Both the position numbers and the translations under genes were made by a program. DNA of 64,000 nucleotides from a virus. Of this stretch, positions 1 to 64,000 are shown piece by piece. Below the pieces are notes generated by a model, which ran no database searches, was not told the origin of the DNA, and was given only the letters and a program-made list of their open reading frames with translations. The stretch spans positions 1 through 64,000 of IMG/VR virus record IMGVR_UViG_3300040801_004793. The stretch is one strand, 5' to 3'. Positions within the stretch are counted from its first letter, which is position 1, and every line of letters starts with the position of its first letter.

Positions 1-172
1 AATCGGGTCTGACCTGGAATCAGTGGGTGAAACAGGTCCACCAGAGATATCTCCACTTGATGGAGAATATGGGTTACTACTTACCTCAGGGCTAGGGAGT
101 AACTAAAAGGAGCCCTAGGGTTATTCGATCACCCTAGGGCTCCTGGCTACTATATTATAATTAAGGGTTAAA

Positions 173-487
173 ATGGATTCAAAAATTGTAAAAATGGTAA
201 GTAATATTCTCGGTAGCTTTTATAGGGCTCCTAGGTGCTCAGACTATAGCGATACGCTAGAGCGTATTCATACCCAAGTCTTAGCGCAGTTTCCCGGCTA
301 TGAGTACATCACCACGTCCCATAATAGCTATTTAGAAGATTTTTTAATTAATCTCGATATTCTCATGTCCGCCAATAAGTCCACTCTAGATAAGTGGGTT
401 ATGACTGCGGAAGAACGAGAAGAAAGAATAGAAGACCTTAAGAGCCAGATTGAAAAGCTCCAACAAGAACTAGAGAAGCTAAGCTAG
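173..487 (+). CDS. hypothetical protein with C-terminal coiled coil
   Basis: 104-aa ORF; heptad-like C-terminus (IEDLKSQIEKLQQELEKL). Confidence 0.6.
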   Translation: MDSKIVKMVSNILGSFYRAPRCSDYSDTLERIHTQVLAQFPGYEYITTSHNSYLEDFLINLDILMSANKSTLDKWVMTAEEREERIEDLKSQIEKLQQELEKLS

Positions 488-798
488 TGGGATACAAAAA
501 AGGGGAATGATTAAAAGAGGTAAAAGTCGCTGGGCCGATAGGTGGAACCTGATCATTATTTAGTAATAGGCTCCAACTATACTTTTTGAACTCTACTAGC
601 AGCATGTTTGGGGGATTTAGTGTCAGCCTTCTGACCCCATACTTTAACATCAGTGGCTACACTAAAAGAGCTAAAAGGTAACATCCTGAAGAAACTAGTA
701 GTCACCGCTCAAAATCGTAGTTTGAGGCTTCTTCTGGTGTCTCAAACTACGATTTCGAAGAGTATACGAGAGACTCAGAGTATTAGGAGAGGCGGTAT

Positions 799-1122
799 AT
801 GAACCCGGTACTACACATCTTAGGGGGTATTCCATCGGACTACCTACCCGCCTACAACAGAGTAGTGACTCTAAGAGGCACTAACTCCAAAACTGTAAAA
901 ACCTGGATTAAACAAAGGGGGGCTACAGTAATTAGCCACGTAAGATACGTGGAAACCTGTCAGCTAGTGAGTAAAGACCTGGAGATACAATTCCGCACTT
1001 CCAGAGAAACGGCTCCTAGTATTTACAATGCTCAACCAAATCAATGTTTTCTCGTAGCCCTCCGACAATCCGGGGGTGTTTTAAAGTATTTTTGGATCTG
1101 GGAAGAGGAGGAAGAAGAGTAG
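799..1122 (+). CDS. hypothetical protein
   Basis: 107-aa ORF preceded by AGGAGAGG RBS-like sequence. Confidence 0.6.
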   Translation: MNPVLHILGGIPSDYLPAYNRVVTLRGTNSKTVKTWIKQRGATVISHVRYVETCQLVSKDLEIQFRTSRETAPSIYNAQPNQCFLVALRQSGGVLKYFWIWEEEEEE

Positions 1123-1205
1123 ACTCAAAATTTCACAGGGTTAAGAAATTCTCCCTGTTAAAACCTAAAAATTTCTTTTCGTAAGTAACTGGAACTGAGG
1201 ATTTT

Positions 1206-1466
1206 TTGATGACTATCGTAGATTACACGGTTTTCCACCGACTCTCTTCCGAAGAGCAGAGTACTGCTCTCAAGGGGTACCTCCATGGAAAGGGACTTCG
1301 TATTCCTGAGAAGGGGTACCTAGATGAGATCGACCTGCTTCAAGAAGTGGGTGACCTAGAGTGGGGGGAAGACCTGTGGGACCAGTGGGCCACTCAGGGT
1401 CTTTACGAAAACGCTTTTCATGAGGGGAAACTCGATCCTCAAATTTGGGATCTTTACAGACCCTAG
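1206..1466 (+). CDS. hypothetical protein
   Basis: 86-aa ORF in the + strand gene train. Confidence 0.55.
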   Translation: MMTIVDYTVFHRLSSEEQSTALKGYLHGKGLRIPEKGYLDEIDLLQEVGDLEWGEDLWDQWATQGLYENAFHEGKLDPQIWDLYRP

Positions 1467-1523
1467 AAATTTCCGCGACCTGGAGTAAGTCGCTTTAAAA
1501 AAGACTCACCGCTGTTTTTAGCT

Positions 1524-1544
1524 GGGGGGATATTCCCCCCTTTT
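1524..1544 (+). terminator. rho-independent terminator
   Basis: G/C hairpin GGGGGGA-TAT-TCCCCCC followed by a T tract. Confidence 0.6.
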
Positions 1545-1550
1545 CTTAGG

Positions 1551-1844
1551 ATGCTTTTAAGAGAGCTTGTTGAGGAATCTCTGGCAGAAATTCCCGAAGC
1601 TATTCGACCCCTCCCTTTCCAGCTTGGCCGCCAGCTAAACTGGGAAATTATGACCGGGGAGACCGTCCTGGGTCATAAGATCCTGTTTGAGATGGACGAA
1701 GAAACTAATTCTTTCTCGATTAAATCCTGGGATCTAGAAGGAGGAGAAAAAACTCTTGCCCTTCAACCGGGAATTCCCCATTCAAGGGATTACCTGAAAA
1801 GCATCATTCTAGAATACTTGTACCCAGAAGAACTAAGAGTCTAA
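1551..1844 (+). CDS. hypothetical protein
   Basis: 97-aa ORF, tightly packed with the next gene. Confidence 0.55.
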   Translation: MLLRELVEESLAEIPEAIRPLPFQLGRQLNWEIMTGETVLGHKILFEMDEETNSFSIKSWDLEGGEKTLALQPGIPHSRDYLKSIILEYLYPEELRV

Positions 1845-1848
1845 TCTA

Positions 1849-2148
1849 ATGGTTGTTTTGAACACGCAGGAAAGTCAGGATTTTGTACTGGTACCGGAGG
1901 ATGAGTTTTACAAAGTAATGGGGTGGATGGCTGTTTTCCATCCCTGCCGATATGGTGTACGTCCCAAGATGGGAATGGCAGGCAACACCATTGCCTTTAT
2001 GACATCGAATGGAAACTATCGGTATCCCATCGGAATAATGGGGCAAAAACAATTTTTTGTTCACAGAAGAGCGAAGCAGCTTTTCCAAGAACAAAGTAAA
2101 GTTTTTAATGAGAGTGACTTTAAAAAACACTCTTTATTCGGTGTCTAA
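1849..2148 (+). CDS. hypothetical protein
   Basis: 99-aa ORF. Confidence 0.55.
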   Translation: MVVLNTQESQDFVLVPEDEFYKVMGWMAVFHPCRYGVRPKMGMAGNTIAFMTSNGNYRYPIGIMGQKQFFVHRRAKQLFQEQSKVFNESDFKKHSLFGV

Positions 2149-2154
2149 AGCACT

Positions 2155-2450
2155 AGAAATCTGTAATTTACATTCGTGTGGGTAGGGGTTGGCGGAACCA
2201 ATGTAGGTGACACGATACGGATGGAGGTAAGACCGTGTATCGGGGCTAAAGACCCCATTGTTGCAATAGCGTGAGCCCTCGAAGAAACAGGCTGTTGGCA
2301 CAGACACCACCGTTAAGCCCTGGTGAGAGGTAAACGCACGGGCAAGCTCAGCCCTAGCAGCCAAGAGATGTCGATTGGAGTGAAGAAAATGTAATTTACA
2401 TGCCGCTCGTGTGGGTATGTCGCTACCTAGAAACAGAACAGCGACAGCTA
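2155..2450 (+). ncRNA. candidate large structured ncRNA directly upstream of tRNA-Arg
   Basis: GC-richer stretch with no + strand ORF and several complementary segments (GGCTGTTGG 2290-2298 / CTAGCAGCC 2354-2362; GATAC/GTATC; GGGG/CCCC; CACCA/TGGTG; GTCGCT/AGCGAC). Confidence 0.5.
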
Positions 2451-2524
2451 GGGGAAATAGCTCAGTTGGATAGAGCACTCGCCTCCTAAGCGATAGGTCG
2501 TGGGTTCGAGTCCCGCTTTCCCCG
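2451..2524 (+). tRNA. tRNA-Arg(CCT)
   Basis: Cloverleaf: GGGGAAA/TTTCCCC acceptor, anticodon loop CTCCTAA, T-loop TTCGAGT; no encoded CCA. Confidence 0.93.
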
Positions 2525-2870
2525 TTGGTTTTTTTCGTGCCCTAATGAGATTCTCTCCCACAGCCACCGAGTTTATAAGTAGAGGCCTTCTTACTTACTA
2601 TGGGGGAAGGCCTCTTTTTATAGTCTCTCCGTACCGTTTGACGGAGGAACAATCCCTAAAGATCGCTACAAAGTTAGAAACGTCTTTGTCCCTAAACACC
2701 GAGTCTCTTGACCTTTGGAGGGACACCCCGTACTGGCTTCTTTGCGAATTGATTCAGCAGGCGATGGTTCAAAATAATGATTTTCGAGAAACCGTTCTGA
2801 GTATTTTAAGGGACTCAGAATTCTCGAATTTCTACAGTCATAGTTTTTGTAAATTACCTGATTCTTCATC

Positions 2871-3695
2871 ATGATTAAAACCATTTCCCTTTCTTCCGGC
2901 AAACTAGAATTCTATCTAAGAAGCTGGTGGGAGAGTCCAGAAGGCCAGTCTTCTATAGACGCCCTAGCGGAACATCTAATTCTCATGAGAGAGGATTATG
3001 ATTTCAATATCCGGCCCCAATTTATGGATCTATTTGGAAGAGCCCTCTCCGAAAAATATGATCCCTCTCACTTTTTACTAAGTGAAATACCTGCTCGGTG
3101 GGTTTTACAGGGAACCGCTAAAATAGGCGGTATCACCCGAGAGGTGCAGGCCGTCTTCAAGGGAACTAGACCCAAGAATCAGGAGTTTGTGACTCCCTAT
3201 CTAATTGGGGAATTGCCTCCCCTTTACCCAGCCTTCATTGTTAATAAGAAGGTGTTCTCCGATTTTGAGACTACCCTTTTTCCACGGCCTCTATCGAGAA
3301 AGCCTGTGAAGATGACAGTCAGTATACCGGATTCTTACCCGGTTAGTACGGAGGTACCGTACTTCTTCTTTCAGTGGCTCTATCGAATAGCTGTCGAAGA
3401 AAGCTCAGAGACCGTAGCTGAGAAAGATGGGGTTAATACCTTCTACTCTCAATTAGAAGAAGTGGGGGAAATTAGAACCACTCAATATAAGAAAAGAGGG
3501 GGGCTAAAGGCTGAAATCATCGAAGGGGGTCGGTATAGTCAAAGAAAAATTACCCCTTTTAGTCGGATTCACGATCAAGAAAAATTATTGGATACGGGAC
3601 ATAGGCCAGCCTTTATCGAAAAGAGAATACTGGAAAACCCGTATAAGCCCTCAAAGCCGGTGTCTATTGAGGATCTAGAATCTATTTGGGAGTAG
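2871..3695 (+). CDS. hypothetical protein
   Basis: 274-aa ORF, ATGA-coupled to the upstream ORF 2500..2874. Confidence 0.7.
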   Translation: MIKTISLSSGKLEFYLRSWWESPEGQSSIDALAEHLILMREDYDFNIRPQFMDLFGRALSEKYDPSHFLLSEIPARWVLQGTAKIGGITREVQAVFKGTRPKNQEFVTPYLIGELPPLYPAFIVNKKVFSDFETTLFPRPLSRKPVKMTVSIPDSYPVSTEVPYFFFQWLYRIAVEESSETVAEKDGVNTFYSQLEEVGEIRTTQYKKRGGLKAEIIEGGRYSQRKITPFSRIHDQEKLLDTGHRPAFIEKRILENPYKPSKPVSIEDLESIWE

Positions 3696-3699
3696 ATTC

Positions 3700-4251
3700 A
3701 TGTTTGACTTTCCCCAAGAAACTGTCCAAGAGATAGAACAGGACTGTTGGACACTTTGGAAGACCTTCAGCTCTCGCAGAAAAAAGAAATTTCTGACCCT
3801 AAGAGAAGAAGCCTCCAAGATAGGAAATCGCTCCTATAGAAACACCTGGCTTTCTTTTCGTGAAGAGTGTTTAAATAGAACTCCTCTCACGAAAACACAG
3901 GCCCTAGCTCTATTATCCCAACAAAGTCAGAAGCCCTGCAAATCAAATCTCTACGTAGAGATGCAACCTGAAAAATGGAGTAGATACCTAGTGCAAGAAG
4001 GTCTACTTAGCCATTTGGGTAGTATCTACTATAAAGATCAGAATGGCTTTTACTTCGTTTTTAGAGAGGGAAGTTTTCTAGAGATTTCACCGGAAAAACT
4101 TCGAATCTCTAAAATTTTTGAGTACTCTCTTCGAAGAGGGTATAAAAAAAGGCCTCTTTTTCTTACTACTGAGGAAGAAGAGTTGTGGGATCTTCTGTAC
4201 CGTGTTGTTTACCCTAGAGAAACTAATGAAACTGAATGTGATTTTGACTAA
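3700..4251 (+). CDS. hypothetical protein
   Basis: 183-aa ORF. Confidence 0.65.
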   Translation: MFDFPQETVQEIEQDCWTLWKTFSSRRKKKFLTLREEASKIGNRSYRNTWLSFREECLNRTPLTKTQALALLSQQSQKPCKSNLYVEMQPEKWSRYLVQEGLLSHLGSIYYKDQNGFYFVFREGSFLEISPEKLRISKIFEYSLRRGYKKRPLFLTTEEEELWDLLYRVVYPRETNETECDFD

Positions 4252-4552
4252 ATATTTCTTTGAAGTCGAAGCGTACCAGGTGGAGTGCTGGGGTGAAACG
4301 GCTCGAATCGTTTCCACAGAAGGACCTGTAACGGTTTCTTTCGTAAATAGAAATGATGACTTTCGGGATCTTGTAATAAAAGGCCCGAATACTAAAGAGT
4401 ACATTTTACCTGTCGGTTTTAGGGACAACTTCTGGGTAACAGAGGAAGGGATAGCCCATAGCATTATTAGCGTGACAGATCCCGACAGAGCTAGATCTCC
4501 ACACTGGAAATATGAAGACTGGTGGACTATAGACCTAGCTTCGGAGTTTTAA
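4226..4552 (+). CDS. hypothetical protein
   Basis: Likely start at the internal ATG (MKLNV...) of ORF 4118..4552. Confidence 0.55.
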   Translation: MKLNVILTKYFFEVEAYQVECWGETARIVSTEGPVTVSFVNRNDDFRDLVIKGPNTKEYILPVGFRDNFWVTEEGIAHSIISVTDPDRARSPHWKYEDWWTIDLASEF

Positions 4553-4556
4553 CTTC

Positions 4557-5294
4557 ATGATGCAGTATCAAATGCGCTTGATTCCAGGGGGCACCTTCCT
4601 GATGGGTTCTCCTGAGGACGAATTGCATCACTATGAAGAGGAAGGCCCTCAACACCAGGTCACTGTTCCCACTTTTTTTATGAGCCGTTACCCTGTCACT
4701 CAGGCTCAATATCAAAAGGTGATGGGTACGAATCCCGCCGCTAGATATCCTGATCGCTTTGTTGCTCTCAATAAACCCGTTATAGGGGTATCTTGGGTGG
4801 AGGCTGTAGAATTCTGTAAGCGTCTTTCCAACACTCAACAAACCTATCGCCTGCCAACGGAGGCCGAGTGGGAATATGCCTGTCGCGCTGGAACCACAAC
4901 CCCATTCCATTTCGGCCCCACAATTACGACCGACCTGGCGAACTACAATGGATCTTCGTCTTACGACTTTGGCCCTAAAGGGCAGTATAGAAGGCAGACA
5001 ACCGAAGTAGACAGCTTTCCGGCCAATGCTTTTGGTCTGTACGACATGCACGGTAACGTCCGTGAGTGGTGCCAAGATACTTGGCATTCCGACTATGAAG
5101 GAGCCCCTACAGACGGAAGAGCCTGGATAAGCGGTCTTGAAAAAAAAGTGATTCGAGGAGGGGGCTGGTCGTGTTTGTCTATGACCTGTAGATCAAGCTT
5201 CAGATTCTACGGGTTTCCGACTGAAAAGTACAGCTCTATCGGTTTTAGGGTAGTCTCGGATTACATCAGTCCTTTTCAAGCTTTTGGTTTTTAA
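4557..5294 (+). CDS. FGE-sulfatase (SUMF1-family) / CLec-fold protein, array copy 1
   Basis: IPGGTFLMGS, RLPTEAEWEYACRAG, NAFGLYDMHGNVREW, RGGGW...GFRV motifs; tail PFQAFGF. Confidence 0.95.
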   Translation: MMQYQMRLIPGGTFLMGSPEDELHHYEEEGPQHQVTVPTFFMSRYPVTQAQYQKVMGTNPAARYPDRFVALNKPVIGVSWVEAVEFCKRLSNTQQTYRLPTEAEWEYACRAGTTTPFHFGPTITTDLANYNGSSSYDFGPKGQYRRQTTEVDSFPANAFGLYDMHGNVREWCQDTWHSDYEGAPTDGRAWISGLEKKVIRGGGWSCLSMTCRSSFRFYGFPTEKYSSIGFRVVSDYISPFQAFGF

Positions 5295-5296
5295 TT

Positions 5297-6055
5297 ATGG
5301 ATCTCATTAAAATAACAAGAATTCCGGGTGGATCTTTTTTAATGGGGTCTGAAATATATGAGTATGAATCTCCTAAACACGAGGTCACTGTTCCCACTTT
5401 CTTTATGGGTATCTACCCCGTTACCCAGGCTCAGTATAAAACTGTAATGGGTCACAACCCCGCTACTAGGTACGATGTAGAGAACTTTGTTTCTCCCAAT
5501 AAACCCGTCGTAGGGGTAAGTTGGCATGATGCACAAGTCTTCTGTCAGCGTCTAACCGAGTACAGCGGCAAAAATTACCGCCTGCCTAGCGAGGCTGAAT
5601 GGGAATATGCTTGTCGGGCAGGCACCACAACGCCTTTCTACTTTGGCGAGACCATTACGTCTGAACTCGCCAACTACAATGCTGCCATCAACAGTTATAA
5701 TGGTAGCCCGAGAGGTGAATATCGCCGAACAACTACCTGTGTAGGTCAAGTGGGCGTCGCCAATGCCTTTGGTCTCTACGATATGCATGGCAATGTGTAC
5801 GACTGGTGCCAGGATACGTGGCACGACAGCTATGACGGTGCCCCCGCTGATGGTAGCGCTTGGACGAATACCGATAGCCAAACTTATACAAAAAGCAGTG
5901 AAAACAAAGTGATTCGAGGAGGCTCCTGGATGAGTGCGCCTAGCCTCTGTGAAGCAAATTACCGTTCTTACGAATGGAGTGCCGAGGAATCTGCTTTTAT
6001 TGGTTTTAGGGTAGCTTGTGATTACATTAGCCCTTTTCAAGCTTTTGGATTTTAA
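5297..6055 (+). CDS. FGE-sulfatase/CLec-fold protein, copy 2
   Basis: RLPSEAEWEYACRAG, GLYDMHGNV, RGGSW...GFRV; tail PFQAFGF. Confidence 0.95.
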   Translation: MDLIKITRIPGGSFLMGSEIYEYESPKHEVTVPTFFMGIYPVTQAQYKTVMGHNPATRYDVENFVSPNKPVVGVSWHDAQVFCQRLTEYSGKNYRLPSEAEWEYACRAGTTTPFYFGETITSELANYNAAINSYNGSPRGEYRRTTTCVGQVGVANAFGLYDMHGNVYDWCQDTWHDSYDGAPADGSAWTNTDSQTYTKSSENKVIRGGSWMSAPSLCEANYRSYEWSAEESAFIGFRVACDYISPFQAFGF

Positions 6056-6057
6056 AA

Positions 6058-6849
6058 ATGACTAATGATGATATTCCCAAAATGGTACTAATTCCAGGGG
6101 GAAGCTTCACTATGGGCTCTAATAAAAATTCATACGATACTCCTGAAGAAGAGCCTGCTCATAAAGTCAACGTTTCTTCTTTTCTTCTAGGAAAATATCT
6201 AGTTACTCAAGATCAGTACCTTAGCGTAATGCAATCTAACCCCGCTCATTTTAAAATAAATGGGGGCAATCGGCCAGTTGAAAACGTTTCTTGGGAAGAA
6301 GCTAAGATCTTCTGCTTGAATTTATCAGAAAAAACGGGTCAATCATTTCGTCTACCTAGCGAAGCAGAATGGGAATACGCCTGTCGTGCTGGTACCACAA
6401 CCCCCTTTTATTTTGGAAATACAATAAATACCGATCAAGTTAACTTTGACGGTTATTATCCTTTCTTTGATTCCTCTATTAACGAAACCCTCATACACTA
6501 TGGGGGAGAAAGACGGCTAGAAACTACCCCCGTAGGTTCTTTTCCCCCTAATTCTTTTGGTCTATATGATATGCACGGGAATTTATGGGAATGGTGTGAT
6601 GATGTTTGGCATCCAAATTATAAGGGTGCGCCTATAAAAGGAGGTCCTTGGCTTACTAAAGGTATTACAAATAAAAAGGTGGTACGAGGGGGCGGTTGGG
6701 ATTCATTGGGTATGGAATGTAGATCAGCCTCTCGTCGATATGCTCCTTGTACGTATAAGGGTCTTAATGTCGGAATTCGAGTAGCTTGTAGTCTGGACCC
6801 GCTCACTAGCTTTTTAAACCCGATCGCTTTCCAGTCTCTAGGATTTTAA
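6058..6849 (+). CDS. FGE-sulfatase/CLec-fold protein, copy 3
   Basis: Same motifs; tail AFQSLGF. Confidence 0.95.
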   Translation: MTNDDIPKMVLIPGGSFTMGSNKNSYDTPEEEPAHKVNVSSFLLGKYLVTQDQYLSVMQSNPAHFKINGGNRPVENVSWEEAKIFCLNLSEKTGQSFRLPSEAEWEYACRAGTTTPFYFGNTINTDQVNFDGYYPFFDSSINETLIHYGGERRLETTPVGSFPPNSFGLYDMHGNLWEWCDDVWHPNYKGAPIKGGPWLTKGITNKKVVRGGGWDSLGMECRSASRRYAPCTYKGLNVGIRVACSLDPLTSFLNPIAFQSLGF

Positions 6850-6851
6850 TA

Positions 6852-7592
6852 ATGACTAAGTTACCAAGAATGGCACTAATTCCAGGGGGATCTTTTATGA
6901 TGGGGTCTTCCAAAAATGAAGGAGACCCTAATTCAACCGAGTGTCCTCAACGTGAGGTAACCGTGCCGCAGTTCTGGATGGGGAAATATCCAGTCACCCA
7001 AGCCCAATATGAAGCGGTGATGGGTAAGAATCCCTCCAGGTTTTCTAAGAATGGAGCCAACCGTCCAGTAGAAAGAGTGGGTTGGAATAATGCTATGGCA
7101 TTTTGTCAGAAGCTCTCCCAACAAACTGGGCAGAAATATCGCCTCCCTAGCGAAGCTGAATGGGAATATGCTTGTAGAGCGGGAACGGAGACCCCATTTC
7201 ATTTTGGGGAGACTATCACCACTGATCTTGCTAACTATTGCGGCCTTTCAGAGTATAACGGCGGTCCCACGGGAAAGTTTTCAAAGGCCACGACCGAAGT
7301 AGGTAGTTTTCCAGCCAATGCCTTTGGGCTGTACGACATGCACGGCAATGTATGGGAGTGGTGTCTAGACCGTTGGCACGAGAGCTACTATGGAGCACCA
7401 ACTGACGGCAGTGCTTGGACAACAGGAGGTGATCGCTCCAGACGAATTCTGCGGGGCGGTTCGTGGTACGAATATCCTAAGCATTGCCGCTCGGCCTCAA
7501 GGGGGTCTACCTTGGAAGACACAGCTCTTAATAGCGTAGGTTTTCGGGTTGTTTGTCATTACACACCCCCTTTTAGCAGTTTTGGTTTTTAA
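6852..7592 (+). CDS. FGE-sulfatase/CLec-fold protein, copy 4
   Basis: Same motifs; tail PFSSFGF. Confidence 0.95.
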   Translation: MTKLPRMALIPGGSFMMGSSKNEGDPNSTECPQREVTVPQFWMGKYPVTQAQYEAVMGKNPSRFSKNGANRPVERVGWNNAMAFCQKLSQQTGQKYRLPSEAEWEYACRAGTETPFHFGETITTDLANYCGLSEYNGGPTGKFSKATTEVGSFPANAFGLYDMHGNVWEWCLDRWHESYYGAPTDGSAWTTGGDRSRRILRGGSWYEYPKHCRSASRGSTLEDTALNSVGFRVVCHYTPPFSSFGF

Positions 7593-7594
7593 AA

Positions 7595-8368
7595 ATGGTT
7601 ACTAAGGATATTCCTGAAATGGTATTTATCCCCGGAGGGTCTTTTATGATGGGGTCTTCCACGGATGAAAGAAAAAGTAGTTCAAGTGAGAGACCTCGAC
7701 ATAAAGTTACGATACCTGATTTTTACATGGGACGGTATCCAGTAACCCAAGCACAGTATAAATTTATAATGGGTAAAATTCCTTCTCCTTTTTCCCGTCA
7801 AGGAGATAATAAACCCGTAGACTTAGTAAGTTGGAATGAAGCCGTAGCATTTTGCCAAAAGCTCTCAGCGGTCACGTCTAAAACGTATAGATTACCTTCT
7901 GAAGCCGAGTGGGAATATGCCTGTAGAGCAGGAACTACTACGCCTTTTTACTTTGGGAAAACTATTACCACTGACCTTGCTAACTATTGCGGTTGCTCGA
8001 CCTATGGACAAGTGCCAAATAGTCTTTACCGAAAGGAAACTACTACAGTAGGCAGCTTTCCGCCCAATGCCTTTGGTCTTTACGACATGCATGGCAACGT
8101 ATGGGAGTGGTGCCAGGATGTGTGGCACGACAGTTATCAGGGAGCCCCCAGCGATGGCCGTGCTTGGACAGAAGGCAACACCTTCACGCAAGAGAGGCGA
8201 GTTTTACGTGGAGGCTCCTGGAGCGACATTCCGTGGTATTGCCGGTCCGCGTGTCGTTCCAGCAACTATGCCGACAACCGCTACATCCTCAATGGTTTTA
8301 GAGTAGCTTGTGATGACCCCAGCACTCTTCTGTTGCCCTTTACTCCCTTTATCTCCTTTGGATTCTAA
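7595..8368 (+). CDS. FGE-sulfatase/CLec-fold protein, copy 5 (DGR-type variable region)
   Basis: Same motifs; tail PFISFGF. Confidence 0.95.
   Translation: MVTKDIPEMVFIPGGSFMMGSSTDERKSSSSERPRHKVTIPDFYMGRYPVTQAQYKFIMGKIPSPFSRQGDNKPVDLVSWNEAVAFCQKLSAVTSKTYRLPSEAEWEYACRAGTTTPFYFGKTITTDLANYCGCSTYGQVPNSLYRKETTTVGSFPPNAFGLYDMHGNVWEWCQDVWHDSYQGAPSDGRAWTEGNTFTQERRVLRGGSWSDIPWYCRSACRSSNYADNRYILNGFRVACDDPSTLLLPFTPFISFGF
8213..8299 (+). repeat. DGR variable-region-like repeat (copy 5)
   Basis: 87-nt GGCTCCTGG...TGCCGGTCCGC...GGTTTT; differs from sister repeats mainly at codon positions 1-2 of NNC/NNT codons. Confidence 0.75.
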
Positions 8369-8419
8369 AAATATCCGCTTCTCGCTGAGATCTTGTAATA
8401 CTTGTTTTTGAGAAAAAAA

Positions 8420-9193
8420 ATGAAGCGCTTTACAGAACAACTTCATGGGTATATTGTGCCCCTGGAAATGATCCATATCCCCGCTGGCATCTTTCTCATG
8501 GGCTCTCCTGAAAAGGAAAAAGACCGATTTGGAGATGAAGGCCCTCAGCATGAGGTCATCGTCCCCACTTTTTTCATGGGGCGCTACCCCATCACCCAGG
8601 CCCAATATGAAGCGGTGATGGGCACCACCCCCGCCACGAAATATGAGGCTGATCGCTTTGTCGCTCTCAATAAACCCGTTGTGGGGGTGAGCTGGAAGGA
8701 TGCCGTTACCTTTTGCACCGCCCTGGCCCAGCGCACGGGTCGCCCCTATCGCTTACCTTCTGAAGCAGAATGGGAATATGCTTGCCGCGCTGGGACTACA
8801 ACGCCTTTCTACTTTGGGAGCACCCTCACTACCGAGGTTGCCAATTACGACGGTAACTACACCTATGGTGAGGGTCCGACAGGTGAATTTCGCAACGCCC
8901 TCACCTCTGTAGACCACTTTGAGGTTGCTAACTCCTTTGGCCTCTCAGACCTGCACGGCAATATCTATGAGTGGTGTCAGGATACGTGGCACGACAACTA
9001 TGAGGGGGCACCGACCGATGGCTCGGCTTGGGTAGACGGGGGCTATTCAGACCAAAAGGTTATCCGTGGTGGCTCCTGGAACAACATTCCGAGGGATTGC
9101 CGGTCCGCGTATCGCCTCAACCTCAACGCCGACAACCGCTACAACGACTTCGGTTTTCGTGTTTGTTGTGCTGCCCCTAGCAATCTTTTGTAG
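8420..9193 (+). CDS. FGE-sulfatase/CLec-fold protein, copy 6 (most host-like, lacks FGF tail)
   Basis: ATG at 8420; FTEQL..VPLEMIHIPAG N-terminus; GC-richer; ends AAPSNLL-TAG. Confidence 0.93.
   Translation: MKRFTEQLHGYIVPLEMIHIPAGIFLMGSPEKEKDRFGDEGPQHEVIVPTFFMGRYPITQAQYEAVMGTTPATKYEADRFVALNKPVVGVSWKDAVTFCTALAQRTGRPYRLPSEAEWEYACRAGTTTPFYFGSTLTTEVANYDGNYTYGEGPTGEFRNALTSVDHFEVANSFGLSDLHGNIYEWCQDTWHDNYEGAPTDGSAWVDGGYSDQKVIRGGSWNNIPRDCRSAYRLNLNADNRYNDFGFRVCCAAPSNLL
9071..9157 (+). repeat. DGR variable-region-like repeat (copy 6)
   Basis: 87 nt, retains six AAC codons. Confidence 0.75.
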
Positions 9194-9219
9194 TCCTTCG
9201 TCTCCTTTGAATTCTAAAA

Positions 9220-9966
9220 ATGATTAGTAAATGTATTCCTGAAATGGTATTTATTCCAGGGGGATCTTTTATGATGGGAGTCTCCACAAATGAAAGAGGG
9301 GAAAGTGAGTCTGAGAAACCTCAACATAAAGTTACTGTACCCGCATTTTACATGGGACGATATCCGGTCACCCAAGCCCAGTATAAATTCATAATGGGTG
9401 AAAACCCTTCTCATTTTTCTCATCAAGGAGATAATAAGCCTGTAGAAAGAGTGAGTTGGAATCAAGCCACGGCATTTTGTCAGAGGCTCTCAGAGGTCAC
9501 GTCTAAAAAATATAGATTACCCTCCGAAGCGGAATGGGAATATGCTTGTCGGGGCGGGACGACAACCCCCTTTCACTTTGGGGAAACTATCACCTCTGAC
9601 CTTGCCAACTATGACGGTAGCGTGATCTACGGAGAAGAGCCACGAAGTACTTACCGAAAGGAAACCACTGAGGTCGGTAGTTTTCCACCCAATGGTTGGG
9701 GCCTTTATGACATGCATGGTAACGTGTGGGAATGGTGTGATGATGAATGGCATGGTAATTACCAGGGAGCTCCCATAAACGGATCACCTTGGTTAGAAGA
9801 CGATGATAGAGGTAGAAGAGTTCTACGTGGCGGCTCCTGGGACTACGGCCCGAGGCTTTGCCGGTCCGCGTTTCGCTACTTCGTCTATGCCGACCAAAGC
9901 TGGGACGATACCGGTTTTAGAGTAGCCTGTGATTACAAACTTCCTTTTCAAGCTTTTGGATTCTAA
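9220..9966 (+). CDS. FGE-sulfatase/CLec-fold protein, copy 7
   Basis: Same motifs; tail PFQAFGF. Confidence 0.95.
   Translation: MISKCIPEMVFIPGGSFMMGVSTNERGESESEKPQHKVTVPAFYMGRYPVTQAQYKFIMGENPSHFSHQGDNKPVERVSWNQATAFCQRLSEVTSKKYRLPSEAEWEYACRGGTTTPFHFGETITSDLANYDGSVIYGEEPRSTYRKETTEVGSFPPNGWGLYDMHGNVWEWCDDEWHGNYQGAPINGSPWLEDDDRGRRVLRGGSWDYGPRLCRSAFRYFVYADQSWDDTGFRVACDYKLPFQAFGF
9832..9918 (+). repeat. DGR variable-region-like repeat (copy 7)
   Basis: 87 nt, aligns without gaps to the other three. Confidence 0.7.
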
Positions 9967-9968
9967 AA

Positions 9969-10715
9969 ATGACTAATAATGATATTCCTGAAATGGTATT
10001 TATTCCAGGAGGATCTTTTATGATGGGGTCTTCCAAAAATGAAAGAGACGGAAGTTCGTCTGAGAAACCTCAACATAAAGTTACTGTACCCGCATTTTAT
10101 ATGGGACAGAGCCCGGTCACCCAGAACCAGTATCAAGCAGTGATGGGTAAAAACCCTTCTTATTTTTCTCATCGGGGAGATAATAAACCCGTAGAATTAG
10201 TAAGTTGGAACGACGCCATAACATTTTGCCGAAAGCTCTCCCAACAGACAGGTCGGAAATATCGCTTACCTTCTGAAGCAGAATGGGAGTACGCTTGCCG
10301 AGCTGGAACCACAACACCTTTTTATTTTGGGGAAAGCATCACCACTGACCTTGCCAACTGTGCCGGTATCCCAGGCAATGGCGTCATGGCGGCAAAGGAT
10401 AATTACAGACAGAAAACCACTGAGGTCGGTAGTTTTCCACCCAATGCCTTTGGTCTCTACGATATGCACGGAAATGTATGGGAATGGTGTGAGGATGTGT
10501 GGCACAGCAACTATGAGGGGGCTCCTACAGACGGTAGTGCCTGGACAGAAGGCAACAACCAAGAGCGAGTTTTACGTGGAGGCTCCTGGAACGACATTAC
10601 GGGGATTTGCCGGTCCGCATTTCGCTACAGCAGCTATGCCGTCTGCCGCGATGTCGTCGGCGGTTTTAGAGTAGCTTGTGATTACACACCTCCTTTTAGC
10701 AATTTTGGATTCTAA
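9969..10715 (+). CDS. FGE-sulfatase/CLec-fold protein, copy 8
   Basis: Same motifs; tail PFSNFGF. Confidence 0.95.
   Translation: MTNNDIPEMVFIPGGSFMMGSSKNERDGSSSEKPQHKVTVPAFYMGQSPVTQNQYQAVMGKNPSYFSHRGDNKPVELVSWNDAITFCRKLSQQTGRKYRLPSEAEWEYACRAGTTTPFYFGESITTDLANCAGIPGNGVMAAKDNYRQKTTEVGSFPPNAFGLYDMHGNVWEWCEDVWHSNYEGAPTDGSAWTEGNNQERVLRGGSWNDITGICRSAFRYSSYAVCRDVVGGFRVACDYTPPFSNFGF
10581..10667 (+). repeat. DGR variable-region-like repeat (copy 8)
   Basis: 87 nt, aligns without gaps to the other three. Confidence 0.75.
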
Positions 10716-10720
10716 AAATA

Positions 10721-11428
10721 ATGACTTCTCTGATTGAGGTAGTAACAATTCCTTCAGGTACTTTCCTAGGTAAAGACTCTAATCAAATTTACGTACCTGG
10801 TTTTTATCTTTCTAAATATCTGATAACACGAAAAATCTGGAATTACGTAACACAGTTACCAGAAGTAAACACTCCTTTAGTTTCGACTGTAGATATTCCC
10901 GAGCTTTACCAGAATCCCGTACGAGGGGTGTCTTACTGGGATGTTTTAGAGTTTTGTAATCGAATCTCCAGTAAGACAGATCAGTATAGATTACCTACTG
11001 AAATTGAATGGGAATATGCTTGTAGAGCTGGCACTACAACAGCTTTCTACTTTGGAGGTATAGGAGACGCAAGTATAGAAAAATTTAATCATCTCGATTT
11101 GAAACTCTCTGCTACCTCTCACTTTCAAAGCCATAATAGTATTCATCCACATCAAGTTAATCGTGTTAATTATTACCCTCCAAATCCCTGGGGTTTACAT
11201 GATATGCATGGTAATTTGTGGGAGTGGTGTAAAAATAGTAAAGAAAATAAAACGGAACAAGAATCAGATAACTGGCCTGCAATTCTCAAAGGGGGATCTT
11301 GGAGAAGTCCCGCAAGGTCTTGTCAATCCAGTTCAATAATTTCTTTCCCTAAAAATTACAGGAACACTCACGTTGGATTTAGAGTCGTTCTAGAGAGACC
11401 CACTCAATTTGGTGCTTTTGGATTTTAA
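10721..11428 (+). CDS. divergent FGE-sulfatase/CLec-fold protein, copy 9
   Basis: RLPTEIEWEYACRAG, NPWGLHDMHGNLWEW, KGGSW...GFRV; tail QFGAFGF. Confidence 0.9.
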   Translation: MTSLIEVVTIPSGTFLGKDSNQIYVPGFYLSKYLITRKIWNYVTQLPEVNTPLVSTVDIPELYQNPVRGVSYWDVLEFCNRISSKTDQYRLPTEIEWEYACRAGTTTAFYFGGIGDASIEKFNHLDLKLSATSHFQSHNSIHPHQVNRVNYYPPNPWGLHDMHGNLWEWCKNSKENKTEQESDNWPAILKGGSWRSPARSCQSSSIISFPKNYRNTHVGFRVVLERPTQFGAFGF

Positions 11429-11433
11429 AAAAA

Positions 11434-11646
11434 ATGACAAAAAAGCGTAAAACGAAAAAAGAATTAGAACAAGAAAACGAGAAGCTTAAAGAAAAAATAG
11501 AAAAAAATCAAAGAGTAGTAGAAGCTGCTAAGGGAGAAGTTGAGGTTTTGAGGGGAACATTACAAAACTTTGTGGCCCCAGAAAACAGAGAGGCTTACCA
11601 CACTCTAGCGGATAACATTAATTCTATACTCGATGAGACTAAGTAG
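11434..11646 (+). CDS. small coiled-coil protein
   Basis: 70-aa ORF, K/E-rich heptads. Confidence 0.6.
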   Translation: MTKKRKTKKELEQENEKLKEKIEKNQRVVEAAKGEVEVLRGTLQNFVAPENREAYHTLADNINSILDETK

Positions 11647-11697
11647 TTTTTTTTCGTTGGTGAACCACGGGGGTATAAAAATACCCCCTTTCTTAAA

Positions 11698-12381
11698 ATG
11701 AAAATTTTTTTAAAAAGCTCTCACTCAAAGGAGTTTTGTAAAATTCCATCGGGAACTTTTCTCCTATTTGAAAAGCAACTTTTTATTCCCGAATTTTACC
11801 TCGCTCTTAATCCAATCTCGATTTTTGATTTTCACTTAATTTTTGATATTCCCTTGAGTCCAAAATATCAGGAGTCTAATGGATTTCTTGCAAAAGTAAC
11901 ACCTTACATTGGAATAAGACCTTTTGAAGCAGAAAAAATTTGCAGCTTTTTAAATTTTCAAACGGGACTTAAAAAATTTAGAGTACCCACAGAAAACGAA
12001 TGGGAATATGCTTGCCGAGCCGGTAGCACTAGCCCTTTTTATTTTGGTGATGAAGACCACCCCGCTGTTGAGGATCTTGTAAATTGCGAGAGTAATTATA
12101 AACTTCCCTGGTCTTTTCTTGCTTTTACCGAAGAGCGTCATCCCTACGGTCTTAGAGGTATGCACGGAAACGTACGAGAGATATGTCTCAGTCGATACCA
12201 CAAATCGCCTGCAAAAAAAGGGTATTGCTGTCGTGGAGGAGATTACACATCTAAAAAAAATATGTGCTACTCTGCATCAAGGCTGCCTTGTCTCGACTTT
12301 GGAAGAAAAGGGAAGCAGGGATTTAGACCCCTATTAGAAAATATAGATCTATTGAATACAGGAAACCCTTCAATTCTGTAG
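11698..12381 (+). CDS. divergent FGE-sulfatase/CLec-fold protein, copy 10
   Basis: RVPTENEWEYACRAG, GLRGMHGNVRE, RGG...GFRP; no FGF tail. Confidence 0.85.
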   Translation: MKIFLKSSHSKEFCKIPSGTFLLFEKQLFIPEFYLALNPISIFDFHLIFDIPLSPKYQESNGFLAKVTPYIGIRPFEAEKICSFLNFQTGLKKFRVPTENEWEYACRAGSTSPFYFGDEDHPAVEDLVNCESNYKLPWSFLAFTEERHPYGLRGMHGNVREICLSRYHKSPAKKGYCCRGGDYTSKKNMCYSASRLPCLDFGRKGKQGFRPLLENIDLLNTGNPSIL

Positions 12382-12454
12382 TCAAAAAAGCTTGGAGTAT
12401 AAAAGCTCCAAGATGTAAAGCAGCTTCGGCTGCATCCTCTAGGTAGAAACAGAC

Positions 12455-12480
12455 AGGTGTAGATTTTTCTACACCTTTTC
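12455..12480 (+). terminator. rho-independent terminator-like hairpin
   Basis: AGGTGTAGA-TTTT-TCTACACCT followed by TTTC. Confidence 0.55.
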
Positions 12481-12481
12481 T

Positions 12482-12554
12482 GGCTCCTTAGCTCAGTGGA
12501 TAGAGCACCGGTCTTCTAAACCGTAGGTCATAGGTTCGAATCCTATAGGGGCCG
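12482..12554 (+). tRNA. tRNA-Arg(TCT)
   Basis: GGCTCCT/AGGGGCC acceptor, loop CTTCTAA, T-loop TTCGAAT; no CCA. Confidence 0.93.
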
Positions 12555-12586
12555 TTTCGAGTTGTTTTCTTTTAAGGAATTCTGAA

Positions 12587-13234
12587 ATGACTATCTCAAA
12601 CCAAGTTTACCAAGCTATTGTCCGATACTACGCTTCTTTAAAAAGCAACTATTCTTTAGTAAGTCGCTTACAAGAATTAAATTTAATTGAAGAAGACCTT
12701 GAACTTCAAGCCACTATCTGGGGGCTAGCAGATCACGATCTCTTTTTAGAAGACCTTCCCCAGAATACAGAAGAGAGCACCTCAGTTTTCCAGCAAAAAC
12801 TAGAGATCTTAAGATCTATTGAAAAACTTCCCTGGTTTCAAGTTGGCTCTATATGTATGAACGAGAGTTTTTTAACTCCGGACATATTAAAAATAAAACT
12901 TCTCAAAGACATTTTTCTGAAAGATCCATTTAACTTGAATCCCTTAAGAGATCTTCTAGATTTAGCAAAAGAAGGCACTTACCTGCAAAAACGATATCGC
13001 CTTGCTTTTGTTAATGAAGTAGAGTCCTACGCTAAGTTAAACCCTAATGTAGGGGATTACTTATTAACGAAAGGAAACATTCTCTATTGCCGTCAGGAAG
13101 ATAAAATGTTTTATCTTACTGAGAAGTCTGAGTCTAACGATTCCGTCTTTAGCCGAACAAGTGAAGGAGAGAAAATACAGGTCTGCAATTTGGAAGAAAT
13201 TCAGATTCCCGTCATTAGCTTTGTCTCAAGGTAA
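12587..13234 (+). CDS. hypothetical protein
   Basis: 215-aa ORF. Confidence 0.65.
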   Translation: MTISNQVYQAIVRYYASLKSNYSLVSRLQELNLIEEDLELQATIWGLADHDLFLEDLPQNTEESTSVFQQKLEILRSIEKLPWFQVGSICMNESFLTPDILKIKLLKDIFLKDPFNLNPLRDLLDLAKEGTYLQKRYRLAFVNEVESYAKLNPNVGDYLLTKGNILYCRQEDKMFYLTEKSESNDSVFSRTSEGEKIQVCNLEEIQIPVISFVSR

Positions 13235-13239
13235 CAATC

Positions 13240-13791
13240 ATGAAAACTGAAACTCTGCTAGAAAAACTTAGACTTTTTGCCCAAACTAGTTCAGTCTTTA
13301 TCCGGTGCTACCCCATCACTAGAACGATACAACTCATTTTTAGTTCTAGTAAAGAAAAAGAAAGAGCCGCAGTAAACGTAAATGGACATTCCGTTCATTT
13401 TCTTTCGTTTCTCGGTCTTCAGAAGACTGGTCCTGATGATAGCTGGACTGTTCCTAAAACATATGACTTTAAAATGATATGTGTTTTAGTATCAAGTTAC
13501 CTGTTTGATCAAGAACTGCAAGTAGAAACTCAATTTGCACCGGATAGCCACTCTATTACATGGAATTGGGTTGACTGCACTATTTACTTCAGAATAAAGT
13601 ACAACTTGCGAGTCATCCAATACGACCCTTTTGAAAAGACATTGACCGTAAAGAAAGACGATGTTTTACTAGAAAAGTGTCATCGGTCCTGGACAAATAA
13701 CGACTTTATTCAAGATATCGTTAGCTTGCTTAAGTCAGGTGAAAATCTCCAAGAACACGGTTGGATTACTAAGGAGAAAGAAAATGTCTAA
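13240..13791 (+). CDS. hypothetical protein (probable paralog of the next gene)
   Basis: 183 aa; shares SYL..DC.IYF..K and GW end motifs with 13784..14356. Confidence 0.6.
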   Translation: MKTETLLEKLRLFAQTSSVFIRCYPITRTIQLIFSSSKEKERAAVNVNGHSVHFLSFLGLQKTGPDDSWTVPKTYDFKMICVLVSSYLFDQELQVETQFAPDSHSITWNWVDCTIYFRIKYNLRVIQYDPFEKTLTVKKDDVLLEKCHRSWTNNDFIQDIVSLLKSGENLQEHGWITKEKENV

Positions 13792-14356
13792 CATTTATGA
13801 CACCTTGAAGGCTTTAAACCAGAAAGCTCTAAAAGCGGAGGTCTATATAGACTTCTTTCCAGAAAGAAAATTTGTCCGAGTGTATTATGGGAGTGAAGAA
13901 ATTAGAGAGAAAAGCCTGATTGGTAAAAAGTGTCCTCTTAGTGTGTTGGGGGCTTGTTATTGCATCTCAGAAGAAGGTTATACTATTCCCCCAAACCTTG
14001 ATGCTCTCATCATACTCCATGCTTTCTCCGGCTACTTGATAGATTCGGGCCTGACGGTTATTATAAATAACCGAAAGTACGAACGCCTCCACAAAATGTC
14101 AGATTTCGACTGCCTTCTGTACTTTCAAGAAAAATTTGGTTTTTCAGAGTTAACTTTTTCTGGTGCTAACTCTCATAATCCTGACTTTGGAATTTACACT
14201 CTAAAGTTAGGTGAGCAGACTCTTTATCACTCGCTAGATATTCGAACTAGTATTGAAGTGATAGAGGCTCAAGTCCTTTCTACTCTTCGGCAAAAATCGA
14301 AAGACCAGTCTGCTTTACAAGCTTTACTTGCTGATGGTTGGACGTTAGAGCAATAA
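13784..14356 (+). CDS. hypothetical protein
   Basis: Likely start MSNIY at 13784, downstream of AAGGAG. Confidence 0.6.
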   Translation: MSNIYDTLKALNQKALKAEVYIDFFPERKFVRVYYGSEEIREKSLIGKKCPLSVLGACYCISEEGYTIPPNLDALIILHAFSGYLIDSGLTVIINNRKYERLHKMSDFDCLLYFQEKFGFSELTFSGANSHNPDFGIYTLKLGEQTLYHSLDIRTSIEVIEAQVLSTLRQKSKDQSALQALLADGWTLEQ

Positions 14357-14627
14357 TGGTTTCCAAACTAACACTGTCCCAAAAATTTCAACTTCGGTCC
14401 AACATACTTGAATTCGAAAAGTTACTCTCTGAAATAGAGCCTGGTAAAAAAGAAAAGTTGATTGAAATATACTCAGCTTTGTGGGGGGAGGTTTTCTACC
14501 TACAGAATCAGAAGAAATTACTCTGCATGATTCTTGCCAAAACAGGTCATCTTTTGACTACGAAAGAATTGGAAGAGCTTTCTTCTCCGGGAGAGGCTCT
14601 AGATTCTAAAACGGAATAGGAGAAAAC

Positions 14628-15323
14628 ATGCATATTTATGAAGTTGGTGGTCACGTAAGGGATAAGCTGCTAGGAATTTGCAGCAAAGATATTGACTACC
14701 TCGTAGTGGGTTTGGATAGTTATCGTGATATGATTCAAACCCTGCGAGATCAAGGTTTTACCATTCTACACGAGTACGCCGACAAGTTTACAGCCGTTGC
14801 TAGGGACAGCTATGGTAGGCCAGTAGACTTTGTTTGGGCTAGAGGCGGGGAAATCTATAAAAATGGAAAGCTAGTTCATGTGAGACCTGGAACTTTGCAA
14901 GAAGACCTATCCCGTCGAGACTTTACCATTAATGCGATGGCAAAAGATTCTACAGGTAAGATTCTTGACTTTTTTGGTGGGCAAAGAGATCTAAAAGAAG
15001 GAGTCATTCGAGCCGTAGGAAAACCAACTGAAAGATTTGAGGAAGATCCACGAAGGATTATTAGAGCCATAAGATTTCGAGTTCAACTCTCAAAGCTTAC
15101 GGAAAGATCTTTCGAGTTTGATCAACCTACTTATTGGGGTATGGTAGAGGCTCTACATCTCTTGGCTGAAACTCGGTATAAAGATAAAATTCGAGAGGAA
15201 CTAAATCGAAGTTTCACGTACGATGCTCTCCTGACTCTTGAGACTTTAAAGCTCGTAGAGGGGCTGCAAGAGTTATTATTCCAACAACTGAATCTGAAGA
15301 TCAAAATTACACAAGAAAAATGA
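14628..15323 (+). CDS. cca: class II tRNA nucleotidyltransferase (CCA-adding enzyme), minimal form
   Basis: VGGHVRD, DID, EDLSRRDFTINAMA, DFFGG, EDPRRIIRA motifs; AGGAG RBS. Confidence 0.9.
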   Translation: MHIYEVGGHVRDKLLGICSKDIDYLVVGLDSYRDMIQTLRDQGFTILHEYADKFTAVARDSYGRPVDFVWARGGEIYKNGKLVHVRPGTLQEDLSRRDFTINAMAKDSTGKILDFFGGQRDLKEGVIRAVGKPTERFEEDPRRIIRAIRFRVQLSKLTERSFEFDQPTYWGMVEALHLLAETRYKDKIREELNRSFTYDALLTLETLKLVEGLQELLFQQLNLKIKITQEK

Positions 15324-16099
15324 AGAGAAATAGAAAGCCCGACTTTTGGGACTACTTTACTTCTGTCAATATCTACTTCTTTTTTGTTTCGTACCTTTCT
15401 CTCTTTGTGTATTTTATAGATTGGGCTTTTTGGTCTAAACCCGGTCTAAACATCCTTTTTCTGGTACTTCCCCTGATTCAAACCAATCTGACCTTATTTC
15501 TGTTGTTTATTTCTAGCCTAAGAGACTAGAGATTCATTGTGTACTTTTCTCCAAAGGCAATTAAAGCTTTTCTAGGTCCTGTAAAAGCACTGCGAAGTAT
15601 TCTTAGAGTATTAGCAATTTTTACTCTAATTTCTTGTGGCGCTGGATTGCTTGTTTTTGTATTCACAAAAAACAATTTGCTCTTGTTCTTATCTGGAACC
15701 TTCCTCTTTCAAGTAGGAATTCTTTACCCCCCGGTAGAAATTCTGTATTGTCTACTGTCCGATGTAAATTATCTCCTGATTCGAGAGAGAAGACGCAATC
15801 GTCATATTGACTCACCAGGACTGTAGTTAAAATAGGCAAAAAGATGAGATTCAACCCCCGTCTGACAACCCGACAAATGGCTAGATACGCAATAATTCTA
15901 GCTTTCTTTAACTTTGTGAAACTCTTTGCAAGAGTAGCCTTTGTTCTAGTGTTTCCTCTCCGATTCTTGCCCATCCTTCTTTTTGGATGGGAGATTTTCT
16001 CCTTTTCGGTCTTTACTAATCTAATGATGTCTGCCATTTATTTCTGGTGGATTTCGGACCTAGTTATTGACCAAGTACACAAAAAAGTCAGAGTTTAAA

Positions 16100-16909
16100 A
16101 ACATGATTCCTTTTCATTTCCTACTTGAAGATCGACGCTGGTACGTACAAAAGATTTTGGGATACCAAGATCTTTCTCCTGAAGATCTCGACCTTTTCTG
16201 CAAAGCCTTTGTAATGGAACAGTTTGATTACACAGGCCTTTACGGTTTTACGGGAAAGCTAGCTTACACCGAATGGCTAGATAGATGGTCTTTGGTGACC
16301 GAGCTTGCAGAAAGCGATGTAGAATTTGTCAAATTTTGTATTCAGTCTTTTCGAGAAAAAAGACTAGGAGAGATTTACACGTATCTGTCCAGAGACTATG
16401 ATTTTGACGAAGATAGGTTTAACAGTGAGTATAGACCCTTTACGCAGTGGGATACTGGGAATCTATACCATCCCAGAATGATTCCCCCTTCGTTAAAAAA
16501 GGGAATTTCTCAAAATAACAAGATCTCTGTGTTAAGAGGTAGTTACGCTCAACTGCCTCTGATCTACAACAGCAAAAGATACCGACCGATTCTAAGTGGA
16601 GAACACATTCTACATAACTACCTTAACCGATTTCAACCTCAAATTTTTGGGAGTGAAAAGATAGTAGTTTCTCTTGAAAAGAAGAGACCCCATCCCTCGG
16701 CTTGTGATGGCTGGATTCCCGTCTTGGAGGATGGAAAACTGGTTGTAAACATTGTTTCTGTCAGAATAAACAGCCCAACTCAAATCGAGAATTTCGGAAG
16801 ATTTGTTTTTCCGAAACCCTTTGATTTTTACGAAAGAAAGTACGATTCTTTTCGTACATCTTTTGAGACATCTTGGCAAAAAGCTGTTCAATACGTAGGT
16901 GGTTTCTAG
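16100..16909 (+). CDS. hypothetical protein
   Basis: ORF 16067..16909; start probably near MIPFHF. Confidence 0.6.
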   Translation, partial: NMIPFHFLLEDRRWYVQKILGYQDLSPEDLDLFCKAFVMEQFDYTGLYGFTGKLAYTEWLDRWSLVTELAESDVEFVKFCIQSFREKRLGEIYTYLSRDYDFDEDRFNSEYRPFTQWDTGNLYHPRMIPPSLKKGISQNNKISVLRGSYAQLPLIYNSKRYRPILSGEHILHNYLNRFQPQIFGSEKIVVSLEKKRPHPSACDGWIPVLEDGKLVVNIVSVRINSPTQIENFGRFVFPKPFDFYERKYDSFRTSFETSWQKAVQYVGGF

Positions 16910-16913
16910 AAAA

Positions 16914-17306
16914 ATGCTTGGTTACTTATACATCGACGCCTCTCAAGTTGTAAACTTCCCCCAGTTTAATCCGGTTTATCCCAATTTGCCTGACCCTCCT
17001 CATGTCACTCTGGTTTTTAACTGCCCTCATGCAGACGTAAAGAAGTATATTGGGAGAATTGTCCACATTTCTATTGAGGAAATTGTTACGTCGGAAACTC
17101 TTCAAGTCTTGAGAGTTTCTCTAGATAATTTCAGCTTTTTACAAGAGGGCAGAATTCCACACATTACACTTTCTTGGACAGATGGCACTTCTCCAGTAGA
17201 AAGTAATGTCCTTTTAAACGACCCCCTAATTTACGCTAGTTCGATTCTATTTCACCCGCCAATAAGAATCTCTGGTCGCATACAGTTTAAACCTTTTTCG
17301 TCATGA
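16914..17306 (+). CDS. 2H phosphoesterase (cyclic phosphodiesterase-like)
   Basis: Two HxT motifs: PPHVTLVF and IPHITLSW, followed by PVESN. Confidence 0.75.
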   Translation: MLGYLYIDASQVVNFPQFNPVYPNLPDPPHVTLVFNCPHADVKKYIGRIVHISIEEIVTSETLQVLRVSLDNFSFLQEGRIPHITLSWTDGTSPVESNVLLNDPLIYASSILFHPPIRISGRIQFKPFSS

Positions 17307-18182
17307 TCTCTAACTATCTCACTCTCTACTTTTTGAGAGTCTTGTGCTTGGTTTCTTTGATTGCAACAGTCTACCTGATTATTGGGAGAGTCTACCTATG
17401 TACGATCTAAATCGAAATACAGATCTAATAGATCTACCGCTATCGGTTAGTGAAGAATTTTTTGCTAGAGTTGAGTGGAGCTCAGACTGTTTAGTTCGAG
17501 TAAAGACTCACATGGAAATTCTTGGCTGGAAAGTTTCTTGGGGTGCTCTAAAACAATCTCTGGTAATTACAGAGAAAGGCTTGACCGAAGTTTTTGATCC
17601 CTGGGAAAAATTTAATCTCAATCTATTTGACGATGAAGGAAGCCCTTTAACGTTACCTCATCCGATGGACATCTCTAACGAGTGGAATCAAGAGTTAAGA
17701 GAGAAAACTCATGGCTAATTACGGAGACGTTTATTTTCTAGCTCCCCCTCCTTCGGGGGAAGTAGGCTCAAAAGAAAATGACCCTGTAATATTTATCTTC
17801 TTTCTAAGTTCTGTACAGGGTCAGCCTAATAGAGTAATTCTCGATACTGGTGGATTTGAACTAAATTTGCCAGAGATTTGCAAAAAAGCAACTCTGGCCT
17901 TAATTCCTGGCACACCAAAAAATAAGAGTATTAGAATCGGGAGAAGATACCTGGAAGATCTAAACGGTAATTCAATTGGTTCCCTTATTGGGATAGAAGC
18001 TACTAGAGGAGCGTTAAGAAATTGGATTTTGGAACCATGATTATAATTTTAATTCTGCTGATTGGGCTGGTACTGTGCTTTTTATTTTCTGGTCAACTAG
18101 GATCTACTTCCGCTTCCAACTTAAAAACAAAAGCTCGAAAGAGGGGTAAGAGGTCTAGTTTTAACTCGGAGAAGAAAAACAA

Positions 18183-18662
18183 ATGACAAATAGCATTGAT
18201 ACGTCTTTGTCAGCAATTCGAGAGAATCCTTCTCGATTTAAAGAGATTTTACAAGCAGATTATAACTATGTACTACATAAGTTATCTGCTCAAGAGTATC
18301 AAAGTAAGTCTGAAAATACAAGGGTGTGTCTTCTTGAATCGAGATCTCCCGTGTATCCTTTAAAAAAGACTTTAAGATGTGCCGTAGGCCATTTGGTCGA
18401 TGAAGAAGTACTAGAACAGTGCAGAGCTAACAATTCTTTAGGATTATCAGTACATGACCTTCAAGATTACTATGACCTTTATGTGGAAAATGATCCTGAA
18501 ACACAGAAGTTATTAGATGAGTACTTCTTTTTTCTCATTTACCTTCTTAAAATTCATGATAATTCACAAAATTGGAATGGAGAGGGGTATGTAAAAAGGA
18601 ATAAAGACGAGACTTTAATAGAACAGGTCTATAGCTTAAGATCTCCTTGGGAGGAGAACTAA
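18183..18662 (+). CDS. hypothetical protein (paralog of the next gene)
   Basis: RCAVGHL...LSV.DL...IHD motif set shared with 18662..19099. Confidence 0.65.
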   Translation: MTNSIDTSLSAIRENPSRFKEILQADYNYVLHKLSAQEYQSKSENTRVCLLESRSPVYPLKKTLRCAVGHLVDEEVLEQCRANNSLGLSVHDLQDYYDLYVENDPETQKLLDEYFFFLIYLLKIHDNSQNWNGEGYVKRNKDETLIEQVYSLRSPWEEN

Positions 18663-19099
18663 TGAATATTACACTAGATGCAATCGTAGAGGAGTATCTC
18701 GAAAGAGGGTTGACACCAGAATTTAAAGAAAAAGTTCTTTCTTTCGTAATAGGTAAACTGGAAAAACAGCCAACTAGAAGTTTTAATACGGCTTTAGAAG
18801 TTTGTGTGTACTTAGATGGGCCATCGGGTCATAAATGTTCTATTGGACATTTAATACCTAAGCGATTTCAAGAAAAGGTTTTTAACACTCAAAGCTTAAA
18901 TCAACTTTCAGTAAGAGATCTTGTTTCTGAATTGTACCCTGAAAAGTTTATTCCTTGTGTTCCTAAAGACCTATGTATTTTCTTGGATGCTTTGCAATGG
19001 ATTCATGATACAAGTCGAACTTGGGGTCCAGATGGTTTTAACCCTGAAAGAGCTAGAGAAGAATATCAAAATTTTTTTGATAGAAAATACTTTTCTTAA
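18662..19099 (+). CDS. hypothetical protein
   Basis: KCSIGHL...LSVRDL...IHD; ATG overlaps the upstream stop. Confidence 0.65.
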   Translation: MNITLDAIVEEYLERGLTPEFKEKVLSFVIGKLEKQPTRSFNTALEVCVYLDGPSGHKCSIGHLIPKRFQEKVFNTQSLNQLSVRDLVSELYPEKFIPCVPKDLCIFLDALQWIHDTSRTWGPDGFNPERAREEYQNFFDRKYFS

Positions 19100-19292
19100 T
19101 TTTTTGATTTTTGTACATATGATTGAGTAATCTTTTTCGTAAGTTTATTTCTCATTTACTCAATCAAATGTCTATGTTTGCTAAAATGTAAGGAGCTGTC
19201 TTGGTTATTTATCTTCCTGATCCAAGCTCCAACCGCATTGTAGCATACCTTTTTTCTCAAAGTCAACCTTTAACCGTACATTGGAGGGTCGG

Positions 19293-19769
19293 ATGACCGT
19301 ACATCCTGATATTGAGCTTGAAGTTCCTGGTCTTGACGGCTACTTGGTAGATCCATTTAAGGCTGTTGTATACAGCTATCAGGGAACGTTTTATAAAAAA
19401 CCTCTTAAAGCCTTTTTAGGTTCCAACAATAAAAATTTAGTTGTTCAACTTATAGTTAGGGGAAAGCGAACAACTAGGTCTTTAGCTCTTTTAGTCTACA
19501 AAGCTTATCATGGCTTACCTGAAAATACTAAGATAAGGGTAAAACACATAGATGGTAATTGTCTAAATTGCAGCATTGACAATCTAGAACGAGACCAGGT
19601 GTATGTACCTCTTGGACACAGTATCGTATTGGAGGATTCTCAAATTATAGAGATTCGAAACTTATACCGTTCGGGAGGGGTGACACAAAAACAATTAGCC
19701 CAAAGATTTGGCGTCAGTATAAACACGATTTCGTCCATTGTTCATCGAAGAAAGCACAATCATGTCTAA
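19293..19769 (+). CDS. HNH-like endonuclease domain plus C-terminal helix-turn-helix
   Basis: KHIDGNCLNCSIDNL (HNH_3-like); TQKQLAQRFGVSINTISSIV (HTH). Confidence 0.75.
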   Translation: MTVHPDIELEVPGLDGYLVDPFKAVVYSYQGTFYKKPLKAFLGSNNKNLVVQLIVRGKRTTRSLALLVYKAYHGLPENTKIRVKHIDGNCLNCSIDNLERDQVYVPLGHSIVLEDSQIIEIRNLYRSGGVTQKQLAQRFGVSINTISSIVHRRKHNHV

Positions 19770-19874
19770 TAGTACTTTACCTTTACCAAGCTATTTGCAA
19801 ACTTTACTCAAAGTTTGTTTATAGATGCGGTAGCACTTTTTAGAAATTGGAGATTTACCTGGAGTATAAGTTTC

Positions 19875-20336
19875 ATGAAAAACAATTTTTACCACGGGGG
19901 CGGAGGTGGTCCCCCTTCGAATCCAAAACCCGACAAAGATCCCAAACCTAAGGTGCCGGATGCTCCTCCACCAAGCCCAAGAGAAAAAGGTCTTACTCTT
20001 TTTGACCTGTTAACGATTATTTTGTCGGCCATATTTGTGCTTCACTTGCCTTTTTTAGTATTACGTGGAAAAATGCCTTTTATTGACTGGAGGCCAATTC
20101 GACCAGCCGAAAGAATTAGAGTTGCGGAGGAAAATTTCTTAGACTCTACTCAAGAGACACACGTATTAAAAGGGTGTACCTCTCTAGATTCTGATGGAGA
20201 TGGAAGAGTTTCTTGTGATGCTAAAAACACTTTAGATGGGGGCCGCATTGACACTTTTGAGTGCCCGTATTCTACAGGTTTTCTAGCTGATAAAGGATGT
20301 TCTACTCGAAGAGAGTTTAACACCCAAACTCGATGA
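19875..20336 (+). CDS. membrane-anchored Cys-containing protein
   Basis: Pro-rich N-terminus, one hydrophobic segment, DSDGDGRVS Ca-loop-like motif, 4 Cys. Confidence 0.55.
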   Translation: MKNNFYHGGGGGPPSNPKPDKDPKPKVPDAPPPSPREKGLTLFDLLTIILSAIFVLHLPFLVLRGKMPFIDWRPIRPAERIRVAEENFLDSTQETHVLKGCTSLDSDGDGRVSCDAKNTLDGGRIDTFECPYSTGFLADKGCSTRREFNTQTR

Positions 20337-20345
20337 GTTTTGAGA

Positions 20346-20381
20346 GTAAGAGGTAGTTTCTAAAAAGACTGCCTCTTACTA
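20346..20381 (+). terminator. hairpin terminator candidate
   Basis: AGTAAGAGGTAGT...ACTGCCTCTTACT inverted repeat. Confidence 0.45.
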
Positions 20382-20902
20382 ACTTAAATTAAAGTTTTAG
20401 TGGGAGAAAAAAACTAAGTGTCTTCTATTACTTTCAAAGAATTTACAATTGAAATTCCCGAAGCAAGAACTCATATTTCAGGTAAAAAAGACGGTACAAA
20501 AAAAGTAATTTTAAATAACTACTCAAGTTATTCTTTTTTCTTTACTCACTCTTTGCCTGGAACTGTAGTTCTTAGTGTTTTTTCTTATTCTCTTTCTAAA
20601 TCTACGGAGCAGTTAGTTTTCAATAGTATAGTTTTTCCCAGTGAGAATCATATTCTAGAGTTAACTCGGAGGCAACTACCAGAAAGTCTAATTTTTCAAG
20701 TATCGACCGCAACTTCAACACAAGAGTTTACCCTACTTTTGGAGAAAGCTTAGCATGACCGTAATTCTTCTACTACTGGCAGCTTTTGTTTTGTACCTCT
20801 TTTATAGATTTTTGGAGGAAATTTTTAAACATATTTCCGGTCCCTGGGAATAAAGGACGGCTAAAAGTTTTTACCCCTTCTTTTCTAAAAAGGGGTATAT
20901 TA

Positions 20903-20983
20903 GGGCGGTTGGCCGAGCGGATTAGGCAACCAACTCATAATTGGTGGGGAAACCCTAGACAGGTTCGACTCCTGTACCGCCCA
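20903..20983 (+). tRNA. tRNA with CAT anticodon (Met or Ile2) and long variable arm
   Basis: GGGCGGT/ACCGCCC acceptor, ACCAA-CTCATAA-TTGGT, 13-nt variable region, ACAGG-TTCGACT-CCTGT. Confidence 0.85.
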
Positions 20984-21141
20984 TACAAAACTAGAGAGGC
21001 CACTCTTATGTATTACAATTACTCTGGATATTAGTGAGATTATTACTAGTTGCCCTCAGTTGAAAGACATTAAAGACTTTTCAGGTTTTTATATTTCTTT
21101 AGAAGGGAAATCTTTATTTTTTTACGAACGGAATTAAAGTC

Positions 21142-21603
21142 ATGTTTTATCTGTTTAATTCTCAAAATATTGATTTGAGCCCTCAAGCAGCATTTAGAAG
21201 AAGTTTAAAAACGGACTGGATGACTCTGAATTCTAGTTGTCTAATTTCCACTACAAAAATTTCACACGAATGCCTAAATCTCCCTTTTCGGACAACAACA
21301 TTTGAAATTTATCAGAGAGTTAAAGATTTGAGAGAATTTAATCTCAGGCCGCCAAATTTTGAAGAGGCCTGTGAATGGCTGAAAGTTACAAAAAGATCTC
21401 GGGATTCAGTTCTTATTAATACCTTTTTTAAAGGGTATACTAAACTTTATGTTTTTTTGGTGCATATTGATAAAAATGTGTCTTGCCATTTTAAGACTGA
21501 ACGCCGAAATTCACTAAATCTTGCTACGGGAAGTTTTTCTATTGTTTTAGTATACGATCCAGTTATCGAAAAAAACCCTTTAATCTATAGAACTTTTCCA
21601 TGA
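21142..21603 (+). CDS. hypothetical protein, possible highly degenerate CLec/FGE derivative
   Basis: LRPPNFEEA resembles RLP(T/S)EAE; paralog of the next gene. Confidence 0.45.
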   Translation: MFYLFNSQNIDLSPQAAFRRSLKTDWMTLNSSCLISTTKISHECLNLPFRTTTFEIYQRVKDLREFNLRPPNFEEACEWLKVTKRSRDSVLINTFFKGYTKLYVFLVHIDKNVSCHFKTERRNSLNLATGSFSIVLVYDPVIEKNPLIYRTFP

Positions 21604-22073
21604 AGAATCACATTTTAGGTTATACAGACTTTAGTCCCTTCTTTGATGGGCCTTTTTCTAGTGAAGCCGTCGGAAAAAACATTTCTTTTTTAAGTTATTC
21701 GGAAAACATTAGTTTAAGTTGTAAGCCCTTTAACCCCCAAGATATTAAGATAGATCCCACTTTTTCAGCGGCAGAAATATACGAGAGATTTTGTTTTTTA
21801 AGACGTTTCAACATCCGTCTTCCCACGAAAGAAGAGGTTGTTTATTGGCAAGAAACTTCTCTACATAAAAGCACTGGTCCCAAACCAGCTATATTTTTAA
21901 CTTACTCTTTTTTAAAGACGCCAGAAAATGTACTTTACCTTCAAGTGTATAGACCAAGCTGGGGTACTAGTCTTTGGAGGCGGTTCCCCCATACCTGTAT
22001 CATGATACTAGTTCACGATACAAAAATAGAAGAGACCCCTCCACAAACAGAAATATACCCTATCTACCATTAA
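21600..22073 (+). CDS. hypothetical protein, possible degenerate CLec/FGE derivative
   Basis: IRLPTKEEV motif. Confidence 0.45.
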   Translation: MKNHILGYTDFSPFFDGPFSSEAVGKNISFLSYSENISLSCKPFNPQDIKIDPTFSAAEIYERFCFLRRFNIRLPTKEEVVYWQETSLHKSTGPKPAIFLTYSFLKTPENVLYLQVYRPSWGTSLWRRFPHTCIMILVHDTKIEETPPQTEIYPIYH

Positions 22074-22081
22074 AAATAAAA

Positions 22082-22654
22082 ATGGCCGACGTTTTTGGAT
22101 TATCAGACCCCAACTTAAACTCTCTTGTAAGATCTTCTGCTCCGGGAGCACTATTTATTAATGTCTATGACGACTTTTATATTTCAGAATCTACCATCTC
22201 TACGTCACATTTAAATTCAAAAGATATTTCTGGATCATTTCAAGAGTTTCAGGAAAAGTTGGGTTGTCTTTTTCCGGGCTACAGACTCCCTACTTACAAG
22301 GAGACTGCTTTATCTATAACTCACGGCTTACTTAAACAAAAAAAATCTTGGGAATTAGTAAATTTTCATGAGGATATGAACTTAATACCCGCAGAGAGAG
22401 CTATGAACTTAATACCTTCTGCGGAGGTAGAAATGGCCGTGTCTTTTTCTCGCAGTTCTCGCGATTATAGTATTCTCAGTAAAATACATTATCTATCCTT
22501 AAAAAGAAAATTCCCAGAAAGAGAGTTTTGGAATGTTCCTTTTGTAATGAGTCTTAATAATTTAGGTGTAGTGGTGCCTCTTCTACCTTCCGTATCGACT
22601 AGCGGTTCTACTATAGGTTTCAGGTTAGCTTATAACGAGAAAGGAAAAAAGTGA
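22082..22654 (+). CDS. degenerate CLec/FGE-like protein
   Basis: DFYISES, GYRLPTYKE and terminal IGFRLA motifs. Confidence 0.55.
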   Translation: MADVFGLSDPNLNSLVRSSAPGALFINVYDDFYISESTISTSHLNSKDISGSFQEFQEKLGCLFPGYRLPTYKETALSITHGLLKQKKSWELVNFHEDMNLIPAERAMNLIPSAEVEMAVSFSRSSRDYSILSKIHYLSLKRKFPEREFWNVPFVMSLNNLGVVVPLLPSVSTSGSTIGFRLAYNEKGKK

Positions 22655-22766
22655 AAAAATTATAGTTTTAGAACTTGCTTCTGAGAGCTGGTACCTATAA
22701 CTTTTTGTAGGGGTCAGTTATCTCTGTTCAATCAACCTCTGAAAACCAATACAGGATTCAAGACTA

Positions 22767-23888
22767 ATGGCTAAACCACAACTCGTAGAACTAGAAGGCT
22801 CTTTCTTTCACCAGGAGCTTCTGCACCCTACAGAACTGGAGCCCGCAATTTATACAATAAAATCCCATCCGAGGCTAGGTTTAGGCCTTACTTTTGCATC
22901 AAATACTTTTTCTCTACCCCCAAAACTCTACGGGGGCGTATCTCTTGCAGACCAAATTATTGAGTCCTGGGTTAAATTAGGGCTCAATAATATGGGAGCC
23001 TTATTTGCAGGACTTCCCGGAACGGGAAAATCTATTATTGCAAAGAAAATTTGCAATCATGCAATATTGAATTTAGGCATTTCCGTGATTGTCGTAAGTG
23101 AGCCTATCGAGGTCTTACAACTTTACAATCTCATCACTCCGTACAAAACACCTTTTGTTCTATTCTTTGATGAGTTTGAGAAAGTCTACTATGAGTCTCA
23201 GGGAGAAGAGCTTCTTAGTCTATTAGATGGATCTCTTACAACTCCCACCTTAAACTTACTTACCTCGAATACGTCTGACATTTCAGAATTTCTAATTCAC
23301 CGTCCGGGTAGAATTAGATATTTGCAAACTTACAACAGTCTTCACAGAGACCAAGTTCTGGATTTTCTGTCAGACCACTTACCAGAAAATTTGGTGCTTC
23401 CTGTGGCTGATTACTTGTTTTGTAAAACATCTGTCATTACTTTTGACATTTTGCAAGCCGTCGCGACTGAAATTAAAATTCACCAACCAGGAATAGAAGA
23501 TCTTATGGATCTCTTAAAACCTCTAAATATTAAACCTGAGTCTGGTTTTTTCACGGCTGTTTTTTCTGAGTTTAGTAATCAACCTGTCATCCCTTTTATG
23601 GGATCTGTAGAAGGTAAGCTTTCAAGAATGCAACGCTACTACATAGGTAGTTCAGTACTGAGAGGAGAAGACATCTTTGTACTTAATTTTTCTAGAAACC
23701 CAGATGACCCTTTAGCTGAAAAAGGTACAATCTACCTAGACTTTTCCCGGTCAAAAACAAAATTAGGGGATTCTAAACTTCATGTTCCTTTTTTCTATGA
23801 ACCTATTAAAAAAGGAATAAAACAACTCCCTGCGGGTTTTGCTTGTTTTACTCGGGAACTAGAAGATTCATCTCAGGGTCATACCTAA
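22767..23888 (+). CDS. AAA+ ATPase
   Basis: Walker A GLPGTGKS, Walker B LFFDEFEK, LLSLLDG, RPGR arginine finger. Confidence 0.9.
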   Translation: MAKPQLVELEGSFFHQELLHPTELEPAIYTIKSHPRLGLGLTFASNTFSLPPKLYGGVSLADQIIESWVKLGLNNMGALFAGLPGTGKSIIAKKICNHAILNLGISVIVVSEPIEVLQLYNLITPYKTPFVLFFDEFEKVYYESQGEELLSLLDGSLTTPTLNLLTSNTSDISEFLIHRPGRIRYLQTYNSLHRDQVLDFLSDHLPENLVLPVADYLFCKTSVITFDILQAVATEIKIHQPGIEDLMDLLKPLNIKPESGFFTAVFSEFSNQPVIPFMGSVEGKLSRMQRYYIGSSVLRGEDIFVLNFSRNPDDPLAEKGTIYLDFSRSKTKLGDSKLHVPFFYEPIKKGIKQLPAGFACFTRELEDSSQGHT

Positions 23889-24418
23889 AAAAGGTTTGAC
23901 CAATCTTGAGTTTGTGGTTGCGATACCCTTTGGTAACCATTTCCCATATAATGGTTTTATTACAGTTTTTAACTGTAACTTGGGGTATCCAGCCCCGCTC
24001 GTCTCCTAGGTATAGGTAGACCGTGCTTTTCCAGGGAATTAGTTCACCAGCGCTTTTTGGTATGACCATCACAGTTTCATCTCTACTTCAAAGTCTTTGT
24101 TTTTCACCCATTCAAGGCTCTAATCCAATAATAGCAGTAGTGACCCAAAAAACAACGGGAAAAACTTACGCTCTAAAGCTTGCTCTAGCTGATCACTTCA
24201 ATCCAGAATATTATATTCTGCATCTGAATTCTATTCAGAGAGGAGCTCAGTTGGATTTGGTTCAGAGACAGCTAGATTATTTGCGCAAACAGGGAGAGAA
24301 AGAAAACTCGGATGAGATAGAATTTTGGTCATCCATGATAGAAGACTATCTAGAAGAAATTCACGAATTCTAGTAGTCTGTGGTAAAGTAAGATTTCCAT
24401 TCAGTCATTAAAATCAAA

Positions 24419-25003
24419 ATGAACATTCTAATTGCAGCTTTGAATCTCTCTCTACTTTTGAGCTCGATCCCGAGTGGGGGAGAACCACTTCAAGAATTTG
24501 AACCTTTGCTACCAGAGGCCCGCAGACAGCCTCTAGAGGACTCTTTAGTAAACCGTATACAACAGGCCTCAAGAACTTTAGAGGCCTCTCGTAGCCTAGA
24601 ACAGAGGGGTCTCAGTGTCAGTACAACACTAGACCAACTAACGGATTACTGGACTGAGATGAATCTCTCAGATCAGGAAACGTGTGGCGGAAACACTCTA
24701 ACTGCTCTATCCTCTTGGTATGGGCCGGGATTTCATGGACGCCGAACCGCAAACGGAGAAATTTTTAACCAGAATGATTTTACGGTTGCCCACAAAACTC
24801 TTCCTTTCGGAACTATTGTTTCTGTTTTAAGAACAGATGGTGCAATTGTACATATTAGGGTTAATGATCGCGGACCATATATTGGATCTAGAGAGTTTGA
24901 CTTTTCCAGAGCCGCAGCAAGTGTAATTCAAGTTAGCGGGGGTGGAAGCCTTCTTAACTCCGGGGTTGGAAGCGTATATATTTGTGCAATCACAACACCC
25001 TAA
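24419..25003 (+). CDS. rlpA: RlpA-family (DPBB) lytic transglycosylase with signal peptide
   Basis: SWYGPGFHGRRTANGE, AHKTLPFGT, RVNDRGPY, DFSRAAA. Confidence 0.9.
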   Translation: MNILIAALNLSLLLSSIPSGGEPLQEFEPLLPEARRQPLEDSLVNRIQQASRTLEASRSLEQRGLSVSTTLDQLTDYWTEMNLSDQETCGGNTLTALSSWYGPGFHGRRTANGEIFNQNDFTVAHKTLPFGTIVSVLRTDGAIVHIRVNDRGPYIGSREFDFSRAAASVIQVSGGGSLLNSGVGSVYICAITTP

Positions 25004-25226
25004 GAATGAAAAACCTCCTGGATTTAGAACTTCAATACCGACGAGATTTTCAAGATGCTTGTTTTAAGCTTCTTTCTCGTTTTAGTGTCATGTCTTCTGA
25101 AGAAGAGGTGCAAAAAGCAATTCGGGAGGTTTGCAAAAGTTTTGAAGAAGGAAATTTTGAAACGACAAAGCTTTTTGAAATGACTGTTCTTTTATACCAT
25201 CTATATAGAATTAGAAATTTTAACGA

Positions 25227-25670
25227 ATGAAGAAAATTCTGATTTTAAGTCGCCAAACGGCAAATGCAAATTTTACAGATTTGTCTGGTAAGCATCTCAT
25301 TCTTTCTATTACATCTCCTTCAGATGTTTTTACTCCGTACATTGACAATCAAAATAAAAATTGTGTTGGTATTTTAGCTTTAAAGTTTGATGATTATGCA
25401 GAAAATAACTTTGAAAACATTCACCCAGGAACAATACTATTTGATGAAAGAAAAGCAAATCTAATTGCTAATTTTGTTTATTCTCATTGGTCAATTATAG
25501 ACACAATATCAATTAATTGTGATGCGGGAATTTCGAGATCGGCGGGAGTAGCTCAAGCTATTTATGAGCATTTTAAAAATGAAGTAGAACTAACCACACA
25601 ACAGTCCCTATTTTTTCCCAATAATCTGGTCAAGAAAATGATGTTAAAAGCTCTCGCCTCTCAAGCATAG
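25227..25670 (+). CDS. protein tyrosine/dual-specificity phosphatase-like protein
   Basis: CX5R motif CDAGISRS; upstream FDD; C-terminal PN. Confidence 0.8.
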   Translation: MKKILILSRQTANANFTDLSGKHLILSITSPSDVFTPYIDNQNKNCVGILALKFDDYAENNFENIHPGTILFDERKANLIANFVYSHWSIIDTISINCDAGISRSAGVAQAIYEHFKNEVELTTQQSLFFPNNLVKKMMLKALASQA

Positions 25671-25727
25671 ATGGCGATGCACCCGCCTTGTAAGCGGGAT
25701 AGATCAGTTCAAGTCTGATGAGAGGCT
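25656..25727 (+). tRNA. tRNA-Thr(TGT)
   Basis: GCCTCTC/GAGAGGC acceptor, CCCGC-CTTGTAA-GCGGG, TTCAAGT T-loop; A instead of T at position 8. Confidence 0.85.
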
Positions 25728-25734
25728 CTTTTTA

Positions 25735-26346
25735 ATGAATATTTTCTTCGTAGATACCGACCCTTTAGTTGCAGCTTCTAATTTGTGTGATCGCCATGTT
25801 AATAAGATGATTACAGAGACGGCTCAAATTCTTTGTACTAACTACTTTTTAGAAACGGGTAATCATAGCCTGTACAAACCAATAATGCCAAATCATGGTA
25901 GTGTTAGGTGGGCAAGACAAAATTCAGAAAATAGAAAGTGGCTATTATTTCATTTACGGGGTCTTTTAAAAGAATTTGATCTTCGAAAACCTAACAATAG
26001 TAGTCACTTAAAAGCAAGAGAAATTGCAAATCAACTTTTTGATTTGTACGTTGAAAGTGAATTAAATTTAGAAAAGGTTACTCCAATTGCTCTTTGCTTT
26101 TCTTCTCCCCATGAAAAATTAAACTCCATACTAAAAGAAGAAGTTCTTCCTAGATGGTATTTTATAAAAGATACGAGAGGTACTTTCTATGCAGAAAATC
26201 TAGAAAACTCGGTTTTTGCTTATAGAGAGTATTACTCATATAAACTTTTTAAGGATTTCAAACTGCCCGAATGGAACTGGCTTCCCGAATCTAAACCTCT
26301 TTGGTATAGACCCCAGGAATTGCTTAGTCGTAAAGCTCACTCATAA
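25735..26346 (+). CDS. pyrimidine-dimer DNA glycosylase-like protein
   Basis: MNIF..D.DP..AA..LCDRHV.KMI.ETAQIL N-terminus, NH...RW, AYR.YY..K. Confidence 0.75.
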   Translation: MNIFFVDTDPLVAASNLCDRHVNKMITETAQILCTNYFLETGNHSLYKPIMPNHGSVRWARQNSENRKWLLFHLRGLLKEFDLRKPNNSSHLKAREIANQLFDLYVESELNLEKVTPIALCFSSPHEKLNSILKEEVLPRWYFIKDTRGTFYAENLENSVFAYREYYSYKLFKDFKLPEWNWLPESKPLWYRPQELLSRKAHS

Positions 26347-26354
26347 AGAAGTTA

Positions 26355-26428
26355 GCCCCTGTAGCCCAATCGGAAGAGGCAGCAGACTTAAAATCTGTCC
26401 AGTGTGGGTTCGAGTCCCACTAGGGGTA
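26355..26428 (+). tRNA. tRNA-Leu(TAA), short variable loop
   Basis: GCCCCTG/TAGGGGT acceptor, GCAGA-CTTAAAA-TCTGT, TTCGAGT. Confidence 0.88.
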
Positions 26429-26552
26429 TTTACAATTTAGGTGTAGAATAGGTGAGAAGACAAAAGAAGCTTTTCATTTTTAGGAGACTTTATAAGTCTA
26501 AAAAGACCCCTGGAAAAGTACTTAGTCTTTAATTTAAAAGTTGGGGTCTTTA

Positions 26553-26626
26553 CAAAGTGTAGCTCAGTTTGGTAGAGCACTCCGTTTGGGGCGGAGATGT
26601 CGTAGGTTCAAATCCTGCCACTTTGA
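26553..26626 (+). tRNA. tRNA-Pro(TGG)
   Basis: CAAAGTG/CACTTTG acceptor, CTCCG-TTTGGGG-CGGAG. Confidence 0.93.
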
Positions 26627-27164
26627 TTGTTTTAAACTTAAAAGCATGTTATACTTTCAACAGTCTCTCTGGATCGCACTCTTTGTGACCGGATTATTTT
26701 TTGCTATGGAGAGAGTATACTGTTTTCTTTTCCGAAAACTACCTCAAGATAACCTGTTAAATATTCTTGTTGCATTTTTCTTTGATATTGCTCTATTTCT
26801 CTTATCTCCTTTTTTACGATGAACTACCAAGAAGCTCTTCTTTCCATGGGTTATCGACAGCCTAGTACCACGGCTGAAATTTTTTGTAAACCTCTAGGTT
26901 TTTGTGCAATCTTTTACAACCCGGAAACTGGAAGTTTAGTAATCTTAGGTTATGACTCGAAAACAAAAGAAAGTAAAAACTTTCTAACTTGTAAATTACC
27001 TAAAAACAATGTATCTTTTCAGAACGAACTAAAAAAATTCGAATCAAAACTTTTAGCTGAGATCGTTACAACTTTTGGTTTAGGAGAAGAAGATAAACCT
27101 AGAGACCTTAGTTTTACTCCTATAGAAGAAGCCTCTGTTTTTGCAGACACGTAGCATCTTTTCT

Positions 27165-27237
27165 GGGTTGTTAGCTCAGCGGCAAGAGCACTCGGCTTTT
27201 AACCGATTGGTCCTGGGTTCGAATCCCAGACAGCCCA
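27165..27237 (+). tRNA. tRNA-Lys(TTT)
   Basis: GGGTTGT/ACAGCCC acceptor, loop CTTTTAA, TTCGAAT. Confidence 0.93.
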
Positions 27238-27740
27238 TTTTAATTGGAGATTTCATGGACTTAATTAAATTAAAACAAGGAATAGATGTTGTAAACCTCT
27301 TTCTTTTCTGGGACACTCTTTCTCTCTGCTGGTATAACACTCTGTATTCTAAAGAGGACTGTTATTTCGGTTGCTTTGAGATTGCTTTCTTTTTAGGTTA
27401 CGAAGAGATTTTTAACTTTAGTTGTGGTACTAATCTAAATGAAAAAAAGAATTTTTGGTTTTTTAGATTTCTTGATTTTAGATTCATATCTTAGTTCAGA
27501 TAGTGGATTTTTTAGTATCTGTTTTTTAGAGAAGTACTCTGTTGGTGACCAAATCTTTGATACGAGTGTTCCTTTTTTTGGTTTTAATTGGAATAATGTC
27601 ACAGACTATCAAAGCAGTAGTTTTTCCTTTTCCTTGTTTTCTCCCTTTTTAAACGCCTTTTCAATTTTTATAAGTTTAGGAATGTCAGGAGCTCTTTTTC
27701 TCACTATTCCTTTTCTTAACATTTACTACACAAAAGTTTG

Positions 27741-27812
27741 GCGGGTGTAGTTCAGTGGTAGAACGTCAGCCTTCCAAGCTGAATGTCGTCGGTTCGAGTC
27801 CGATCACCCGCT
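27741..27812 (+). tRNA. tRNA-Gly(TCC)
   Basis: GCGGGTG/CACCCGC acceptor, TCAGC-CTTCCAA-GCTGA. Confidence 0.95.
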
Positions 27813-27831
27813 CTTTTACAGAGAACTTGTC

Positions 27832-28578
27832 ATGAATAAGCCACTAAATGGTAAGGCCTACTTTAGTATTCCTCACTGGAAAAACTCCTCTAATATTGCG
27901 GTAAATGATTTAGTACTGTCTAGTTCTAATCCCGAAGAAAAAATAAGACCTACAGATGAGGTTTATGTTCTTGAAAAATTAGATGGGAGTTGTGTTGGTG
28001 TTTTATACCAAAACGAAGAAGTTATCCCTTTAATTAGGTCTGGTTATAGAGCTATTAACAGCCACTACTACCAACACCACCTTTTTCACAACTGGGTCTT
28101 TAGACACTATGAACGATTTTTAGAGTTCTTTAAGTCTCTAAAACTTCAAGAGAACGAGGTTGCTTGGTTAGCTGGGGAGTGGTTAGCTCAGGCTCATGGA
28201 ACTTTGTATGGATTAGAGTCTGAACCCTTTGTTGTTTTTGATCTCTTTACTAGAAAAGGTACAAAGACTACTCGATTAAAGTGGAAGTTAACCCTAGAAA
28301 AAATAAAAGCTTTTTCTTTCATTACTCCTGCGTACTTTAAATCTTCTCCTTCTTGTATTGCAACTGTTTCTAGTGCAAGTAAGTTTTTTGGAAAATTTGG
28401 ATTTCACGGGGCTTTAGAAGAAATAGAGGGTTTTGTATGGAGAGTCGAGAATAAAAAAGAATTTTTGTACAATGCAAAATACGTTAAACCTGGAAAAATT
28501 ATTGGAAAGTATCTCTTTGGGAATTCTGAAGTTTGGAACGAAAATATTAGGCTTTATTGCCCTGAACTAAAGTACTAA
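27832..28578 (+). CDS. ATP-dependent RNA ligase-family nucleotidyltransferase
   Basis: Motif I EKLDGS, III GEW, IIIa FVVFD, IV EGFVWR, V AKYV. Confidence 0.82.
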   Translation: MNKPLNGKAYFSIPHWKNSSNIAVNDLVLSSSNPEEKIRPTDEVYVLEKLDGSCVGVLYQNEEVIPLIRSGYRAINSHYYQHHLFHNWVFRHYERFLEFFKSLKLQENEVAWLAGEWLAQAHGTLYGLESEPFVVFDLFTRKGTKTTRLKWKLTLEKIKAFSFITPAYFKSSPSCIATVSSASKFFGKFGFHGALEEIEGFVWRVENKKEFLYNAKYVKPGKIIGKYLFGNSEVWNENIRLYCPELKY

Positions 28579-28591
28579 GATTCTAGGTAAA

Positions 28592-28999
28592 ATGATCAAA
28601 CCCAATTTTTCTGCCCCACTTACACTGGGGGACCTTATTAAGCAATTAGAGCCTTTTCCTTTGTATACCCCAGTATTTGTGTGTGATTTTAATTATACTG
28701 TGGGGGATCTAGTAAGTTACCGAGCTCACTACCAGTATTTAGCTATAGATCCTAAACCAATAAGTTCTTTTAAAGAAGCGAGTACAGTTGAATTCTGTTT
28801 AAAAATTTTTAGAGAGGCTGAAGAAAAAATCTTTGTGGGTTATAAAGGGGGAGAGTTTCTTATGACAAGAGAAACTCCTGTTTTTATATCTCCTTACGCG
28901 AGTTTTATACAAATATATACCTTAAGAGTAGAAAGATTTGATTGGCTATTATCTTCCGAAGCCGTTGTCATTCAAGGGGTAGAATTTAAGGATTTTTAA
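28592..28999 (+). CDS. conserved phage hypothetical protein
   Basis: TLGDLI..LE, SYR..Y..LA, F.GYKGG.F.M...TPV pattern. Confidence 0.6.
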   Translation: MIKPNFSAPLTLGDLIKQLEPFPLYTPVFVCDFNYTVGDLVSYRAHYQYLAIDPKPISSFKEASTVEFCLKIFREAEEKIFVGYKGGEFLMTRETPVFISPYASFIQIYTLRVERFDWLLSSEAVVIQGVEFKDF

Positions 29000-29336
29000 C
29001 ACTATGATAAATTTACTTTCGTCAATTAAGGAAACTACCCCTAAAGTAGTGTCTTTTATAACTTCCTTTCTCTTGATGATTATACTAGCTTTATCTTTAT
29101 CTTTAGGTGTTTTTTCAATCTTTAAACCTATTGGATTTCATAGTCAACATCTACAAGTTCAGGATAATATTCAATTTACAGAAGATACATCTTATATCTT
29201 TCGTACGGAAATTAGCAAAAAAGAAGGAGTTGAGATATACTATAGTACAAAAACATACAAAAATAAAATTCAGTAGTTTTCTCAAGTTTTAGTATCTTAT
29301 TGGTAGAATCTCTTACGTAGTCAAAGAGAGGGGGTA

Positions 29337-29627
29337 ATGGACATTCATACAAAGTTGAGTAGTGGGTATTACGAACCTAAAGTGAATTTTTTACCTTACG
29401 TTAAGTATCGTAACCCCCAAGAATTCTATAGTCAGCTTTACTTTGAAGAAAAACAAAGGTTATTTAAGGAGTTTAAAAAAGACGCTCTAGCACACGCTAA
29501 TTTTACAGACCCAGCTTTAAGTGAGAGAGCTTGGGCGTATGTAATAAGTCTTAAACATACATCTTTATTTGTCGATATAATTAACAGTTTAGAGCAGTTA
29601 AATTATGTAATCAAAGGAGATGAGTAA
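29337..29627 (+). CDS. tandem paralog family protein 1
   Basis: Y.PK...FKKDAL...RAW...YVIKGDE. Confidence 0.75.
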   Translation: MDIHTKLSSGYYEPKVNFLPYVKYRNPQEFYSQLYFEEKQRLFKEFKKDALAHANFTDPALSERAWAYVISLKHTSLFVDIINSLEQLNYVIKGDE

Positions 29628-29920
29628 TGGACATTTATGCAAAGATTGACAGCGGTTGTTATGAGCCTAAAAGTAGATTTATACCCTATAGCAAAGCTGG
29701 TACGCTAGAGGCGTATGAAAATCAACCGTACTTGAAAGAAGAGGAAAAGTTACTTCAAAATTTCAAAAAAGATGCCATTCTTGAAGCTGGGTTAGACCCT
29801 GATAATTCTATGACAGGTAGAGCATGGGATATGGCATGGGAGCTAGGTCATAGTAACGGCTATTCTGGAGTTTACGGATATCTGCGTGATATCGCTTATG
29901 TGATTAATGGAGACACGTAA
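29627..29920 (+). CDS. tandem paralog family protein 2
   Basis: FKKDA...RAWDMAWELGHSNGY...YVINGD. Confidence 0.75.
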   Translation: MDIYAKIDSGCYEPKSRFIPYSKAGTLEAYENQPYLKEEEKLLQNFKKDAILEAGLDPDNSMTGRAWDMAWELGHSNGYSGVYGYLRDIAYVINGDT

Positions 29921-30213
29921 TGGATTTCAATAGAAAGTTAAATACCAGATATTATGTGCCTAAAACTGCCTGCATACCTGGCTATAAGTGTAGTAGTTCT
30001 AAAGAATATCTAGAACAGCCGTATTTTAAAGAAAAACAAAGGTTACTTCAAGAGTTCAAAAAAGACGCTCTTCACGCAGCCGGTTTAGACCCGGCTGATC
30101 CTATGACAGAAAGAGCTTACACTTTGGCCTGGCGATTAGGGCATGATTACGGTCATTCAGCTATCTATAACTATCTGTGGGATATCGCTTATGTAATTAA
30201 AGGAGATGAGTAA
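29920..30213 (+). CDS. tandem paralog family protein 3
   Basis: FKKDAL...RAYTLAWRLGH...YVIKGDE. Confidence 0.75.
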   Translation: MDFNRKLNTRYYVPKTACIPGYKCSSSKEYLEQPYFKEKQRLLQEFKKDALHAAGLDPADPMTERAYTLAWRLGHDYGHSAIYNYLWDIAYVIKGDE

Positions 30214-30509
30214 TGGGAGTTCTAGAAAATCTCAAAAACGGCAAATACAGTCTAGAGGTAAAAATGCCATATCTCCCTTTTTCTAGTAGCATAGAAGAAA
30301 GGCAGCAATGGACTAAGGATATGGATGATTACTATGAAGCTAGGCGTAATCATGCCCTCGTAATTAAGACCGATTTCATGGAAGAATTCGGGGACACTAA
30401 AACCCATAGAGGGCTATGGGATTATCTCTATAGCCATCATGGTTGCCTAAATGTTGAAGTTCTGTATAAAGAGTTTAAGCAAGCTTTAGATTTCATTAAT
30501 AATGCTTAG
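30213..30509 (+). CDS. hypothetical protein (possibly a distant fourth paralog)
   Basis: 98 aa, TAATG-coupled to the previous gene. Confidence 0.6.
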   Translation: MGVLENLKNGKYSLEVKMPYLPFSSSIEERQQWTKDMDDYYEARRNHALVIKTDFMEEFGDTKTHRGLWDYLYSHHGCLNVEVLYKEFKQALDFINNA

Positions 30510-30532
30510 CTAATTAACTTTAGTTTCCGCAA

Positions 30533-30604
30533 TCCTCAGTAGCTCAGTGGTAGAGCGGTCGGCTGTTAACCGATTGGTCGTAGGTTCGAATCCTACCTGA
30601 GGAG
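30533..30604 (+). tRNA. tRNA-Asn(GTT)
   Basis: TCCTCAG/CTGAGGA acceptor, loop CTGTTAA. Confidence 0.95.
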
Positions 30605-30647
30605 TATTGATTTCTATACAAATATCGTGTTATATTATCTACTATAA

Positions 30648-30720
30648 TCCCCCATAGCTCAGCGGACAGAGCATCCGCCTTCTAAGCGGAGAGTCGTTGG
30701 TTCAAATCCAACTGGGGGAG
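30648..30720 (+). tRNA. tRNA-Arg(TCT), second copy
   Basis: TCCCCCA/TGGGGGA acceptor, TCCGC-CTTCTAA-GCGGA. Confidence 0.93.
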
Positions 30721-30746
30721 CCACGACCCTTATATTAAAATTTATT

Positions 30747-31361
30747 ATGTTGGATTTATCAAATGCTACTCTTGATTTAAAAGAAAGAATCTCTCGGTAC
30801 AAGCGAGAAAATTCTCCCGTAGTTTTTGAGGAGCCACAGTATTTATTTCTATCAGGTTTAGTAGCTAGAAATAGCTCTCTAAAGTATTATTTAAATTCTT
30901 TTGGAGAGGACCCACTAGAAGTAAATTTACACAAATTAATGTGTGACCTTTTAAAGGATTTGAAAACTTTAAATCCCGGTTTTTTCCTAGGCCACACCTC
31001 TTCTAACCACATTGAAATTTGTTATCATCCAAAAACAACACAGTATCCAATTCAAAATTCTGGTTTTACTTCTATAGCTGTTTCCCGAGCTGTTAATTTT
31101 ATATCAAACTACTATAAAAACCCCATGGTTCTTTTTACGGCTTATCAAGTGCCAGGGTTAGAGGTACAAAATGTCTTTAAATACTCCCAATTATCTTGGG
31201 AAGCAAGGCGTAATAGAATTCTAGGGGAAATGTATTTAGGCATTCCATCTTCAGACCATAGCCTATCGCATAAAGAAATTCTATCTAGAGTTTTATCTTT
31301 GGGAAGTTTTAAGCTAGAAGATTTACCAGTTACAATGTTAAAAGGGCTTTATATTAATTAG
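30747..31361 (+). CDS. hypothetical protein
   Basis: 204-aa ORF. Confidence 0.65.
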   Translation: MLDLSNATLDLKERISRYKRENSPVVFEEPQYLFLSGLVARNSSLKYYLNSFGEDPLEVNLHKLMCDLLKDLKTLNPGFFLGHTSSNHIEICYHPKTTQYPIQNSGFTSIAVSRAVNFISNYYKNPMVLFTAYQVPGLEVQNVFKYSQLSWEARRNRILGEMYLGIPSSDHSLSHKEILSRVLSLGSFKLEDLPVTMLKGLYIN

Positions 31362-31373
31362 AAGGAGAAACAA

Positions 31374-32039
31374 ATGTCAGCTTCTAGAAGTTTACAGGAA
31401 ATTTTAAGTCTTATCAGTTCTAATTCAGATTTTCGCGATCCTGAAGAAGTTAAGCCGAAAGTTTTTAAAAGTATTTTCCCTTCTTTTCTTCAAGAGGGAG
31501 AACACACCAGCAATTACGTGTCTAATATTGATTGGTTAAAAAGTCGAAACGCAATCTTTGTCGGCGTTCCAGACTTTGAGACTAAGAATAAGGTTTTTTC
31601 TACAAATAGTTTCTTAGTTTGTATGCTTCTTTTTGTTTCAGGAGAAAAGCTTAATACTTTTCAAAAAATACTGTCTGAAACAAAGTTTTTCTCTCCAATT
31701 TACGAGGCCTGCCAAGAAAAACCGGCTTATGCCCAGGCAGTTCTTAAAACAGAAGAGCTTGCTAGCTATGAGGATTCCATCAGAGTAATAGAAGCTTTGA
31801 TTGGTCATTTAGAACAACAGGGTTTTTTAGTTAGGAGATTTAAACTAGGCATTTCCAATTCTGCCTATCAATTTAAAACTCTTGACATGGAAGACACCTT
31901 TCTCGATTTTAATTTACCGCCAGCAGATAATGGTTCCTTAGCTCTGATAGATAAACCCCTATCTTATTACATAGGGGAGTGGCTAGGAAAAACCTTGTCC
32001 ATTGACTCTACGGAGTCCACTGGCAAACAGTCTTTGTAG
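31374..32039 (+). CDS. hypothetical protein
   Basis: 221-aa ORF with AAGGAG RBS. Confidence 0.65.
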   Translation: MSASRSLQEILSLISSNSDFRDPEEVKPKVFKSIFPSFLQEGEHTSNYVSNIDWLKSRNAIFVGVPDFETKNKVFSTNSFLVCMLLFVSGEKLNTFQKILSETKFFSPIYEACQEKPAYAQAVLKTEELASYEDSIRVIEALIGHLEQQGFLVRRFKLGISNSAYQFKTLDMEDTFLDFNLPPADNGSLALIDKPLSYYIGEWLGKTLSIDSTESTGKQSL

Positions 32040-32122
32040 AGAGGCAATTTAGTTTCTCTACTTAGGGGGCCTATCCTCTTTAGGCCTCGTTCGTGTACAC
32101 GTCTAAAACACAAAAACACATC

Positions 32123-32542
32123 ATGTCTAACCAAAACAACAACTCCGCTGTCCAGAACCTCGCTGAAGCTCTGGCTAACCTGATCTCTACTACCGCTCCG
32201 GCTAACGGCAATGTTGTGCCTACTGTTGTTCCGCCCACGCCCAGCTACGCGGTGAGCCAAACTGCGGCGGTGGCTCCTGTAGCAACTGTTGTGTTGCAAG
32301 GCACCGTTAAGCAGCCATCTCTGAGGACGTTCCAGAGCTGGCAGCATCTAGGCTACACCTTGGGCCGTATCAAGGACGAGACCTTCGGTACGGAAATTCG
32401 CGCCGACGAAGCTTCCTTAAGCATCAACGGCCAAGCTCCTCAGCCTCTAAGCCTGACGAGCCTCCTGCCCGAAGCCGTTAACGCGGAGGGTATCACCTCT
32501 ATCCGCCTAACCTACAGTGTCACCTCTGGCACCAACGGTTAG
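32123..32542 (+). CDS. putative ubiquitin-like (beta-grasp) modifier with low-complexity N-terminal extension
   Basis: Ends in strand + SGTNG-stop (C-terminal Gly, compare the GTKG end of PRTRC protein C); lies directly before JAB, E2 and E1 genes. Confidence 0.65.
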   Translation: MSNQNNNSAVQNLAEALANLISTTAPANGNVVPTVVPPTPSYAVSQTAAVAPVATVVLQGTVKQPSLRTFQSWQHLGYTLGRIKDETFGTEIRADEASLSINGQAPQPLSLTSLLPEAVNAEGITSIRLTYSVTSGTNG

Positions 32543-32609
32543 TAGTTCATAGGGCTGGGGCTCCCCTCTAAGAGCCCCACTGTTTAGGTTACGTCAAAAT
32601 TTGACAGTC

Positions 32610-32642
32610 AGGAGGGGCCTCAAAACCCCTCCTTTTCTTTTT
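32610..32642 (+). terminator. rho-independent terminator between Ubl and JAB genes
   Basis: AGGAGGGG-CCTCAAAA-CCCCTCCT followed by TTTCTTTTT. Confidence 0.65.
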
Positions 32643-32670
32643 GTCAACAACACTACTCACTAAACTGATA

Positions 32671-34038
32671 ATGACACAGCAAGAAGAAGCAAAAATCACT
32701 CCGAAGATTACATCCTCTGGATCTTTCATTCGAAGAGGCGATGAAATTCAACCCCTGATTCAGTACTTTGGGGGCCGTTACTTTTGTCCAATGCAGCATC
32801 CTGTATTTCTGGGCTACACGGAGATGACGGACCAGGATCGCCACATGACTAATGAAGAGTTTTTGACTTTTCAAGATCTCAACTTCTGGAATCTTCAACC
32901 AAGTCCAGTAGATCCTTCCAAAGTAATTACTTCTACGGGAACTTTTCAAAAAGTCCCTAAAGAAGATTGGATCAAGACGATCAAATTATTTGCTCACTTT
33001 TGTAGAAATGATGGATTCCCTAATGAGTTAGAAGTGGGCTTAATTTTGGCTCTTCACAATGAGAGTCAGACCTTAAGGCTTCTTGTACCCAAACAGTCTG
33101 TGACAAAAGCCAGTGTTAACTGGACAATTTCCGACATTAAATCTGATACCCAAGTAATGGACTTGGATGGAAACCTCATCGTAATGTCGGATTATACTCC
33201 CGTAGGTGTTTTTCATAGCCATAACACTTTCGGGGCCTTCCCTTCTTCAGTAGATAACACTTGTGAGGTAAAAGACACTGCGGGAAAGATTATTCCCACG
33301 GGTTTCCATATGATTCTGGGAAACTTCAAAAACTACGAAAACTACGAGTTTGATGAACCCACTTTTGATACTTACAGTAGCTTCTCTCATCTGGGAGTTC
33401 GCCACCAAGTAACAAGTGAAAAAACCTTTGAGTTCTTTGTGAGTGATGACTTTTCAGTGGAGGAGTACCAACAGAATACCTTTAGCACAAACATTCTAAC
33501 AATCATCACCAGGTCAACTGTTTGGTCGGGCAAAGTTTATACAGGTAAGTCTTATGCGACGAGGCCTTACTCGGGATCTGCCAATTACGTAAACTACCGC
33601 CCGTTTAGAAATCCTGAGCATGAGCAAGCGTACAACAGGATTAGTAAAAAGCACAGAAAAGCTTCTGCTGCTAATCAAGCCTGGAGAACTTCTACAGTAC
33701 CCGCTCTTATCAGGACGGATGCAAAAGAAGCTCTGATTGAGTACGCTATTAGTTGCATGTATGACATCTACGCCACGCTCGTAGATGACTTGAGTGCCGA
33801 CCCTGTGGACTTAATGAAAGAGTTCGAAGCTTGGCATCAGGAAAGTCTTGGTTCAAACAATTCTCTAGAAATGCTCTCGTCTGAGATGTATACTCCTTTA
33901 CCATCTGAGATGTATACCCCTTTGGCAAGTGATGACCCTCTATCTAATGAAGACTACTGGACATCTTCTATTGATGGAGGAGGTCTGGTAGACAACTCAG
34001 CGGATGTAGACAATCCTTTTTACTATCGAGGAAACTAA
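32671..34038 (+). CDS. JAB/MPN-domain metallopeptidase (PRTRC protein A-like)
   Basis: Upstream Glu (NELEV), VPKQ.V..ASV, HSHNTFGAFPSSVD (HxH..S..D) motif. Confidence 0.8.
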   Translation: MTQQEEAKITPKITSSGSFIRRGDEIQPLIQYFGGRYFCPMQHPVFLGYTEMTDQDRHMTNEEFLTFQDLNFWNLQPSPVDPSKVITSTGTFQKVPKEDWIKTIKLFAHFCRNDGFPNELEVGLILALHNESQTLRLLVPKQSVTKASVNWTISDIKSDTQVMDLDGNLIVMSDYTPVGVFHSHNTFGAFPSSVDNTCEVKDTAGKIIPTGFHMILGNFKNYENYEFDEPTFDTYSSFSHLGVRHQVTSEKTFEFFVSDDFSVEEYQQNTFSTNILTIITRSTVWSGKVYTGKSYATRPYSGSANYVNYRPFRNPEHEQAYNRISKKHRKASAANQAWRTSTVPALIRTDAKEALIEYAISCMYDIYATLVDDLSADPVDLMKEFEAWHQESLGSNNSLEMLSSEMYTPLPSEMYTPLASDDPLSNEDYWTSSIDGGGLVDNSADVDNPFYYRGN

Positions 34039-34039
34039 A

Positions 34040-35065
34040 ATGGCGATTGATGACAGTTACACAGTAACGGTTAACCCAAGACCAGACACAATTAAAGGCC
34101 GATTTTGTTTAAGTCACGCACCTACAGCTATTGGTGTACTTCACAGTATTGGGGAACAAGGAACATTCAGTCTTACTGGAGCCTTTATGCCTAGCTATAT
34201 TAGGTATATGGCTTTCCGAGGAATGATTGCTACAGATCTGTTTTGGCAGTTTTGTACTTCTTGTCCTTTGTACCATCAACAAGCTTGTTCTGGAGGAGCC
34301 CCTTTAATTGCTCGGGGAAGAAACGCCCGTCGCAGGTCGGCCAATTTTGTAAATGCAGAAGGCCGTACTCAAACCTGGGACTACGTTGAAGATAATTGCA
34401 AGATGAATTACACGGCCACAGAGCGGGCGGGAAGAACTAATATTACTATTCCCGACCACTTTGCAGCAATTAACGATGGTAGATTTGCGTGGTTTGCAGC
34501 GGAGTATATTCGAAACGAATTTCGATTTACTCCGCTTCGTATGTTTAATACGTACGAATCGGGAAATGTTTGTTTGGGAGAGAACCGTCTTCGGAGCAAC
34601 GCTTCTCTTCCAGAAGTCTATGAAACGTTTCTTAACGGAACAGTCAACAACGATCTCAGACCACTGGCTGCATCTCGGCACTCAAAGACGACTTTAGAGT
34701 GGTGTCAGACCTTTAATTTAGAAGAGCTCAAAGAGGAGGATGACTATCCAGAGAGAACTATAACACAGTTACCTTGCCTTTCCACGACAAACTCAAGAAG
34801 ATTATTTCACGTTTTGCCGCCAAATGTGGCTTTTGTGACTTATCTTCGACTTTCTTCTCCTAACGAATACGTAGACCTATCTCCAGAAGAAAAACAACCT
34901 CGTATTTACCGTGAAAGGTTGTATGTAGCAATTGCAGCTATGTACGATCCCCTCGGAGAAGACCGAGAAGCATATACCTATGTATATGTTCACAACCCCA
35001 CCAAAATAGTGGAAGATGCAGAGCTTCTTAACCGGGTTCAATACGAAGCTGGTAGATCATCATAA
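34040..35065 (+). CDS. prokaryotic E2-like ubiquitin-conjugating protein (PRTRC protein B / Prok-E2 type)
   Basis: PLRMFNTYESGNVCLG motif with putative catalytic Cys, then F...N.DL; N-terminal CxxC cluster. Confidence 0.7.
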   Translation: MAIDDSYTVTVNPRPDTIKGRFCLSHAPTAIGVLHSIGEQGTFSLTGAFMPSYIRYMAFRGMIATDLFWQFCTSCPLYHQQACSGGAPLIARGRNARRRSANFVNAEGRTQTWDYVEDNCKMNYTATERAGRTNITIPDHFAAINDGRFAWFAAEYIRNEFRFTPLRMFNTYESGNVCLGENRLRSNASLPEVYETFLNGTVNNDLRPLAASRHSKTTLEWCQTFNLEELKEEDDYPERTITQLPCLSTTNSRRLFHVLPPNVAFVTYLRLSSPNEYVDLSPEEKQPRIYRERLYVAIAAMYDPLGEDREAYTYVYVHNPTKIVEDAELLNRVQYEAGRSS

Positions 35066-35115
35066 ACCGTCGCCACTCTGAAACCAGTCCATCTAAAACA
35101 TAGCAGAGGTCAAGC

Positions 35116-36054
35116 ATGAAAACTTTCGTTCCTGATGAGATCATCCAAATTGGATGCGGAGGCACAGGCTCCCGTTTAGTAGAAGAACTAAAATTTTGGG
35201 TTCGTGGAAATCTAGTTGATCTGCCCAGGTCTTTTTATTACACCTTGGTAGATTTTGATACTGTCGGAGATAGTAATCTAAATCGACAGCTCTTTTATCC
35301 ATGGGACCTGGGTAAGTCAAAAGCTCACGTCTTTGTGGAGCGTTTACGGAATTTGATTAAAATCAGGCAAATTCCAGAACCAATTAACCAAGATACTGTC
35401 AACTTCATCTTTGACGAGGAGCGGCTAAATAAAAAACTAGTGGTTATTTGCTCGGCGGATAACCCTCTAGTTGTTAAACAGGTCATGTTAAAGTTGCTTG
35501 CCGATGCAAGAAACGACTACCTGTGGATCTTTACTGGGGCCAGTCTAGTTAATCACACCTTACATACTGGGGAGTATCTGGAAACGGGGGTTGGACAGGC
35601 TTATGCGTATGGTGTAGTAAACCAAACACCCCTGTTTCCTGTTCCCCCGAATGAGGCCCTGCTAGACATTATGCGGGCTGTGGGTTATGGTCCCACTTCT
35701 ACGGGTAACAACTGTGGGGTAACAACCTCAGGAGGAGCCCAAACGCCCCTCATGAATCACAGTTGTGTAAATGCTGTGTTACAAATTTTCAATGCTCTCT
35801 TTAAGCATGGTAAGTTTATTCCAGCCATCTACTTTGTGGATGGAGTAAGCACCACCTATGCCGAGGCTATTGATGTGGCTACGTTGATGGGTACAGCATC
35901 ACTAGAGCAGCTTTCTGCTTTAGACTCAATTAGTCGGACTCTTTCTTCTCAATCGGCGTCTGAAAATGATGACTATGACTATGAGGACGAGGACGAAGAG
36001 GATGAGGATGAGGAAGAGGAGTACGATGATTACTTCGACGATGATGAGCACTAA
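35116..36054 (+). CDS. ThiF/E1-like adenylating enzyme
   Basis: IGCGGTGS, DFDTV..SNLNRQ, GKSKA, CSADN, C...Q...N; long acidic tail. Confidence 0.9.
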   Translation: MKTFVPDEIIQIGCGGTGSRLVEELKFWVRGNLVDLPRSFYYTLVDFDTVGDSNLNRQLFYPWDLGKSKAHVFVERLRNLIKIRQIPEPINQDTVNFIFDEERLNKKLVVICSADNPLVVKQVMLKLLADARNDYLWIFTGASLVNHTLHTGEYLETGVGQAYAYGVVNQTPLFPVPPNEALLDIMRAVGYGPTSTGNNCGVTTSGGAQTPLMNHSCVNAVLQIFNALFKHGKFIPAIYFVDGVSTTYAEAIDVATLMGTASLEQLSALDSISRTLSSQSASENDDYDYEDEDEEDEDEEEEYDDYFDDDEH

Positions 36055-36125
36055 CTAGTGTTGACTTCTAGATGGTAGGGGTAGTAAAATACCCCTACTC
36101 GCCTGTAAACCTAAAACAAAAACAA

Positions 36126-36449
36126 ATGAAACTACCACCTGATCTACTGCGAGTGTTACACGAGAATCGGTCCTCTTTACCCCCATCGGTTTTAGAAATG
36201 ATACCGACTCTCTTTGTTAAGGAAGACTTTATTGATCTGGAGGAAGATTCTAGAGAAAAAGTACTAGCACTAATTCGGGATATTTGCTTTATTCTTTTGG
36301 AAGAATTTCCCGAGTCCGATGAGGATAATCCTCAGATGGACAAATTAGCGTCCTTAGAAGATAAGCATCTAATTGCCCTTCTTAAACATTCAATGAAAGC
36401 TGACAGTTTAAAGCTTACAAAGCGAGGCAAAAGAGCTTCCGAAGATTAA
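36126..36449 (+). CDS. hypothetical protein
   Basis: Likely start MKLPP within ORF 36072..36449. Confidence 0.55.
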   Translation: MKLPPDLLRVLHENRSSLPPSVLEMIPTLFVKEDFIDLEEDSREKVLALIRDICFILLEEFPESDEDNPQMDKLASLEDKHLIALLKHSMKADSLKLTKRGKRASED

Positions 36450-36502
36450 ACTGAAATAGGGGGAAGGTTGTCCTTCCCCTCCTACGTCTATTCTTTTTTA
36501 TT

Positions 36503-37081
36503 ATGACTACACCAGTACTAGAATACGTTAAAACAAGTCAGGCTTTACATCCTGTAAAAGCTCACGAAACAGACGCTTGCTATGATATTTTTGTTGATTT
36601 ATCAGAAGCACCTACTCTAAAAAGTAATGCTTTAAAGGGTATGGTATCTCCGAATTCAAATGCTATAGATTTTTCCTTGGAGTCGAAAGAAATTCCTATC
36701 TATCCAGCGTATAACGGAACTTTGTATGTAGATCTTCCCCCTATGTCTGTGACTATTATTCCAACGGGATTATTTTTTAATATTCCGGATGGTTATAGAG
36801 TAGACATTAGAAGCCGTTCTGGAAGGTCTACTACAGGACAATTTTTAGCTAATGGCGTTGGTACTATAGACCAAGACTACCGAGACGAGATTAAAGTTAT
36901 TCTCTTTAACTTTGGTCTAGAGTCTCGTATTCATCAGGGGGATAAGATTGCTCAAATGATGCTCTGCTCTTCAGAGCCCTCTTTGACACAAAGCGTCCTT
37001 TCTGAGTATAATAGAGGAACTTCTCTTCCCTGGCAAAACTCTAACAATAGAGGTGGAGGTCTAGGAAGCACTGGAAACTAA
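36503..37081 (+). CDS. dut: trimeric dUTPase
   Basis: ACYD, RSRSG, GTIDQDYRDEI, GDKIAQ, RGGGLGSTG motifs. Confidence 0.92.
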   Translation: MTTPVLEYVKTSQALHPVKAHETDACYDIFVDLSEAPTLKSNALKGMVSPNSNAIDFSLESKEIPIYPAYNGTLYVDLPPMSVTIIPTGLFFNIPDGYRVDIRSRSGRSTTGQFLANGVGTIDQDYRDEIKVILFNFGLESRIHQGDKIAQMMLCSSEPSLTQSVLSEYNRGTSLPWQNSNNRGGGLGSTGN

Positions 37082-37264
37082 CTCTTAAAAACTATGATTC
37101 TTGGGGCTATTACTTTTTTTATCGTGGGGTGCTTTTTTACAAAAAGTATTCTATTTTCTACCCCAAAAAAGAAAAAAGTAAAAAGCCCCCAAGAAATTCA
37201 AGAAGAATTACTAAACCAGTTGTTATTAAATCACTTTGAATATATAAAAAAAGCTAAAAAATAA

Positions 37265-39001
37265 ATGGATAAGAATACTGGTATACGGGTAGTAACCTCC
37301 TGTTCTAACCCTCTAACATTAACCTACCTAGCTGCTCATAGGGATTATTCCGAATGTTTATCGGTTATGGATTCTCCTCCCTCTTATTTACCTAAAACAG
37401 AGGAAGAAGCGGGGGAAAAAATTCTTAGAATGCTTCTAAAAAAGAGGCACTTTGGTCCGTTAGAGCACCCTCACGCTACAGTAGAAGTCGTAGGCTTTCC
37501 CCACAGCGTTGCAGTTCAGGCCAGAACTCATAGAATTGCCTTTTGCCTGGATGAAGATACCCGTATTCAATTTTCTCGCAAGCCTCAAAAAAGAGGGAGA
37601 AGAGTACAAAATTATTCTGTTCCATTAAAAGATCTAGCTAATCTATGGTTTAACGGAATCAAAGATCAACGAGATCCCTACTTTGGAAGGCACTATGTTA
37701 GGGATAAAAGACTTCGGTATTTTAATCCCTCCACTAAAAAGATTGAATACACCAACATTACTAATATTTATAATACGGGAGTTAAAACTCTATATAAAGT
37801 TTCTACTGAAGGAAATAATTTCATTCAAGGTTCTGAAGACCATAAAATTCTAACAACCAACTCTGATCTATCTTCTTTTGAGTGGAAAGAGATTAAAAAT
37901 CTTACAACAGAAGATTATGCAATTCGCATGTCTTATAAACCTAATAATCCACCAGTAAAAGAAGATATTACTTTTACTGAAGAACAGTTGGAATCTGAGG
38001 AGTGGCGTCCAGTAGTTGGTTTTGAAAGATACTACCAGGTTAGTAACTTAGGTCGTTTGCGAAGTTTATTTGATTCGGAGCCTAAACTAAAATCTGTTGT
38101 CACAGGCCCAACGGGTTATAAATATGCTTCTCTTCATAGAAAAGAAATCATCTACTTACATACAGAAGTATTAAAAGCTTTTGTAGGACCTCCGCCGGAA
38201 GGAAAAAATAAGGCTTTACATAAAGACGACAATCGTAAGAATAACTGTCTTTCTAACTTATATTGGGGAGATAGCTCTGACAACCAAGCAGATCTAACGA
38301 GAAATGCCGGAGGCAGATCTTTTCAACCCGTACCGGCTAAAATTATTTCTATTGAATGTGTAGGCGAAAAACAGACCTATGACATTGAAGTAAAAAGTAA
38401 ATATAGAAACTTTTTTGCTAATAATCTCGTAGTTCATAATAGCTTTGATGTACAAAGTCAAAGGTATACGGGAAAAAGAGTAGTTGATTTAATAAATATT
38501 TTTCTAGAGTTATTTCCCGATAGAGATCCCAATGGTGAAGGTAGAAGGCTAATAATTTCAAAACTTCTACAGAACGAAGAACTCTCTGAAAAAGAAAGAC
38601 ACTTTGTAGATCAGTTACAAAAAGTTTTTTACGTTAGACCTGCTGGAAAATATCATAATAGGCAAGGGAAAAGATACGAAGTTAGCGAAGAAGAAGTCTT
38701 AAAAAGATACTTCTTTAACAAAATTTCATCCTCTCTTGACTACTATGATCTTGTTGTTACTAAGGGTGTGGCTGAAGAAGATGCCAGGGATGATCTGCCT
38801 CAAGGAATAAGGCAAGGTTTTTTTATGACCTTTAACCTTAGATCTTTGATGCATTTTCTTGATATGAGGTATAAAGCCGATGCCCAGCCGGAAATTATCT
38901 ACTTGGGAGAACTTTTAATAGAATTTTTTAAGGTCTGGGCAGGGCCGGTAGCAGAGTTCTATATCAAAAATAGGGCAAATAAAAACAATGTTGCACCCTA
39001 A
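37265..39001 (+). CDS. thyX: flavin-dependent thymidylate synthase interrupted by an intein
   Basis: HFGPLEH, QARTHR...SFDVQSQRY, EDAR..LP, NLRSLMHFLDMR...AQPEI. Confidence 0.93.
   Translation: MDKNTGIRVVTSCSNPLTLTYLAAHRDYSECLSVMDSPPSYLPKTEEEAGEKILRMLLKKRHFGPLEHPHATVEVVGFPHSVAVQARTHRIAFCLDEDTRIQFSRKPQKRGRRVQNYSVPLKDLANLWFNGIKDQRDPYFGRHYVRDKRLRYFNPSTKKIEYTNITNIYNTGVKTLYKVSTEGNNFIQGSEDHKILTTNSDLSSFEWKEIKNLTTEDYAIRMSYKPNNPPVKEDITFTEEQLESEEWRPVVGFERYYQVSNLGRLRSLFDSEPKLKSVVTGPTGYKYASLHRKEIIYLHTEVLKAFVGPPPEGKNKALHKDDNRKNNCLSNLYWGDSSDNQADLTRNAGGRSFQPVPAKIISIECVGEKQTYDIEVKSKYRNFFANNLVVHNSFDVQSQRYTGKRVVDLINIFLELFPDRDPNGEGRRLIISKLLQNEELSEKERHFVDQLQKVFYVRPAGKYHNRQGKRYEVSEEEVLKRYFFNKISSSLDYYDLVVTKGVAEEDARDDLPQGIRQGFFMTFNLRSLMHFLDMRYKADAQPEIIYLGELLIEFFKVWAGPVAEFYIKNRANKNNVAP
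37544..38440 (+). mobile_element. 299-aa intein with NUMOD4/HNH homing endonuclease
   Basis: Starts CLDEDT; block B SEDHKI; block F TYDIEV; ends VVHN before Ser; internal EEWRPVVGFERYYQVSNLGR and HKDDNRKNNCLSNL. Confidence 0.92.
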
Positions 39002-39294
39002 TACCTGTACCGCATATTTTCAAAATCAGCTAGCTCAATTAAGAATAACCGTAAAGATATCAAATACTTTAGACGGCTATTTTTATCCACCCCTTAATTT
39101 TTTAGAAGAGCTAACTGAAGAGAAGTTGTGGAAGCTTGCTTTTAATTTGATAGAGAAACCTCAAGAAAAAAACAATGAAAAAAATTTCTACTTTATATAC
39201 TATGCTTTAAGTAGAAAAAATAGTATACTTAAAAAGTACTGCAACCACCCTGTTTTCTTTGAACCCTATTTACAAAGTTTAAGAGCTTATAGAA

Positions 39295-39882
39295 ATGCGA
39301 CAAAATCGAGATCTTCCCAACATAATTTTCCTGGGTCCGAGTGGCTCAGGTAAAAGCGAGTGTTGTTCTTATTTAGAAAAAAAGTATGGCTATAAAAACT
39401 TTCACCCTTATGGTTTTATGAAACGTTTTTATGAGGATCTCTATCTTCTAGAGCCTGGAGACTTAGACGACCCTCAAATTAAAAACTCTAAAGCCGAAGG
39501 AATGAAAGTCTCTTTTCAAGAAATGATGGTGAAAGAATATTTCTTTCGTAGAGAAACAGATCCTTTCTTTGTTTCTAGAAATTATGCAAGAGAACTTTCT
39601 TCGGAGATTCGACCCGTCTGTTTTCAGGGCATTAGAAATATAGAAGAAGTTCAAGCTATAGAAAATCTCCGTACCGGATCTTTTGTTAACGGTTATATTT
39701 TAGTATATCTGGAAAAAGATAATGTGCCAGAAGTAAATAGTGATGAAAACTTATACCCAATTTTAAATAGATTACGAAATAATGGTCTTCTAAAGAGGTT
39801 TATGAAAATTCAAAATGACGGGCCTCTAAAGAAGCTTTTTCATACTATTGATTTACTTATGGTTGAGCAATCTCCCTTTTAA
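39295..39882 (+). CDS. P-loop kinase (deoxynucleoside monophosphate kinase-like)
   Basis: GPSGSGKS, IR..EE, IQNDG; located in the nucleotide metabolism cluster. Confidence 0.7.
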   Translation: MRQNRDLPNIIFLGPSGSGKSECCSYLEKKYGYKNFHPYGFMKRFYEDLYLLEPGDLDDPQIKNSKAEGMKVSFQEMMVKEYFFRRETDPFFVSRNYARELSSEIRPVCFQGIRNIEEVQAIENLRTGSFVNGYILVYLEKDNVPEVNSDENLYPILNRLRNNGLLKRFMKIQNDGPLKKLFHTIDLLMVEQSPF

Positions 39883-40141
39883 AAGCTCTTTCTAGTACCA
39901 TAATATTAGAAATACTTTTTCTATCATTGGAAAGAAAAGGCGAGTATTTTTCTCTAAATTCTTGATAACTTACTTTGATTAATTTACTTTTTCGTCTATC
40001 ATGTCTAAGTAGACTTAAGAGTACTACCATTGAAGGATTACTGTTGCAAAGAAGAGACCTGCTTTCTATAATATCTTTGAGTTCCCAGGTTTTTCCATCC
40101 AAGTCTAAAAAGTGCTGACCTTTTTTATAGTCTTTCGTCAT
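39857..40141 (-). CDS. hypothetical protein (isolated minus-strand gene)
   Basis: 94-aa ORF filling a gap in the + strand gene train. Confidence 0.5.
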   Translation of the reverse strand: MTKDYKKGQHFLDLDGKTWELKDIIESRSLLCNSNPSMVVLLSLLRHDRRKSKLIKVSYQEFREKYSPFLSNDRKSISNIMVLERAFKREIAQP

Positions 40142-40155
40142 ATTTTTAAAGATAC

Positions 40156-40184
40156 TTGACGGTATAGAAAAAACACGTTAGTAT
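40156..40184 (+). promoter_or_regulatory. sigma70-type promoter
   Basis: TTGACG-N17-TAGTAT upstream of ORF 40210. Confidence 0.55.
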
Positions 40185-40504
40185 TTAACTAACACTTCTA
40201 TACTTTACTATGATACCAAAAAATATTCTTTTTGCAAATCTAATTCAAAATACCAAGGAGCTTAATTTAACAATTCCTTGGGTGAGATGCAATCTAAAGT
40301 CGGATAAAAAACTCTATGCTAAGGCAGAAATTTCTAACTTTATTCTTTTAGCTGAGTACACCACTGTAAAAGATACTGACTTTTACGGTTTTATGCTTAG
40401 TACAAAACCAAAGAAACTTCAAGTTTTACCTGGTGTTGAAGAAGAAACGGAAATTTTCTTTGAGTGTGGATTTTTTGAGAACCAAAAAAGAGGGCTTTCT
40501 TATT

Positions 40505-41257
40505 ATGCTGAACTCCGAGACACTTTTCAAAGATTTTCTTTCTGATAAAAAGCCTCTTTTTATTGGGGACATTCACTCCCGTTATTTAAATCTTCTAACT
40601 TTATTAGAGTCATTTCCTAAAGAAGAATATTTTTATATCTTTCTAGGAGATATCAATGACTCTAGGCTAGATGATGATCAAGCTAGTTTTAATTTTGTAT
40701 ACCAACTTATTAGAAATCTTTGTGATCAAAATCTTGCAGTACTAGTTCAAAGTAATCATCAGAAAAAAATTATTCGTTTTTTAGAGGGAAAAATAAGCAT
40801 TAACCAAGAGTCCGAAAAAACTCGACCTTTTCTAAAAACAGTAGAAAGTCTAGAAGAAAAAAATCTTATTACGATTCAGAGAGAGGAGGCAACTCTTTAT
40901 GCTAGATCTTCAACTCAAAATGAAGAAGTCTTGAAATGGTTTCAAGACCGCCCTTTTTATTTCAAATGTTTTTATGGAGGGGTAGAGTATGTAGCTGTTC
41001 ATGCGTATTATTCAACAAGCTTAAAAAACCCTCACCTTTTAAACTCTAAAGAAAAGTCTCTTTGTATCTATGGATTGATGCAAAAAGGAGAGAGAGTTAA
41101 ATGGTGGCCTCATTATCAGCAGAAGCCCTTTATAGTCTGCGGACACTACCATACAGTATTTTTATCGAACTATTGTGCGGTAGTTGATTCCGGTTGTGGA
41201 GAAGGAGGAAAATTAAGTGCTTTTAGTCCCTATCACGAAAAAATACTAGCCTTTTAA
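40505..41257 (+). CDS. calcineurin-like metallophosphoesterase
   Basis: GDIH, GDIND, SNH, VHA, GHYH, DSGC motifs. Confidence 0.88.
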   Translation: MLNSETLFKDFLSDKKPLFIGDIHSRYLNLLTLLESFPKEEYFYIFLGDINDSRLDDDQASFNFVYQLIRNLCDQNLAVLVQSNHQKKIIRFLEGKISINQESEKTRPFLKTVESLEEKNLITIQREEATLYARSSTQNEEVLKWFQDRPFYFKCFYGGVEYVAVHAYYSTSLKNPHLLNSKEKSLCIYGLMQKGERVKWWPHYQQKPFIVCGHYHTVFLSNYCAVVDSGCGEGGKLSAFSPYHEKILAF

Positions 41258-41631
41258 TCTATGGATCATTTTAACCAGTTTATTGACTCCTATTTTGACC
41301 CCAGGGTTTTTATTTACGAAAGAAAAATAAAACCTAGAGAACAAATCTATGCTCTGAATTTAGACTCTGAGAATAAAATTCGGAGTTTCAGGTTAGATTT
41401 CAATAACCCAGAGAAGTTTAGAGTTTATACAATAGAGTTTGTAGATGAACACTCAATTCGTCTATATCAAATCGGTAATACACAAGATCCTTTAATATTT
41501 CTTAGAAAGGATTATAGGCCAGTGTTATCTTACCGAGGGCCTCACTGGTCTAATTGGAGTGCAGGAGCTTTATTTAATACCCTGCCTCTAACGCCGTTGA
41601 CTGAACAACCTCCTCAAGAACAGGAAGACTA

Positions 41632-42537
41632 ATGCTAACACATCTAACAAGCCTAGAAAGAATCAAAAATCGGGACATTCTAAATAACTACGAGATTTCT
41701 CTAATCTACGAGAACTCGCTGCCCTTTTTCAAATTTCACAGAGAGTTTTCTGCTAGTGGTGAGAGCCTATCTTTCATTATCGACCCAATAACTCCTAGTA
41801 TCTATAACCTGTGGAATATTTTAGAGAGTACCTTTTATCCTGCCTCTCTAAGCATTCTTACAAAGCTCGGTAAAAGTATTCAGAGCTGCTTTGAAAACGA
41901 GCAAGAGATGATTCAGCGTTGTTCTAGTGACGCTTCTTTTTTCCAAGCCACGATGGTGTCGGATGCAATTGTAAATGGATTTCGGTACCGAAATCTTCAG
42001 TTTGTTTCCGATACAGAAACAAGCTATAGTAAATCTCTCAAAATGAGGGGTAAAGTAGGTACCATTCCAATCTACAAAAAGCACATTCTTTTTAGTAGCT
42101 TTTTGACTAAAGTGGCTTTAGGTATCTATGACCAAGACCTCTATGATGCTATGGTAGCTGTGTTTCAAAACGCAGCAAATACTGAGTCAGGAGTTCTAGA
42201 ATATCTAGATTCTCTAATCTATAATCCTGAAACTAACCAGCTTGTACTAGGAGGAGTCTTCTTAGTTGAAGAGGATGGAGGTCTTAGACCCTGTAACCTG
42301 GGTCAGGCTCAAAGTGCCGTCTTCCAAGATAAAAAGGTGCTTCATGGTACGGTGTCTTTTTCGGATCTTATTTCTTCGGGCCAAGAAATGGAAAATTTCT
42401 TGACACCCCTGACTAAAGAAGTTATTATGGGTACAGTACCGAAGGGAGTTCTCTCCCCAGAAGAGCTTCAGCAGAGGATGAGTAATCCTGTAACTGAAGT
42501 AAATCAAACTTTGGTTCTGGACCCCTGCTACGTGTAA
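41632..42537 (+). CDS. hypothetical protein
   Basis: 301-aa ORF. Confidence 0.65.
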   Translation: MLTHLTSLERIKNRDILNNYEISLIYENSLPFFKFHREFSASGESLSFIIDPITPSIYNLWNILESTFYPASLSILTKLGKSIQSCFENEQEMIQRCSSDASFFQATMVSDAIVNGFRYRNLQFVSDTETSYSKSLKMRGKVGTIPIYKKHILFSSFLTKVALGIYDQDLYDAMVAVFQNAANTESGVLEYLDSLIYNPETNQLVLGGVFLVEEDGGLRPCNLGQAQSAVFQDKKVLHGTVSFSDLISSGQEMENFLTPLTKEVIMGTVPKGVLSPEELQQRMSNPVTEVNQTLVLDPCYV

Positions 42538-42549
42538 AAAAAGGAGATT

Positions 42550-43470
42550 ATGGCTGCAACCACGAAAAAAGGTAGTTTCTTTAAAACTTTTGCAGTTCAA
42601 GAAGCTACCCGAGTTCAAAAGAAGGTTAAAGCTCTTATCTCTGGTCCCTCCAACGCCGGAAAAACGTTGGGCTCTTTGTTAATTGCAAAGGGCCTAACAA
42701 ACTCCGGTAAAGTTCTAATGGTGGATTCAGAGAGAGGCAGATCTAGTCTTCATGTAAGAGATGAAAATCTAGGAGACTGGTCTTGGGATGCGGCTTATAT
42801 GGCACCTGAAGACTTTTCCCCAGATACTCTAATCTCCGCTATTAATGAAGCTAAAGCATACGACTACCAAGCTATTATCATTGACAGTTTTTCCCATGAA
42901 TGGGACTATATTAAAAACTGGCAAGTTGAATTAGGGGGTAGATACACAGACTGGAAAATACCTAAGGCCGAACACGCAAAATTTGTTCGAGCTATGATTG
43001 GAGCGGACATTCATATAATTATGACGCTCCGGTCTAAAATGGAGTATGTTCAAAGTTACAACGATAAAAATAAAGCTAAAGTAGAAAAGTTGGGGTTATC
43101 CCCTCAAGGTGATCAAAACTTCCTATATGAAGTAGACTTCCATTTTGCAATTAATGAAAATCATATTGCAACTATGGATAAGACAGCACAAGGCTTGTTT
43201 TCTGACCCCTCTCAGTTTAAAATTACTGAAGATGTTGGTCACCAACTAAGAGCCTTTGCTGAAGAAGGAGAAGATCCCGAAACTCGAACAAAGAAAAAGT
43301 ATATTTCTAAAATAAGAACTATACTTTCTGATTATATGAGTTTGGAAGATCGAGAGATTCCAGATATCCCTGGAACTGATTTTAGTTATGAGAGTCTACT
43401 CAGTATGTCTCTCTCAGAGTTAGAAACCGTAGGTAAACAGTTAAAAGAAGGACTACAAAATGCTAGTTAA
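42550..43470 (+). CDS. Sak4-like (AAA_24) recombination ATPase
   Basis: GPSNAGKT, DSERG, IIIDSFSHEW, HII.T.RSK, YE.D; followed by SSB. Confidence 0.82.
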   Translation: MAATTKKGSFFKTFAVQEATRVQKKVKALISGPSNAGKTLGSLLIAKGLTNSGKVLMVDSERGRSSLHVRDENLGDWSWDAAYMAPEDFSPDTLISAINEAKAYDYQAIIIDSFSHEWDYIKNWQVELGGRYTDWKIPKAEHAKFVRAMIGADIHIIMTLRSKMEYVQSYNDKNKAKVEKLGLSPQGDQNFLYEVDFHFAINENHIATMDKTAQGLFSDPSQFKITEDVGHQLRAFAEEGEDPETRTKKKYISKIRTILSDYMSLEDREIPDIPGTDFSYESLLSMSLSELETVGKQLKEGLQNAS

Positions 43471-43909
43471 TGGATTGTTCCGAGTAATGTCTAAGTCTCA
43501 AGGGGAAAACCTACCCCTAGAGCCTTCTACAGTATCCACTAAAAATGGGGAAACTAAAGTTCTTAATCTTCAAGTAGTAGATTACTGGACTCCAGACCAG
43601 TATTCTTCTATGAGAATTAAAGTCGCTGTGTGGGGCGATAGGGCTCAAACTTTTGCAGATGTTCTTCAGCATAATGCCGCACTTTATATTGCCGGAGAAA
43701 TGCACTTTGAAGAATATGAAGGAAGAGTGCCCGATAGTGAGTTGACCGTTAAAAAGTTTTCTCCGATTTTTTCTAGGGTGTTTGAAATTCGTCCCGTTGA
43801 CGTTACGAAGACTTCTACTGGAGGGGAAAGGTCTGAACCTGAAACTTCTATCGCAGAAAAAGCGGCTTCCGCTGCAAGAAAAACAGAGGAAGATGACGTT
43901 CCGTTCTAA
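43460..43909 (+). CDS. ssb: single-stranded DNA-binding protein
   Basis: V.VWG..A OB-fold pattern; acidic tail EEDDVPF. Confidence 0.85.
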   Translation: MLVNGLFRVMSKSQGENLPLEPSTVSTKNGETKVLNLQVVDYWTPDQYSSMRIKVAVWGDRAQTFADVLQHNAALYIAGEMHFEEYEGRVPDSELTVKKFSPIFSRVFEIRPVDVTKTSTGGERSEPETSIAEKAASAARKTEEDDVPF

Positions 43910-43960
43910 GTTCTAATTACAGGGGGAGCTTTGACTCCCCCTATCACTTAACTTTTAAAA

Positions 43961-44833
43961 ATGAGTATTGTAAGAAAAACTATTGATCACAATCGGGTCT
44001 ATGTAGACGAAACAACAGGAAGAGGTTACCACAGCGTAACCACAATCATCAGCAAACTAGCAACCGACAAAAAAGCCCTTCAAAAGTGGAAGGAAGACGT
44101 TGGTCATGAAGAAGCCGCTCGTATTTCTCAGTCAGCTAGTAGTTTAGGAACTAAGGTTCATACAGTCAACGAGAGGTATCTCAAAAAAGAACCTATTGAA
44201 GAAAAGTATCAAGAACAAAAAGATGTCATGTCTCGACATCAATTGTATTTGCCTTTTCTTGAAGATGTTAAGCCCATGATGATTGAAGAAAAAATTATCT
44301 GGGAGACACTTTTAGACCATGAAACTGGTGAGTATATTGGTTTTGGAGGAACGCCTGACTTAGTAGGCGTATATAACCGGCCAGATAAAATTATTGGTCT
44401 AGAGAAGGAAAAACCCTTCCCTTTTCTTCTGGATTTTAAAAATTGGAGATCCTCTAAAAGTGCAGATAAATTAGTTTCTTACTGCCTACAACTTGCAGCT
44501 TATACAGCAGCCGTAAATAGAACTATCTTACAAGGGCCACGCATTCAAGACGCTTTTATTTTAGGAACAACACCTAAAAAACTTCACATTTACTATCTAA
44601 GCTCCCGAGAGTTAAATTGGTACTGGGTGTGGTTTAACGAAATTCTTCGCAAGTATTATGGTCACTCTTCTCCCTACGAATTAAAAAATCTAATGGAATT
44701 TAGTGTAGGGTATAAATTTGAAGGGAAAAATGAAGAGGGTAAAAACATTTGGGGATCTAGGGAAGAAAACTACCTACCGAAAAAACTCTCTTTTGATTTA
44801 GATTTAGATGAGGAAGAAATAGAAGAATCCTAA
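43961..44833 (+). CDS. PD-(D/E)XK exonuclease
   Basis: SVTTII, W...VG, GTKVH, GTPD, LDFK, QLAAY. Confidence 0.85.
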   Translation: MSIVRKTIDHNRVYVDETTGRGYHSVTTIISKLATDKKALQKWKEDVGHEEAARISQSASSLGTKVHTVNERYLKKEPIEEKYQEQKDVMSRHQLYLPFLEDVKPMMIEEKIIWETLLDHETGEYIGFGGTPDLVGVYNRPDKIIGLEKEKPFPFLLDFKNWRSSKSADKLVSYCLQLAAYTAAVNRTILQGPRIQDAFILGTTPKKLHIYYLSSRELNWYWVWFNEILRKYYGHSSPYELKNLMEFSVGYKFEGKNEEGKNIWGSREENYLPKKLSFDLDLDEEEIEES

Positions 44834-44909
44834 ACCCATCCGATAAAAATCCCCAAAGTCTCTCTTAAATACGTTGGTAGTATAGAAACACTCTTAAAAT
44901 TACCAACCA

Positions 44910-45839
44910 ATGTTTAAAATTCTTAAATACCTGTCTAGACTTAAAATCGTTAAAGAAAGTGATTCTCACTATACGTGTATCTGCCCCGTCTGTGGAGACG
45001 ATAATTTTAAAATCAATAGAAGAGGAAGATACGTAGGAGCTTATAAGTGTTGGTCTAATCTATGTTCTAACACAGAGGTTAAAGATCATTTAGGCTACAA
45101 AGAATTTGCTCCACCACCTCCAAAGCATAACTATATTACTAAACTTAAACCTCTTCCAGTTTCTTTTCGTGGATCTTCTGTTGTTACATGCCCTAATTAT
45201 ATTCCCATTAAATCAGTAATAACTAGATATATCGGTAATTACTGTACGAAAGAAACCATTTATCAGTACTCCAATACTCAAAGAGTTCTAAGAATAGATA
45301 ATCTAGACACTCAAACAAAGTACGTATTTATTCAAACTAGGCAAGAAGACTTTACCTGGTCTTCTGGTATGGGTTCAGAAACGTGGCCTATTTATAAAAG
45401 AGGTCTGGAAAATATAATCTCAGACCCAAATTTTGACACTTTAATTGTGGTAGAAGGAGAAAAAACAGCAGAAGCTTTAAAAGAAAAAGGCCTTGCGGCA
45501 ATTACTTTTGTAGGCCCTTCTTTTCATAGCCCGTTAAACAAAACTCTCCTCGTATTCAAAAGCCTCTACCCTCATATTAAAAACTTTTTATACTGTCCAG
45601 ATTATGATGAGCCGGGAGAAAAGAAAGCTCAAAGACTTAGAGAAGAATGTTGGAGAGTCGGTTTAGCCTGTGACATTCTTGGTATTGAAGAAATAGTTTC
45701 TTCGCCTGAACCTGGAATGGATCTTGCAGACGTAGACGAAAATACTATTAAAACTTTTATACAATATGTTACAGGAAGATATTCAGTTAGTTTTAGAGGA
45801 ATACAAGAGAGACGTACAGAATTATGCGGAACAAACTGA
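44910..45839 (+). CDS. DNA primase (Zn finger + TOPRIM)
   Basis: CPVC...C...C, VVEGEK, PDYDEPG, DLAD. Confidence 0.85.
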   Translation: MFKILKYLSRLKIVKESDSHYTCICPVCGDDNFKINRRGRYVGAYKCWSNLCSNTEVKDHLGYKEFAPPPPKHNYITKLKPLPVSFRGSSVVTCPNYIPIKSVITRYIGNYCTKETIYQYSNTQRVLRIDNLDTQTKYVFIQTRQEDFTWSSGMGSETWPIYKRGLENIISDPNFDTLIVVEGEKTAEALKEKGLAAITFVGPSFHSPLNKTLLVFKSLYPHIKNFLYCPDYDEPGEKKAQRLREECWRVGLACDILGIEEIVSSPEPGMDLADVDENTIKTFIQYVTGRYSVSFRGIQERRTELCGTN

Positions 45840-47352
45840 AAAGATTCGAAGGGATTATATTCTTCAGTACATTTATGATAAGTATAGAGATACTCTAGGA
45901 TTTTTACCCAGTTTAATTAAGTCTCACGCAGCTATTGTTAGTAGCCCGACTTCAGAAGAAGATAACGAAAGAAAAATCTATTCTATTTCTTCTCTAATTG
46001 GCCTTCATCATACCACCCCTCAGTGGCTAGTACCTAATCTTTTAGGAGACGGGGGAGGGTTATATCTTTGTAGTGGTAAACCAAAAACGGGAAAAACTTT
46101 AATTTTTGGTTATCAATTGGCCTATAGTCTAGCCGTTTCCGGTGAGTTTTTGGGTTTACCTTGTAAAAAGGGTAAAGTTCTTTTCTTTGAAGCTGAAGAA
46201 CCAATAACAACAATTATTAAAAGATTTAGAACTAAGGGCTTTAATCCTAAAGTCCCCAATGAGGATGTACAGAAAGCTCTCAGAGAAGATGCTATTCGAA
46301 TAGAAAGACAATTTAAAATAGATGCGGATTTATCTTATTTACGATCTATTGTTGAAGACTTTCAACCGTCTCTTGTTATCTATGATAGTTTGAGAAGAAT
46401 TACCTCTCATATAGATACTTCTGAAAACGATGCTAAATTCGCATCCTTTTTATATACCCTTCAAGCTGTTCACAATTATCTGGAAGTTCCGGGCGTAGTA
46501 ATTCACCACAATAATAAGAGTGGGGAAGGATTAAATAGTGTCTCTGGTAGTGGTGGTATACCAGGGGCAACCGATGGAATTATTTTACTAAATCCCAGTA
46601 CAGAATATTCTGGACATGCTGTAGATATACAAACTGTACCCAGAGAGGGTTTCCCCATTAAAATGACCGTGCAGCGGGGGAAAGACACTTACGGTTTTTG
46701 GCATTATAAAACTATAGAAGTTAAAGGCGTTAGCCCCGATGTATTAAAGTGGGAAAAAAGAATTCTCAGACGATTAGTACTAAGCCCGGAAAGTAAGTTT
46801 ACCTCTGAGCAACTACGTGAGTGCCTACAAATTACAGATGCTAGTTCTGCTCTGTTTAATATTGCATTAGAAAGACTTTCCGACAGTTATCAAATTATGG
46901 AGGATTTTGATGACGAAATTAGGAGAGTTTACTGGGTCTCTGCTTCTAGTGCGTGGGTCTCTTCTACTTTTGCTTCTGCTGCCCTGGCCCAAGAAATTGA
47001 AGATGCTGAAAAATTATTACAATGTCAAACCGCAAGTGATGTACTATCTCTAACTTCAAACTGGAAAGTAAAAGATCCTTCACATAAACAAAAAGTTTGG
47101 GAATTATTAACTCCCACAGAAAGAAACGCGATAAGAAGTCTTCTTAACCCTCCGGCTTTTAATGAAGGTGATTGGGTAAGAAACGTAGAAACTCAAGAAC
47201 CTTTTAAAATTACTGAAAAAAGGTGGCATCCAGATGAAGGTTGGTTCTATGAAGTTGAAGGAAAATCTGAAATTTTTGCTGAAAACTGTTTTGAAAAGCA
47301 CCCCGATTATGAAGACTCTCGCTCTTTATCTTTGATAGAAACAAATTTTTAA
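45766..47352 (+). CDS. RecA-fold replicative helicase (AAA_25/RepA-like)
   Basis: GKPKTGKT, VLFFEAEE, LVIYDSL, IHH..K, GSGG. Confidence 0.82.
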   Translation: MLQEDIQLVLEEYKRDVQNYAEQTEKIRRDYILQYIYDKYRDTLGFLPSLIKSHAAIVSSPTSEEDNERKIYSISSLIGLHHTTPQWLVPNLLGDGGGLYLCSGKPKTGKTLIFGYQLAYSLAVSGEFLGLPCKKGKVLFFEAEEPITTIIKRFRTKGFNPKVPNEDVQKALREDAIRIERQFKIDADLSYLRSIVEDFQPSLVIYDSLRRITSHIDTSENDAKFASFLYTLQAVHNYLEVPGVVIHHNNKSGEGLNSVSGSGGIPGATDGIILLNPSTEYSGHAVDIQTVPREGFPIKMTVQRGKDTYGFWHYKTIEVKGVSPDVLKWEKRILRRLVLSPESKFTSEQLRECLQITDASSALFNIALERLSDSYQIMEDFDDEIRRVYWVSASSAWVSSTFASAALAQEIEDAEKLLQCQTASDVLSLTSNWKVKDPSHKQKVWELLTPTERNAIRSLLNPPAFNEGDWVRNVETQEPFKITEKRWHPDEGWFYEVEGKSEIFAENCFEKHPDYEDSRSLSLIETNF

Positions 47353-47465
47353 AAGGTCATGAAAAATAATTCTTCTGATAAAAAATTAACCTTTTTAATT
47401 TTAACTCTCGGCTATCTTTTTATTATGACGATGATTGTTGGTTTATATTTCTGGGGTAGTTACTT

Positions 47466-49709
47466 ATGTTAGTAGTAGACAGCCAATACTTAGAAGAGTG
47501 GGAGAATGCCGAAGACGAAGTAGACGAAGATGACAATTACGAAACCGTTATCTATCAGCCTACTCTTTTTGAGTATTTTGAAGAAGATAATACTTCTATA
47601 GATCCGAATATTATCTTTATTTCAGATTCTAGGTGGTCGAGCGCTTTAGAAGAATTCAGGGCTTGCTCTATTTTTGCTTTTGACATTGAGACTTACGGAG
47701 CAGAGTCCTGGCACCCCTTATTTTTCTATAAAAATAAAATAAGACTTCTTCAAGTAGGTCTTCCTAGTGGAATTTGTCTAATGGCAGATCTAGGAGGTTG
47801 GTTAAATGAAAGTCCCAAGGAAACACTAAAAGAATACTCTGAGTTCCTAGATATTCTAGGTCAGAAACTTTTTGATCCCGCTGTGCCAGTAATAGGTACC
47901 AACCTAAAGTTTGACTTTACTACCGTTAGGGAGCATTTTGGGTTTATCGGTCGTCAGGCAAGAGATCTTATGATTTTGAGTCAAATTCTCTGGGCTGGAG
48001 TAGCCGTAGAGAAAGCAAAAGCTGGTGAGAATAGAGCAGAAAGATGCAAAATCTCACACGGTTTTAAAGCTATTGCTGAAAGACTCGGTTTTGGAGAAGT
48101 GGATAAAACACAGCAGTCCTCTAACTGGGGCTGGAAGCTTTCCAATAAACAATTCAATTACGCAGCAAAAGACGTATTGCTGGCCCTTGAAATCTACAAA
48201 AAGATGAAAGACCTAGTTGTAGCTGAAGGTCTAAAATATACGGCTTTTGTTGAGTGCAACGCGGTTTCTGTTTTTTCAGAGATGGAGTTTAGGGGGGCCC
48301 CGGTAAATATAGAACTTGCTAAAGAACTCTATAAAGACTACGAAAAAGAAAGAGACGAGTGGGTAGTTAAATTTCAAGAACATTTTCCAGAAGTTCTTTG
48401 GACAAGCAACAAACAGGTATTAGAGGCTTTTATAGAAAAAATTCCGGGTTTTTTAGATATCTTTAAAGAGGGAGAAAAACCCTCTGTTTCTGCCGAAGTC
48501 CTAAACCAATTAGATCATCCAGCTTGTGTAGCTCTTCTCTATTCCAGAATGCTCACAACCTCGATGAACAATATTAAGATCTACATAGAAAATTCTTTTC
48601 GTGGATCAATTAGAGGCTTCTATAGACAAATTGCTCCCGGTGGTAGTGGTAGAACGACTTGTTCTGCAAAGCTGACGGTTAATAACAGGAGCTATAAATT
48701 AGGAGCACAACTTCAAAATCCTCCTAATATGATTCGTCAGTTTAAGGGTAAATTAAGACCTGTAAGAGAAATTATCCAAGCTCCAGAGGGGTATGTTTTC
48801 GGCATTTTTGATGGGGCTCAGATGCACATGAGAATTGCTAGTCAACTGAGCCGAGACCCCGTTCTAGTAAAAATCTTTCAGGATGATTTTGATGGTCACA
48901 GCCTTCTGGCCTCTACTCTGGCTAAACAAAGTGGTAAAAACTGGACCCCAGAGTTTATATCTGGAGTATTAGGAAAAGGACCGCGAGATGAAAAGTGGAA
49001 TCTAGATAAGGATAGGGCTAAGCCTTCCGATGAAGAAGAGAGTGCTTGGCTACCTAAAATTGTTGGTACTTGTAAGGATTTTCGAGATAAATCTAAAACA
49101 GTTCTATATAGCTGTCTTAACGGTAGTACGGCAGGAAGAATTACTAGTAGTATGATTTCTGACGGTTTGGAGTGGTTTACCTATGATCATGGTAAAGAGT
49201 TGTTTAGTAACTTTAAAAGAATTTATCCAAATCTAGTAGAGTTTATATCTGGTCGATATGACGCTATTAATAGAACGTCCCATGACTTTTCTGGTTTTAA
49301 AACACACGATGGAAAACCAGTAGAGGGTCTGTGGGGCAGAATGAAAACTCTCACAGGTAGAATAATTTACTACAAAAAGTATCCAAGCCGCTTTAAGAAG
49401 GGGCAATTAGAGGTGTCTTACACAGATGCTACAGCTTCTAATTGGTTGCTTCCTGAAGCCGACATGATTAAGGCTTGGTCTGTAGAAGTCTTTAATCTCT
49501 TCTTGGACAACCCCAAATGGGAAGCATATATTTGCAATTTGGTTCATGATGAGATTAACGTTGTTATCAAGGAGGAGTACGCTTTAGAAGCAGCAATTCA
49601 AATACGAGAAAAAATGAGGCAGGTTTTTGGCCGTTGGTTAACAGTCATTCCTCCTCTAGAAGAAGCCGACCCTAAAAGCTTTATTTGTCAAAATTGGAGT
49701 CAGAAATAA
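47466..49709 (+). CDS. polA: family A DNA polymerase with 3'-5' exonuclease
   Basis: DIET, NLKFD, YAAKD exonuclease motifs; GR, LQN, motif A DGAQMHMR, motif B R...K...Y, motif C VHDE. Confidence 0.92.
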   Translation: MLVVDSQYLEEWENAEDEVDEDDNYETVIYQPTLFEYFEEDNTSIDPNIIFISDSRWSSALEEFRACSIFAFDIETYGAESWHPLFFYKNKIRLLQVGLPSGICLMADLGGWLNESPKETLKEYSEFLDILGQKLFDPAVPVIGTNLKFDFTTVREHFGFIGRQARDLMILSQILWAGVAVEKAKAGENRAERCKISHGFKAIAERLGFGEVDKTQQSSNWGWKLSNKQFNYAAKDVLLALEIYKKMKDLVVAEGLKYTAFVECNAVSVFSEMEFRGAPVNIELAKELYKDYEKERDEWVVKFQEHFPEVLWTSNKQVLEAFIEKIPGFLDIFKEGEKPSVSAEVLNQLDHPACVALLYSRMLTTSMNNIKIYIENSFRGSIRGFYRQIAPGGSGRTTCSAKLTVNNRSYKLGAQLQNPPNMIRQFKGKLRPVREIIQAPEGYVFGIFDGAQMHMRIASQLSRDPVLVKIFQDDFDGHSLLASTLAKQSGKNWTPEFISGVLGKGPRDEKWNLDKDRAKPSDEEESAWLPKIVGTCKDFRDKSKTVLYSCLNGSTAGRITSSMISDGLEWFTYDHGKELFSNFKRIYPNLVEFISGRYDAINRTSHDFSGFKTHDGKPVEGLWGRMKTLTGRIIYYKKYPSRFKKGQLEVSYTDATASNWLLPEADMIKAWSVEVFNLFLDNPKWEAYICNLVHDEINVVIKEEYALEAAIQIREKMRQVFGRWLTVIPPLEEADPKSFICQNWSQK

Positions 49710-49711
49710 TC

Positions 49712-49903
49712 ATGGCTAAAACAGTTCAAAGATCTTCCAGTAAATCTGGCACTACTATTTTTAGGTGCCCTACTTGCATTTCTCGTAAGTCACCTGCTGT
49801 AATCTTTCAGTTGGGTCTTCACGGCGGTATTGTACATAATGTACTAAAAAGTGGAAAGAGACGCTGCACTTGTTGTGGAAACGTTTCGGGTTCACCTACT
49901 TAG
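49712..49903 (+). CDS. small zinc-ribbon protein
   Basis: CPTC ... CTCC; ATG just after the polymerase stop. Confidence 0.55.
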   Translation: MAKTVQRSSSKSGTTIFRCPTCISRKSPAVIFQLGLHGGIVHNVLKSGKRRCTCCGNVSGSPT

Positions 49904-49960
49904 TCTTTTGTCTTAACAAAGAGGGGCCTTAAACCCCTCTTAACTATACATCTAAAAATT

Positions 49961-50725
49961 ATGTCCCAGCAAGAAATAGAAAATCTTCTAAATATTCTAG
50001 AGACTTACTCACAAGGCGTTTTGCATTCTTTTGAATCTCGCATAGGATGGGGTTCTTTCCCAACTTCTATAGCAATTCCTTCCTATGCACCCGATGGAAT
50101 GGTTCAGGTGCCTAGTGACTACGCTGAAATGACTGGTGTTGTTTCAGAGTATGCTCGACATCTACATGCCTTAAGAAATGCTGGTGTAGCTTATAATGCT
50201 TTTGCACAAAGCACTGTAGAAACTAATGAAACAGATTTACTGGAAGCTAAACAAACGACTAAGAGTTTATTCGATATTTCTGAAGTAACTTATACTTCCA
50301 ATAACCATAAGATGCTTATTCTTTTTACAAAGAATTTGTTTATTACGGATATTGATCAGGAAGAAGATCTTACAAAAGAACAGATTTTGTTATTTCTAGA
50401 GAATCACCCGCTTTTTAAATTCTTTAGAATATACGAAACTTTTAAAGGTTATAGGGTCTTTTATACTTACGGCCCACTTCCGGTAAATTTGAAATCTCTG
50501 TGTTTACTCGCGGCACTTAAATCTGATTTCAAATATCAGGCGTATGTATCTACGAGCTTTAGATACGCAGCTAGACTCACTTCTAAACATAAAAGAACTG
50601 AGTCTCCGGTATGTAGACTAGTTCATCCGGGATTAATGCCCTCAGACTATGGGTTGCAAATTGTAATTAAAGTACATGATTCATTTACACTTCCTTCTGT
50701 TTATAAGTTTTACCCGGACAAATAG
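49961..50725 (+). CDS. hypothetical protein
   Basis: 254 aa; DID and RIYET.KGYRV motifs, weakly prim-pol-like. Confidence 0.55.
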   Translation: MSQQEIENLLNILETYSQGVLHSFESRIGWGSFPTSIAIPSYAPDGMVQVPSDYAEMTGVVSEYARHLHALRNAGVAYNAFAQSTVETNETDLLEAKQTTKSLFDISEVTYTSNNHKMLILFTKNLFITDIDQEEDLTKEQILLFLENHPLFKFFRIYETFKGYRVFYTYGPLPVNLKSLCLLAALKSDFKYQAYVSTSFRYAARLTSKHKRTESPVCRLVHPGLMPSDYGLQIVIKVHDSFTLPSVYKFYPDK

Positions 50726-51020
50726 GGTTTTTAATTTCTGTGTTACTATAGGGTGAAATTTAAACTACTTTTTCTAAAATGCACAGAATCCTCTTTACAT
50801 ATCCGAGTCAACCTGGTAGGATAGCTTTAGCTAATGTATCCTACCAACACCCTAATAAAGCCATCTGGTCTTTTCAAAAACCGCTTACACCACAACAGCT
50901 AGAAAAAATCTATAAGCTAGCTAGGTCTATGTCTCCAATGCCCATAAAACCTTTGCTAGTGGAGCATCAAATATATCAAAATAATTGTTGGCATACAATC
51001 CTTACCACAAAAATAACAAG

Positions 51021-53651
51021 ATGAAACTGAAAACAACTTTTATTCCATCCGAGAAAATTAAAAACTTTGATAAAAAAGGAGAAAAAGATACTCCTTTTGG
51101 CCCTGTAGGACAGCTTGTTGATATTCGAACTTATCGACGCTTTCTTCCTGAGAAACTTAGAAGAGAGACTCTTGGTGAGAGAAACGCTAGAGTTGTTGAC
51201 TACAATATTCAATTAGGTTTGCCTTTTGATAATGTTAGTGATTTATTAAACGATGCTAATCACTTTTACGACTCTTTAGGCACTTTAAAGTATTGGCCCA
51301 GCGGTAGAACAGCCTGGGTAGGAGGCACAAAAACTACAGAACTACATCCCGCAGCAAACTTTAATTGCAGTTTTCTGGCAATTAATAGACTAGAGGCTTT
51401 CATAGATTTAGCCGAGTTACTGATGCTAGGCACGGGAGTGGGATTTCGACTTCATTCCAGAGATTTAGAAAAATTGCCGGATATTAAAAACATTCCATCG
51501 GTACATTTTTCTGAGTATAAGTATATTAAAAATAAAAGCTTCAAAGATACTCAGATTGCTCTAGTACCTTACAATTTAAACCAGGATGCTTTAATTATTG
51601 ATGTTGGTGATAGTAGAAAGGGTTGGCTAGATTCTATTAGAGTGTTGTTAGCTCTAATTTTTCAGAGCGATGAAAGTTTTCCGCATCTAAATCTTTATGA
51701 TGATGCTAAAGAATTTATTCTCTCAAATAAAGAAAATAAAATAGTAGAATTTAACTTTAATTATGTGAGACCAAAGGGCTCTAGAATTAAAGGTTTTGGA
51801 GGAACGGCCTCTGGCCCTCAAGCTCTAAAAGAAATTCTGAGAGATATTTTACAAATTTTAAAAGATAGATTTGATACCGGAACTACAAGAGTTTTATCTA
51901 TTGATGCAATGGATATCGCTTGTGCCTCTGCAAGAGGTATTATTGCCGGAAGTAGCAGTAGATCGGCTCTTATTCCCTTATTTGAACAGGGAGATCTCCT
52001 ATGTAGAAATTCTAAAAAGGGCTTATATACGAATCCAGAGATGGCTTCTAAGTCCTATCGAGCTCAGTCAAATATTACAGAGAACATCGGAGCTGACCCC
52101 GAGAGTCTAGAGAAAATCAGGCAATTTGCAATTAATAACCCTACACTATCTATCCAGGATTTAAAAGTAAGAGAATTTATCAAAACTTTTAGACCGGATA
52201 AAATCGAACTTACTCGCATGTTCGAAACCGTTAGATCAGAGGGGGAGCCTGGGTTTGATAATTGGGCTAGAATGTGTCTTATTCGGTTCTATGCTGCCAT
52301 CCGCAAAAGACCTCAATACACACCAGAACAAATCTGGGAGTATTACTGTGATATCGGTACTAACCCATGCCACGAAATTATTCTTAGTGCGGGATTTCAG
52401 ACTAAAGATCAAGTTAGCTTCTGTAATCTTACGACGATTGCAGTTACGAACCATATTGTTTACATTAATGGTGTTCCAGAGTTAGATGTAGAAAGTCTAA
52501 AAGAAGCTTTTGAGAGAACCGTAAGAATTGCTATTCGACAAACTTGTGTCGATATGCCCTACCCTCACATGGACGAGTGCCAAAAAGAAGAGAGGCTCTT
52601 AGGTGTTTCTTCTACGGGTTGGAGAGATCTTATGGATATTCTAGGCTGGGAAACCAACGGTTCTAAAATTAAAGACCTTCTTCAGAATTGTAAAAAGTGG
52701 GCTAACGAGGAATCGGAAAGGTATAGTAAAAAGCTTGGTATTCCTACTCCTCTACTAGTTACTACTATTAAACCTGAGGGTACGGCTAGTCAGATAATGG
52801 GTACTAGTAGTGGATTGCATTGGGATTGGGCTCCCTACTATTTAAGAAGAATTAGAATGTCTTCTTCGGACGCTCTCGCAAAAACGCTAATTAAGCAAGG
52901 GTTTAATTGGTACCCAGAAATCTATGACCTTGAGACCTGGTACCATACGTATGCAAGATCCCTTTCTACGTATCTAACAGAAATTGGAAAGCATAAACAA
53001 AAGCCCGTTGTCCGAAGTTCCAATGTTCTTCTTGCTTGGTTACAATCCCTGGCATCAATCTTTAGTAGAAAAGACAATTCTTTAGACTCTTTTTATGACT
53101 ACACTACTTTAGAAAAAGAGTGGAGTCGTTTGGATGTAGAGTCTAAACTAAAGGTCTTTTCTAATTTACTTTCGTACGAGAAAGAAGAAATTTTGGATTC
53201 TATTCAATCAGTTGTTTTAGAGTTTCCTGTAAAATCTCCTGCTAAAATTTGCCAGAGCGAAGTTACTGCTCTTGAGCAATTAGAAAATATGCGGAATTTT
53301 ACTCTCTATTACTGTGACCATATGCCTTCTAGTACTATTACGGTAAAAGACGACGAATGGGAGCAAGTGATAGATTGGGTCTATGATAACTGGGATACCT
53401 TTACAACAGCGGCCTTTCTGCCTTACTTTGGAGGTAATTATCCGCTTCTTCCTTTCCAAACGATTGACGAAGAAGATTATAAAAATGCTATTGCTTGTAT
53501 TCCAGACATTTATAAACAGCAGAGAGAGGATGGAAGATGTACCTTTTTAGTAGATCAATTAACTCTGATGGATGAAGAAATTAAATTAGAAGATCCCGAT
53601 GATGTGGATGTTTCTCCGACTTGTTCTACGGGAACTTGTCCTGTAAGATAA
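51021..53651 (+). CDS. nrdJ: class II (adenosylcobalamin-dependent) ribonucleotide reductase, monomeric type
   Basis: RTY.R, PSGR, NCSF, TNPCHEI, FCNL, TTIKPEGT, C-terminal CSTGTCPVR; no small subunit nearby. Confidence 0.9.
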   Translation: MKLKTTFIPSEKIKNFDKKGEKDTPFGPVGQLVDIRTYRRFLPEKLRRETLGERNARVVDYNIQLGLPFDNVSDLLNDANHFYDSLGTLKYWPSGRTAWVGGTKTTELHPAANFNCSFLAINRLEAFIDLAELLMLGTGVGFRLHSRDLEKLPDIKNIPSVHFSEYKYIKNKSFKDTQIALVPYNLNQDALIIDVGDSRKGWLDSIRVLLALIFQSDESFPHLNLYDDAKEFILSNKENKIVEFNFNYVRPKGSRIKGFGGTASGPQALKEILRDILQILKDRFDTGTTRVLSIDAMDIACASARGIIAGSSSRSALIPLFEQGDLLCRNSKKGLYTNPEMASKSYRAQSNITENIGADPESLEKIRQFAINNPTLSIQDLKVREFIKTFRPDKIELTRMFETVRSEGEPGFDNWARMCLIRFYAAIRKRPQYTPEQIWEYYCDIGTNPCHEIILSAGFQTKDQVSFCNLTTIAVTNHIVYINGVPELDVESLKEAFERTVRIAIRQTCVDMPYPHMDECQKEERLLGVSSTGWRDLMDILGWETNGSKIKDLLQNCKKWANEESERYSKKLGIPTPLLVTTIKPEGTASQIMGTSSGLHWDWAPYYLRRIRMSSSDALAKTLIKQGFNWYPEIYDLETWYHTYARSLSTYLTEIGKHKQKPVVRSSNVLLAWLQSLASIFSRKDNSLDSFYDYTTLEKEWSRLDVESKLKVFSNLLSYEKEEILDSIQSVVLEFPVKSPAKICQSEVTALEQLENMRNFTLYYCDHMPSSTITVKDDEWEQVIDWVYDNWDTFTTAAFLPYFGGNYPLLPFQTIDEEDYKNAIACIPDIYKQQREDGRCTFLVDQLTLMDEEIKLEDPDDVDVSPTCSTGTCPVR

Positions 53652-53698
53652 GAATTTCTATCTAGGGGAAAAACGTTAATCTAATTACTATCGACTAT

Positions 53699-54013
53699 AT
53701 GTTAGACCAAATTAACTCTATCAACGACATCCTTGGTACTCAAGGTCTTTTCCTTAGCGAGATTGTAGTACTAATTATTTGTGGCACGTTAGTTTACCAG
53801 CTTAATAAGCTAGCTTCTATTGTTCGTCCGGGTTTATCTAGAACTCTTAAAAATCTAGCTGATGCTAGAGAAAAGGAGGTTGTTGTAATTTTAGAATTTC
53901 TGCTTCGAAAAATTGTCGAAGGAGAAAATTTTAAGTCCCAGGACTTTCTTAGGTATGTAGAACAAAAAGTTCATTCCTACTTGAGTGACAAAGAAGATAG
54001 GGAAGCTAAATAA
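53699..54013 (+). CDS. small membrane protein
   Basis: One hydrophobic segment (LFLSEIVVLIICGTLVY). Confidence 0.55.
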   Translation: MLDQINSINDILGTQGLFLSEIVVLIICGTLVYQLNKLASIVRPGLSRTLKNLADAREKEVVVILEFLLRKIVEGENFKSQDFLRYVEQKVHSYLSDKEDREAK

Positions 54014-54089
54014 AATAGCCGAGTAGCCGTTTTTTAAGAGGGGGAATACTACTCCCCCTCTTTCTAAGGGCAGATGTTACAATGTGTAA

Positions 54090-56057
54090 ATGAATTTTAA
54101 AGACTACTTTCATGAATCTATAGGCCTTGCTGTATGTAACTCTTCTTTTGAGTACTTGTGGCACTCTGCTTCGTGGCCTCAATTATTTGGTAAAAAAGAA
54201 AAATCCTACATAGGAGAATCTCATTTTAAATTTTTAGAAACCGTTCCTTATGCTTGGGAAAAAGATTACAATCAAGTATTGAGTACTTCTGGTTATTCCG
54301 TAACTTATAAACCTGAATGGTTTAATAACCAGGCTCTTCTTCATTCTGTTTCAGTGTTAGAAAATAATCTAATTCTGATTCTTTGCTTAAACGTTTCAGA
54401 AGTTACAAGGTTTAAAGAATCTCTCTATAAATTTCAAGATTGCAGTATGACAGGTAAAGCAATCTTTAGAAAAGAAGGAGAAAATTTTAGAATAGTCTAC
54501 TGGAATAAATATGCCGCTACTAAAAATCCGGGAATAAATCTTGAAGGCTCTATCTTATCTAATACTTTTTTTTCGAATGCTAGGTTAGAGTTGGAAGAAG
54601 AAAAAACTTTTATAGATTTTTGTTTCGAAGTTTTAGAAACTCAAACTTCTGATCTTACAGAAATAAAGTTAGAGGCCTTAGAAAAGTATTATCTTATTAC
54701 GCTCTTTCCCATAAGTGAAACAGAATTGGGTTGTGAATGGTTCGATATAAGTTCTAAAATTGAATTTTTTCAAAAAACACAATTTGAATTAATACATGAT
54801 AACTTAACAGGCCTATTTAATAGAAAACTTTTAGGCAGTCAATCAATAGAGTTTGACTACATTCTCTTTTTAGACTTAGATAATTTTAAAAGTGTCAATG
54901 ATTTTTATACCCACTCTGTTGGAGATAAACTTTTACAAATAGTAGCTCAGAGAATTTCTCAAGTTGCTAAAAACCAAGTTGCAGTTAGAGTTTCTGGTGA
55001 TGAGTTTTTCATTCTAGTAAAGGGTAAAACCGAGAAAGAGGTTTTTGAGCTTGCTGTTGAAATCTGTAGTGTCCTAAAACAACCTTATCTAATTCAAAGC
55101 TTTATTATTAAAAATGTGTCTTGTTCTTGTGGTATAGCTAAGTTTTCAAAGGATGTAGATACTACGGTAAGAAAAGCGGATCTTGCTATGTACCAAAGTA
55201 AGGCTTTAGGTAAGTCTGACAAAGAGGCTTCTGGTATTCCTATTTGGTACGAAGAGAGTATGGGAGACTCCCATACTAGACAACATAAACTTTTAAAACT
55301 TCTTTATCAAGCAATTCAAAAAAATGCTTTTGATATAGTTTTACAACCTTTTGTAAATCTTCAAGAATTAAACGAAGAAAATCCTAAAAAAACACCGAAG
55401 GTAGGATACGAAGTTTTAGTTCGTTGGAATACTCCTTCTGGACCTATTCCTCCGTCTGAGTTTATTCCTATAGCTGAAGATCACGGCTATATTACAGCAA
55501 TCACTCTGTTAGTGTTATCTCAAGCCTGTAAAGCCTGTAAAGAAATAAATAGAGTCTCTAAATACCCTCTTTATCTATCTGTAAACGTATCAGGTCAAGA
55601 CTTGTCTAATAAAAGACTCAAAGATAGCATTGATATGTTGCTAGAAGAGTCGGGATTAGACTATAATCTAATTAAGTTTGAGATTACTGAGTCTGTTATT
55701 CCTTCCATACAAGAGGCAGAAAATACAGTTCAGTATTTAAATTCAGAGGGTCTCAAAAGTTTGTTAGATGATTTTGGAACTAAGGGAAGCTCTCTAACTC
55801 TTATGTTTAGTCTTTCTGTAGAAGGAATCAAAATTGATAGAGATTTCATTATTAACTGGACTGATTCCGTACAACATATTATTGGGCTAGGACACAGTAA
55901 AGGACTGTCTGTTGTTTGTGAAGGAGTAGAGAGTTTAGAAATTGCACAAAAGTTAAAACGCGCCAAAGCCGATATTGGACAAGGCTTTTTATTCGGAATG
56001 CCTTTATCTCTGGAAGATACTATTGAGGAATTACTCGAAAATGAAGAAAACAATTAA
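54090..56057 (+). CDS. PAS-like/GGDEF/EAL protein (diguanylate cyclase/phosphodiesterase)
   Basis: HDNLTGLFNR, DLDNFKSVND, RVSGDEF, EVLVRW, FEITES, DDFGT, KIDR, EGVE, QGF. Confidence 0.93.
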   Translation: MNFKDYFHESIGLAVCNSSFEYLWHSASWPQLFGKKEKSYIGESHFKFLETVPYAWEKDYNQVLSTSGYSVTYKPEWFNNQALLHSVSVLENNLILILCLNVSEVTRFKESLYKFQDCSMTGKAIFRKEGENFRIVYWNKYAATKNPGINLEGSILSNTFFSNARLELEEEKTFIDFCFEVLETQTSDLTEIKLEALEKYYLITLFPISETELGCEWFDISSKIEFFQKTQFELIHDNLTGLFNRKLLGSQSIEFDYILFLDLDNFKSVNDFYTHSVGDKLLQIVAQRISQVAKNQVAVRVSGDEFFILVKGKTEKEVFELAVEICSVLKQPYLIQSFIIKNVSCSCGIAKFSKDVDTTVRKADLAMYQSKALGKSDKEASGIPIWYEESMGDSHTRQHKLLKLLYQAIQKNAFDIVLQPFVNLQELNEENPKKTPKVGYEVLVRWNTPSGPIPPSEFIPIAEDHGYITAITLLVLSQACKACKEINRVSKYPLYLSVNVSGQDLSNKRLKDSIDMLLEESGLDYNLIKFEITESVIPSIQEAENTVQYLNSEGLKSLLDDFGTKGSSLTLMFSLSVEGIKIDRDFIINWTDSVQHIIGLGHSKGLSVVCEGVESLEIAQKLKRAKADIGQGFLFGMPLSLEDTIEELLENEENN

Positions 56058-56489
56058 CATTTTACTCCTGACTTTGATAGGTCTTATTTTACTTTCTTGT
56101 AATTCTAGTCCTACAAATGAAGTACCTACGGTAGAAGAAACTAAATCTGCCTTAAATAAAGCAGAGATTATTACTTTCGAATTGCCCTCTACAACAAAAG
56201 AAACAAATGAGTGAGTCCCAGAATCAGAACTTTGCAGCAGTAGTACACTTGGACAAAATCGGCCAGGTTGTAGTTTGGTGTGACGAGGTAGACGAGCCCG
56301 AAGGTTCTAAACCTGTAATGGTATTTATGTTTAGTCCAAAGGGTCTAGGTGTTTGCACTTTAAAACAAACTCTGATTGATACCGATGAGGCCTGGGAAGA
56401 GGCGAATATGCTTATTCAGGAGAACTCAGAAAAGTTAAAAAGAATGGCAGAAAATTTAATACTCAAAACAACTATAGGAAATTTTTTAA

Positions 56490-56663
56490 ATGTTTAATAT
56501 ATTTAGATGGTTACTTAGTTCCAATTCTTTAGAGGAGACAACAACCCTACAACAACTAACTGAAACTTTACAGGGTGTAGAGCTTGACGGGGAAAAGAAA
56601 GATGCTGTATTATTGGAAGAAGAAGAGTCCTCGTGGTGGATTCCTGAAAATACAGCAGATTAA
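56490..56663 (+). CDS. small hypothetical protein (below the ORF-track cutoff)
   Basis: Read by hand: MFNIFRWLLSSNSLEETTTLQQ...WWIPENTAD-stop. Confidence 0.45.
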   Translation: MFNIFRWLLSSNSLEETTTLQQLTETLQGVELDGEKKDAVLLEEEESSWWIPENTAD

Positions 56664-56671
56664 AATTAAAA

Positions 56672-57478
56672 ATGCTCCGAGAAAATGAATTACCTCTTAA
56701 GTATCCCGGATCAAAGAGGTGGCTTTTTAAATACCTTAAAAAATTAAACTTAGACTTAGACGTTGGGTGGGTATCGCCATTCTGCGGTTCCTGTGCTCTA
56801 GAGTTTTTATTCGGTGTAGAAAAAGCCACTCTCTCTGATATCAACAGTCATCTTATAAAATGTCTTCTCTGGCTAAAGTCTGGTCAGGGTTTAACCTATC
56901 CATATCAACCTTCCCGAGAAGAGTTTTATAAACTGAGGTCTTTTTTTAATCAAATTAGAGATACCGAAGACGAAAGAATAGGCCAACTTTTTTGGCTTGT
57001 CCTTTATTCTGCCCACAGAGGCTCTTGTAGAACAAATCTCAAGGGGGAGATTAATAGTTCTTGGGGAGAGTATAAAGGCCTTCCTTCTAAACCTTTCGAT
57101 AAGTACCCCGCTATAATGGAAAAGTGGAGTATTTCTTGTTCCCCCTATGAAACAGCTCTAGCCAACTGCAATAAAGATTCTATTCTTCTTTTAGACCCAC
57201 CGTATTTAAATACAGGTAAAGTTTATGGTCGCCCCTCTTTTAATCTATCTCAAACAGAAAATCTATTAAAACTGACCTTAGATCATCAAGGTCCAATTAT
57301 TGCAACTAATTCATACTGGTCAGAGGGTCTTGAACTCTATGCCGATTTTGGCTATACTATAATGAAAGCGGAGTCCAACCAGAGCTTTCATCACGGAAAA
57401 AATAAAGAAGGTAAAGCTTCAGAGCTTTTAGCCTTTAAAAATGTAAACCTGCCATCACAATTATTAGATAATGTCTAG
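56672..57478 (+). CDS. dam: D12-class N6-adenine DNA methyltransferase (Dam-like)
   Basis: PLKYPGSK, PFCGS, SDIN, DPPY. Confidence 0.88.
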   Translation: MLRENELPLKYPGSKRWLFKYLKKLNLDLDVGWVSPFCGSCALEFLFGVEKATLSDINSHLIKCLLWLKSGQGLTYPYQPSREEFYKLRSFFNQIRDTEDERIGQLFWLVLYSAHRGSCRTNLKGEINSSWGEYKGLPSKPFDKYPAIMEKWSISCSPYETALANCNKDSILLLDPPYLNTGKVYGRPSFNLSQTENLLKLTLDHQGPIIATNSYWSEGLELYADFGYTIMKAESNQSFHHGKNKEGKASELLAFKNVNLPSQLLDNV

Positions 57479-58121
57479 AATTTCTTCTTCGTACACTGAG
57501 GGTCTTTCCAACGGAGACCTGGGTTTTAGTAATCTTTTAGTGGGAGATACAATTTCTAAGGGCTCTCATTTTAGTTCGGTATATTCTTCTATTGAATGGC
57601 TTCAGCATCGCCTTCAAAATATATCTTATAATGAGCCCTCTTTTGTAGATAATTTTCCAAGAGATGCTGCTTTTATATCCTGGCTCTATGAAGCTCTGTA
57701 TAGTCTAAGTTCCTTTTGTTATCTAAAAGGAATAACTGACGTGAATTATGGACACGTTCCACCTCAAGAATCTATAGAATTTTTAAAAACCCGAATATCT
57801 GAACTAAAAGATTTAGAGGAAAACCTTACAGGAAAGAAGGCTGAATCTGATTTTGTAACTCTATCGGGATCTCTTAACACTATTCGTTTGTCAGTAAGAG
57901 ATGTGGAAAGACACTTTGTAGGCTGGTTTCACAACGAAAGAGTAATAACTCACGAGATTGCAAAGAATCCCGAAATATTAGAAGGTATCTATAGATACGA
58001 AACATTTCTAAATAGACTCAGTAGTTATTTCTACTGGCTATCCCGAGTTTACATTATTAAAAATACTGGCGTTCAGGCTCTTAAGCCTTGGAATGCTAAG
58101 ATCCCACCTTTTAACGTATAA
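57471..58121 (+). CDS. PduO-type ATP:cob(I)alamin adenosyltransferase
   Basis: YT....GD.G...L...ISK N-terminus, R...R..ER, FLNRLS.YFY..SR. Confidence 0.72.
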   Translation: MSRISSSYTEGLSNGDLGFSNLLVGDTISKGSHFSSVYSSIEWLQHRLQNISYNEPSFVDNFPRDAAFISWLYEALYSLSSFCYLKGITDVNYGHVPPQESIEFLKTRISELKDLEENLTGKKAESDFVTLSGSLNTIRLSVRDVERHFVGWFHNERVITHEIAKNPEILEGIYRYETFLNRLSSYFYWLSRVYIIKNTGVQALKPWNAKIPPFNV

Positions 58122-58129
58122 AAAATACT

Positions 58130-58711
58130 ATGCTTCCTAAAGAAATTCAGCAATTACTATCTATGCCCGGTACTGTAATCTCTTCCTCGTATCAACCTAT
58201 TGAAATTTACTTAGGCGGGCCTGTAATGTCTCTAATTGCAGAAACTCCTTCGTATGCTCTTCAGTGGAGACAAGTTTTCTTTCCTAAGATGTTGAATACT
58301 TTTTTAGAGGAAGAAAATATTATAGATCCCCCTCTTTTTAAATTTCATAATCCTTGCGAGGGAATGTCTACTAAGGAAAATAGTTTCTCCCTAAATGAGA
58401 GTAATTCTTTTCTCTACAATAGTAAATTTATTTTTGAAAAATGTATTTGGCAAATTGAAAGAAGTTCTATTCTTCTTTTTAATTTTCTAGAAGACGGGGG
58501 CTCTAGTTCTCTAGGTTCTATTTGGGAAGCTGGATTAGGGTACGGGACAGATAAAACAATTATCTATATAATTCCAGAAGAATCTGAGATGAGGTCACAT
58601 CCCATGATTGAACACTCAGCAGATTTTATCTGCCCCGATTTAAAAACAGCTTGTAGAGCTTTACTCTTTTCTGCCCTAAAGATACAAAACTCTAATGAAA
58701 GTTTTATCTAG
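58130..58711 (+). CDS. nucleoside 2-deoxyribosyltransferase-like protein
   Basis: IYLGGP, WR, NP, S.GS.WE.G......K.I pattern. Confidence 0.7.
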   Translation: MLPKEIQQLLSMPGTVISSSYQPIEIYLGGPVMSLIAETPSYALQWRQVFFPKMLNTFLEEENIIDPPLFKFHNPCEGMSTKENSFSLNESNSFLYNSKFIFEKCIWQIERSSILLFNFLEDGGSSSLGSIWEAGLGYGTDKTIIYIIPEESEMRSHPMIEHSADFICPDLKTACRALLFSALKIQNSNESFI

Positions 58712-59789
58712 TGATCTAATTCCCGCTCTAAATACACTTGTTAGTTTTAGTAATACTAAAGATTATTTGTACTTTTTGTATGACTTAAATAATCCGGGTA
58801 CTTTACTTTTGGAGAAAAAAGATAGTTGGGAATTTCCCGGCCACTTTTGCTTTTATATTCCAGTAGAAGAGCGAGAGGGGGAAACTTTTTCAAGTTGTAA
58901 AATAACTTTTGAAAATATCAAACCGATATCTGCTCTTAAAGCTAGTGTGTTGGAAGAACACGTTTATCTATTCTCTCAAAATAACTCTGTTAGAGTGGAG
59001 TCTGCTGTAGTCTATAATATCCCTTCAGAGGCCGCCACAAGCCAACAGACAGCGCCTAGTGTAACCAGTAGCCCGGTAGTAAGTAACGACAAGATTACTG
59101 CTCTCAGTAAGCTTCTAGCCCGCTTTAAGAAAGATAATTTTAAAGGTTGTTTTACTGTTTTACCAAACAGAATATACTGTCCGGGCACCTATCACCTATC
59201 TATTATTGAAGTAGAGGGTCTTTCTAGTACATGGGACGGAGCGTATTCTTGTAATACTACCCAATTTAATAAACTAACTAAGTTGGGTTTTGATCTTTCT
59301 TTTGGAAGTTCTGGTTGTATTTTAGGAGTTCAAGGGGAAACTATTAGGTATGTAATTTCATTACCATCTGTGTCCTCTTCTGTCTTAAATTCTATAGATT
59401 TTATAGATAGCGAAAGAAAACTCAGAGTTTTACATGAAGATAATACGCCTCCTTTAAAGATACAAAACTGTAAAAGATTTACGTCTTTATTGAACTCGGC
59501 TTCTGCTGATACGAAGTATGATTTATGTCAAGTAGAAACAGACCCTAGTTTATCTAGAATAGCTATCAGCTTTTATCAGGGTAAGCAAAAAACAAATTCT
59601 TTTGTCTATGACGAAGTAGAAATCTCACCAAAATATATTTGTTGTTATTTACAAACCAAACAACTTATTGCAGTAAGTCAACTTTGTGAGAAAGGAGATT
59701 TAGTTCTTAAGATTGTTTCCTCTTTCGATCCCGTTGAAGCTCAGACTCTTTACGGCACGACTTATTTGATGCAAGGCCTAGTAAGATAG
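58695..59789 (+). CDS. possible sliding-clamp (beta-clamp-like) protein
   Basis: 364 aa; N-terminus ..DL..AL..L and C-terminus YLM..L.R resemble DnaN; replication context. Confidence 0.4.
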   Translation: MKVLSSDLIPALNTLVSFSNTKDYLYFLYDLNNPGTLLLEKKDSWEFPGHFCFYIPVEEREGETFSSCKITFENIKPISALKASVLEEHVYLFSQNNSVRVESAVVYNIPSEAATSQQTAPSVTSSPVVSNDKITALSKLLARFKKDNFKGCFTVLPNRIYCPGTYHLSIIEVEGLSSTWDGAYSCNTTQFNKLTKLGFDLSFGSSGCILGVQGETIRYVISLPSVSSSVLNSIDFIDSERKLRVLHEDNTPPLKIQNCKRFTSLLNSASADTKYDLCQVETDPSLSRIAISFYQGKQKTNSFVYDEVEISPKYICCYLQTKQLIAVSQLCEKGDLVLKIVSSFDPVEAQTLYGTTYLMQGLVR

Positions 59790-59826
59790 AGTAGGTTACA
59801 ATATAGTCAGGATTTAAATCGTGACT

Positions 59827-60306
59827 ATGAAAATACTAGGCTTTGATGTTGGCTCTAAAAATTTAGGATATTCTATTTGTGAGTTTGAGAAAGAAAGGTG
59901 TAGCTTACTTTTAGCAGGCACTCTTGTTATGACTCACCCTGAAATATCCCAAAGACTTGTAGTAGCAAACAATCTAATAAGTAATCTGATTAAAGACTAT
60001 TCTATAGAAGCTATAGGATATGAGGCTCCGTATATGAACAAAGGGGCTAACGCTATGGGTTTATACTTTGTAGCTGGTTTAATTAACCTTAAGGCAGGTC
60101 AATTTAATTTACCCGTAGTTCCTTTGAGTCCAGCCACCGTAAAAAAAGAAGTTACGGGAAGTGGAAAAGCTGAAAAAGTTCAAGTCGAGAAAAAAGTAAA
60201 AGAATTATTGCAGCCTTTTACTTCAGAAACTATCTCTTTCAATACAGATCACGAAAGTGATGCTGCTGCAATCTGTATAACTACCAGTAAAAAACTATTA
60301 AAATAA
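59827..60306 (+). CDS. ruvC: RuvC-like Holliday junction resolvase
   Basis: ILGFDVG, YE, P..VKK.VTGSGKA.K, DHESDA. Confidence 0.92.
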   Translation: MKILGFDVGSKNLGYSICEFEKERCSLLLAGTLVMTHPEISQRLVVANNLISNLIKDYSIEAIGYEAPYMNKGANAMGLYFVAGLINLKAGQFNLPVVPLSPATVKKEVTGSGKAEKVQVEKKVKELLQPFTSETISFNTDHESDAAAICITTSKKLLK

Positions 60307-60586
60307 ATCTATGCCTATTCAATTTCTTATCAACCGCAGTTCTGGAGCTAAATTTAGAATTGAAGCAGTAAATAAAACTGCTTTGGATAAAGGTCTTATC
60401 CCGCCTTTTGTCATTGACGAGAAAGGTCTTATCCAGACTATTAAAAATAGTCAAAACTACCGCTTTGTTACTAAATTTACTTGGAGCTGGCCTACTCCTA
60501 AATTTGAAGTTATTTATAAACCGGGTTCTGAGGAAGAAGTAAACTTAGGAATTTTCTAATTAAAACCGGAAAAAGAGTTTATTCTG

Positions 60587-60613
60587 GCCCCCTAGATATT
60601 TAGGGGGCTTTAT
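60587..60613 (+). terminator. rho-independent terminator
   Basis: GCCCCCTA-GATATT-TAGGGGGC followed by TTTATTT. Confidence 0.55.
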
Positions 60614-60635
60614 TTGTCTTCTATACAAAAAAGTC

Positions 60636-61484
60636 ATGAATCACACCTTTATTCTTAACACTCCCTCAAAAGCACCCGATCTTTACATTGGTGACTTGGT
60701 AGAAAATACAAATGCTTTGAGAGACGATATTGGACCCTTTCTTATAAATCTGGTTAATCAAAAGAAAGCTAGACTTAGAACAGATTTAAATCACTTTTAT
60801 TTCCCTGCGATGAGGGAAACTTTTCTTTATACTGCTAGAAGCACTAGTGTTATTAATCTAGGATCTAGTAGTGTTGTCTATTACCTTTCAGAAGAAGATC
60901 TAGAAAACGATCATCTTCAGTGGCTTTTAAAAGTTTCCGGGAAAAGTGTGTCGGACCTTTTAACAGAACGGCGAACTAATACTACTGAGTATTCATTAGA
61001 GAGGCTGTATAGTTCTAATCCTGGTGCTCAGTATGGCCTTTATTATATACTTAGGAAATTTTATAATTTTTCTAATTTTTATAACGAGGAGCCGGGTCAA
61101 ATTAATTTTCCGCAAAGGGGTTTAAAAGTACTTAGTACTTTGTTTCCATCTTTAAATTTTCAGCGTATCAGTATTACGAATTACTACGGTGTGTATAAAT
61201 TTTTGTCTGCTCTATTTGCACTTATTTCCCCACGAGGAATCTACTACCTTTCTGAAGGCAACTTTTTAGAGGGGAAAAGAGAAATGTCTAACAGCCTCTT
61301 ACTTTTTAGTAAGACGAGGGGCATATCAAAACTAGGTTATGACTTTTCTAAATTAGAATATGACAGCTTTCCAAATAGTCAAAGAGCAGTTGTGACTTTA
61401 GCCCAAAAATTAAAAATACCAGTCTATAACCTCTACTACCCTGTAGATAGAAAACACATTATTCGTAATGTGTTCTATTGCTGA
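60636..61484 (+). CDS. hypothetical protein, possibly SLOG/DprA-like
   Basis: C-terminal AV..LA....IPVYNL pattern only. Confidence 0.35.
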   Translation: MNHTFILNTPSKAPDLYIGDLVENTNALRDDIGPFLINLVNQKKARLRTDLNHFYFPAMRETFLYTARSTSVINLGSSSVVYYLSEEDLENDHLQWLLKVSGKSVSDLLTERRTNTTEYSLERLYSSNPGAQYGLYYILRKFYNFSNFYNEEPGQINFPQRGLKVLSTLFPSLNFQRISITNYYGVYKFLSALFALISPRGIYYLSEGNFLEGKREMSNSLLLFSKTRGISKLGYDFSKLEYDSFPNSQRAVVTLAQKLKIPVYNLYYPVDRKHIIRNVFYC

Positions 61485-62926
61485 TTTTCTTCTGGCACTT
61501 CTGTAGCTTGCGTGTCTACGGCTGAAGGTTCTTGTCCACTAGAATCAGGTGGGGGAGTATAACTAGTGCCTAACATAGGATGTACTCCCTGATAAACCTG
61601 ATTTTCGTAGTAAGACTTAAGAAGTTGTTCTTGGAGATAAGTCTGAGATTCTTCTTTAGTAACTGTAGGAAGTCCAAGACTATCATACAGAGCATTTTGA
61701 ATATTAATATTTTGTGCCGGTAATATTTGACTACTTACTGCACTAATAATATTTTGAACTCTCAAAGAGATCGACTCTTGATCTTCAATTTCGTCCATCT
61801 TAAAGGTGCCAAAGTTTTTGGTAACACCAAAGTTCCAAATAAGAAGGGGTTTTACTATTTTTTCTACTAGTTGATCTCTAATTTGAGCAACTACACTTTC
61901 AATTTGAGCATCTAGTATAGTTTTTTTCTGTCGAGAAAGATTACTAAAAGAGACACCTTCTCTAAAAGTCATTTCTGGAATTCCATAACTTTTCATAATT
62001 CCGTTTTCAAGAATTGTAATATACATCTGCCAAGTAGCTTCTTTGGTTGTAGGGATGAGAGGCATTACTTGGTTTTTATTATCTGTTACAAGAACGGAAT
62101 TATTTTCAAGATTTAAAAGTTGTTGAGCTAGAGCGTGAACGGCGGACTGAACCATTGGAGTGCCGTCAGAGTTAAAACGAGGATTTCCCTGGGAATCAAC
62201 AATTTGTACAGTTTCATTTGAGTCTGCTTTTCCAAGCCACATACCAGAAGCACTATTTTTTGCAGAGATCATCATCTCTGTAAGAATTGCTTGTTTGGCT
62301 TTATAGTATTGATAAGCTGTACCGGATTCAGGATCTCCATAAACCATGTCGTGTTCTCCGATATTCGAAGAAAAACCATTTACGACATGAATAATTTTAG
62401 GGTATGGAATTTTTTTAACTTTTCCAGTAGATTCTCTATAACGAAGAAAAAAGATCTCACCGTTTTTACCTTCAAAAGAGATACGAGTTTGATCTAAAAT
62501 GTTTATATTCTTTAGACGCCACTGACCTAAAATTTCATCTGTAAAAACAATTTCCCCACCAGAAAACCCCAAAGCCATAGCGGAAGCTAAACGACCTACA
62601 ATATGAGTCAGGCTTCCCCTCATTCCATCAAAATTTTCTTGCACCCATCTTTCTATAAAAGCATCTTCATGGCTATATTTCCCCAACATTAAAGCAGCTC
62701 GTAAACACTTTAATTCTATGCAACTTCTAACAAGAGGATCTTTTCTAGCCATCTTGAGATAGTCAATAAGTTTAGGATCATTATTAGAAACTTCTTGTAA
62801 AAAAGTTTGAGTAATAGAATTTAAACTCGAACTGATTTGACCCGAAACAGGAGCCATTAAGCTAGGATTCCAAGTTTTTACTTTGTCTTGTTTTTGTGTG
62901 TATAAATTTTTAAAGTTAGGGGCCAT
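61475..62926 (-). CDS. phage portal protein (DUF935/Mu gp29-like)
   Basis: 483 aa; M..DP.V.SC.E, A...GFS..EI.F, I..QL...IVKPL..WNFG; start of the opposite-strand module. Confidence 0.75.
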   Translation of the reverse strand: MAPNFKNLYTQKQDKVKTWNPSLMAPVSGQISSSLNSITQTFLQEVSNNDPKLIDYLKMARKDPLVRSCIELKCLRAALMLGKYSHEDAFIERWVQENFDGMRGSLTHIVGRLASAMALGFSGGEIVFTDEILGQWRLKNINILDQTRISFEGKNGEIFFLRYRESTGKVKKIPYPKIIHVVNGFSSNIGEHDMVYGDPESGTAYQYYKAKQAILTEMMISAKNSASGMWLGKADSNETVQIVDSQGNPRFNSDGTPMVQSAVHALAQQLLNLENNSVLVTDNKNQVMPLIPTTKEATWQMYITILENGIMKSYGIPEMTFREGVSFSNLSRQKKTILDAQIESVVAQIRDQLVEKIVKPLLIWNFGVTKNFGTFKMDEIEDQESISLRVQNIISAVSSQILPAQNINIQNALYDSLGLPTVTKEESQTYLQEQLLKSYYENQVYQGVHPMLGTSYTPPPDSSGQEPSAVDTQATEVPEENQQ

Positions 62927-63998
62927 CGTTAATACTTATTGCTAGTACTTCAATTTTTTCAAATTGGTTTTCGGGTAAGTTATTGAGTGTCTCAAGATTC
63001 GTATCGGGAATTAAATCTATTAAAGCTGGAATACTAACTCTCTTCGTCATGTCAGTATCTAAAGCTAGGTTGTCTGTGTAATTAGTATTGTCTAAATTAC
63101 TAATTGGGTAAAAGCCATATTTTAATTCTACCCCATGAAAGAAGAAGCCTTCTGTTGGTACATCATCGGTTCTCCAATGAAAGAAAGGAAGACTGCTTTC
63201 GTCTGTAAAAATTAGGTGATCTCCTTCTGTACTATAGCCTAAACAGTTTCTTTGCCATGCTCCTCTCACTCTCTGATAAAGGGTAAAAGCTACACTTTTA
63301 GGAGTATTAGGATATTTGTCTACCCAGTTTACTTCATTTTCATAATCATCCGTCATAAAAAGAGATGAAAGAAAATCAAAGGGACCTAGTACTACTTCTG
63401 GGTATATAGCAGCGTCAATTAAAGATGTACTAACATCTGCAATACTTCCAGGAAGTAAATTCCCTTCTACAACTCTATTTCTTTCGTAGACAAGAGTTAC
63501 TCCATTTTCAGAAATTTCGAAGATGCCTATAATCCAAGGTTGATCTAAATCAAAATAAGTCTCAGGATCTTGATTTCTGTCGATATCACCAAAAGATCCC
63601 CCAACGTGAAAAACAACGTAGGCTTTTTCAGAATTGTTAAAAAGTAAAAACTGACCTTCATCTAGAGGACCTTCTCCAGACCAACTAGCTATAAAAGCTT
63701 TTGGAAATTTATGTACTTTTCCTTTCCAAAAAGCATAGTATTCTACAAAGGGTTGGTCCCAGGAGGGATGTATGGGAAGTAAACTTTCGTTTGGAGCTAC
63801 GTAAGGAGAATTTCCATCAAAAACAGTTACAGAAGAAGAGTAGTTGCCACTAGTACTTCCAGGTATAATATTCCCTGTTAATGTTCCCGTAAAAATTATA
63901 TTGCCTCCTGAGTATAAATTTAAGATTGGATCAGGAGAAATAGAACTTGGAGAATCACAGCTTACTGAACTTGAGCTGTTATAGGCCCAAGCTTGAGT
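62916..63998 (-). CDS. partial CDS, probable virion structural protein
   Basis: Hand-checked: the frame of ORF 62916..63356 stays open to the window edge (S/G/T/N-rich), so the true start is outside the window. Confidence 0.7.
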   Translation of the reverse strand, partial: TQAWAYNSSSSVSCDSPSSISPDPILNLYSGGNIIFTGTLTGNIIPGSTSGNYSSSVTVFDGNSPYVAPNESLLPIHPSWDQPFVEYYAFWKGKVHKFPKAFIASWSGEGPLDEGQFLLFNNSEKAYVVFHVGGSFGDIDRNQDPETYFDLDQPWIIGIFEISENGVTLVYERNRVVEGNLLPGSIADVSTSLIDAAIYPEVVLGPFDFLSSLFMTDDYENEVNWVDKYPNTPKSVAFTLYQRVRGAWQRNCLGYSTEGDHLIFTDESSLPFFHWRTDDVPTEGFFFHGVELKYGFYPISNLDNTNYTDNLALDTDMTKRVSIPALIDLIPDTNLETLNNLPENQFEKIEVLAISINDGP

Positions 63999-64000
63999 GA

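Follow-up and report, generated by a model that had tools for sequence, protein, structure and literature searches.

The window analysed here (the whole stretch of 64,000 nt, positions 1 to 64,000 of IMG/VR virus record IMGVR_UViG_3300040801_004793) contains a series of genes with the fold of formylglycine-generating enzyme (FGE), most of which end in a related short peptide. What might such an array do for a phage, and what is the shared C-terminal peptide for? PF03781 (FGE-sulfatase) has ten matches in the 121,016-bp genome, all of them array genes located on the + strand at 4557–12381. Each exceeds the Pfam gathering cut-off of 23.3 bits (54.6–211.5 bits, E from 2.1e-62 to 1.6e-14), confirming the ten stand-alone FGE-sulfatase-domain genes of the original prediction. 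The features of the region are as follows.

4557–5294, + strand: g1, FGE/C-type-lectin (CLec)-fold protein, 245 aa (PF03781 E 2.2e-57), tail PFQAFGF at 5271–5291
5297–6055, + strand: g2, 252 aa (E 1.9e-48), tail PFQAFGF at 6032–6052
6058–6849, + strand: g3, 263 aa (E 4.9e-53), long linker, tail AFQSLGF at 6826–6846
6852–7592, + strand: g4, 246 aa (E 1.3e-58), tail PFSSFGF at 7569–7589
7595–8368, + strand: g5, 257 aa, DGR-type variable repeat (VR), tail PFISFGF at 8345–8365
8402–9193, + strand: g6, 263 aa from a TTG start (alternative ATG at 8420), ends PSNLL-TAG and makes no tail
9194–9217, + strand: decayed tail remnant 3′ of the g6 stop, frame SFVSFEF-TAA
9220–9966, + strand: g7, 248 aa, DGR-type VR, tail PFQAFGF at 9943–9963, the copy used for modelling
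9969–10715, + strand: g8, 248 aa (E 2.1e-62), DGR-type VR, tail PFSNFGF at 10692–10712
10721–11428, + strand: g9, divergent copy, 235 aa (E 3.5e-34), tail QFGAFGF at 11405–11425
11434–11646, + strand: orf70, lysine-rich, coiled-coil-like, 70 aa, starting 5 nt past g9, the final gene before the terminator-like hairpin
11669–11688, + strand: terminator-like hairpin with a run of T after it (consensus scan only)
11698–12381, + strand: g10, degenerate FGE domain, 227 aa (E 1.6e-14, profile positions 80–252 only), separate unit, no tail

Nine of the genes lie back to back, as had been noted, with intergenic gaps from g1 to g9 of, in order, 2, 2, 2, 2, 33, 26, 2 and 5 nt (2–5 nt in six of eight cases); g9 and g10 are separated by 269 nt containing the 70-aa ORF. 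The hairpin probably marks the end of a transcription unit comprising g1–g9 and orf70. The array belongs to a + strand block of replication and accessory genes, and the genes for head, portal, terminase and tail fibre are on the − strand between 61 kb and 108 kb, in agreement with the earlier placement of the array among early/accessory rather than tail genes; a Ubl-JAB-E2-E1 cluster of the phage is located at 32–36 kb. The absence of a signal peptide was also upheld, the FGE domain beginning at residue 2–8 in eight of ten copies. Both tail-less copies remain open genes, g6 ending in AAPSNLL and g10 in TGNPSIL. The remnant 3′ of g6 had been missed in the earlier reading of the sequence.

The AF2 model of g7, the only copy modelled, has a pLDDT of 93.6, and a Foldseek search with it revealed clear similarity to PvdO (E 1.2e-24), human FGE (E 4.3e-20) and Treponema denticola TvpA (PDB 2Y3C; E 2.1e-19, rmsd 2.6). 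The active-site cysteines are Cys336 and Cys341 of human FGE, consistent with the titles of the PDB entries matched; aligned with the human enzyme, g7 has Y in place of the first of the two cysteines of C-x4-C, and g1 alone (1/10 copies) has a Cys at that column. Identity as a catalytic formylglycine-generating enzyme of the SUMF1 type was rejected, nine of the ten copies lacking the Cys pair, and so were the NCBIfam equivalogs PvdO, PorK/GldK, EgtB, SenA and OvoA, none of which scored above its curated cut-off (best scores in g1, g7, g9 and g10, the copies scanned: PvdO 162 of 500 bits, GldK about 122–129 of 350, EgtB 87 of 360). The array proteins are stand-alone and cytoplasmic, and each is most likely a binder without enzymatic activity that displays a single variable surface. 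The original prediction of intracellular binders with a variable recognition surface is thereby supported as regards their stand-alone, cytoplasmic and probably non-enzymatic character; the binding of ligands is presumed.

The variable surface corresponds to a 26-residue stretch between GGSW and GFRV, different in each copy. When g5–g8 are compared with the template repeat of a Leptolyngbyaceae MAG, which is a related template and not the cognate one, 11–18 of 27 A sites differ, as against 9–13 of 69 non-A sites (p 5e-3 to 2e-5). For the VRs of the MAG itself, the differences from the same template comprise 13–19 of 27 A sites and none of the 69 non-A sites. Copies g1, g2 and g4 carry 27–36 non-A changes out of 69 and so bear no such relation to it. 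Within g5–g8, variation at the third codon position affects 9 of 31 VR codons versus 153 of 200 codons elsewhere (p 4e-7). The g6 VR is AAC-rich and the most template-like, and an insert of eight codons in g5 resembles the flank of a template repeat, with a 17-nt core at 8317–8333. Thus, the hypervariable segment reported just before the tail was not only found again but, by its substitution pattern, is a DGR-type VR that retroelements of cyanobacteria either wrote or passed on by inheritance. The marks of a DGR variable protein, namely a 3′ VR with adenine-biased differences, are present in g5–g8 only, and the cognate template and RT that would accompany them in the same genome are lacking: the complete 121-kb record yielded zero RVT_1 matches at E up to 1, and it contains no VR copies outside the ten genes and thus no template repeat.

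The 116 nearest foreign homologues are 54–67% identical to the array proteins. Many are unnamed metagenome proteins, and those with a named source are almost all cyanobacterial, mainly from filamentous forms (Okeania, Microcoleus, Dolichospermum, Aphanizomenon, Trichodesmium, Calothrix); some of the nearest homologues contain Trypsin_2, TIR_2, Pkinase or Trypco1 domains. On the contig of the Leptolyngbyaceae MAG, an RT and a template repeat occur together with two short targets made up of CLec only and with a sensor of 1088 aa, next to which lie two ORFs named by eye as peptidase-like and ATPase-like. As judged by these matches, the closest relatives are DGR-diversified CLec sensor domains of filamentous cyanobacteria. 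A tree holding g1–g8 together has a log-likelihood 10.2 above that of the free tree (p-AU 0.62). The data fit one capture of a host sensor domain followed by tandem duplication within the phage, with the variable stretch of g5–g8 templated by a cyanobacterial DGR of the family found in the MAG.

The end of eight of the ten copies is F-x-x-[F/L]-G-F-stop, in exactly the sequences first described. PFQAFGF is common to g1, g2 and g7, the tail DNA of which is nearly identical. Among 413 stop-to-stop frames of at least 60 aa in the genome, only these eight end in [FL]GF, and of ten occurrences of F..[FL]GF in frames of at least 80 aa, eight are the array C-termini. The synonymous variation pointed out earlier is present: the Gly codon is GGA in six copies and GGT in two, and the last Phe codon is TTT in five and TTC in three. 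Four of the five variable columns in the four conserved tail codons are third positions, the sole other change being a conservative one, F to L. The tail is retained in g9, although this copy shares 36–37% identity with the others and its GC content has been ameliorated to a phage-like 0.376. The g6 remnant, cut off by TAG and untranslated, has E in place of the invariant G and S in place of P. The codon-structured substitutions, the retention in g9 and the decay of the remnant support the view that the tail is a constant appendage under selection on the peptide, as was originally suggested.

These data also bear on the notion of a neutral relic, a tail that arose once by read-through or frame change in an ancestor and was spread, unselected, by duplication or gene conversion. 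The near-identity of the tail DNA in g1, g2 and g7 would suit it, and all copies are compatible with one clade; however, four tail positions are fixed in eight copies whose remainder has diverged to 33–62% identity with the first copy, the substitutions follow the codon structure, and the only copy of the tail that is not translated has decayed. A recent conversion of the g9 tail is unlikely because its DNA differs from that of its neighbour at many sites. We regard an unselected origin as very improbable.

Selection may also have acted on the nucleic acid. The motif GRWTTYTAAAA with the following ATG overlaps the last tail codons, occurring seven times in the array and ten times in the window, where 2.4 occurrences would be expected, and conservation may be partly at the RNA level, because the tail G codon occupies the position expected for a ribosome-binding site of the next gene. 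The tail codons might accordingly be kept mainly as part of a duplicated stop-start junction (an SD-like GGA 8–10 nt before ATG, then TAA, AA and ATG) coupling the translation of successive copies, the peptide itself having no partner. The next start codon indeed follows 2–5 nt past six of eight tails, and GGA(A/T)T is found about 8–10 nt before the ATG of other phage genes as well (e.g., at 12587, 21142 and 22767). Such a junction does not account for two conserved tail positions, F at −6 and F/L at −3, which are encoded 15–25 nt before the next ATG, and a continuous RNA element is not conserved, since the two middle tail codons vary at 6/6 columns. Moreover, g1 and g4 use GGT in place of GGA, g5 keeps its tail though the next start is 33–51 nt off, and the g6 remnant has the junction TTCTAAAAATG intact, yet its G codon has changed to GAA. 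We therefore consider it doubtful that the tail is a by-product of the junction.

A role within the protein itself, where the tail would serve as an aromatic hook, as a lid over the variable surface or as a cap replacing the host-type end CSGAART, has to be weighed against the predicted structure. In the g7 model, the variable segment is followed by a strand, directly past which the tail exits the fold, hence near the predicted binding face, and a short helix is modelled at residues 242–245, so that the end is not wholly disordered and may pack on the domain or beside the variable surface. The host homologues have a median of eight residues past GFRV, which makes the net extension only about five residues. 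At the same time, model confidence falls at the tail (mean pLDDT 63 for the last eight residues versus 90–98 for most ten-residue blocks of the fold), the linker between fold and tail is 4–12 residues long and varies among the copies in length and sequence, and no residue besides the tail is conserved specifically in tail-bearing copies. The homologues from hosts and other phages fold without it. An intramolecular function thus appears unlikely.

The tail is strongly non-polar, with three aromatics in six residues (F at −6, −3 and −1). In E. coli, proteins are destabilised by non-polar residues at the C-terminus, and the tail could be simply a degradation tag, conferring rapid, time-limited turnover by host proteases with no adaptor logic. 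A more specific form of this reading is binding to the ClpP pocket: the AAA+ unfoldases that partner ClpP dock on it through a surface loop bearing the tripeptide [LIV]-G-[FL]. The likeness of the tail to that loop, put forward in the original prediction, is not supported: seven of eight tails are FGF, outside the rule, only one is LGF, and the tripeptide forms the free end of a CLec protein that has no AAA+ domain. The exact F-x-x-F-G-F spacing and the invariant Gly are needless for a tag, and the phage has no ClpP gene of its own. A tag of this kind is quite improbable.

The searches conducted for the tail elsewhere concern its origin and distribution. It is absent from all 116 nearest homologues, from all 79 FGE-like frames at 79 IMG/VR loci on viral contigs and from the Microcystis phage homologues examined, and three scans for the pattern at the DNA level, run on collections of viral, metagenome and genome sequences and demanding GGTTTT for the G-F of GFRV, gave chance matches only. 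In a profile search of limited power (best 150 proteins, one representative per 50% cluster, g1–g8 not among them), 501 of 502 GFRV-like sites were tail-less, and the sole match was g9 itself. As judged by these searches, the tail is not common in host FGE proteins; had it been, the original prediction would have been refuted on its own terms. No relative of the phage or the tail was found, and its conservation is seen in one genome only.

We favour, with a probability of about 40%, the reading of the tail as a docking peptide common to a binder library. It is the form of the motif that suggests this; no partner was found, and the survival of g6 and g10 as tail-less open genes counts against it. 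The array would then be a set of ten small, non-enzymatic modules with the FGE-type C-type-lectin fold, carried by the phage as a library of ligand binders for the cytoplasm, with g1–g9 and the 70-aa ORF in one unit and g10 apart. The flexible F-x-x-[F/L]-G-F-COOH, placed 4–12 residues past the fold, could act as a short linear docking motif delivering every binder, with the ligand that it holds, to one common partner. If so, the foremost, though still tentative, candidate is a host machine that takes hydrophobic peptide ends, e.g., a Clp protease pocket; the Ubl-JAB-E2-E1 cluster of the phage, with the binders as substrate receptors, and a part of the virion are lesser possibilities of similar standing, and something else might take the remaining odds. 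Perhaps the binders neutralise or re-route host defence proteins, or mask phage antigens from the homologous host sensors.

In cyanobacterial conflict systems, FGS/FGE sensor domains occur, as do short DGR targets that consist of CLec only (Dore et al. 2024, PMC10907252; Kaur et al. 2020, PMC7159879). The phage proteins share with such short targets (e.g., L093:1593-2438 and L095:6908-7729; 273–281 aa) the fold, the size and the GGSW...CRSA.R...GFRV segment, and with the cyanobacterial homologues in general the degree of identity given above and, in g5–g8, the adenine-biased stamp. The host proteins end without F-x-x-F-G-F and adjoin an RT and a template repeat, whereas the phage has ten tandem copies and the extra tail, and neither RT nor template. 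Section 24 of Kaur et al. 2020 (PMC7159879) also deals with FxSxx-COOH precursors of host ternary conflict systems, small peptides in which position −5 from the C-terminus is F and position −3 is S, and whose genes adjoin those of a metallopeptidase and a radical-SAM/SPASM enzyme. Identity with the precursors as that section presents them was rejected: the positions of F in the tail are different, the four copies scanned have no NCBIfam match of that kind, and the flanking ORFs scanned include no metallopeptidase or radical-SAM/SPASM neighbours.

The FGE-like proteins of the Microcystis phages Ma-LMM01 and the MaMV group (phrog_18508, labelled 'kinase'; BFVD A0A7F1) are likewise stand-alone, about 250–266 aa long and 55% identical, with a VR-like segment, but each of these genomes shows between one and four matching sites, and the one homologue examined ends in GFRVVCVG, without a tail; no published function was found for them in the literature searched. 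Of the architecture for which the earlier reading knew no described system, only the array size and the tail are new, as far as searched; stand-alone FGE genes without a tail are already known in these cultured phages. T. denticola TvpA (phmmer E 2.8e-26 with g7) has the FGE-type CLec fold and a C-terminal DGR variable region too, but is a single target with a cognate RT and template. The same applies to Mtd of Bordetella phage BPP-1, which its N-terminal domains anchor to the tail fibre; an anchoring domain is lacking in the array proteins, which have just the C-terminal peptide. In their supposed logic, with one variable part for recognition and a short hydrophobic motif that stays constant and addresses one hub, they may be analogous to families of paralogous binders that share a docking motif at the C-terminus, such as the poxvirus ankyrin/PRANC proteins (F-box-like), which dock on SCF; other short docking motifs are C-terminal clamp-binding peptides, HbYX tails and ClpX IGF loops.

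The gene array at the start of the phage genome has a solid and unusual anatomy. The window covers the initial 64 kb of a complete virus record of 121,016 bp with direct terminal repeats, and the Pfam search of this whole genome found FGE-sulfatase matches only in the ten genes of the array, designated g1–g10 in 5′ to 3′ order. The array and the elements at its downstream end are as follows:

4557-12381, + strand: ten array genes encoding proteins of 227-263 aa, 10/10 above the Pfam cut-off for FGE-sulfatase (PF03781)
11434-11646, + strand: orf70, encoding 70 aa, lysine-rich and coiled-coil-like; begins 5 nt past g9
11669-11688: terminator-like hairpin between orf70 and g10; g10 is a separate unit

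The successive gaps between g1 and g9 measure 2, 2, 2, 2, 33, 26, 2 and 5 nt. The GC content of g1–g8 is 0.41–0.53 compared with 0.393 for the genome; g9 (0.376) and g10 (0.377) are phage-like. Seven unnamed ORFs adjoining the array (2500-4552 and 12587-14356) and ORF 16067-16909 had no Pfam match, orf70 gave only weak coiled-coil matches, all below the cut-offs, and ORF 14628-15323, one of ten ORFs scanned around the array, matched PolyA_pol. The PHROGs search yielded no match for orfX (presumably the 108-aa ORF 4226-4552 directly before g1), 2871-3695, 3700-4251, 12587-13234, 13240-13791, 13739-14356 and 16067-16909, and only weak ones for orf70; a structure-atlas look-up of ORF 4226-4552 returned no usable result, and no relative of the flanking genes 2871-3695 and 12587-13234 was found in IMG/VR. 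A megablast comparison of the array with cultured phages gave a single 65-bp match. The genes tRNA-Arg(CCT) (2451-2524) and tRNA-Arg(TCT) (12481-12555) flank the GC-richer block holding the array, and AGA and AGG codons are frequent in the GFR(V) motifs of the array.

The + strand half of the genome encodes a family A DNA polymerase, a DnaB-like helicase and a class II ribonucleotide reductase; on the - strand, between 61 kb and 108 kb, lie the genes for the portal, the major head protein, the terminase and the tail fibres, and the window has ten tRNA genes. Other features include:

32093-36054, + strand half: Ubl-type cluster with a candidate Ubl (ending SGTNG), a JAB peptidase at 32641-34038 and a PRTRC-like ThiF/E1 at 35116-36054
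37265-39001, + strand half: ThyX with an intein bearing NUMOD4 and HNH endonuclease domains
54090-56057, + strand half: full-length GGDEF-EAL protein

The JAB peptidase of the Ubl-type cluster matched below the Pfam cut-off (E 9.1e-05), and ORF 34040-35065 of the same cluster had no match in the Pfam and NCBIfam profile scans; the GC content of the cluster (0.458 and 0.440 in two 2-kb windows) is richer than that of the phage, like that of the array. Since the head protein is closest to those of Pseudanabaena phages (31% identity) and the one DNA holder listed by the sequencing-run search is a microbial mat metagenome (share of words 0.28), probably the source sample, the host is likely a filamentous cyanobacterium. 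The same search listed no RNA holder and two RNA runs from the mat sample, all of them contigs at a depth of ~3; the RNA contigs overlap the array at conserved 33–36-bp stretches only, with mismatches, and are uninformative about both expression and sequence variation inside the variable repeat (VR) of these genes.

Structural matches of the AlphaFold 2 model of g7 (pLDDT 93.6) include PvdO, formylglycine-generating enzymes and, at rmsd 2.6, TvpA (2y3c), a DGR variable protein. In the C-x4-C pair of human FGE, the first cysteine aligns with a tyrosine of g7, and this column contains cysteine in only one of the ten copies, g1. The NCBIfam equivalogs PvdO, PorK/GldK, EgtB, SenA and OvoA gave no score near the cut-off in the copies scanned (g7, g1, g9 and g10), and the array proteins are judged not to be enzymes. 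The gene g1 is also the only copy with cysteines at both FGE C-x4-C columns (5172-5189, WSCLSMTC), a pair that may be due to chance because the first column of the two belongs to the VR.

The 120 top-scoring homologues of g8 include four of the phage's own copies and 116 foreign proteins at 54–67% identity; those with a named source are almost all cyanobacterial, mainly from filamentous genera, and many others are unnamed metagenome proteins. All 116 possess the arrangement GGSW-x3-P-x2-CRSA-x-R-x(10-12)-GFRV with scrambled x positions, an appearance typical of DGR variable repeats, and some of them carry N-terminal trypsin-like, TIR, kinase or Trypco1 domains. Passages in two published studies describe C-terminal DGR-diversified C-type lectin (CLec) domains as sensor or ‘neutralising’ modules in the conflict systems of multicellular bacteria, with the partner domains always N-terminal to the CLec domain and with short CLec-only DGR targets found beside long ones (PMC7159879, PMC10907252). 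For multicellular cyanobacteria, such DGR-diversified lectin-fold domains have been proposed to act as antigen sensors (PMC10907252, PMC7159879). Five public proteins of 97–153 aa are made up solely of RGGSW...GFRV variable segments, two or three in tandem, the rest of the fold being missing.

Alongside the ten array copies, the 80 rows of the phylogenetic tree held 39 domains from cyanobacteria and 31 from viral contigs (taking every third of the 116 hits). The copies g1, g2 and g6 formed one starred group and g3, g4, g5, g7 and g8 another, both within the cyanobacterial radiation, and g9 and g10 were placed on long branches. The tree constrained to keep g1–g8 together had a log-likelihood 10.2 above that of the free-search tree and was not rejected (p-AU 0.62); a single capture followed by tandem duplication is compatible with the data, and the tree test does not prove the clade.

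The hypervariable segment of the array proteins is a DGR variable repeat. In g5–g8, the RGGSW-to-GF stretch of 31 codons varies at positions 1, 2 and 3 in 16, 13 and 9 codons, compared with 88, 77 and 153 of the 200 aligned codons outside it (Fisher p 4e-7 for the third position); among codons of conserved residues, 3 of 12 differ synonymously inside the VR and 60 of 81 outside (p 0.0015). The lower third-position and synonymous variation therefore indicates that the nucleotide template of the VR is much younger than the remainder of the genes. RVT_1 had no match in the phage genome with E of 1 or below, and no further VR copy was found there outside the ten genes. A scan for the invariant scaffold of the VR, using one genome per species, found three stretches in two cyanobacterial MAGs, and the scaffold pattern had no matches in viral contigs. 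The DGR of a Leptolyngbyaceae MAG and the comparison of repeats with its template are summarised below:

L093:119-2438 and L095:800-7729 (contig stretches of the MAG): DGR locus with RT, all-AAC template repeat (TR) and CLec-only targets of 281 aa and 273 aa
Three VRs of the MAG itself against the MAG template: A sites changed 13-19/27, non-A sites 0/69
VRs of g5-g8 (8207-10680) against the MAG template: A sites 11-18/27, non-A sites 9-13/69, p 5e-3 to 2e-5
VRs of g1, g2 and g4 against the MAG template: A sites 18-20/27, non-A sites 27-36/69

From the site pattern of g5–g8, the MAG template is therefore one of the right family and not the donor. The MAG contig also holds a 1088-aa sensor ending in a CLec domain, as well as 588-aa and 348-aa ORFs that resemble, by eye only, a trypsin-like peptidase and a MoxR-like ATPase. 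The repeats of g5–g8 could have arisen either through a host DGR writing into phage genes or through uptake of finished repeats. A hint of a template-derived event (cDNA or TR) comes from g5, where an insert of eight codons (PSTLL...) is located between the fold and the C-terminal tail; its 17-nt core (8317-8333) coincides at 17/17 nt with the 3′ flank of the MAG template repeat and is unlike the flanks of the MAG VRs. A degenerate version of this insert in g6 (9170-9193) is the source of the TAG codon that removes the tail there.

Eight copies (g1–g5 and g7–g9) have F-x-x-[F/L]-G-F as their last residues before a TAA stop, in exact agreement with the C-termini listed in the original prediction, and g10 has no tail. 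In g6, the TAG stop is followed in frame by SFVSFEF-TAA, a severed tail whose glycine, invariant elsewhere, is replaced by glutamate; it is the only tail copy that is no longer translated. Read-through of the TAG was rejected, none of the ten tRNA genes in the window having a CUA anticodon. In the four conserved tail codons, third positions make up four of the five variable alignment columns, and the sole replacement, F to L in g3, is conservative; in the two middle codons, all six columns vary. The tail is retained in g9 despite 36–37% identity to g1 and g7 and a drift to phage base composition. The third-position bias, the retention in g9 and the decay of the untranslated g6 remnant bear out the earlier claim of selection on the tail peptide.

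Conservation of the G-F end may in part act on the RNA, because the glycine codon (GGA/GGT) overlaps the gene junction and stands at the expected ribosome-binding-site position for the next gene. The last codons of the tail coincide with a conserved junction, GRWTTYTAAAA + ATG, which has 10 matches in the window versus 2.4 expected, seven of the ten in the array, and GGA(A/T)T-like words also occur upstream of some other phage genes. The junction, however, leaves unexplained the two upstream phenylalanines and the free variation between them; g5 keeps the tail though the next start is 33–51 nt away, and the g6 remnant has kept the junction and lost the glycine codon.

The tail peptide, on which selection was proposed, appears to be private to this phage in the collections searched. 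Among frames of at least 60 aa in the phage genome, 8 of 413 end in [FL]GF, and all are array genes. A tail common in unrelated host FGE proteins would have spoken against the original prediction; it is absent from all 116 nearest foreign homologues, whose ends lie a median of 8 and at most 14 residues past GFRV (one is PGF). The original prediction had suggested looking for FGF-ending FGE genes in other cyanophages; the tail is missing from all 79 FGE-like frames of 79 IMG/VR loci and from Microcystis phage MaMV-CH01, whose stand-alone homologue differs from the array in ending GFRVVCVG. In four IMG/VR loci, two or three FGE-like genes lie close together and end GFRVVCD(N/D) straight after the fold, a phage-type ending comparable to the CDY of the array, with the tail missing. 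The word-index search with g7 residues 205–248 gave four candidates, the query itself being the only one to pass. The pattern GGTTTTMGNGTN-N{24,54}-TTYGGNTTYTAA found seven stretches in viral contigs, in all of which the upstream frame is open for at most 20 residues, and a stricter CCNTTY pattern found one stretch in metagenome contigs, without an FGE frame, and none in genome contigs. A profile of the last 46 residues had 9340 matches at E up to 0.001 among 1.84 billion representatives; within the best 150 of the 9340 proteins the tail is absent at 501 of 502 GFRV-like sites, the exception being g9 itself, and the power of this search is limited because most of the best 150 are proteins with several VR-like stretches. 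F..FGF-stop occurred three and five times in the two scaffold-sharing MAGs versus seven and zero times in the reversed control, and none of the MAG matches terminates a frame of more than 45 aa.

The linker from the last strand of the fold to the motif has four residues in six copies and 11–12 in g3 and g5, with unconserved sequence. The last eight residues of the g7 model include a short helix and have a mean pLDDT of 63, whereas most of the fold reaches 90–98 when averaged in 10-residue blocks. No fold residue is conserved specifically in the tail-bearing copies. Taken together, the codon-structured conservation, the rarity, the variable linker and the low-confidence modelled end are hallmarks of a short linear motif on a tether, which would contact something beyond its own domain; the function we infer for it is read off its form alone, in one genome. 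The suggestion that the tail is a cis element of the DGR was rejected: the peptide persists in g1–g4 and g9, none of which bears a recent DGR stamp, and is gone from g6, the copy closest to the template.

Concerning a partner for this motif, no phage-encoded PDZ_2, PDZ_6, ClpP or beta-clamp N-domain was detected at E up to 1, and the tail motif was not found at the ends of other phage proteins. Complex prediction of g7 with the 108-aa ORF 4226-4552 and with the 70-aa ORF 11434-11646 gave a score of 0.00 (mark 0.32), which counts neither for nor against binding. The original prediction had likened the tail to a ClpP-docking loop; the features of such loops are not matched in position and context, and as a mode of action Clp docking may still apply, with host Clp as a candidate partner. 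The second candidate is the ubiquitin-like conjugation cluster at 32–36 kb, which has no visible substrate receptor; interchangeable substrate receptors are represented by the poxvirus ankyrin/F-box families, cited here as an analogy only. A role of the tail as an E1 substrate was rejected, the cluster having its own candidate Ubl, which ends in G.

A tentative reading, to which we assign a probability of roughly 0.15, is that the array is a kind of ‘antibody library’, in which host-immune-sensor domains, their tips perhaps rewritable by a host DGR, are all coupled by the private F-x-x-F-G-F to one effector hub, either the Ubl-type machinery at 32–36 kb or the host Clp protease. With the Ubl hub, the binders would serve as substrate receptors in the manner of the poxvirus ankyrin/F-box proteins; with the Clp hub, the array would be a natural set of targeted-degradation adaptors.

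Stand-alone FGE-fold genes of cyanophages are already known from databases (phrog_18508, misnamed ‘kinase’), and DGR-type CLec domains in cyanobacterial conflict systems have been published. New here are the tandem array of ten full domains and the private C-terminal motif in eight of them; full-text literature searches of main texts turned up nothing about FGE arrays in cyanophages or about the tail. The presence of ten stand-alone sensor domains in a virus suggests that phages turn a recognition module of the host on the host, or use the module to hide from the host, and four of the copies are stamped by a host-type retroelement missing from the virus. The tail offers an experimental handle toward the partner and the purpose of the family. 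Should a protease or a ubiquitin-like ligase prove to be the partner, the array would be both a ready scaffold for programmable binders and a bacterial-virus counterpart of the adaptor families of eukaryotic viruses.

Follow-up and report, generated by a model that had tools for sequence, protein, structure and literature searches.

The window analysed here, 64,000 nucleotides of the IMG/VR virus record IMGVR_UViG_3300040801_004793, carries four 87-nt segments that are very probably genuine DGR variable regions (VRs) of the cyanobacterial FGE/CLec-target class, copied from a template repeat (TR) of a cellular cyanobacterial DGR lineage by adenine-mutagenic reverse transcription. DGRs are generally treated as self-contained cassettes, with the reverse transcriptase (RT), the template and the targets in one genome. 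The phage genome to which the window belongs is complete (121,016 bp, with direct terminal repeats and CheckV completeness of 100%) and has no RT.

The segments lie at the 3′ ends of four genes in a tandem array of ten, and span approximately codons 207-235 of proteins that are 248-263 aa long. A home-made FGE HMM matched ten ORFs over the whole phage genome. The four array members scanned match PF03781 with E values from 4.8e-59 to 1.6e-14, and the match is full-length on the VR proteins (4.8e-59 and 2.2e-51), as expected of the C-type-lectin/FGE-type fold. The GC content of the array genes ranges from 0.38 to 0.53, compared with 0.393 for the genome. The original prediction of four paralogs is right for the VR-bearing genes but not for the array, six of whose ten members lack the signature. 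The features are as follows.

4557-12381, + strand: tandem array of ten FGE-sulfatase (C-type-lectin fold) genes (ORFs, PF03781, FGE HMM)
4557-5294, 5297-6055, 6058-6849, 6852-7592 and 7595-8368, + strand: array genes 1-5
8402-9193, 9220-9966, 9969-10715, 10721-11428 and 11698-12381, + strand: array genes 6-10
7595-8368, + strand: p7595, phage-only clade (tree), bears VR1, FGF tail at its end
8213-8299, + strand: VR1, exact scaffold, 4/57 scaffold mismatches to the nearest of 35 TRs
8300-8368, + strand: 3′ flank of VR1, homologous to a host VR flank (local alignment to locus L120)
8402-9193, + strand: p8402, host-like gene with VR2 (tree, GC), likely start ATG 8420
9071-9157, + strand: VR2, least diversified, 3/57 scaffold mismatches to the TR of locus L015
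9194-9217, + strand: untranslated array-tail remnant (direct reading)
9220-9966, + strand: p9220, phage-only clade (ORF, tree), bears VR3
9832-9918, + strand: VR3, most drifted, 6/57 scaffold mismatches to the nearest TR
9969-10715, + strand: p9969, phage-only clade (ORF, tree), bears VR4
10581-10667, + strand: VR4, 5/57 scaffold mismatches

The scaffold motif GGCTCCTGG-N18-TGCCGGTCCGC is matched exactly in the window at 8213, 9071, 9832 and 10581 only, with no match in 100 shuffles, and the alignment of the four 87-nt segments needs no gaps. An excess of changes at the first and second codon positions had been named beforehand as a test, and it is present: variable sites at codon positions 1 and 2 versus position 3 number 29:8 in the segment, compared with 165:154 upstream (four genes; Fisher p=0.0026). 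Amino-acid-invariant degenerate codons are codon-identical in 8 of 10 cases in the segment and in 22 of 83 upstream (p=0.0015). Third bases of the codons whose amino acid varies were counted as C 45, T 17, G 9 and A 1 within the segment, and as C 114, T 123, A 120 and G 83 in the upstream part. The near-invariance claimed for the scaffold holds for the four exact motif matches but not for every codon, since p7595 departs from it at CGT, p9969 at ACG and GCA, and p9220 at GGC and at the aberrant codons 22-24 of VR3, CAA AGC TGG. Between phage VRs, 3-6 of 56 scaffold positions differ.

Comparison with 35 cyanobacterial TRs, the closest of which is in a Leptolyngbyaceae MAG, shows 3-6 mismatches to the nearest TR at the 57 scaffold (non-adenine) positions of the four phage VRs, and 20-34 for the six sister paralogs. 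Measured against the L015 TR, all four VRs differ at 10-17 of 26 adenine positions and 6-9 of 61 non-adenine positions (13 and 6, respectively, for VR1); VR2 shows nine adenine and four non-adenine differences from the L127 TR. At the 25 consensus TR-adenine positions the phage VRs have A 47, T 26, G 21 and C 6 (n=100), a spectrum equal to that of host VRs at TR-adenine positions (A 506, T 263, G 232, C 74; n=1075). It is this host-type scaffold and host base spectrum that bear out the first reading of the pattern as DGR adenine mutagenesis, and the template reconstructed at that stage proves, by eye, to be only 5 of 87 positions away from a real cyanobacterial TR (L015:1339), located beside a PF00078 RT. 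To some extent the other six paralogs are still enriched in NNY (C/T-ending) codons (5-12 of 14).

In the L015/L028 DGR, used as a positive control, the RT matches PF00078 at 1.2e-19 and three VRs differ from their own TR at 13-19 of 26 adenine and 0 of 61 non-adenine positions; 13 of 18 host VRs likewise have no scaffold differences from their own TR. For the phage VRs, no TR identical at all non-adenine bases was found in about 660 cyanobacterial genomes (a class sample of 401, all 173 from the order of G001 and all 90 from the order of G345), in the genome-contig scan or in the metagenome scan, and no donor was identified among 43 sampled host VRs. The derived states that a phage VR has in common with those 43 reach top values of 5-8, compared with a maximum of 11 among unrelated host VRs themselves. 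Pairs of phage VRs have 2-6 in common, where unrelated host VR pairs have a mean of 3.0 and a 95th percentile of 6; the phage VRs are independent draws.

The observation that the window holds no RT or TR extends to the entire 121,016-bp genome. The PF00078 profile gave no hits and no candidates in the complete phage genome, phmmer with the L015 RT found nothing there (the same query recovers the RTs of L003, L007 and L015), and PF05635 gave no Avd hit at E<=0.1. No TR-like copy is present across the 121 kb, nor any 29-codon window with at least nine AAY codons. A remote multi-target phage DGR, one of the sources originally proposed, is refuted by this complete genome without RT, Avd or TR; the template information therefore came from host cells. 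An autonomous phage DGR of the BPP-1 type was also considered, and is ruled out by the negative outcome of both the RT and the Avd search.

When were the VRs written? Third-position differences between p8402 and the trio of phage-clade genes (p7595, p9220 and p9969) amount to 3-5 of 29 in the VR versus 108-125 of 203 in the backbone (p about 1e-5 to 1e-6), and within the trio 7 of 29 third positions are variable in the VR, compared with 103 of 203 in the backbone (p=0.009). The relationship of p6852 to p9969 (66%) is comparable to that between trio members (68-70%), yet its scaffold mismatches number 20, versus 4-6 for the trio. The VRs of the three phage-clade genes are younger than the backbones and were written after the genes had diverged. 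Being both independent and younger, they imply that host-type template information entered the phage lineage after the paralogs split.

The origin of p8402 is separate from that of the phage-only clade. The tree places it inside a cyanobacterial clade (support 100/94), its best database relatives are 74-79% identical, and it has a GC content of 0.534 (GC3 0.595). Its likely ATG is preceded by a 51-nt spacer/leader, and its host-type TAG stop is followed directly by the untranslated remnant of the array tail, which reads SFVSFEF-stop. The p8402 flank aligns to host VR flanks with a score of 23, reached by none of 200 shuffles. The suggestion that already diversified host genes had been captured repeatedly is thus supported for this gene, by its clade, GC3, stop codon and leader.

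Homology to host sequence also continues beyond VR1, the flank of which has 38 of 50 identities to the L120 host VR flank (score 28; shuffle maximum 17, with 0 of 200 reaching 28). In both p7595 and p8402 this homology extends past the host stop codon. The host stop position is TTG in p7595, and read-through into a CCCTTTAC-type pyrimidine element gives the ...LPFTPFISFGF tail. A degenerate IMH-like CCCCAG stretch follows VR1 and VR2 only, p9220 and p9969 being without an IMH-like GC run, and immediately downstream of GGTTTT the sequence of the three phage-clade genes is AGA GTA GCT TGT GAT, the TR type being CGN GTN NNN TGY. A GC-rich hairpin follows 19 of 46 host VRs but none of the four phage VRs, and neither such a hairpin nor the sequence GGCGC-N3-GCGCC occurs anywhere in the phage genome; the criterion is a strict, 5-bp one that just those 19 host VRs pass, so its absence from the phage VRs is weak evidence.

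How, then, did these sequences come to lie in phage genes? We favour, tentatively and with a probability of about 0.4, the movement of host-written cassettes into the phage by recombination, where they are now static orphans, over live rewriting in trans. The cassettes would first have been written inside host genomes and then recombined into the phage, as a whole gene in the case of p8402 and, in the three phage-clade genes, by short patch replacement between the conserved scaffold ends (GGCTCCTGG ... GGTTTT), later than the divergence of the paralogs. Today they would be orphan cassettes under slow drift, providing the phage with a small library of lectin-fold binding tips. Their present inactivity is suggested by the scaffold differences between the phage VRs, where most host VRs match their own TR, and by the missing hairpin and exact TR. 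Exchange is supported by the cultured phage Ma-LMM01, whose VR has a 37-nt run, including variable codons, in common with a Microcystis plasmid VR. We infer both the route, recombination as opposed to cDNA, and the present inactivity of the VRs.

Several points count against this explanation, among them the lack of a donor among the sampled host VRs. Patch recombination needs crossovers within some 9-15 nt of scaffold on each side, and is no easier than homology-guided cDNA integration. The replaced tracts lie inside the TR limits, which cDNA templating fits at least as well as recombination, and the scaffold differences between VRs could come from different host TRs instead of drift. The phage was seen in one read run only (0.30 of words), in short contigs at a depth of 2-5; one Logan contig of run X1 spans 10509-10748 and hence VR4, with 0 differences.

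The same segments could have arisen through live or recent retrohoming in trans, whereby the RT, Avd and TR-RNA of a host DGR produce an adenine-mutagenised cDNA that replaces the 87-nt tract in replicating phage DNA via short scaffold homology. We consider this rather unlikely, although independent draws with the host mutation spectrum, located in phage-clade genes, younger than the backbones and confined within the TR limits, all speak for it. In the laboratory, moreover, a cassette on a replicating phage without avd, TR and brt is rewritten from a donor plasmid that supplies all three; at least 8 bp of 5′ identity is enough, and there is also a weak pathway that does not depend on the hairpin (PMC3240598). 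Other viral contigs also have near-identical flanks around VRs that are unlike in scaffold or in their draws: L040 and L049 differ at 5 of 600 positions upstream, 36 of 93 in the VR and 0 of 300 downstream, and L044, L045 and L049 have their scaffold in common but differ in the variable codons. Against such rewriting stand the lack of an exact TR in the 401 + 173 + 90 genomes and the two scans, the 3-6 scaffold differences between phage VRs, sequence after GGTTTT that is not of TR type in the trio, and the missing IMH-like runs and hairpins. No integrase was found in the phage either, and therefore no long stay in the host cell is expected.

An ancestral phage might instead have captured a cyanobacterial cassette, diversified its paralogs and later deleted the DGR, and drifted scaffolds with missing cis elements are what such fossil VRs would show. 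We regard this as improbable: no scrap of RT or TR remains in the 121 kb, no IMG/VR relatives of the phage were found for comparison, and the same scaffold type on p8402, a separate host capture, would stay unexplained. Nor does an RT score above the cut-off in any of ten large IMG/VR records with such genes (one has a sub-threshold 12-bit hit) or of five cultured Fukuivirus genomes with such genes. More improbable still is a single old capture followed by tandem duplication and point mutation under diversifying selection, without later templating. The monophyly of the trio (100/64) and the partial NNY enrichment of the other six paralogs would suit it, but silent third positions are less diverged in the VRs than in the backbones, scaffold decay is bimodal (3-6 vs 20-34) at equal backbone divergence, the variable codons have no more states in common than those of unrelated VRs, and p8402 has the same scaffold despite its different origin. 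Finally, a codon pattern produced without any DGR, by chance or by selection in a lectin binding loop (such loops prefer Tyr, Ser, Asp and Asn, all NNY codons), is refuted by identity to real TRs that reaches silent scaffold sites, by the host VR base spectrum and by the 0/100 shuffles with a scaffold match, just as a DGR elsewhere in the phage is refuted by the complete genome.

Close known systems include the cyanobacterial cellular DGRs with several or remote FGE-type targets and clade 5E RTs (Vallota-Eastman 2020, PMC7517822; Dore 2024, PMC10907252). As in the cellular L015/L028 system, the phage VRs lie in the last ~55 codons of the PF03781 domain, with the same scaffold family and adenine spectrum, and one scaffold is common to several targets on diverged backbones. 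The phage VRs differ in residing on a separate replicon, a complete, lytic-looking phage without RT, Avd or TR, in lacking a full non-adenine match among the sampled TRs and a downstream hairpin, and in belonging to stand-alone proteins with a phage-specific FGF tail. Sequence matches of p9969 in the PDB to PvdO (5hha; 1.5e-41) and to the Treponema denticola DGR variable protein TvpA (2y3c; 4.2e-25), with the full-length PF03781 match, suggest an FGE/PvdO fold; unlike the phage proteins, TvpA is a lipoprotein and belongs to a cellular DGR. With catalytic FGE (FGE/SUMF1) the phage genes were compared by domain match only, and the catalytic site would presumably fall within the VR.

In Bordetella phage BPP-1, too, the VR is of the CLec type and lies at the C-terminal end of a phage gene. 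Unlike the present phage, it has its own cassette and a tail-fibre target, and its homing needs IMH and hairpin. Laboratory trans-homing shows that a BPP-1 phage without the machinery can be rewritten from another replicon inside the host cell (Guo 2011, PMC3240598); for the present phage, a natural DGR of the host would have to be the source.

Cultured Microcystis phages also have FGE-domain genes, namely Ma-LMM01 (gp062, annotated 'kinase'), MaMV-DC, CH01, DL02 and DH01. These genes are 55% identical to p9969 and VR-like at the 3′ end, and an RT is absent from all five genomes. The LMM01 lineage has a VR unlike that of the MaMV lineage, and the block in common with the host plasmid VR is the 37-nt one noted above. 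In contrast to the present phage, they have 2-4 copies per genome, no ten-gene array and no FGF tail, and belong to another host group and scaffold.

The host relatives of the phage genes have their home in conflict systems of the VMAP/MoxR-vWA and NACHT 'ternary' kinds, in which FGS domains are diversified by DGRs (Kaur 2020, PMC7159879; Dore 2024, PMC10907252). At L028, Trypsin-VMAP, AAA ATPase and NACHT-FGE adjoin the DGR; the phage copies, in contrast, are bare FGE domains without NTPase, vWA or adaptor domains. PMC10907252 and PMC7159879 propose that the host counterparts are antigen sensors of anti-phage systems, in which case the flow of VRs may belong to an arms race. An unlikely but possible elaboration is that the phage copies host-written cassettes, by trans cDNA or patch recombination, onto bare, effector-less lectin domains that would act as decoys, binding the same ligand and blinding the NACHT/VMAP sensors, with the FGF tail arising from read-through into the element downstream of the host VR.

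A literature search returned no description of host-templated VRs in RT-less cyanophages. The present phage is a complete, RT-less virus with four targets in the style of host DGRs, at least three of them installed after the paralogs diverged, and the same condition is seen in the five cultured Microcystis phages and in several near-complete uncultured ones. For annotation this carries a warning, that host genomes should be searched before 'orphan' phage VRs are called fossils. More broadly, phage genomes receive hypervariability that a cellular retroelement has generated, whether by capture or in trans.

The virus record, which has the window as its first 64 kb, is 121,016 bp long and has direct terminal repeats; CheckV rates it 100% complete. 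The virus is a phage: almost all of its genes lie on a single strand, its products include a DNA polymerase, ribonucleotide reductase, helicase and portal protein, and it has ten tRNA genes; no tyrosine integrase was found in the genome. The tRNA genes lie within 2451-30723 of the window; three are tRNA-Arg, and two of these bracket the following feature:

4557-12381, tandem array of ten genes of the FGE-sulfatase (FGE) family, with the C-type-lectin fold

The junctions of the array, whose paralogs are named here by start coordinate, are mostly of 2-5 bases, the exceptions being 26 bases upstream of p9220 and 269 upstream of p11698; p8402 has 51 bases upstream of its likely ATG. Elsewhere in the window are a protein with a PolyA_pol head domain (14628-15323), likely a CCA-adding enzyme, and a 578-aa ORF (37265-39001) that matches HNH endonuclease PHROGs in its middle (best stretches 193-348) and, towards its C terminus, PHROGs of thymidylate synthase (best stretch 391-570); its sequence looks like that of an HNH-thymidylate synthase fusion.

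The original prediction read four 87-nt segments, at 8213 (VR1, in p7595), 9071 (VR2, p8402), 9832 (VR3, p9220) and 10581 (VR4, p9969), as variable regions (VRs) of a diversity-generating retroelement (DGR), with codon positions 1 and 2 varying and a third C or T kept, and this reading was correct. Exactly four copies of the scaffold GGCTCCTGG-N18-TGCCGGTCCGC are present, at these coordinates, where none is expected by chance, and the segments align without gaps. Variable sites at codon positions 1 and 2 outnumber those at position 3 by 29:8 in the segments, against 165:154 across 202 upstream codons (p=0.0026), and of the 72 third bases in variable codons, 62 are C or T. Degenerate codons for invariant amino acids are identical across the four genes at 8/10 places in the segments and at 22/83 upstream (p=0.0015), and the remaining six paralogs have ordinary, differing codons at the corresponding places.

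Comparison with cyanobacterial template repeats (TRs) points the same way. Of 57 scaffold positions, at each of which at least 90% of TRs have a base other than adenine, VR1, VR2, VR3 and VR4 differ from their nearest TR at 4, 3, 6 and 5, respectively, the six sister paralogs at 20-34. At another 25 positions, where at least 70% of TRs have adenine, the bases of the phage VRs are A 47, T 26, G 21 and C 6 of 100, close to the A 47, T 24, G 22 and C 7 per cent of 43 host VRs. The second half of the phage scaffold, TAT GCC GAC AAC CGC, is shared with L157 and L171, VRs of another genome in the order of the Leptolyngbyaceae MAG described below. The four segments are DGR VRs of cyanobacterial type, and there is good support for a host-type DGR as their source.

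Where, then, is the DGR that wrote them? When one genome per species was scanned, the exact scaffold turned up at 36 loci from many phyla, and those in cyanobacteria include adenine-rich TRs. On the contig of a Leptolyngbyaceae MAG (L015/L028), a TR comes after a reverse transcriptase (RT; PF00078, 1.2e-19), three VR-bearing FGE genes lie close by, one of them NACHT-fused, and a Trypsin-VMAP protein and an AAA ATPase sit beside these. As a positive control, the VRs of this locus differ from their own TR at 0/61 non-adenine and 13-19/26 adenine positions. The template reconstructed in the original prediction came close to this TR, with 5/87 differences by eye. A metagenome scan returned only the same organism, as L116; the two assemblies (L116:6616 and L028:6702) are 99.95% identical and differ in a single VR codon, GAC in one and GCC in the other, the change falling where the template has adenine, which hints that the host DGR is active. 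In all, 35 distinct TRs of the family, made non-redundant, as were the VRs, by exact 87-nt sequence, came from 401 cyanobacterial genomes sampled across the class together with every genome of the MAG's order (173) and of a second order (90); TRs were defined by at least nine AAY codons, and those printed have 9-13. A TR matching the phage VRs at every non-adenine base was found neither in these genomes nor in the IMG/VR, one-genome-per-species, metagenome and plasmid searches, the plasmid search with VR2 reaching only Acaryochloris plasmids, at 79%. The IMG/VR viral contigs yielded no match to the scaffold pattern and no relative of the phage through its DNA polymerase.

The phage itself carries no such machinery. 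The absence of template and RT that had been seen in the window extends to the complete 121,016-bp genome, which gave no match to PF00078, no Avd (the DGR accessory protein) and, among all ORFs of at least 70 aa, no relative of the L015 RT, in a search that recovers the RTs of L003, L007 and L015. Nor does it hold further scaffold copies with up to 5/20 mismatches, blastn-short matches of more than 16 nt beyond the array, or 29-codon windows with at least nine AAY codons. The proposal of a DGR elsewhere in the phage genome, serving several targets at a distance, is refuted by a complete genome devoid of RT, Avd and TR.

The history of the array separates p8402 from the other three. The tree was built on the FGE domain without VR and tail, from nine of the ten paralogs (p11698 was left out) and the 50 of 58 proteins (P0002-P0029, P0125-P0154) left after motif trimming and length filtering. 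It places p8402 inside a cyanobacterial clade (100/94 support), with relatives of the Leptolyngbyaceae/Nodosilinea kind that are 74-79% identical, and groups p7595, p9220 and p9969 (the trio; 100/64) within a phage-only clade that also holds p6852 and p6058 (87/81). The GC3 of p8402 is the highest of the array (0.595, against 0.27-0.49), and the gene has a 51-nt leader, retains the host-type end ...APSNLL-stop and is followed directly by an untranslated remnant of the array tail. Its features support its being a captured host gene.

That tail, ...PFxxFGF-stop, is borne by eight of the ten paralogs, in p6058 as the variant ...AFQSLGF:

Window 5270-5294, 6030-6055, 6825-6849, 7568-7592, 8340-8368, 9940-9966, 10690-10715 and 11400-11428, tail-coding ends of eight paralogs

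The FGF tail is particular to this phage: it occurs in 0/116 top relatives of p8402 and, among the 117 top relatives of p9969, only in the phage's own four, and the 33 loci returned by a tail-junction scan of IMG/VR are chance matches, since none has an FGE ORF. The 3' flank of p7595 shares 38 identities over 50 nt with a host VR flank, a score reached by 0/200 shuffles. Because this alignment spans the host stop codon (TTG in the phage) and enters the pyrimidine element CCCTTTAC... found 3' of host VRs, the p7595 tail looks like read-through of a host 3' region. A different reading of the flanks, as a footprint of TR-derived cDNA, was dropped: its marker, AGC in p7595 and p8402 against AGG in host VRs and AGC/AGT in TRs, is a single shared base, and the p7595 flank aligns a little better with the flanks of host VRs (score 28) than with those of TRs (25).

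Several comparisons date the VRs. Between p8402 and the trio, silent third positions differ at 3-5/29 places in the VR and at 108-125/203 in the backbone, with p about 1e-5 to 1e-6. Among the trio members themselves, the third-position-variable sites number 7/29 and 103/203, respectively (p=0.009). A clock of third-position transitions only gives the same direction, weakly per pair (p 0.016-0.25). With backbone identities to p9969 of 66% for p6852, 70% for p7595 and 68% for p9220, p6852 has 20 scaffold mismatches against 4-6 in the trio, despite like backbone divergence. Pairs of phage VRs have 2-6 derived states in common, and unrelated host VR pairs a mean of 3.0 (95th percentile 6). Third-position differences, scaffold decay and shared states together show that each VR is an independent draw, put in place after the phage paralogs had split. 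A donor search by common derived states yielded no host VR that exceeds the host-host background, and among host genes a p8402-like backbone showed no association with a phage-like scaffold (Spearman -0.27, p=0.14).

How did the VRs arrive? The suggestion that diversified host genes were captured holds with certainty for p8402; for the trio it is one of three routes. Our leading reading, to which we give a probability of about 0.42, is that capture of patches or whole genes would have brought host-written cassettes into the phage. In the cultured phage Ma-LMM01, the VR has a 37-nt block, including variable codons, in common with a VR on plasmid p1 of Microcystis aeruginosa NIES-2481; this block shows that capture occurs in other phages too. 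Retrohoming in trans by a host DGR, which the BPP-1 work (PMC3240598) makes mechanistically possible, would account for replaced tracts falling inside the TR limits, but recombination restricted to the sole stretch of high identity explains this equally, and we regard the trans route as rather unlikely. A phage-borne DGR, since lost, is improbable.

Several points argue against current activity of the phage VRs, among them that every collection searched failed to yield a TR with zero mismatches and that no tyrosine integrase was found. Host VRs are followed by these elements:

L015:2403-2500, L028:6789-6886, L009:1261-1358 and others, conserved pyrimidine repeat (CCCTTTGCC...), then a short hairpin, GGCGC-GNA-GCGCC, with a T-run

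Such a GC-rich hairpin, typically of this sequence, is present in 19/46 host VR flanks against 1/36 TR flanks and may serve cyanobacterial DGRs in target recognition; it is found at 0/4 phage VRs, and the motif is absent across the whole phage genome. After GGTTTT, the three phage-clade genes have the phage-type AGA GTA GCT ..., not a TR-type continuation, and p9220 and p9969 lack a GC run like that of the IMH. In BPP-1, IMH and hairpin are required for efficient homing, with a weak hairpin-independent route (PMC3240598). The phage VRs differ pairwise at 3-6/56 scaffold positions; of 18 host VRs, 13 show no difference from their own TR at these positions, the own-locus list retaining two VRs with 8 and 18 mismatches that are likely non-cognate, and TRs of different genomes have a median of nine differences. 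The read data do not bear on activity either way: sequencing run X1 contains 0.30 of the phage words, and sister runs almost none, in short contigs of depth 2-5; one contig spans VR4 unchanged, and an uncovered stretch at about 8208-8286 carries no evidential weight. Some X1 contigs (window 4618-10512) link different paralogs, skipping 3915, 3147, 2487 or 1628 bases or running backward; these joints carry no evidential weight and more likely reflect chimeric assembly, or related host genes, at low depth than structural variation.

VR-bearing FGE genes without an RT are not unique to this phage. Across the Microcystis phage and plasmid loci (L207:3152, Ma-LMM01 gp062; L208-L211; L212:5010; L213), the cultured phages are, like this one, RT-less and have an FGE gene with a VR-like end. 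No RT was found in five cultured Fukuivirus genomes, whose gp062-type gene nonetheless has such an end, nor, above the Pfam cut-off, in ten larger IMG/VR records, four of them at least 90% complete (one 12-bit match), and no relative of the L015 RT lies within 10 kb at any of the 79 IMG/VR loci that carry FGE homologues. Related DGR loci are present on Microcystis plasmids, and on p1FD4 an FGE target adjoins an annotated Avd. In 103 pairs of related viral FGE genes, differences number 703/9579 in the VR against 1264/60573 upstream. One pair of otherwise near-identical contigs (L040:10411 and L049:10293) differs at 5/600 positions upstream, 36/93 in the VR and 0/300 downstream, with different VR scaffolds; L044, L045 and L049 have one scaffold in common and differ in their variable codons. 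These contigs, with L043, are partial, and an RT may lie elsewhere. Clonal lineages exist as well: across the four MaMV isolates compared, the VRs are identical.

Finally, the related host domains are hypervariable, bind ligands and belong to NACHT and VMAP conflict systems, where they have been proposed to act as antigen sensors (PMC10907252, PMC7159879). The phage proteins consist of the bare domain, show no signal sequence and are encoded outside the structural module. For them, a role in binding is likely, and the boldest reading is that they are candidate decoys directed against the host sensors.

Follow-up and report, generated by a model that had tools for sequence, protein, structure and literature searches.

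Among described systems, the closest to the locus considered here are the PRTRC modules (ParB-Related, ThiF-Related Cassette; NCBIfam TIGR03734-03738). We equate them with the type 6d operons described by Iyer, Burroughs and Aravind (2006; PMC1779556), an identification that is our own rather than one made in the excerpts of that paper. PRTRC cassettes carried by prophages are already in the literature, a B. gladioli prophage paper labelling one, in the part consulted, as a partitioning cassette, and no experimental test of PRTRC function was found in the literature searched. The characterised bacterial relatives of such modules, Bil and CBASS, are anti-phage systems (for Bil, the available sections of 10.1101/2023.09.04.556158).

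Modules of the PRTRC type with E2, JAB and E1 genes are also present in 34 IMG/VR contigs and in 12 of 50,697 cultured or deposited phage records, so that the rarity implied when the cassette was initially annotated was set too high. They are found in Salmonella phage Arash (gp246c-gp250c), Vibrio phages D69, D181 and D148, Bacillus phages vB_BceM_WH1, Edson and KLEB27-3, and Burkholderia phage BgVeeders33. The excerpts of the Arash paper report Gp246-249 and Gp251 as detected by LC-MS in phage preparations, its numbering being assumed to equal the GenBank tags. Across the 34 IMG/VR E1 loci the partners are a JAB protein (34/34), an E2 (32/34) and a ubiquitin-like protein (Ubl) ending in Gly (27/34), the last being an ORF of about 68 aa that ends G[NT]KG and lies beside E2-JAB-E1. 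Two phages, D69 of Vibrio and WH1 of Bacillus, encode the Ubl as a head-to-tail polymeric precursor, with units ending TGTKG or AGTKG, which calls for a peptidase to process it. In these respects the wider class resembles a Ubl system in its behaviour.

A four-gene cassette on a complete phage genome

The window, i.e. the whole stretch of DNA analysed (64 kb), opens a virus record of 121,016 bp that has direct terminal repeats and that CheckV rates as 100% complete. It contains four consecutive ORFs on the + strand in the order Ubl-JAB-E2-E1; their succession and the motifs quoted for them in the initial annotation were reproduced on re-translation, and the features are as follows.

32123..32542, + strand: candidate ubiquitin-like modifier, 139 aa, C-terminus SGTNG followed by the stop
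32610..32643, + strand: terminator-like hairpin and T-run between the modifier and JAB genes (pattern scan; 8 pairs, 6 of them G-C)
32671..34038, + strand: JAMM/JAB metallopeptidase, 455 aa from ATG (465 aa from TTG 32641)
33214..33255, + strand: JAMM metal-binding motif HSHNTFGAFPSSVD (HxHx7SxxD), with the upstream catalytic Glu at 33031-33033
34040..35065, + strand: E2-like protein, 341 aa, candidate catalytic Cys178
34253..34399, + strand: four Cys (C72, C75, C83, C120), invariant in 11 of the 11 sequences of alignment A2
34544..34579, + strand: E2 active-site motif FNTYESGNVCLG, with N170, G175, C178 and G180 invariant
35116..36054, + strand: ThiF-type E1 adenylating enzyme, 312 aa
35152..35172, + strand: E1 P-loop GCGGTGS, re-translated
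35713..35715, + strand: E1 candidate catalytic Cys200, invariant in 34 of 35 sequences
35926..36051, + strand: E1 acidic tail, within the 312-aa ORF

The gene content and the catalytic motifs are conserved in related phages: metagenome contig L036 carries all four genes, in the same order and with 30-52% protein identity, and the four-gene synteny was found in L036/L037. With moderate confidence, we read the cassette as a phage-encoded four-gene module for ubiquitin-like protein conjugation that belongs to a divergent, ParB-less branch of PRTRC.

The genome encodes a DNA polymerase A, a class II RNR, a primase/helicase, a portal protein and 10 tRNAs, and the cassette adjoins tRNA, nucleotide-metabolism and replication genes. 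No integrase was found across the 121 kb, and the phage apparently does not integrate. That the cassette lies on a phage, as first proposed, is borne out by the complete record with its terminal repeats; the lack of ParB and sulfur-transfer genes, originally noted for the neighbourhood, extends to the whole genome, in which neither TIGR03734 nor PF02195 has a match and no rhodanese, MoaE or ThiG was found. The usual annotation of PRTRC, as a plasmid-like partitioning or maintenance cassette, draws on the name itself and on the label used in the B. gladioli prophage paper, as far as its excerpts go; for the present cassette it is disfavoured, to the point of being highly improbable, by the absence of both ParB and integrase, by the terminal repeats and lytic-type gene set, and by enzymes that are of the conjugation type. 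The cassette would instead act within the infected cell to the benefit of the phage.

The three enzymes

The homology of the E1 and JAB proteins is firm, while at curated cut-offs only Pfam ThiF passed, the matches of PRTRC_ThiF, Prok-JAB and Prok-E2_D being below theirs. The E1 matches Pfam ThiF with E 1.6e-9 (37.7 bits, over the threshold of 28.1), and its best NCBIfam model is TIGR03736 PRTRC_ThiF (E 4.3e-17; 62.2 bits, where the cut-off is 144.75), in agreement with the match to PRTRC initially put forward. All 35 sequences agree at eleven adenylation-site residues (G13, G15, G16, G18, D46, D48, N54, R57, Q58, K69 and D115). The protein has 10 close relatives, on contigs of up to 141 kb; its best PDB sequence match is the adenylation domain of UBA6 (E 6.8e-6), and PADLOC matches it weakly, at 20 bits, to CBASS-type E1-E2 models.

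An adenylating enzyme of this kind could also serve a sulfur-carrier pathway, or another adenylation pathway without conjugation, of the ThiS/MoaD-ThiF/MoeB type, in which the small protein would be thiocarboxylated and deliver sulfur for a cofactor or for nucleic-acid modification. Lower-scoring matches of the E1 to ThiF, MoeB and TcdA models, and the adjoining tRNA and nucleotide-metabolism genes, are what such a pathway has in its favour. It is nevertheless improbable, as the sulfur-transfer genes named above are lacking, PRTRC_ThiF outscores the next NCBIfam model by 62 bits to 40, eukaryotic UBA6 and SAE2 come out on top when the E1 profile is compared with solved structures, and an E2-like protein with an invariant Cys and a JAMM peptidase are conserved alongside the E1.

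In the JAB protein, a core at about residues 94-250 is followed by a long C-terminal extension ending in Gly plus one residue. Pfam Prok-JAB matches it with E 9.1e-5 (22.8 bits, under the threshold of 25) and PADLOC gives no match; profile comparison with 13 phage PRTRC_A-like JABs by hhalign yields 98.5% probability (E 1.7e-15, 181 columns), and all 15 aligned sequences share E121, H182, S183, H184, S192 and D195. Translation more likely starts at ATG 32671 than at TTG 32641, because the terminator-like hairpin and T-run overlap the TTG.

The E2-like protein itself matches no Pfam, NCBIfam, PADLOC or PHROG model, and 1.84 billion representatives yield a family of 12 for it. The single match of PF14460 (Prok-E2_D) in the genome lies at 34349-34639, in the E2-like gene, and is below cut-off (13 bits, E 0.0044). 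A jackhmmer search started from a phage Prok-E2_D protein reached the E2-like protein with 59 bits, in a small ORF set and with the L036 E2 not listed; hhalign against 21 phage PRTRC_B-like E2s gave 85.6% probability (E 5.6e-6) over 78 columns only, and aligned the active-site motif with their FPNxYxxGxMCYG. Seventeen of 30 atlas feature matches fall within the cluster set represented by a Prok-E2_D-bearing cluster (score 0.90), which is a lead only. In UBC enzymes the HPN...C spacing places the Asn eight residues ahead of the Cys, and Asn170 precedes Cys178 by eight residues (N-x7-C). These similarities tie the protein weakly to Prok-E2_D/PRTRC_B. The four invariant Cys of the family may form a zinc-binding insert; in the 21 phage PRTRC_B-like E2s the catalytic Cys is the only invariant one. 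The UBC fold suggested as a check for the 34040 product is weakly supported: UBC E2 chains recur among the weak VIA matches to its AlphaFold model (Z 2.4-3.7), but the model is poor (pLDDT 53.5), the best VIA match is avidin (Z 4.1) and Foldseek returned no match.

The characterised bacterial relatives being, in the sources cited above, anti-phage systems, and no partner of the E1 being kept more widely than the JAB protein (all 34 IMG/VR loci), one might consider counter-defence, with the JAB stripping Ubl conjugates of a host Bil- or CBASS-type system and the E1, E2 and small protein serving as decoys or regulators. Yet the E2 and the Gly-ended Ubl are kept almost as often, the JAB has no PADLOC counterpart, and the catalytic residues of the E1 and E2 are invariant and therefore favour an active conjugation pathway over decoys; counter-defence of this kind seems to us rather improbable.

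The candidate modifier and its expression

The 139-aa product of the first gene has a conserved helix near its N-terminus (about residues 8-24), which an Ala/Pro/Val-rich linker (about 25-52) connects to a C-terminal domain of roughly 87 aa. Its SGTNG tail resembles the TG[NT]KG of the wider phage class, as a resemblance only. Of the components originally listed, the E1 and JAB stand firmly, the E2 through its profile-profile link and motif, and the small protein through its C-terminal Gly, but not through a beta-grasp fold: the AlphaFold2 model has a mean pLDDT of 44 and lacks the beta-grasp helix, hhalign found no profile link to 15 phage PRTRC-type Ubls (probability 0.07%), Pfam has no match for the product, and the PRTRC_C profile has none anywhere in the genome.

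With neither fold nor profile evidence linking the 32123 product to Ubls, the E1-E2-JAB trio could be a genuine conjugation machine whose substrate is the C-terminus of some other protein, in the manner of CBASS Cap2/Cap3 and CD-NTase. The substrate might then be, among other candidates, a tag without ubiquitin fold or the conserved Gly-X in which the JAB protein itself ends, the penultimate Gly being near-invariant in JAB proteins of both branches; the CBASS-type PADLOC matches of the E1 would also suit a different substrate. Against it, the 32123 ORF alone terminates in Gly among the window's 62 + strand ATG-ORFs that reach 110 aa, it occupies the place that the Gly-terminated Ubl has in cassettes of the wider phage class, to whose tail its own bears the resemblance mentioned, and its L036 ortholog (30% identity) keeps both the syntenic position and the Gly, with two further residues (LG) beyond it. 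On balance we consider another substrate unlikely.

If the 32123 product is the modifier of a conjugation pathway, its output probably exceeds that of the enzymes, because its gene has a strong codon bias (GC3 0.636 against 0.26-0.43 for neighbouring genes) and is separated from the enzyme genes by the hairpin and T-run. L036 has a hairpin and T-run of different sequence at the equivalent position (-17.7 kcal/mol). By pattern scan, terminator-like sites are about as frequent in the region as expected (6 observed, 5.6 expected), and the 32610-32643 hairpin is a possible attenuator that would set the excess of modifier over enzymes.

Within the conjugation reading, the E1 would spend ATP on adenylating Gly139, at the C-terminus of the modifier, which would probably be loaded onto Cys200 as a thioester, handed on to Cys178 of the E2-like protein and transferred by the latter to lysines of target proteins; the JAMM peptidase would trim a modifier precursor and/or remove the modifier from conjugates. 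Every one of these chemical steps, like the identity of the modifier and its targets, is an inference. That the phage tags host or phage proteins, or strips host conjugates, as initially suggested, is likewise speculative.

Comparison with known conjugation systems

Like CBASS Cap2/Cap3 and Bub, the cassette joins adenylation of the E1 type with an E2-type carrier and a peptidase, and structural comparison of the E2 model weakly matches Cap2 (7to3) and a BubCD-BubB-BubA complex (9eav), at Z 2.4-2.7. Cap2 is, however, an E1-E2 fusion acting on CD-NTase, whereas the cassette encodes E1 and E2 as separate proteins, accompanied by a small Gly-ended protein. The Bub enzymes are described, in the sections of PMC11601596 available, as working by oxyester chemistry without catalytic cysteines, unlike the cassette, in which both candidate cysteines (E1 Cys200 and E2 Cys178) are conserved.

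BilABCD, according to the consulted part of 10.1101/2023.09.04.556158, comprises the same roles, namely a Ubl whose C-terminal Gly is obligatory, an E1, an E2 and a JAB-type deubiquitinase, and some BilA homologs have short overhangs past the Gly, as does the L036 modifier ortholog; Bil is, by the same account, host-encoded and defensive, and its BilA has two ubiquitin-like domains. No link to Bil was seen at the sequence level, the Ubl, JAB and E2 of the cassette having no match in PADLOC, a library that may not hold Bil models.

Like PRTRC, the cassette has its Ubl, JAB peptidase, E2-like protein and short ThiF-type E1 in separate genes and is carried on a mobile element, and its JAB and E2 have profile links to phage proteins that match PRTRC_A (E ~1e-20) and Prok-E2_D/PRTRC_B. 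It differs in having no ParB and no curated PRTRC model at cut-off, and in the Cys4 insert of its E2, the N-terminal helix and linker of its 139-aa modifier and the acidic tail of its E1. The phage PRTRC-like modules, in turn, also have members of these E1, JAB and E2 superfamilies adjoining in the genomes of tailed phages, close to a small protein that ends in Gly, and have the E1 active-site residues and Cys in common with the cassette; E1 identity to them is 27-46%, over partial matches. In the phage loci examined the order is E2-JAB-E1, rather than Ubl-JAB-E2-E1, and the ~68-aa Ubl is accompanied by proteins of ~300 and ~85 aa, to which the genes flanking the cassette in the window show no relation. 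It is fairly probable that the cassette is a divergent, reordered and ParB-less branch of the PRTRC-type modules.

Gene cassette and phage genome

Four consecutive genes, which the initial annotation had read as a complete ubiquitin-like (Ubl) conjugation set, encode a small protein with a C-terminal glycine, a JAB (JAMM-type) peptidase, an E2-like protein and a ThiF-type E1; the ORF listing and re-translation place the genes, with all the motifs quoted for them, at the following coordinates, the E2 and E1 being separate ORFs with a 50-nt gap.

Features of the cassette (window positions)
32123-32542, + strand: candidate modifier, 139 aa, C-terminus SGTNG-stop
32610-32643, + strand: G+C-rich hairpin with T-run, 3' of the modifier gene
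32641-34038, or from ATG 32671, + strand: JAB, 465 aa from TTG, 455 aa from ATG
33214-33255, + strand: JAMM motif HSHNTFGAFPSSVD (re-translation)
33990-34038, + strand: JAB C-terminal Gly-X, also in the JAB homologs of loci L002-L036 (alignment)
34040-35065, + strand: E2-like protein, 341 aa
34544-34579, + strand: E2 active-site motif FNTYESGNVCLG (re-translation)
35116-36054, + strand: ThiF-type E1, 312 aa
35152-35172, + strand: E1 GCGGTGS (re-translation)
35713-35715, + strand: E1 Cys200 (re-translation)

The cassette probably specifies a conjugation pathway made of E1 adenylation, E1/E2 transfer and JAB processing and removal, in which the E1 would adenylate Gly139 of the modifier, the modifier would move via E1 Cys200 and then E2 Cys178 to target lysines, and the JAB would both process the modifier and remove conjugates.

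The stretch is the first part (1-64000) of a virus record of 121,016 bp, which carries direct terminal repeats and is rated 100% complete. The phage encodes a family A DNA polymerase, a class II ribonucleotide reductase, a primase/helicase, a Mu-type portal and a dUTPase, besides an HNH-interrupted ThyX and 10 tRNAs; no integrase was found in the whole 121,016-bp record. ParB and sulfur-transfer genes, noted earlier as missing from the neighbourhood, are absent on the scale of the genome as well: throughout the 121 kb TIGR03734 has no match at E <= 1 and Pfam ParB_N is blank, and rhodanese, MoaE and ThiG were not found. A partitioning role for the cassette is unlikely, given that neither ParB nor an integrase accompanies it, and the same grade applies to sulfur transfer, against which stand both the missing partner genes and the conservation of a Cys-bearing E2 and of a JAB. 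That an apparently lytic phage devoid of ParB has a complete, conserved cassette speaks for a use of the machinery in infection itself, and not in plasmid partitioning.

By polymerase, the closest cultured phages are Nodularia phages, at ~25% identity. One DNA sequencing run, from a microbial-mat metagenome, contains 0.34 of the words of the stretch, and no RNA run containing it was found among the sequencing runs searched; a cyanobacterium as host is only a guess. Between 32001 and 36000 the G+C content is 44-46% in the cassette versus 34-37% in the flanking 2-kb bins, with 56.7% in the modifier gene. The flanking genes (30747-31361, 31374-32039 and 36072-36449) are not counted as parts of the cassette. 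They are syntenic in L036 and L037, two metagenome contigs with related loci, but dUTPase and ThyX are syntenic there too; compared by hhalign with the ~300-aa and ~85-aa accessory proteins of other phage loci described below, they give at most 0.2%. The only DNA match to phage records, 72 nt of Bacillus phage P59 within the region coding for the acidic tail of the E1, we take to be low-complexity.

Other features were seen elsewhere in the genome. At 2871-11428 similarly sized ORFs (~235-275 aa) are arrayed in tandem, and the two of them that were scanned (6058-6849 and 9220-9966) both match FGE-sulfatase (E 1e-53 to 1e-59). Four back-to-back ORFs of ~97 aa lie at 29337-30509, the first three being clear paralogs, with adjacent or overlapping stop/start codons. 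At 37265-39001 an HNH-endonuclease insert, which may be an intein, splits the thymidylate synthase gene, in the same layout as at L037:1792-3519, and a GGDEF-EAL protein is encoded at 54090-56057 (EAL, E 4.6e-44; GGDEF, E 1e-26).

E1, JAB and E2-like protein

The E1 is recognized by Pfam ThiF (37.7 bits, threshold 28.1), and its best NCBIfam model is TIGR03736, PRTRC_ThiF (E 4.3e-17), the next one reaching 40 bits. The likeness to PRTRC (ParB-Related, ThiF-Related Cassette) operons that had been proposed holds in that this is the best model, at 62.2 bits, but fails at the cut-off of 144.75. By these sequence scores the cassette is best placed as a distant PRTRC branch, PRTRC being the closest family, and as a non-member by the curated cut-offs.

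The E1 has 10 close relatives, all metagenomic (47-59% identity, contigs up to 141 kb), six of which were aligned with 29 distinct phage PRTRC-like E1s. In all 35 sequences G13, G15, G16, G18, D46, D48, N54, R57, Q58, K69 and D115 are invariant, the GxGGxGS motif included, so that the nucleotide-binding site, described as intact at first, is confirmed as such; by comparison with MoeB/ThiF structures, we take these residues to be those of ATP/Mg binding. The candidate catalytic Cys200 is kept in 34/35. Among solved structures, the family profile matches UBA6 (E 6.8e-6) and SAE2 best, in both cases at the adenylation domain. The last ~40 residues (35926-36051) form an acidic tail, which ends in Pro-Phe in 7 of the 11 family members. 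The metagenome scan recovered L036 and L037 only, and no relatives were found with the E1 or the E2 singly in IMG/VR, with the E1 alignment in genome contigs, or with the window's E1 in phage records by tblastn.

For the JAB, Pfam Prok-JAB remains below its threshold of 25 (22.8 bits, E 9.1e-5, residues 183-229), NCBIfam gives no match at E <= 1, and nothing was found with the JAB profile in the PDB. The JAMM motif ascribed to it, E...HxHx7SxxD, was recovered by re-translation and is invariant in all 15 aligned JABs, namely those of the window and L036 and 13 phage proteins that reach PRTRC_A at ~1e-20 (1e-18 to 1e-21). By hhalign the window's JAB is related to this phage PRTRC_A-like family (98.5% probability, E 1.7e-15, 181 columns); its kinship with PRTRC_A is indirect, via the phage family. 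The JABs of both branches are extended well beyond the core at the C-terminus, where a Gly, near-invariant, is followed by one last residue (e.g. RGN, EGY, KGF, NGL). A pure counter-defence role, with the JAB stripping host conjugates, would leave the invariant catalytic residues of E1 and E2 unexplained.

The E2 itself has no match in Pfam, NCBIfam, PADLOC or PHROGs, except that, when PF14460 (Prok-E2_D) was run over the whole genome, its single match fell on the E2 ORF (13 bits, E 0.0044, cut-off 25). Searched exhaustively with HMMER, 1.84 billion representatives contain only 12 such proteins, that of the window included; in an 11-sequence alignment N170, G175, C178 and G180 (FNTxxSGxxCxG) are invariant, and likewise C72, C75, C83 and C120. 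From a phage protein reaching PF14460 (25.6 bits), jackhmmer on the locus ORF set arrives at the window's E2 at 59 bits, and hhalign against 21 phage PRTRC_B-like E2s (85.6% probability, E 5.6e-6) pairs the Cys motif with FPNxYxxGxMCYG and the NNDL that follows with FNNDL. In the ESM atlas (score 0.90), 17/30 E2 matches lie in the cluster set represented by a PF14460-bearing cluster (39% of members), which is a lead in the Prok-E2_D direction. The structural signal is weak: AlphaFold2, given 11 sequences, yields a model with a mean pLDDT of 53.5 and a pTM of 0.60; it gave no Foldseek match at E <= 0.001 in PDB and BFVD and nothing above TM 0.28 in the atlas structure search. In a VIA-wide comparison the top row is avidin (Z 4.1), and ~16 of the 50 rows listed are UBC-type E2 chains (Z 2.4-3.7), a Bub complex and Cap2 among them. 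In the PDB the E2 profile finds only Parkin (E 1.7). We read the E2 assignment as probable.

The candidate modifier

The main rival of the conjugation pathway is that the enzymes are real and that the product of 32123 is not a beta-grasp modifier, a reading to which we give a rather low probability. Of the window's 62 + strand ORFs that start with ATG and are 110 aa or longer, this is the only one whose product ends in Gly. Its syntenic ortholog in L036 (30% identity over 101 residues) has Leu-Gly after the aligned Gly, and in both proteins a conserved N-terminal segment is joined by an Ala/Pro-rich linker to a C-terminal domain. Beyond this, the searches brought no support for a ubiquitin fold. 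Pfam, PADLOC, NCBIfam and PHROG returned only a sub-threshold Pfam RXLR match (E 0.31); PRTRC_C (TIGR03738) has no match in the genome at E <= 1, hhalign against 15 phage Ubls gives 0.07%, no usable match was found in the atlas, and the genome holds no paralog. When the two-sequence modifier alignment was used in a word-index search, a single near-copy of the L036 protein came up. With 3 sequences as input, the AlphaFold2 model is unusable for the fold (mean pLDDT 44), and complex prediction for E1 (1-262) with the modifier (48-139), run without controls, gave scores of 0.00, 0.44 and 0.00, which are evidence neither way.

The GC3 of the modifier gene is 0.636, versus 0.35-0.43 in the three enzyme genes and 0.26-0.33 in typical phage genes. 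Of the hairpin and T-run that follow the gene, L036 has a different version at the same place, together with a milder GC3 excess; terminator-like sites are not in excess across the region. We infer that the modifier may be made in excess of the enzymes, which would fit both the GC3 and the hairpin.

Relatives in other phages and comparison with known systems

An IMG/VR scan with the E1 alignment yielded 34 loci whose E1s are distantly related (partial matches, 27-46% identity). A JAB is found in 34/34 and an E2 in 32/34, and an ORF of ~68 aa ending in G[NT]KG occurs in 27/34, where all three are together; among 2,245 locus ORFs, those 27 alone have this ending. PRTRC_C (TIGR03738) is reached by one of 15 phage Ubls (E 0.0012). 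These loci also carry a ~300-aa protein and, upstream of the E2, a ~85-aa protein ending in Asp-Phe-Val/Ile, and such ends, like the acidic tails of the E1s, may be docking peptides.

With one such phage E1, tblastn detected 12 of 50,697 phage records: Salmonella phage Arash, three Vibrio phages, three Bacillus jumbo phages, Burkholderia phage BgVeeders33, Acinetobacter phage ME3 (two records), a human-fecal-sample bacteriophage and virus Rctr197k. In all four records examined the E1 is immediately preceded by an E2 and a JAB, mostly annotated as hypothetical. Two phages have a polyubiquitin-like gene next to the E2-JAB-E1 module: in Vibrio phage D69 (L041:1385-2176) it specifies a tandem of three Ubl units, all with the ending TGTKG and with five residues past the last, and gp211 of Bacillus phage vB_BceM_WH1 (L042:3-686) consists of at least four near-identical ~57-aa units ending in AGTKG, followed by a 15-residue tail. 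Precursors of this polyubiquitin-like kind speak for a real use, in the class, of Gly-ended modifiers freed by a peptidase.

In Arash, the annotated gp251c (L039:102-320) is apparently in the wrong frame, and the overlapping ORF 107-307 encodes a 66-aa Ubl ending in TGTKG (77.9 bits with the phage Ubl profile). Table 2 of the Arash paper, in the part of that source available, includes Gp246-249 and Gp251 (numbers assumed to equal the GenBank tags) in the 116 proteins that LC-MS identified in preparations of the phage. As the same list has ribonucleotide reductase and kinases, it indicates expression more than virion residence.

It is possible, though we hold it doubtful, that a tagging pathway of the phage's own serves it offensively or structurally, covalently marking host proteins (e.g. 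defence or replication factors) or virion proteins in the course of infection, with the Cys4 insert of the E2 as a built-in, E3-like substrate-recognition module. The hints come from distant relatives only, namely the Arash LC-MS list and the annotation of the WH1 poly-Ubl gene, gp211, as a virion structural protein. What Ubl tagging does in phages is made directly testable by the culturable Salmonella, Vibrio, Bacillus and Burkholderia phages that have related modules, two of which include genes for polyubiquitin-like precursors. Interest is limited by the phage-borne PRTRC cassettes already on record, by the putative nature of the beta-grasp fold of the modifier and by the phage being uncultured. 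The cassette stands as a distinct sub-branch: its genes are ordered differently, its E2 has four additional invariant cysteines, its modifier is longer and comes from a strongly codon-biased gene, and its E1 is acidic-tailed.

To our knowledge, bacterial Ubl conjugation has so far been characterized as anti-phage host defence, in Bil, CBASS Cap2/Cap3 and probably Bub. For the PRTRC type there is a prediction of 2006, as far as the available text goes (PMC1779556; its operon type 6d is equated with PRTRC by our own reading). PRTRC on prophages is in print as a partitioning cassette in the accessible portion of PMC13366799, and an extract of a preprint gives prophage PRTRC protein B as a mutational hotspot (bioRxiv 10.64898/2026.10.01.756045). 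The literature searched holds annotation-level mentions only, and no paper testing PRTRC, phage-borne or other. In CBASS Cap2/Cap3 the E1 and E2 are fused, whereas in the cassette they are separate ORFs, and the PADLOC E1-E2 models match the E1 part only, with at most 20 bits; the Ubl, JAB and E2 have no match in PADLOC, a library possibly without Bil models. Bub, in those parts of its description that were available, relies on oxyester chemistry and has no catalytic cysteines, and so differs from the cassette with its candidate catalytic cysteines. Bil has the same component roles as the cassette, which is, however, phage-borne, and offensive or structural tagging, if true, would mirror the host Bil-type defence.
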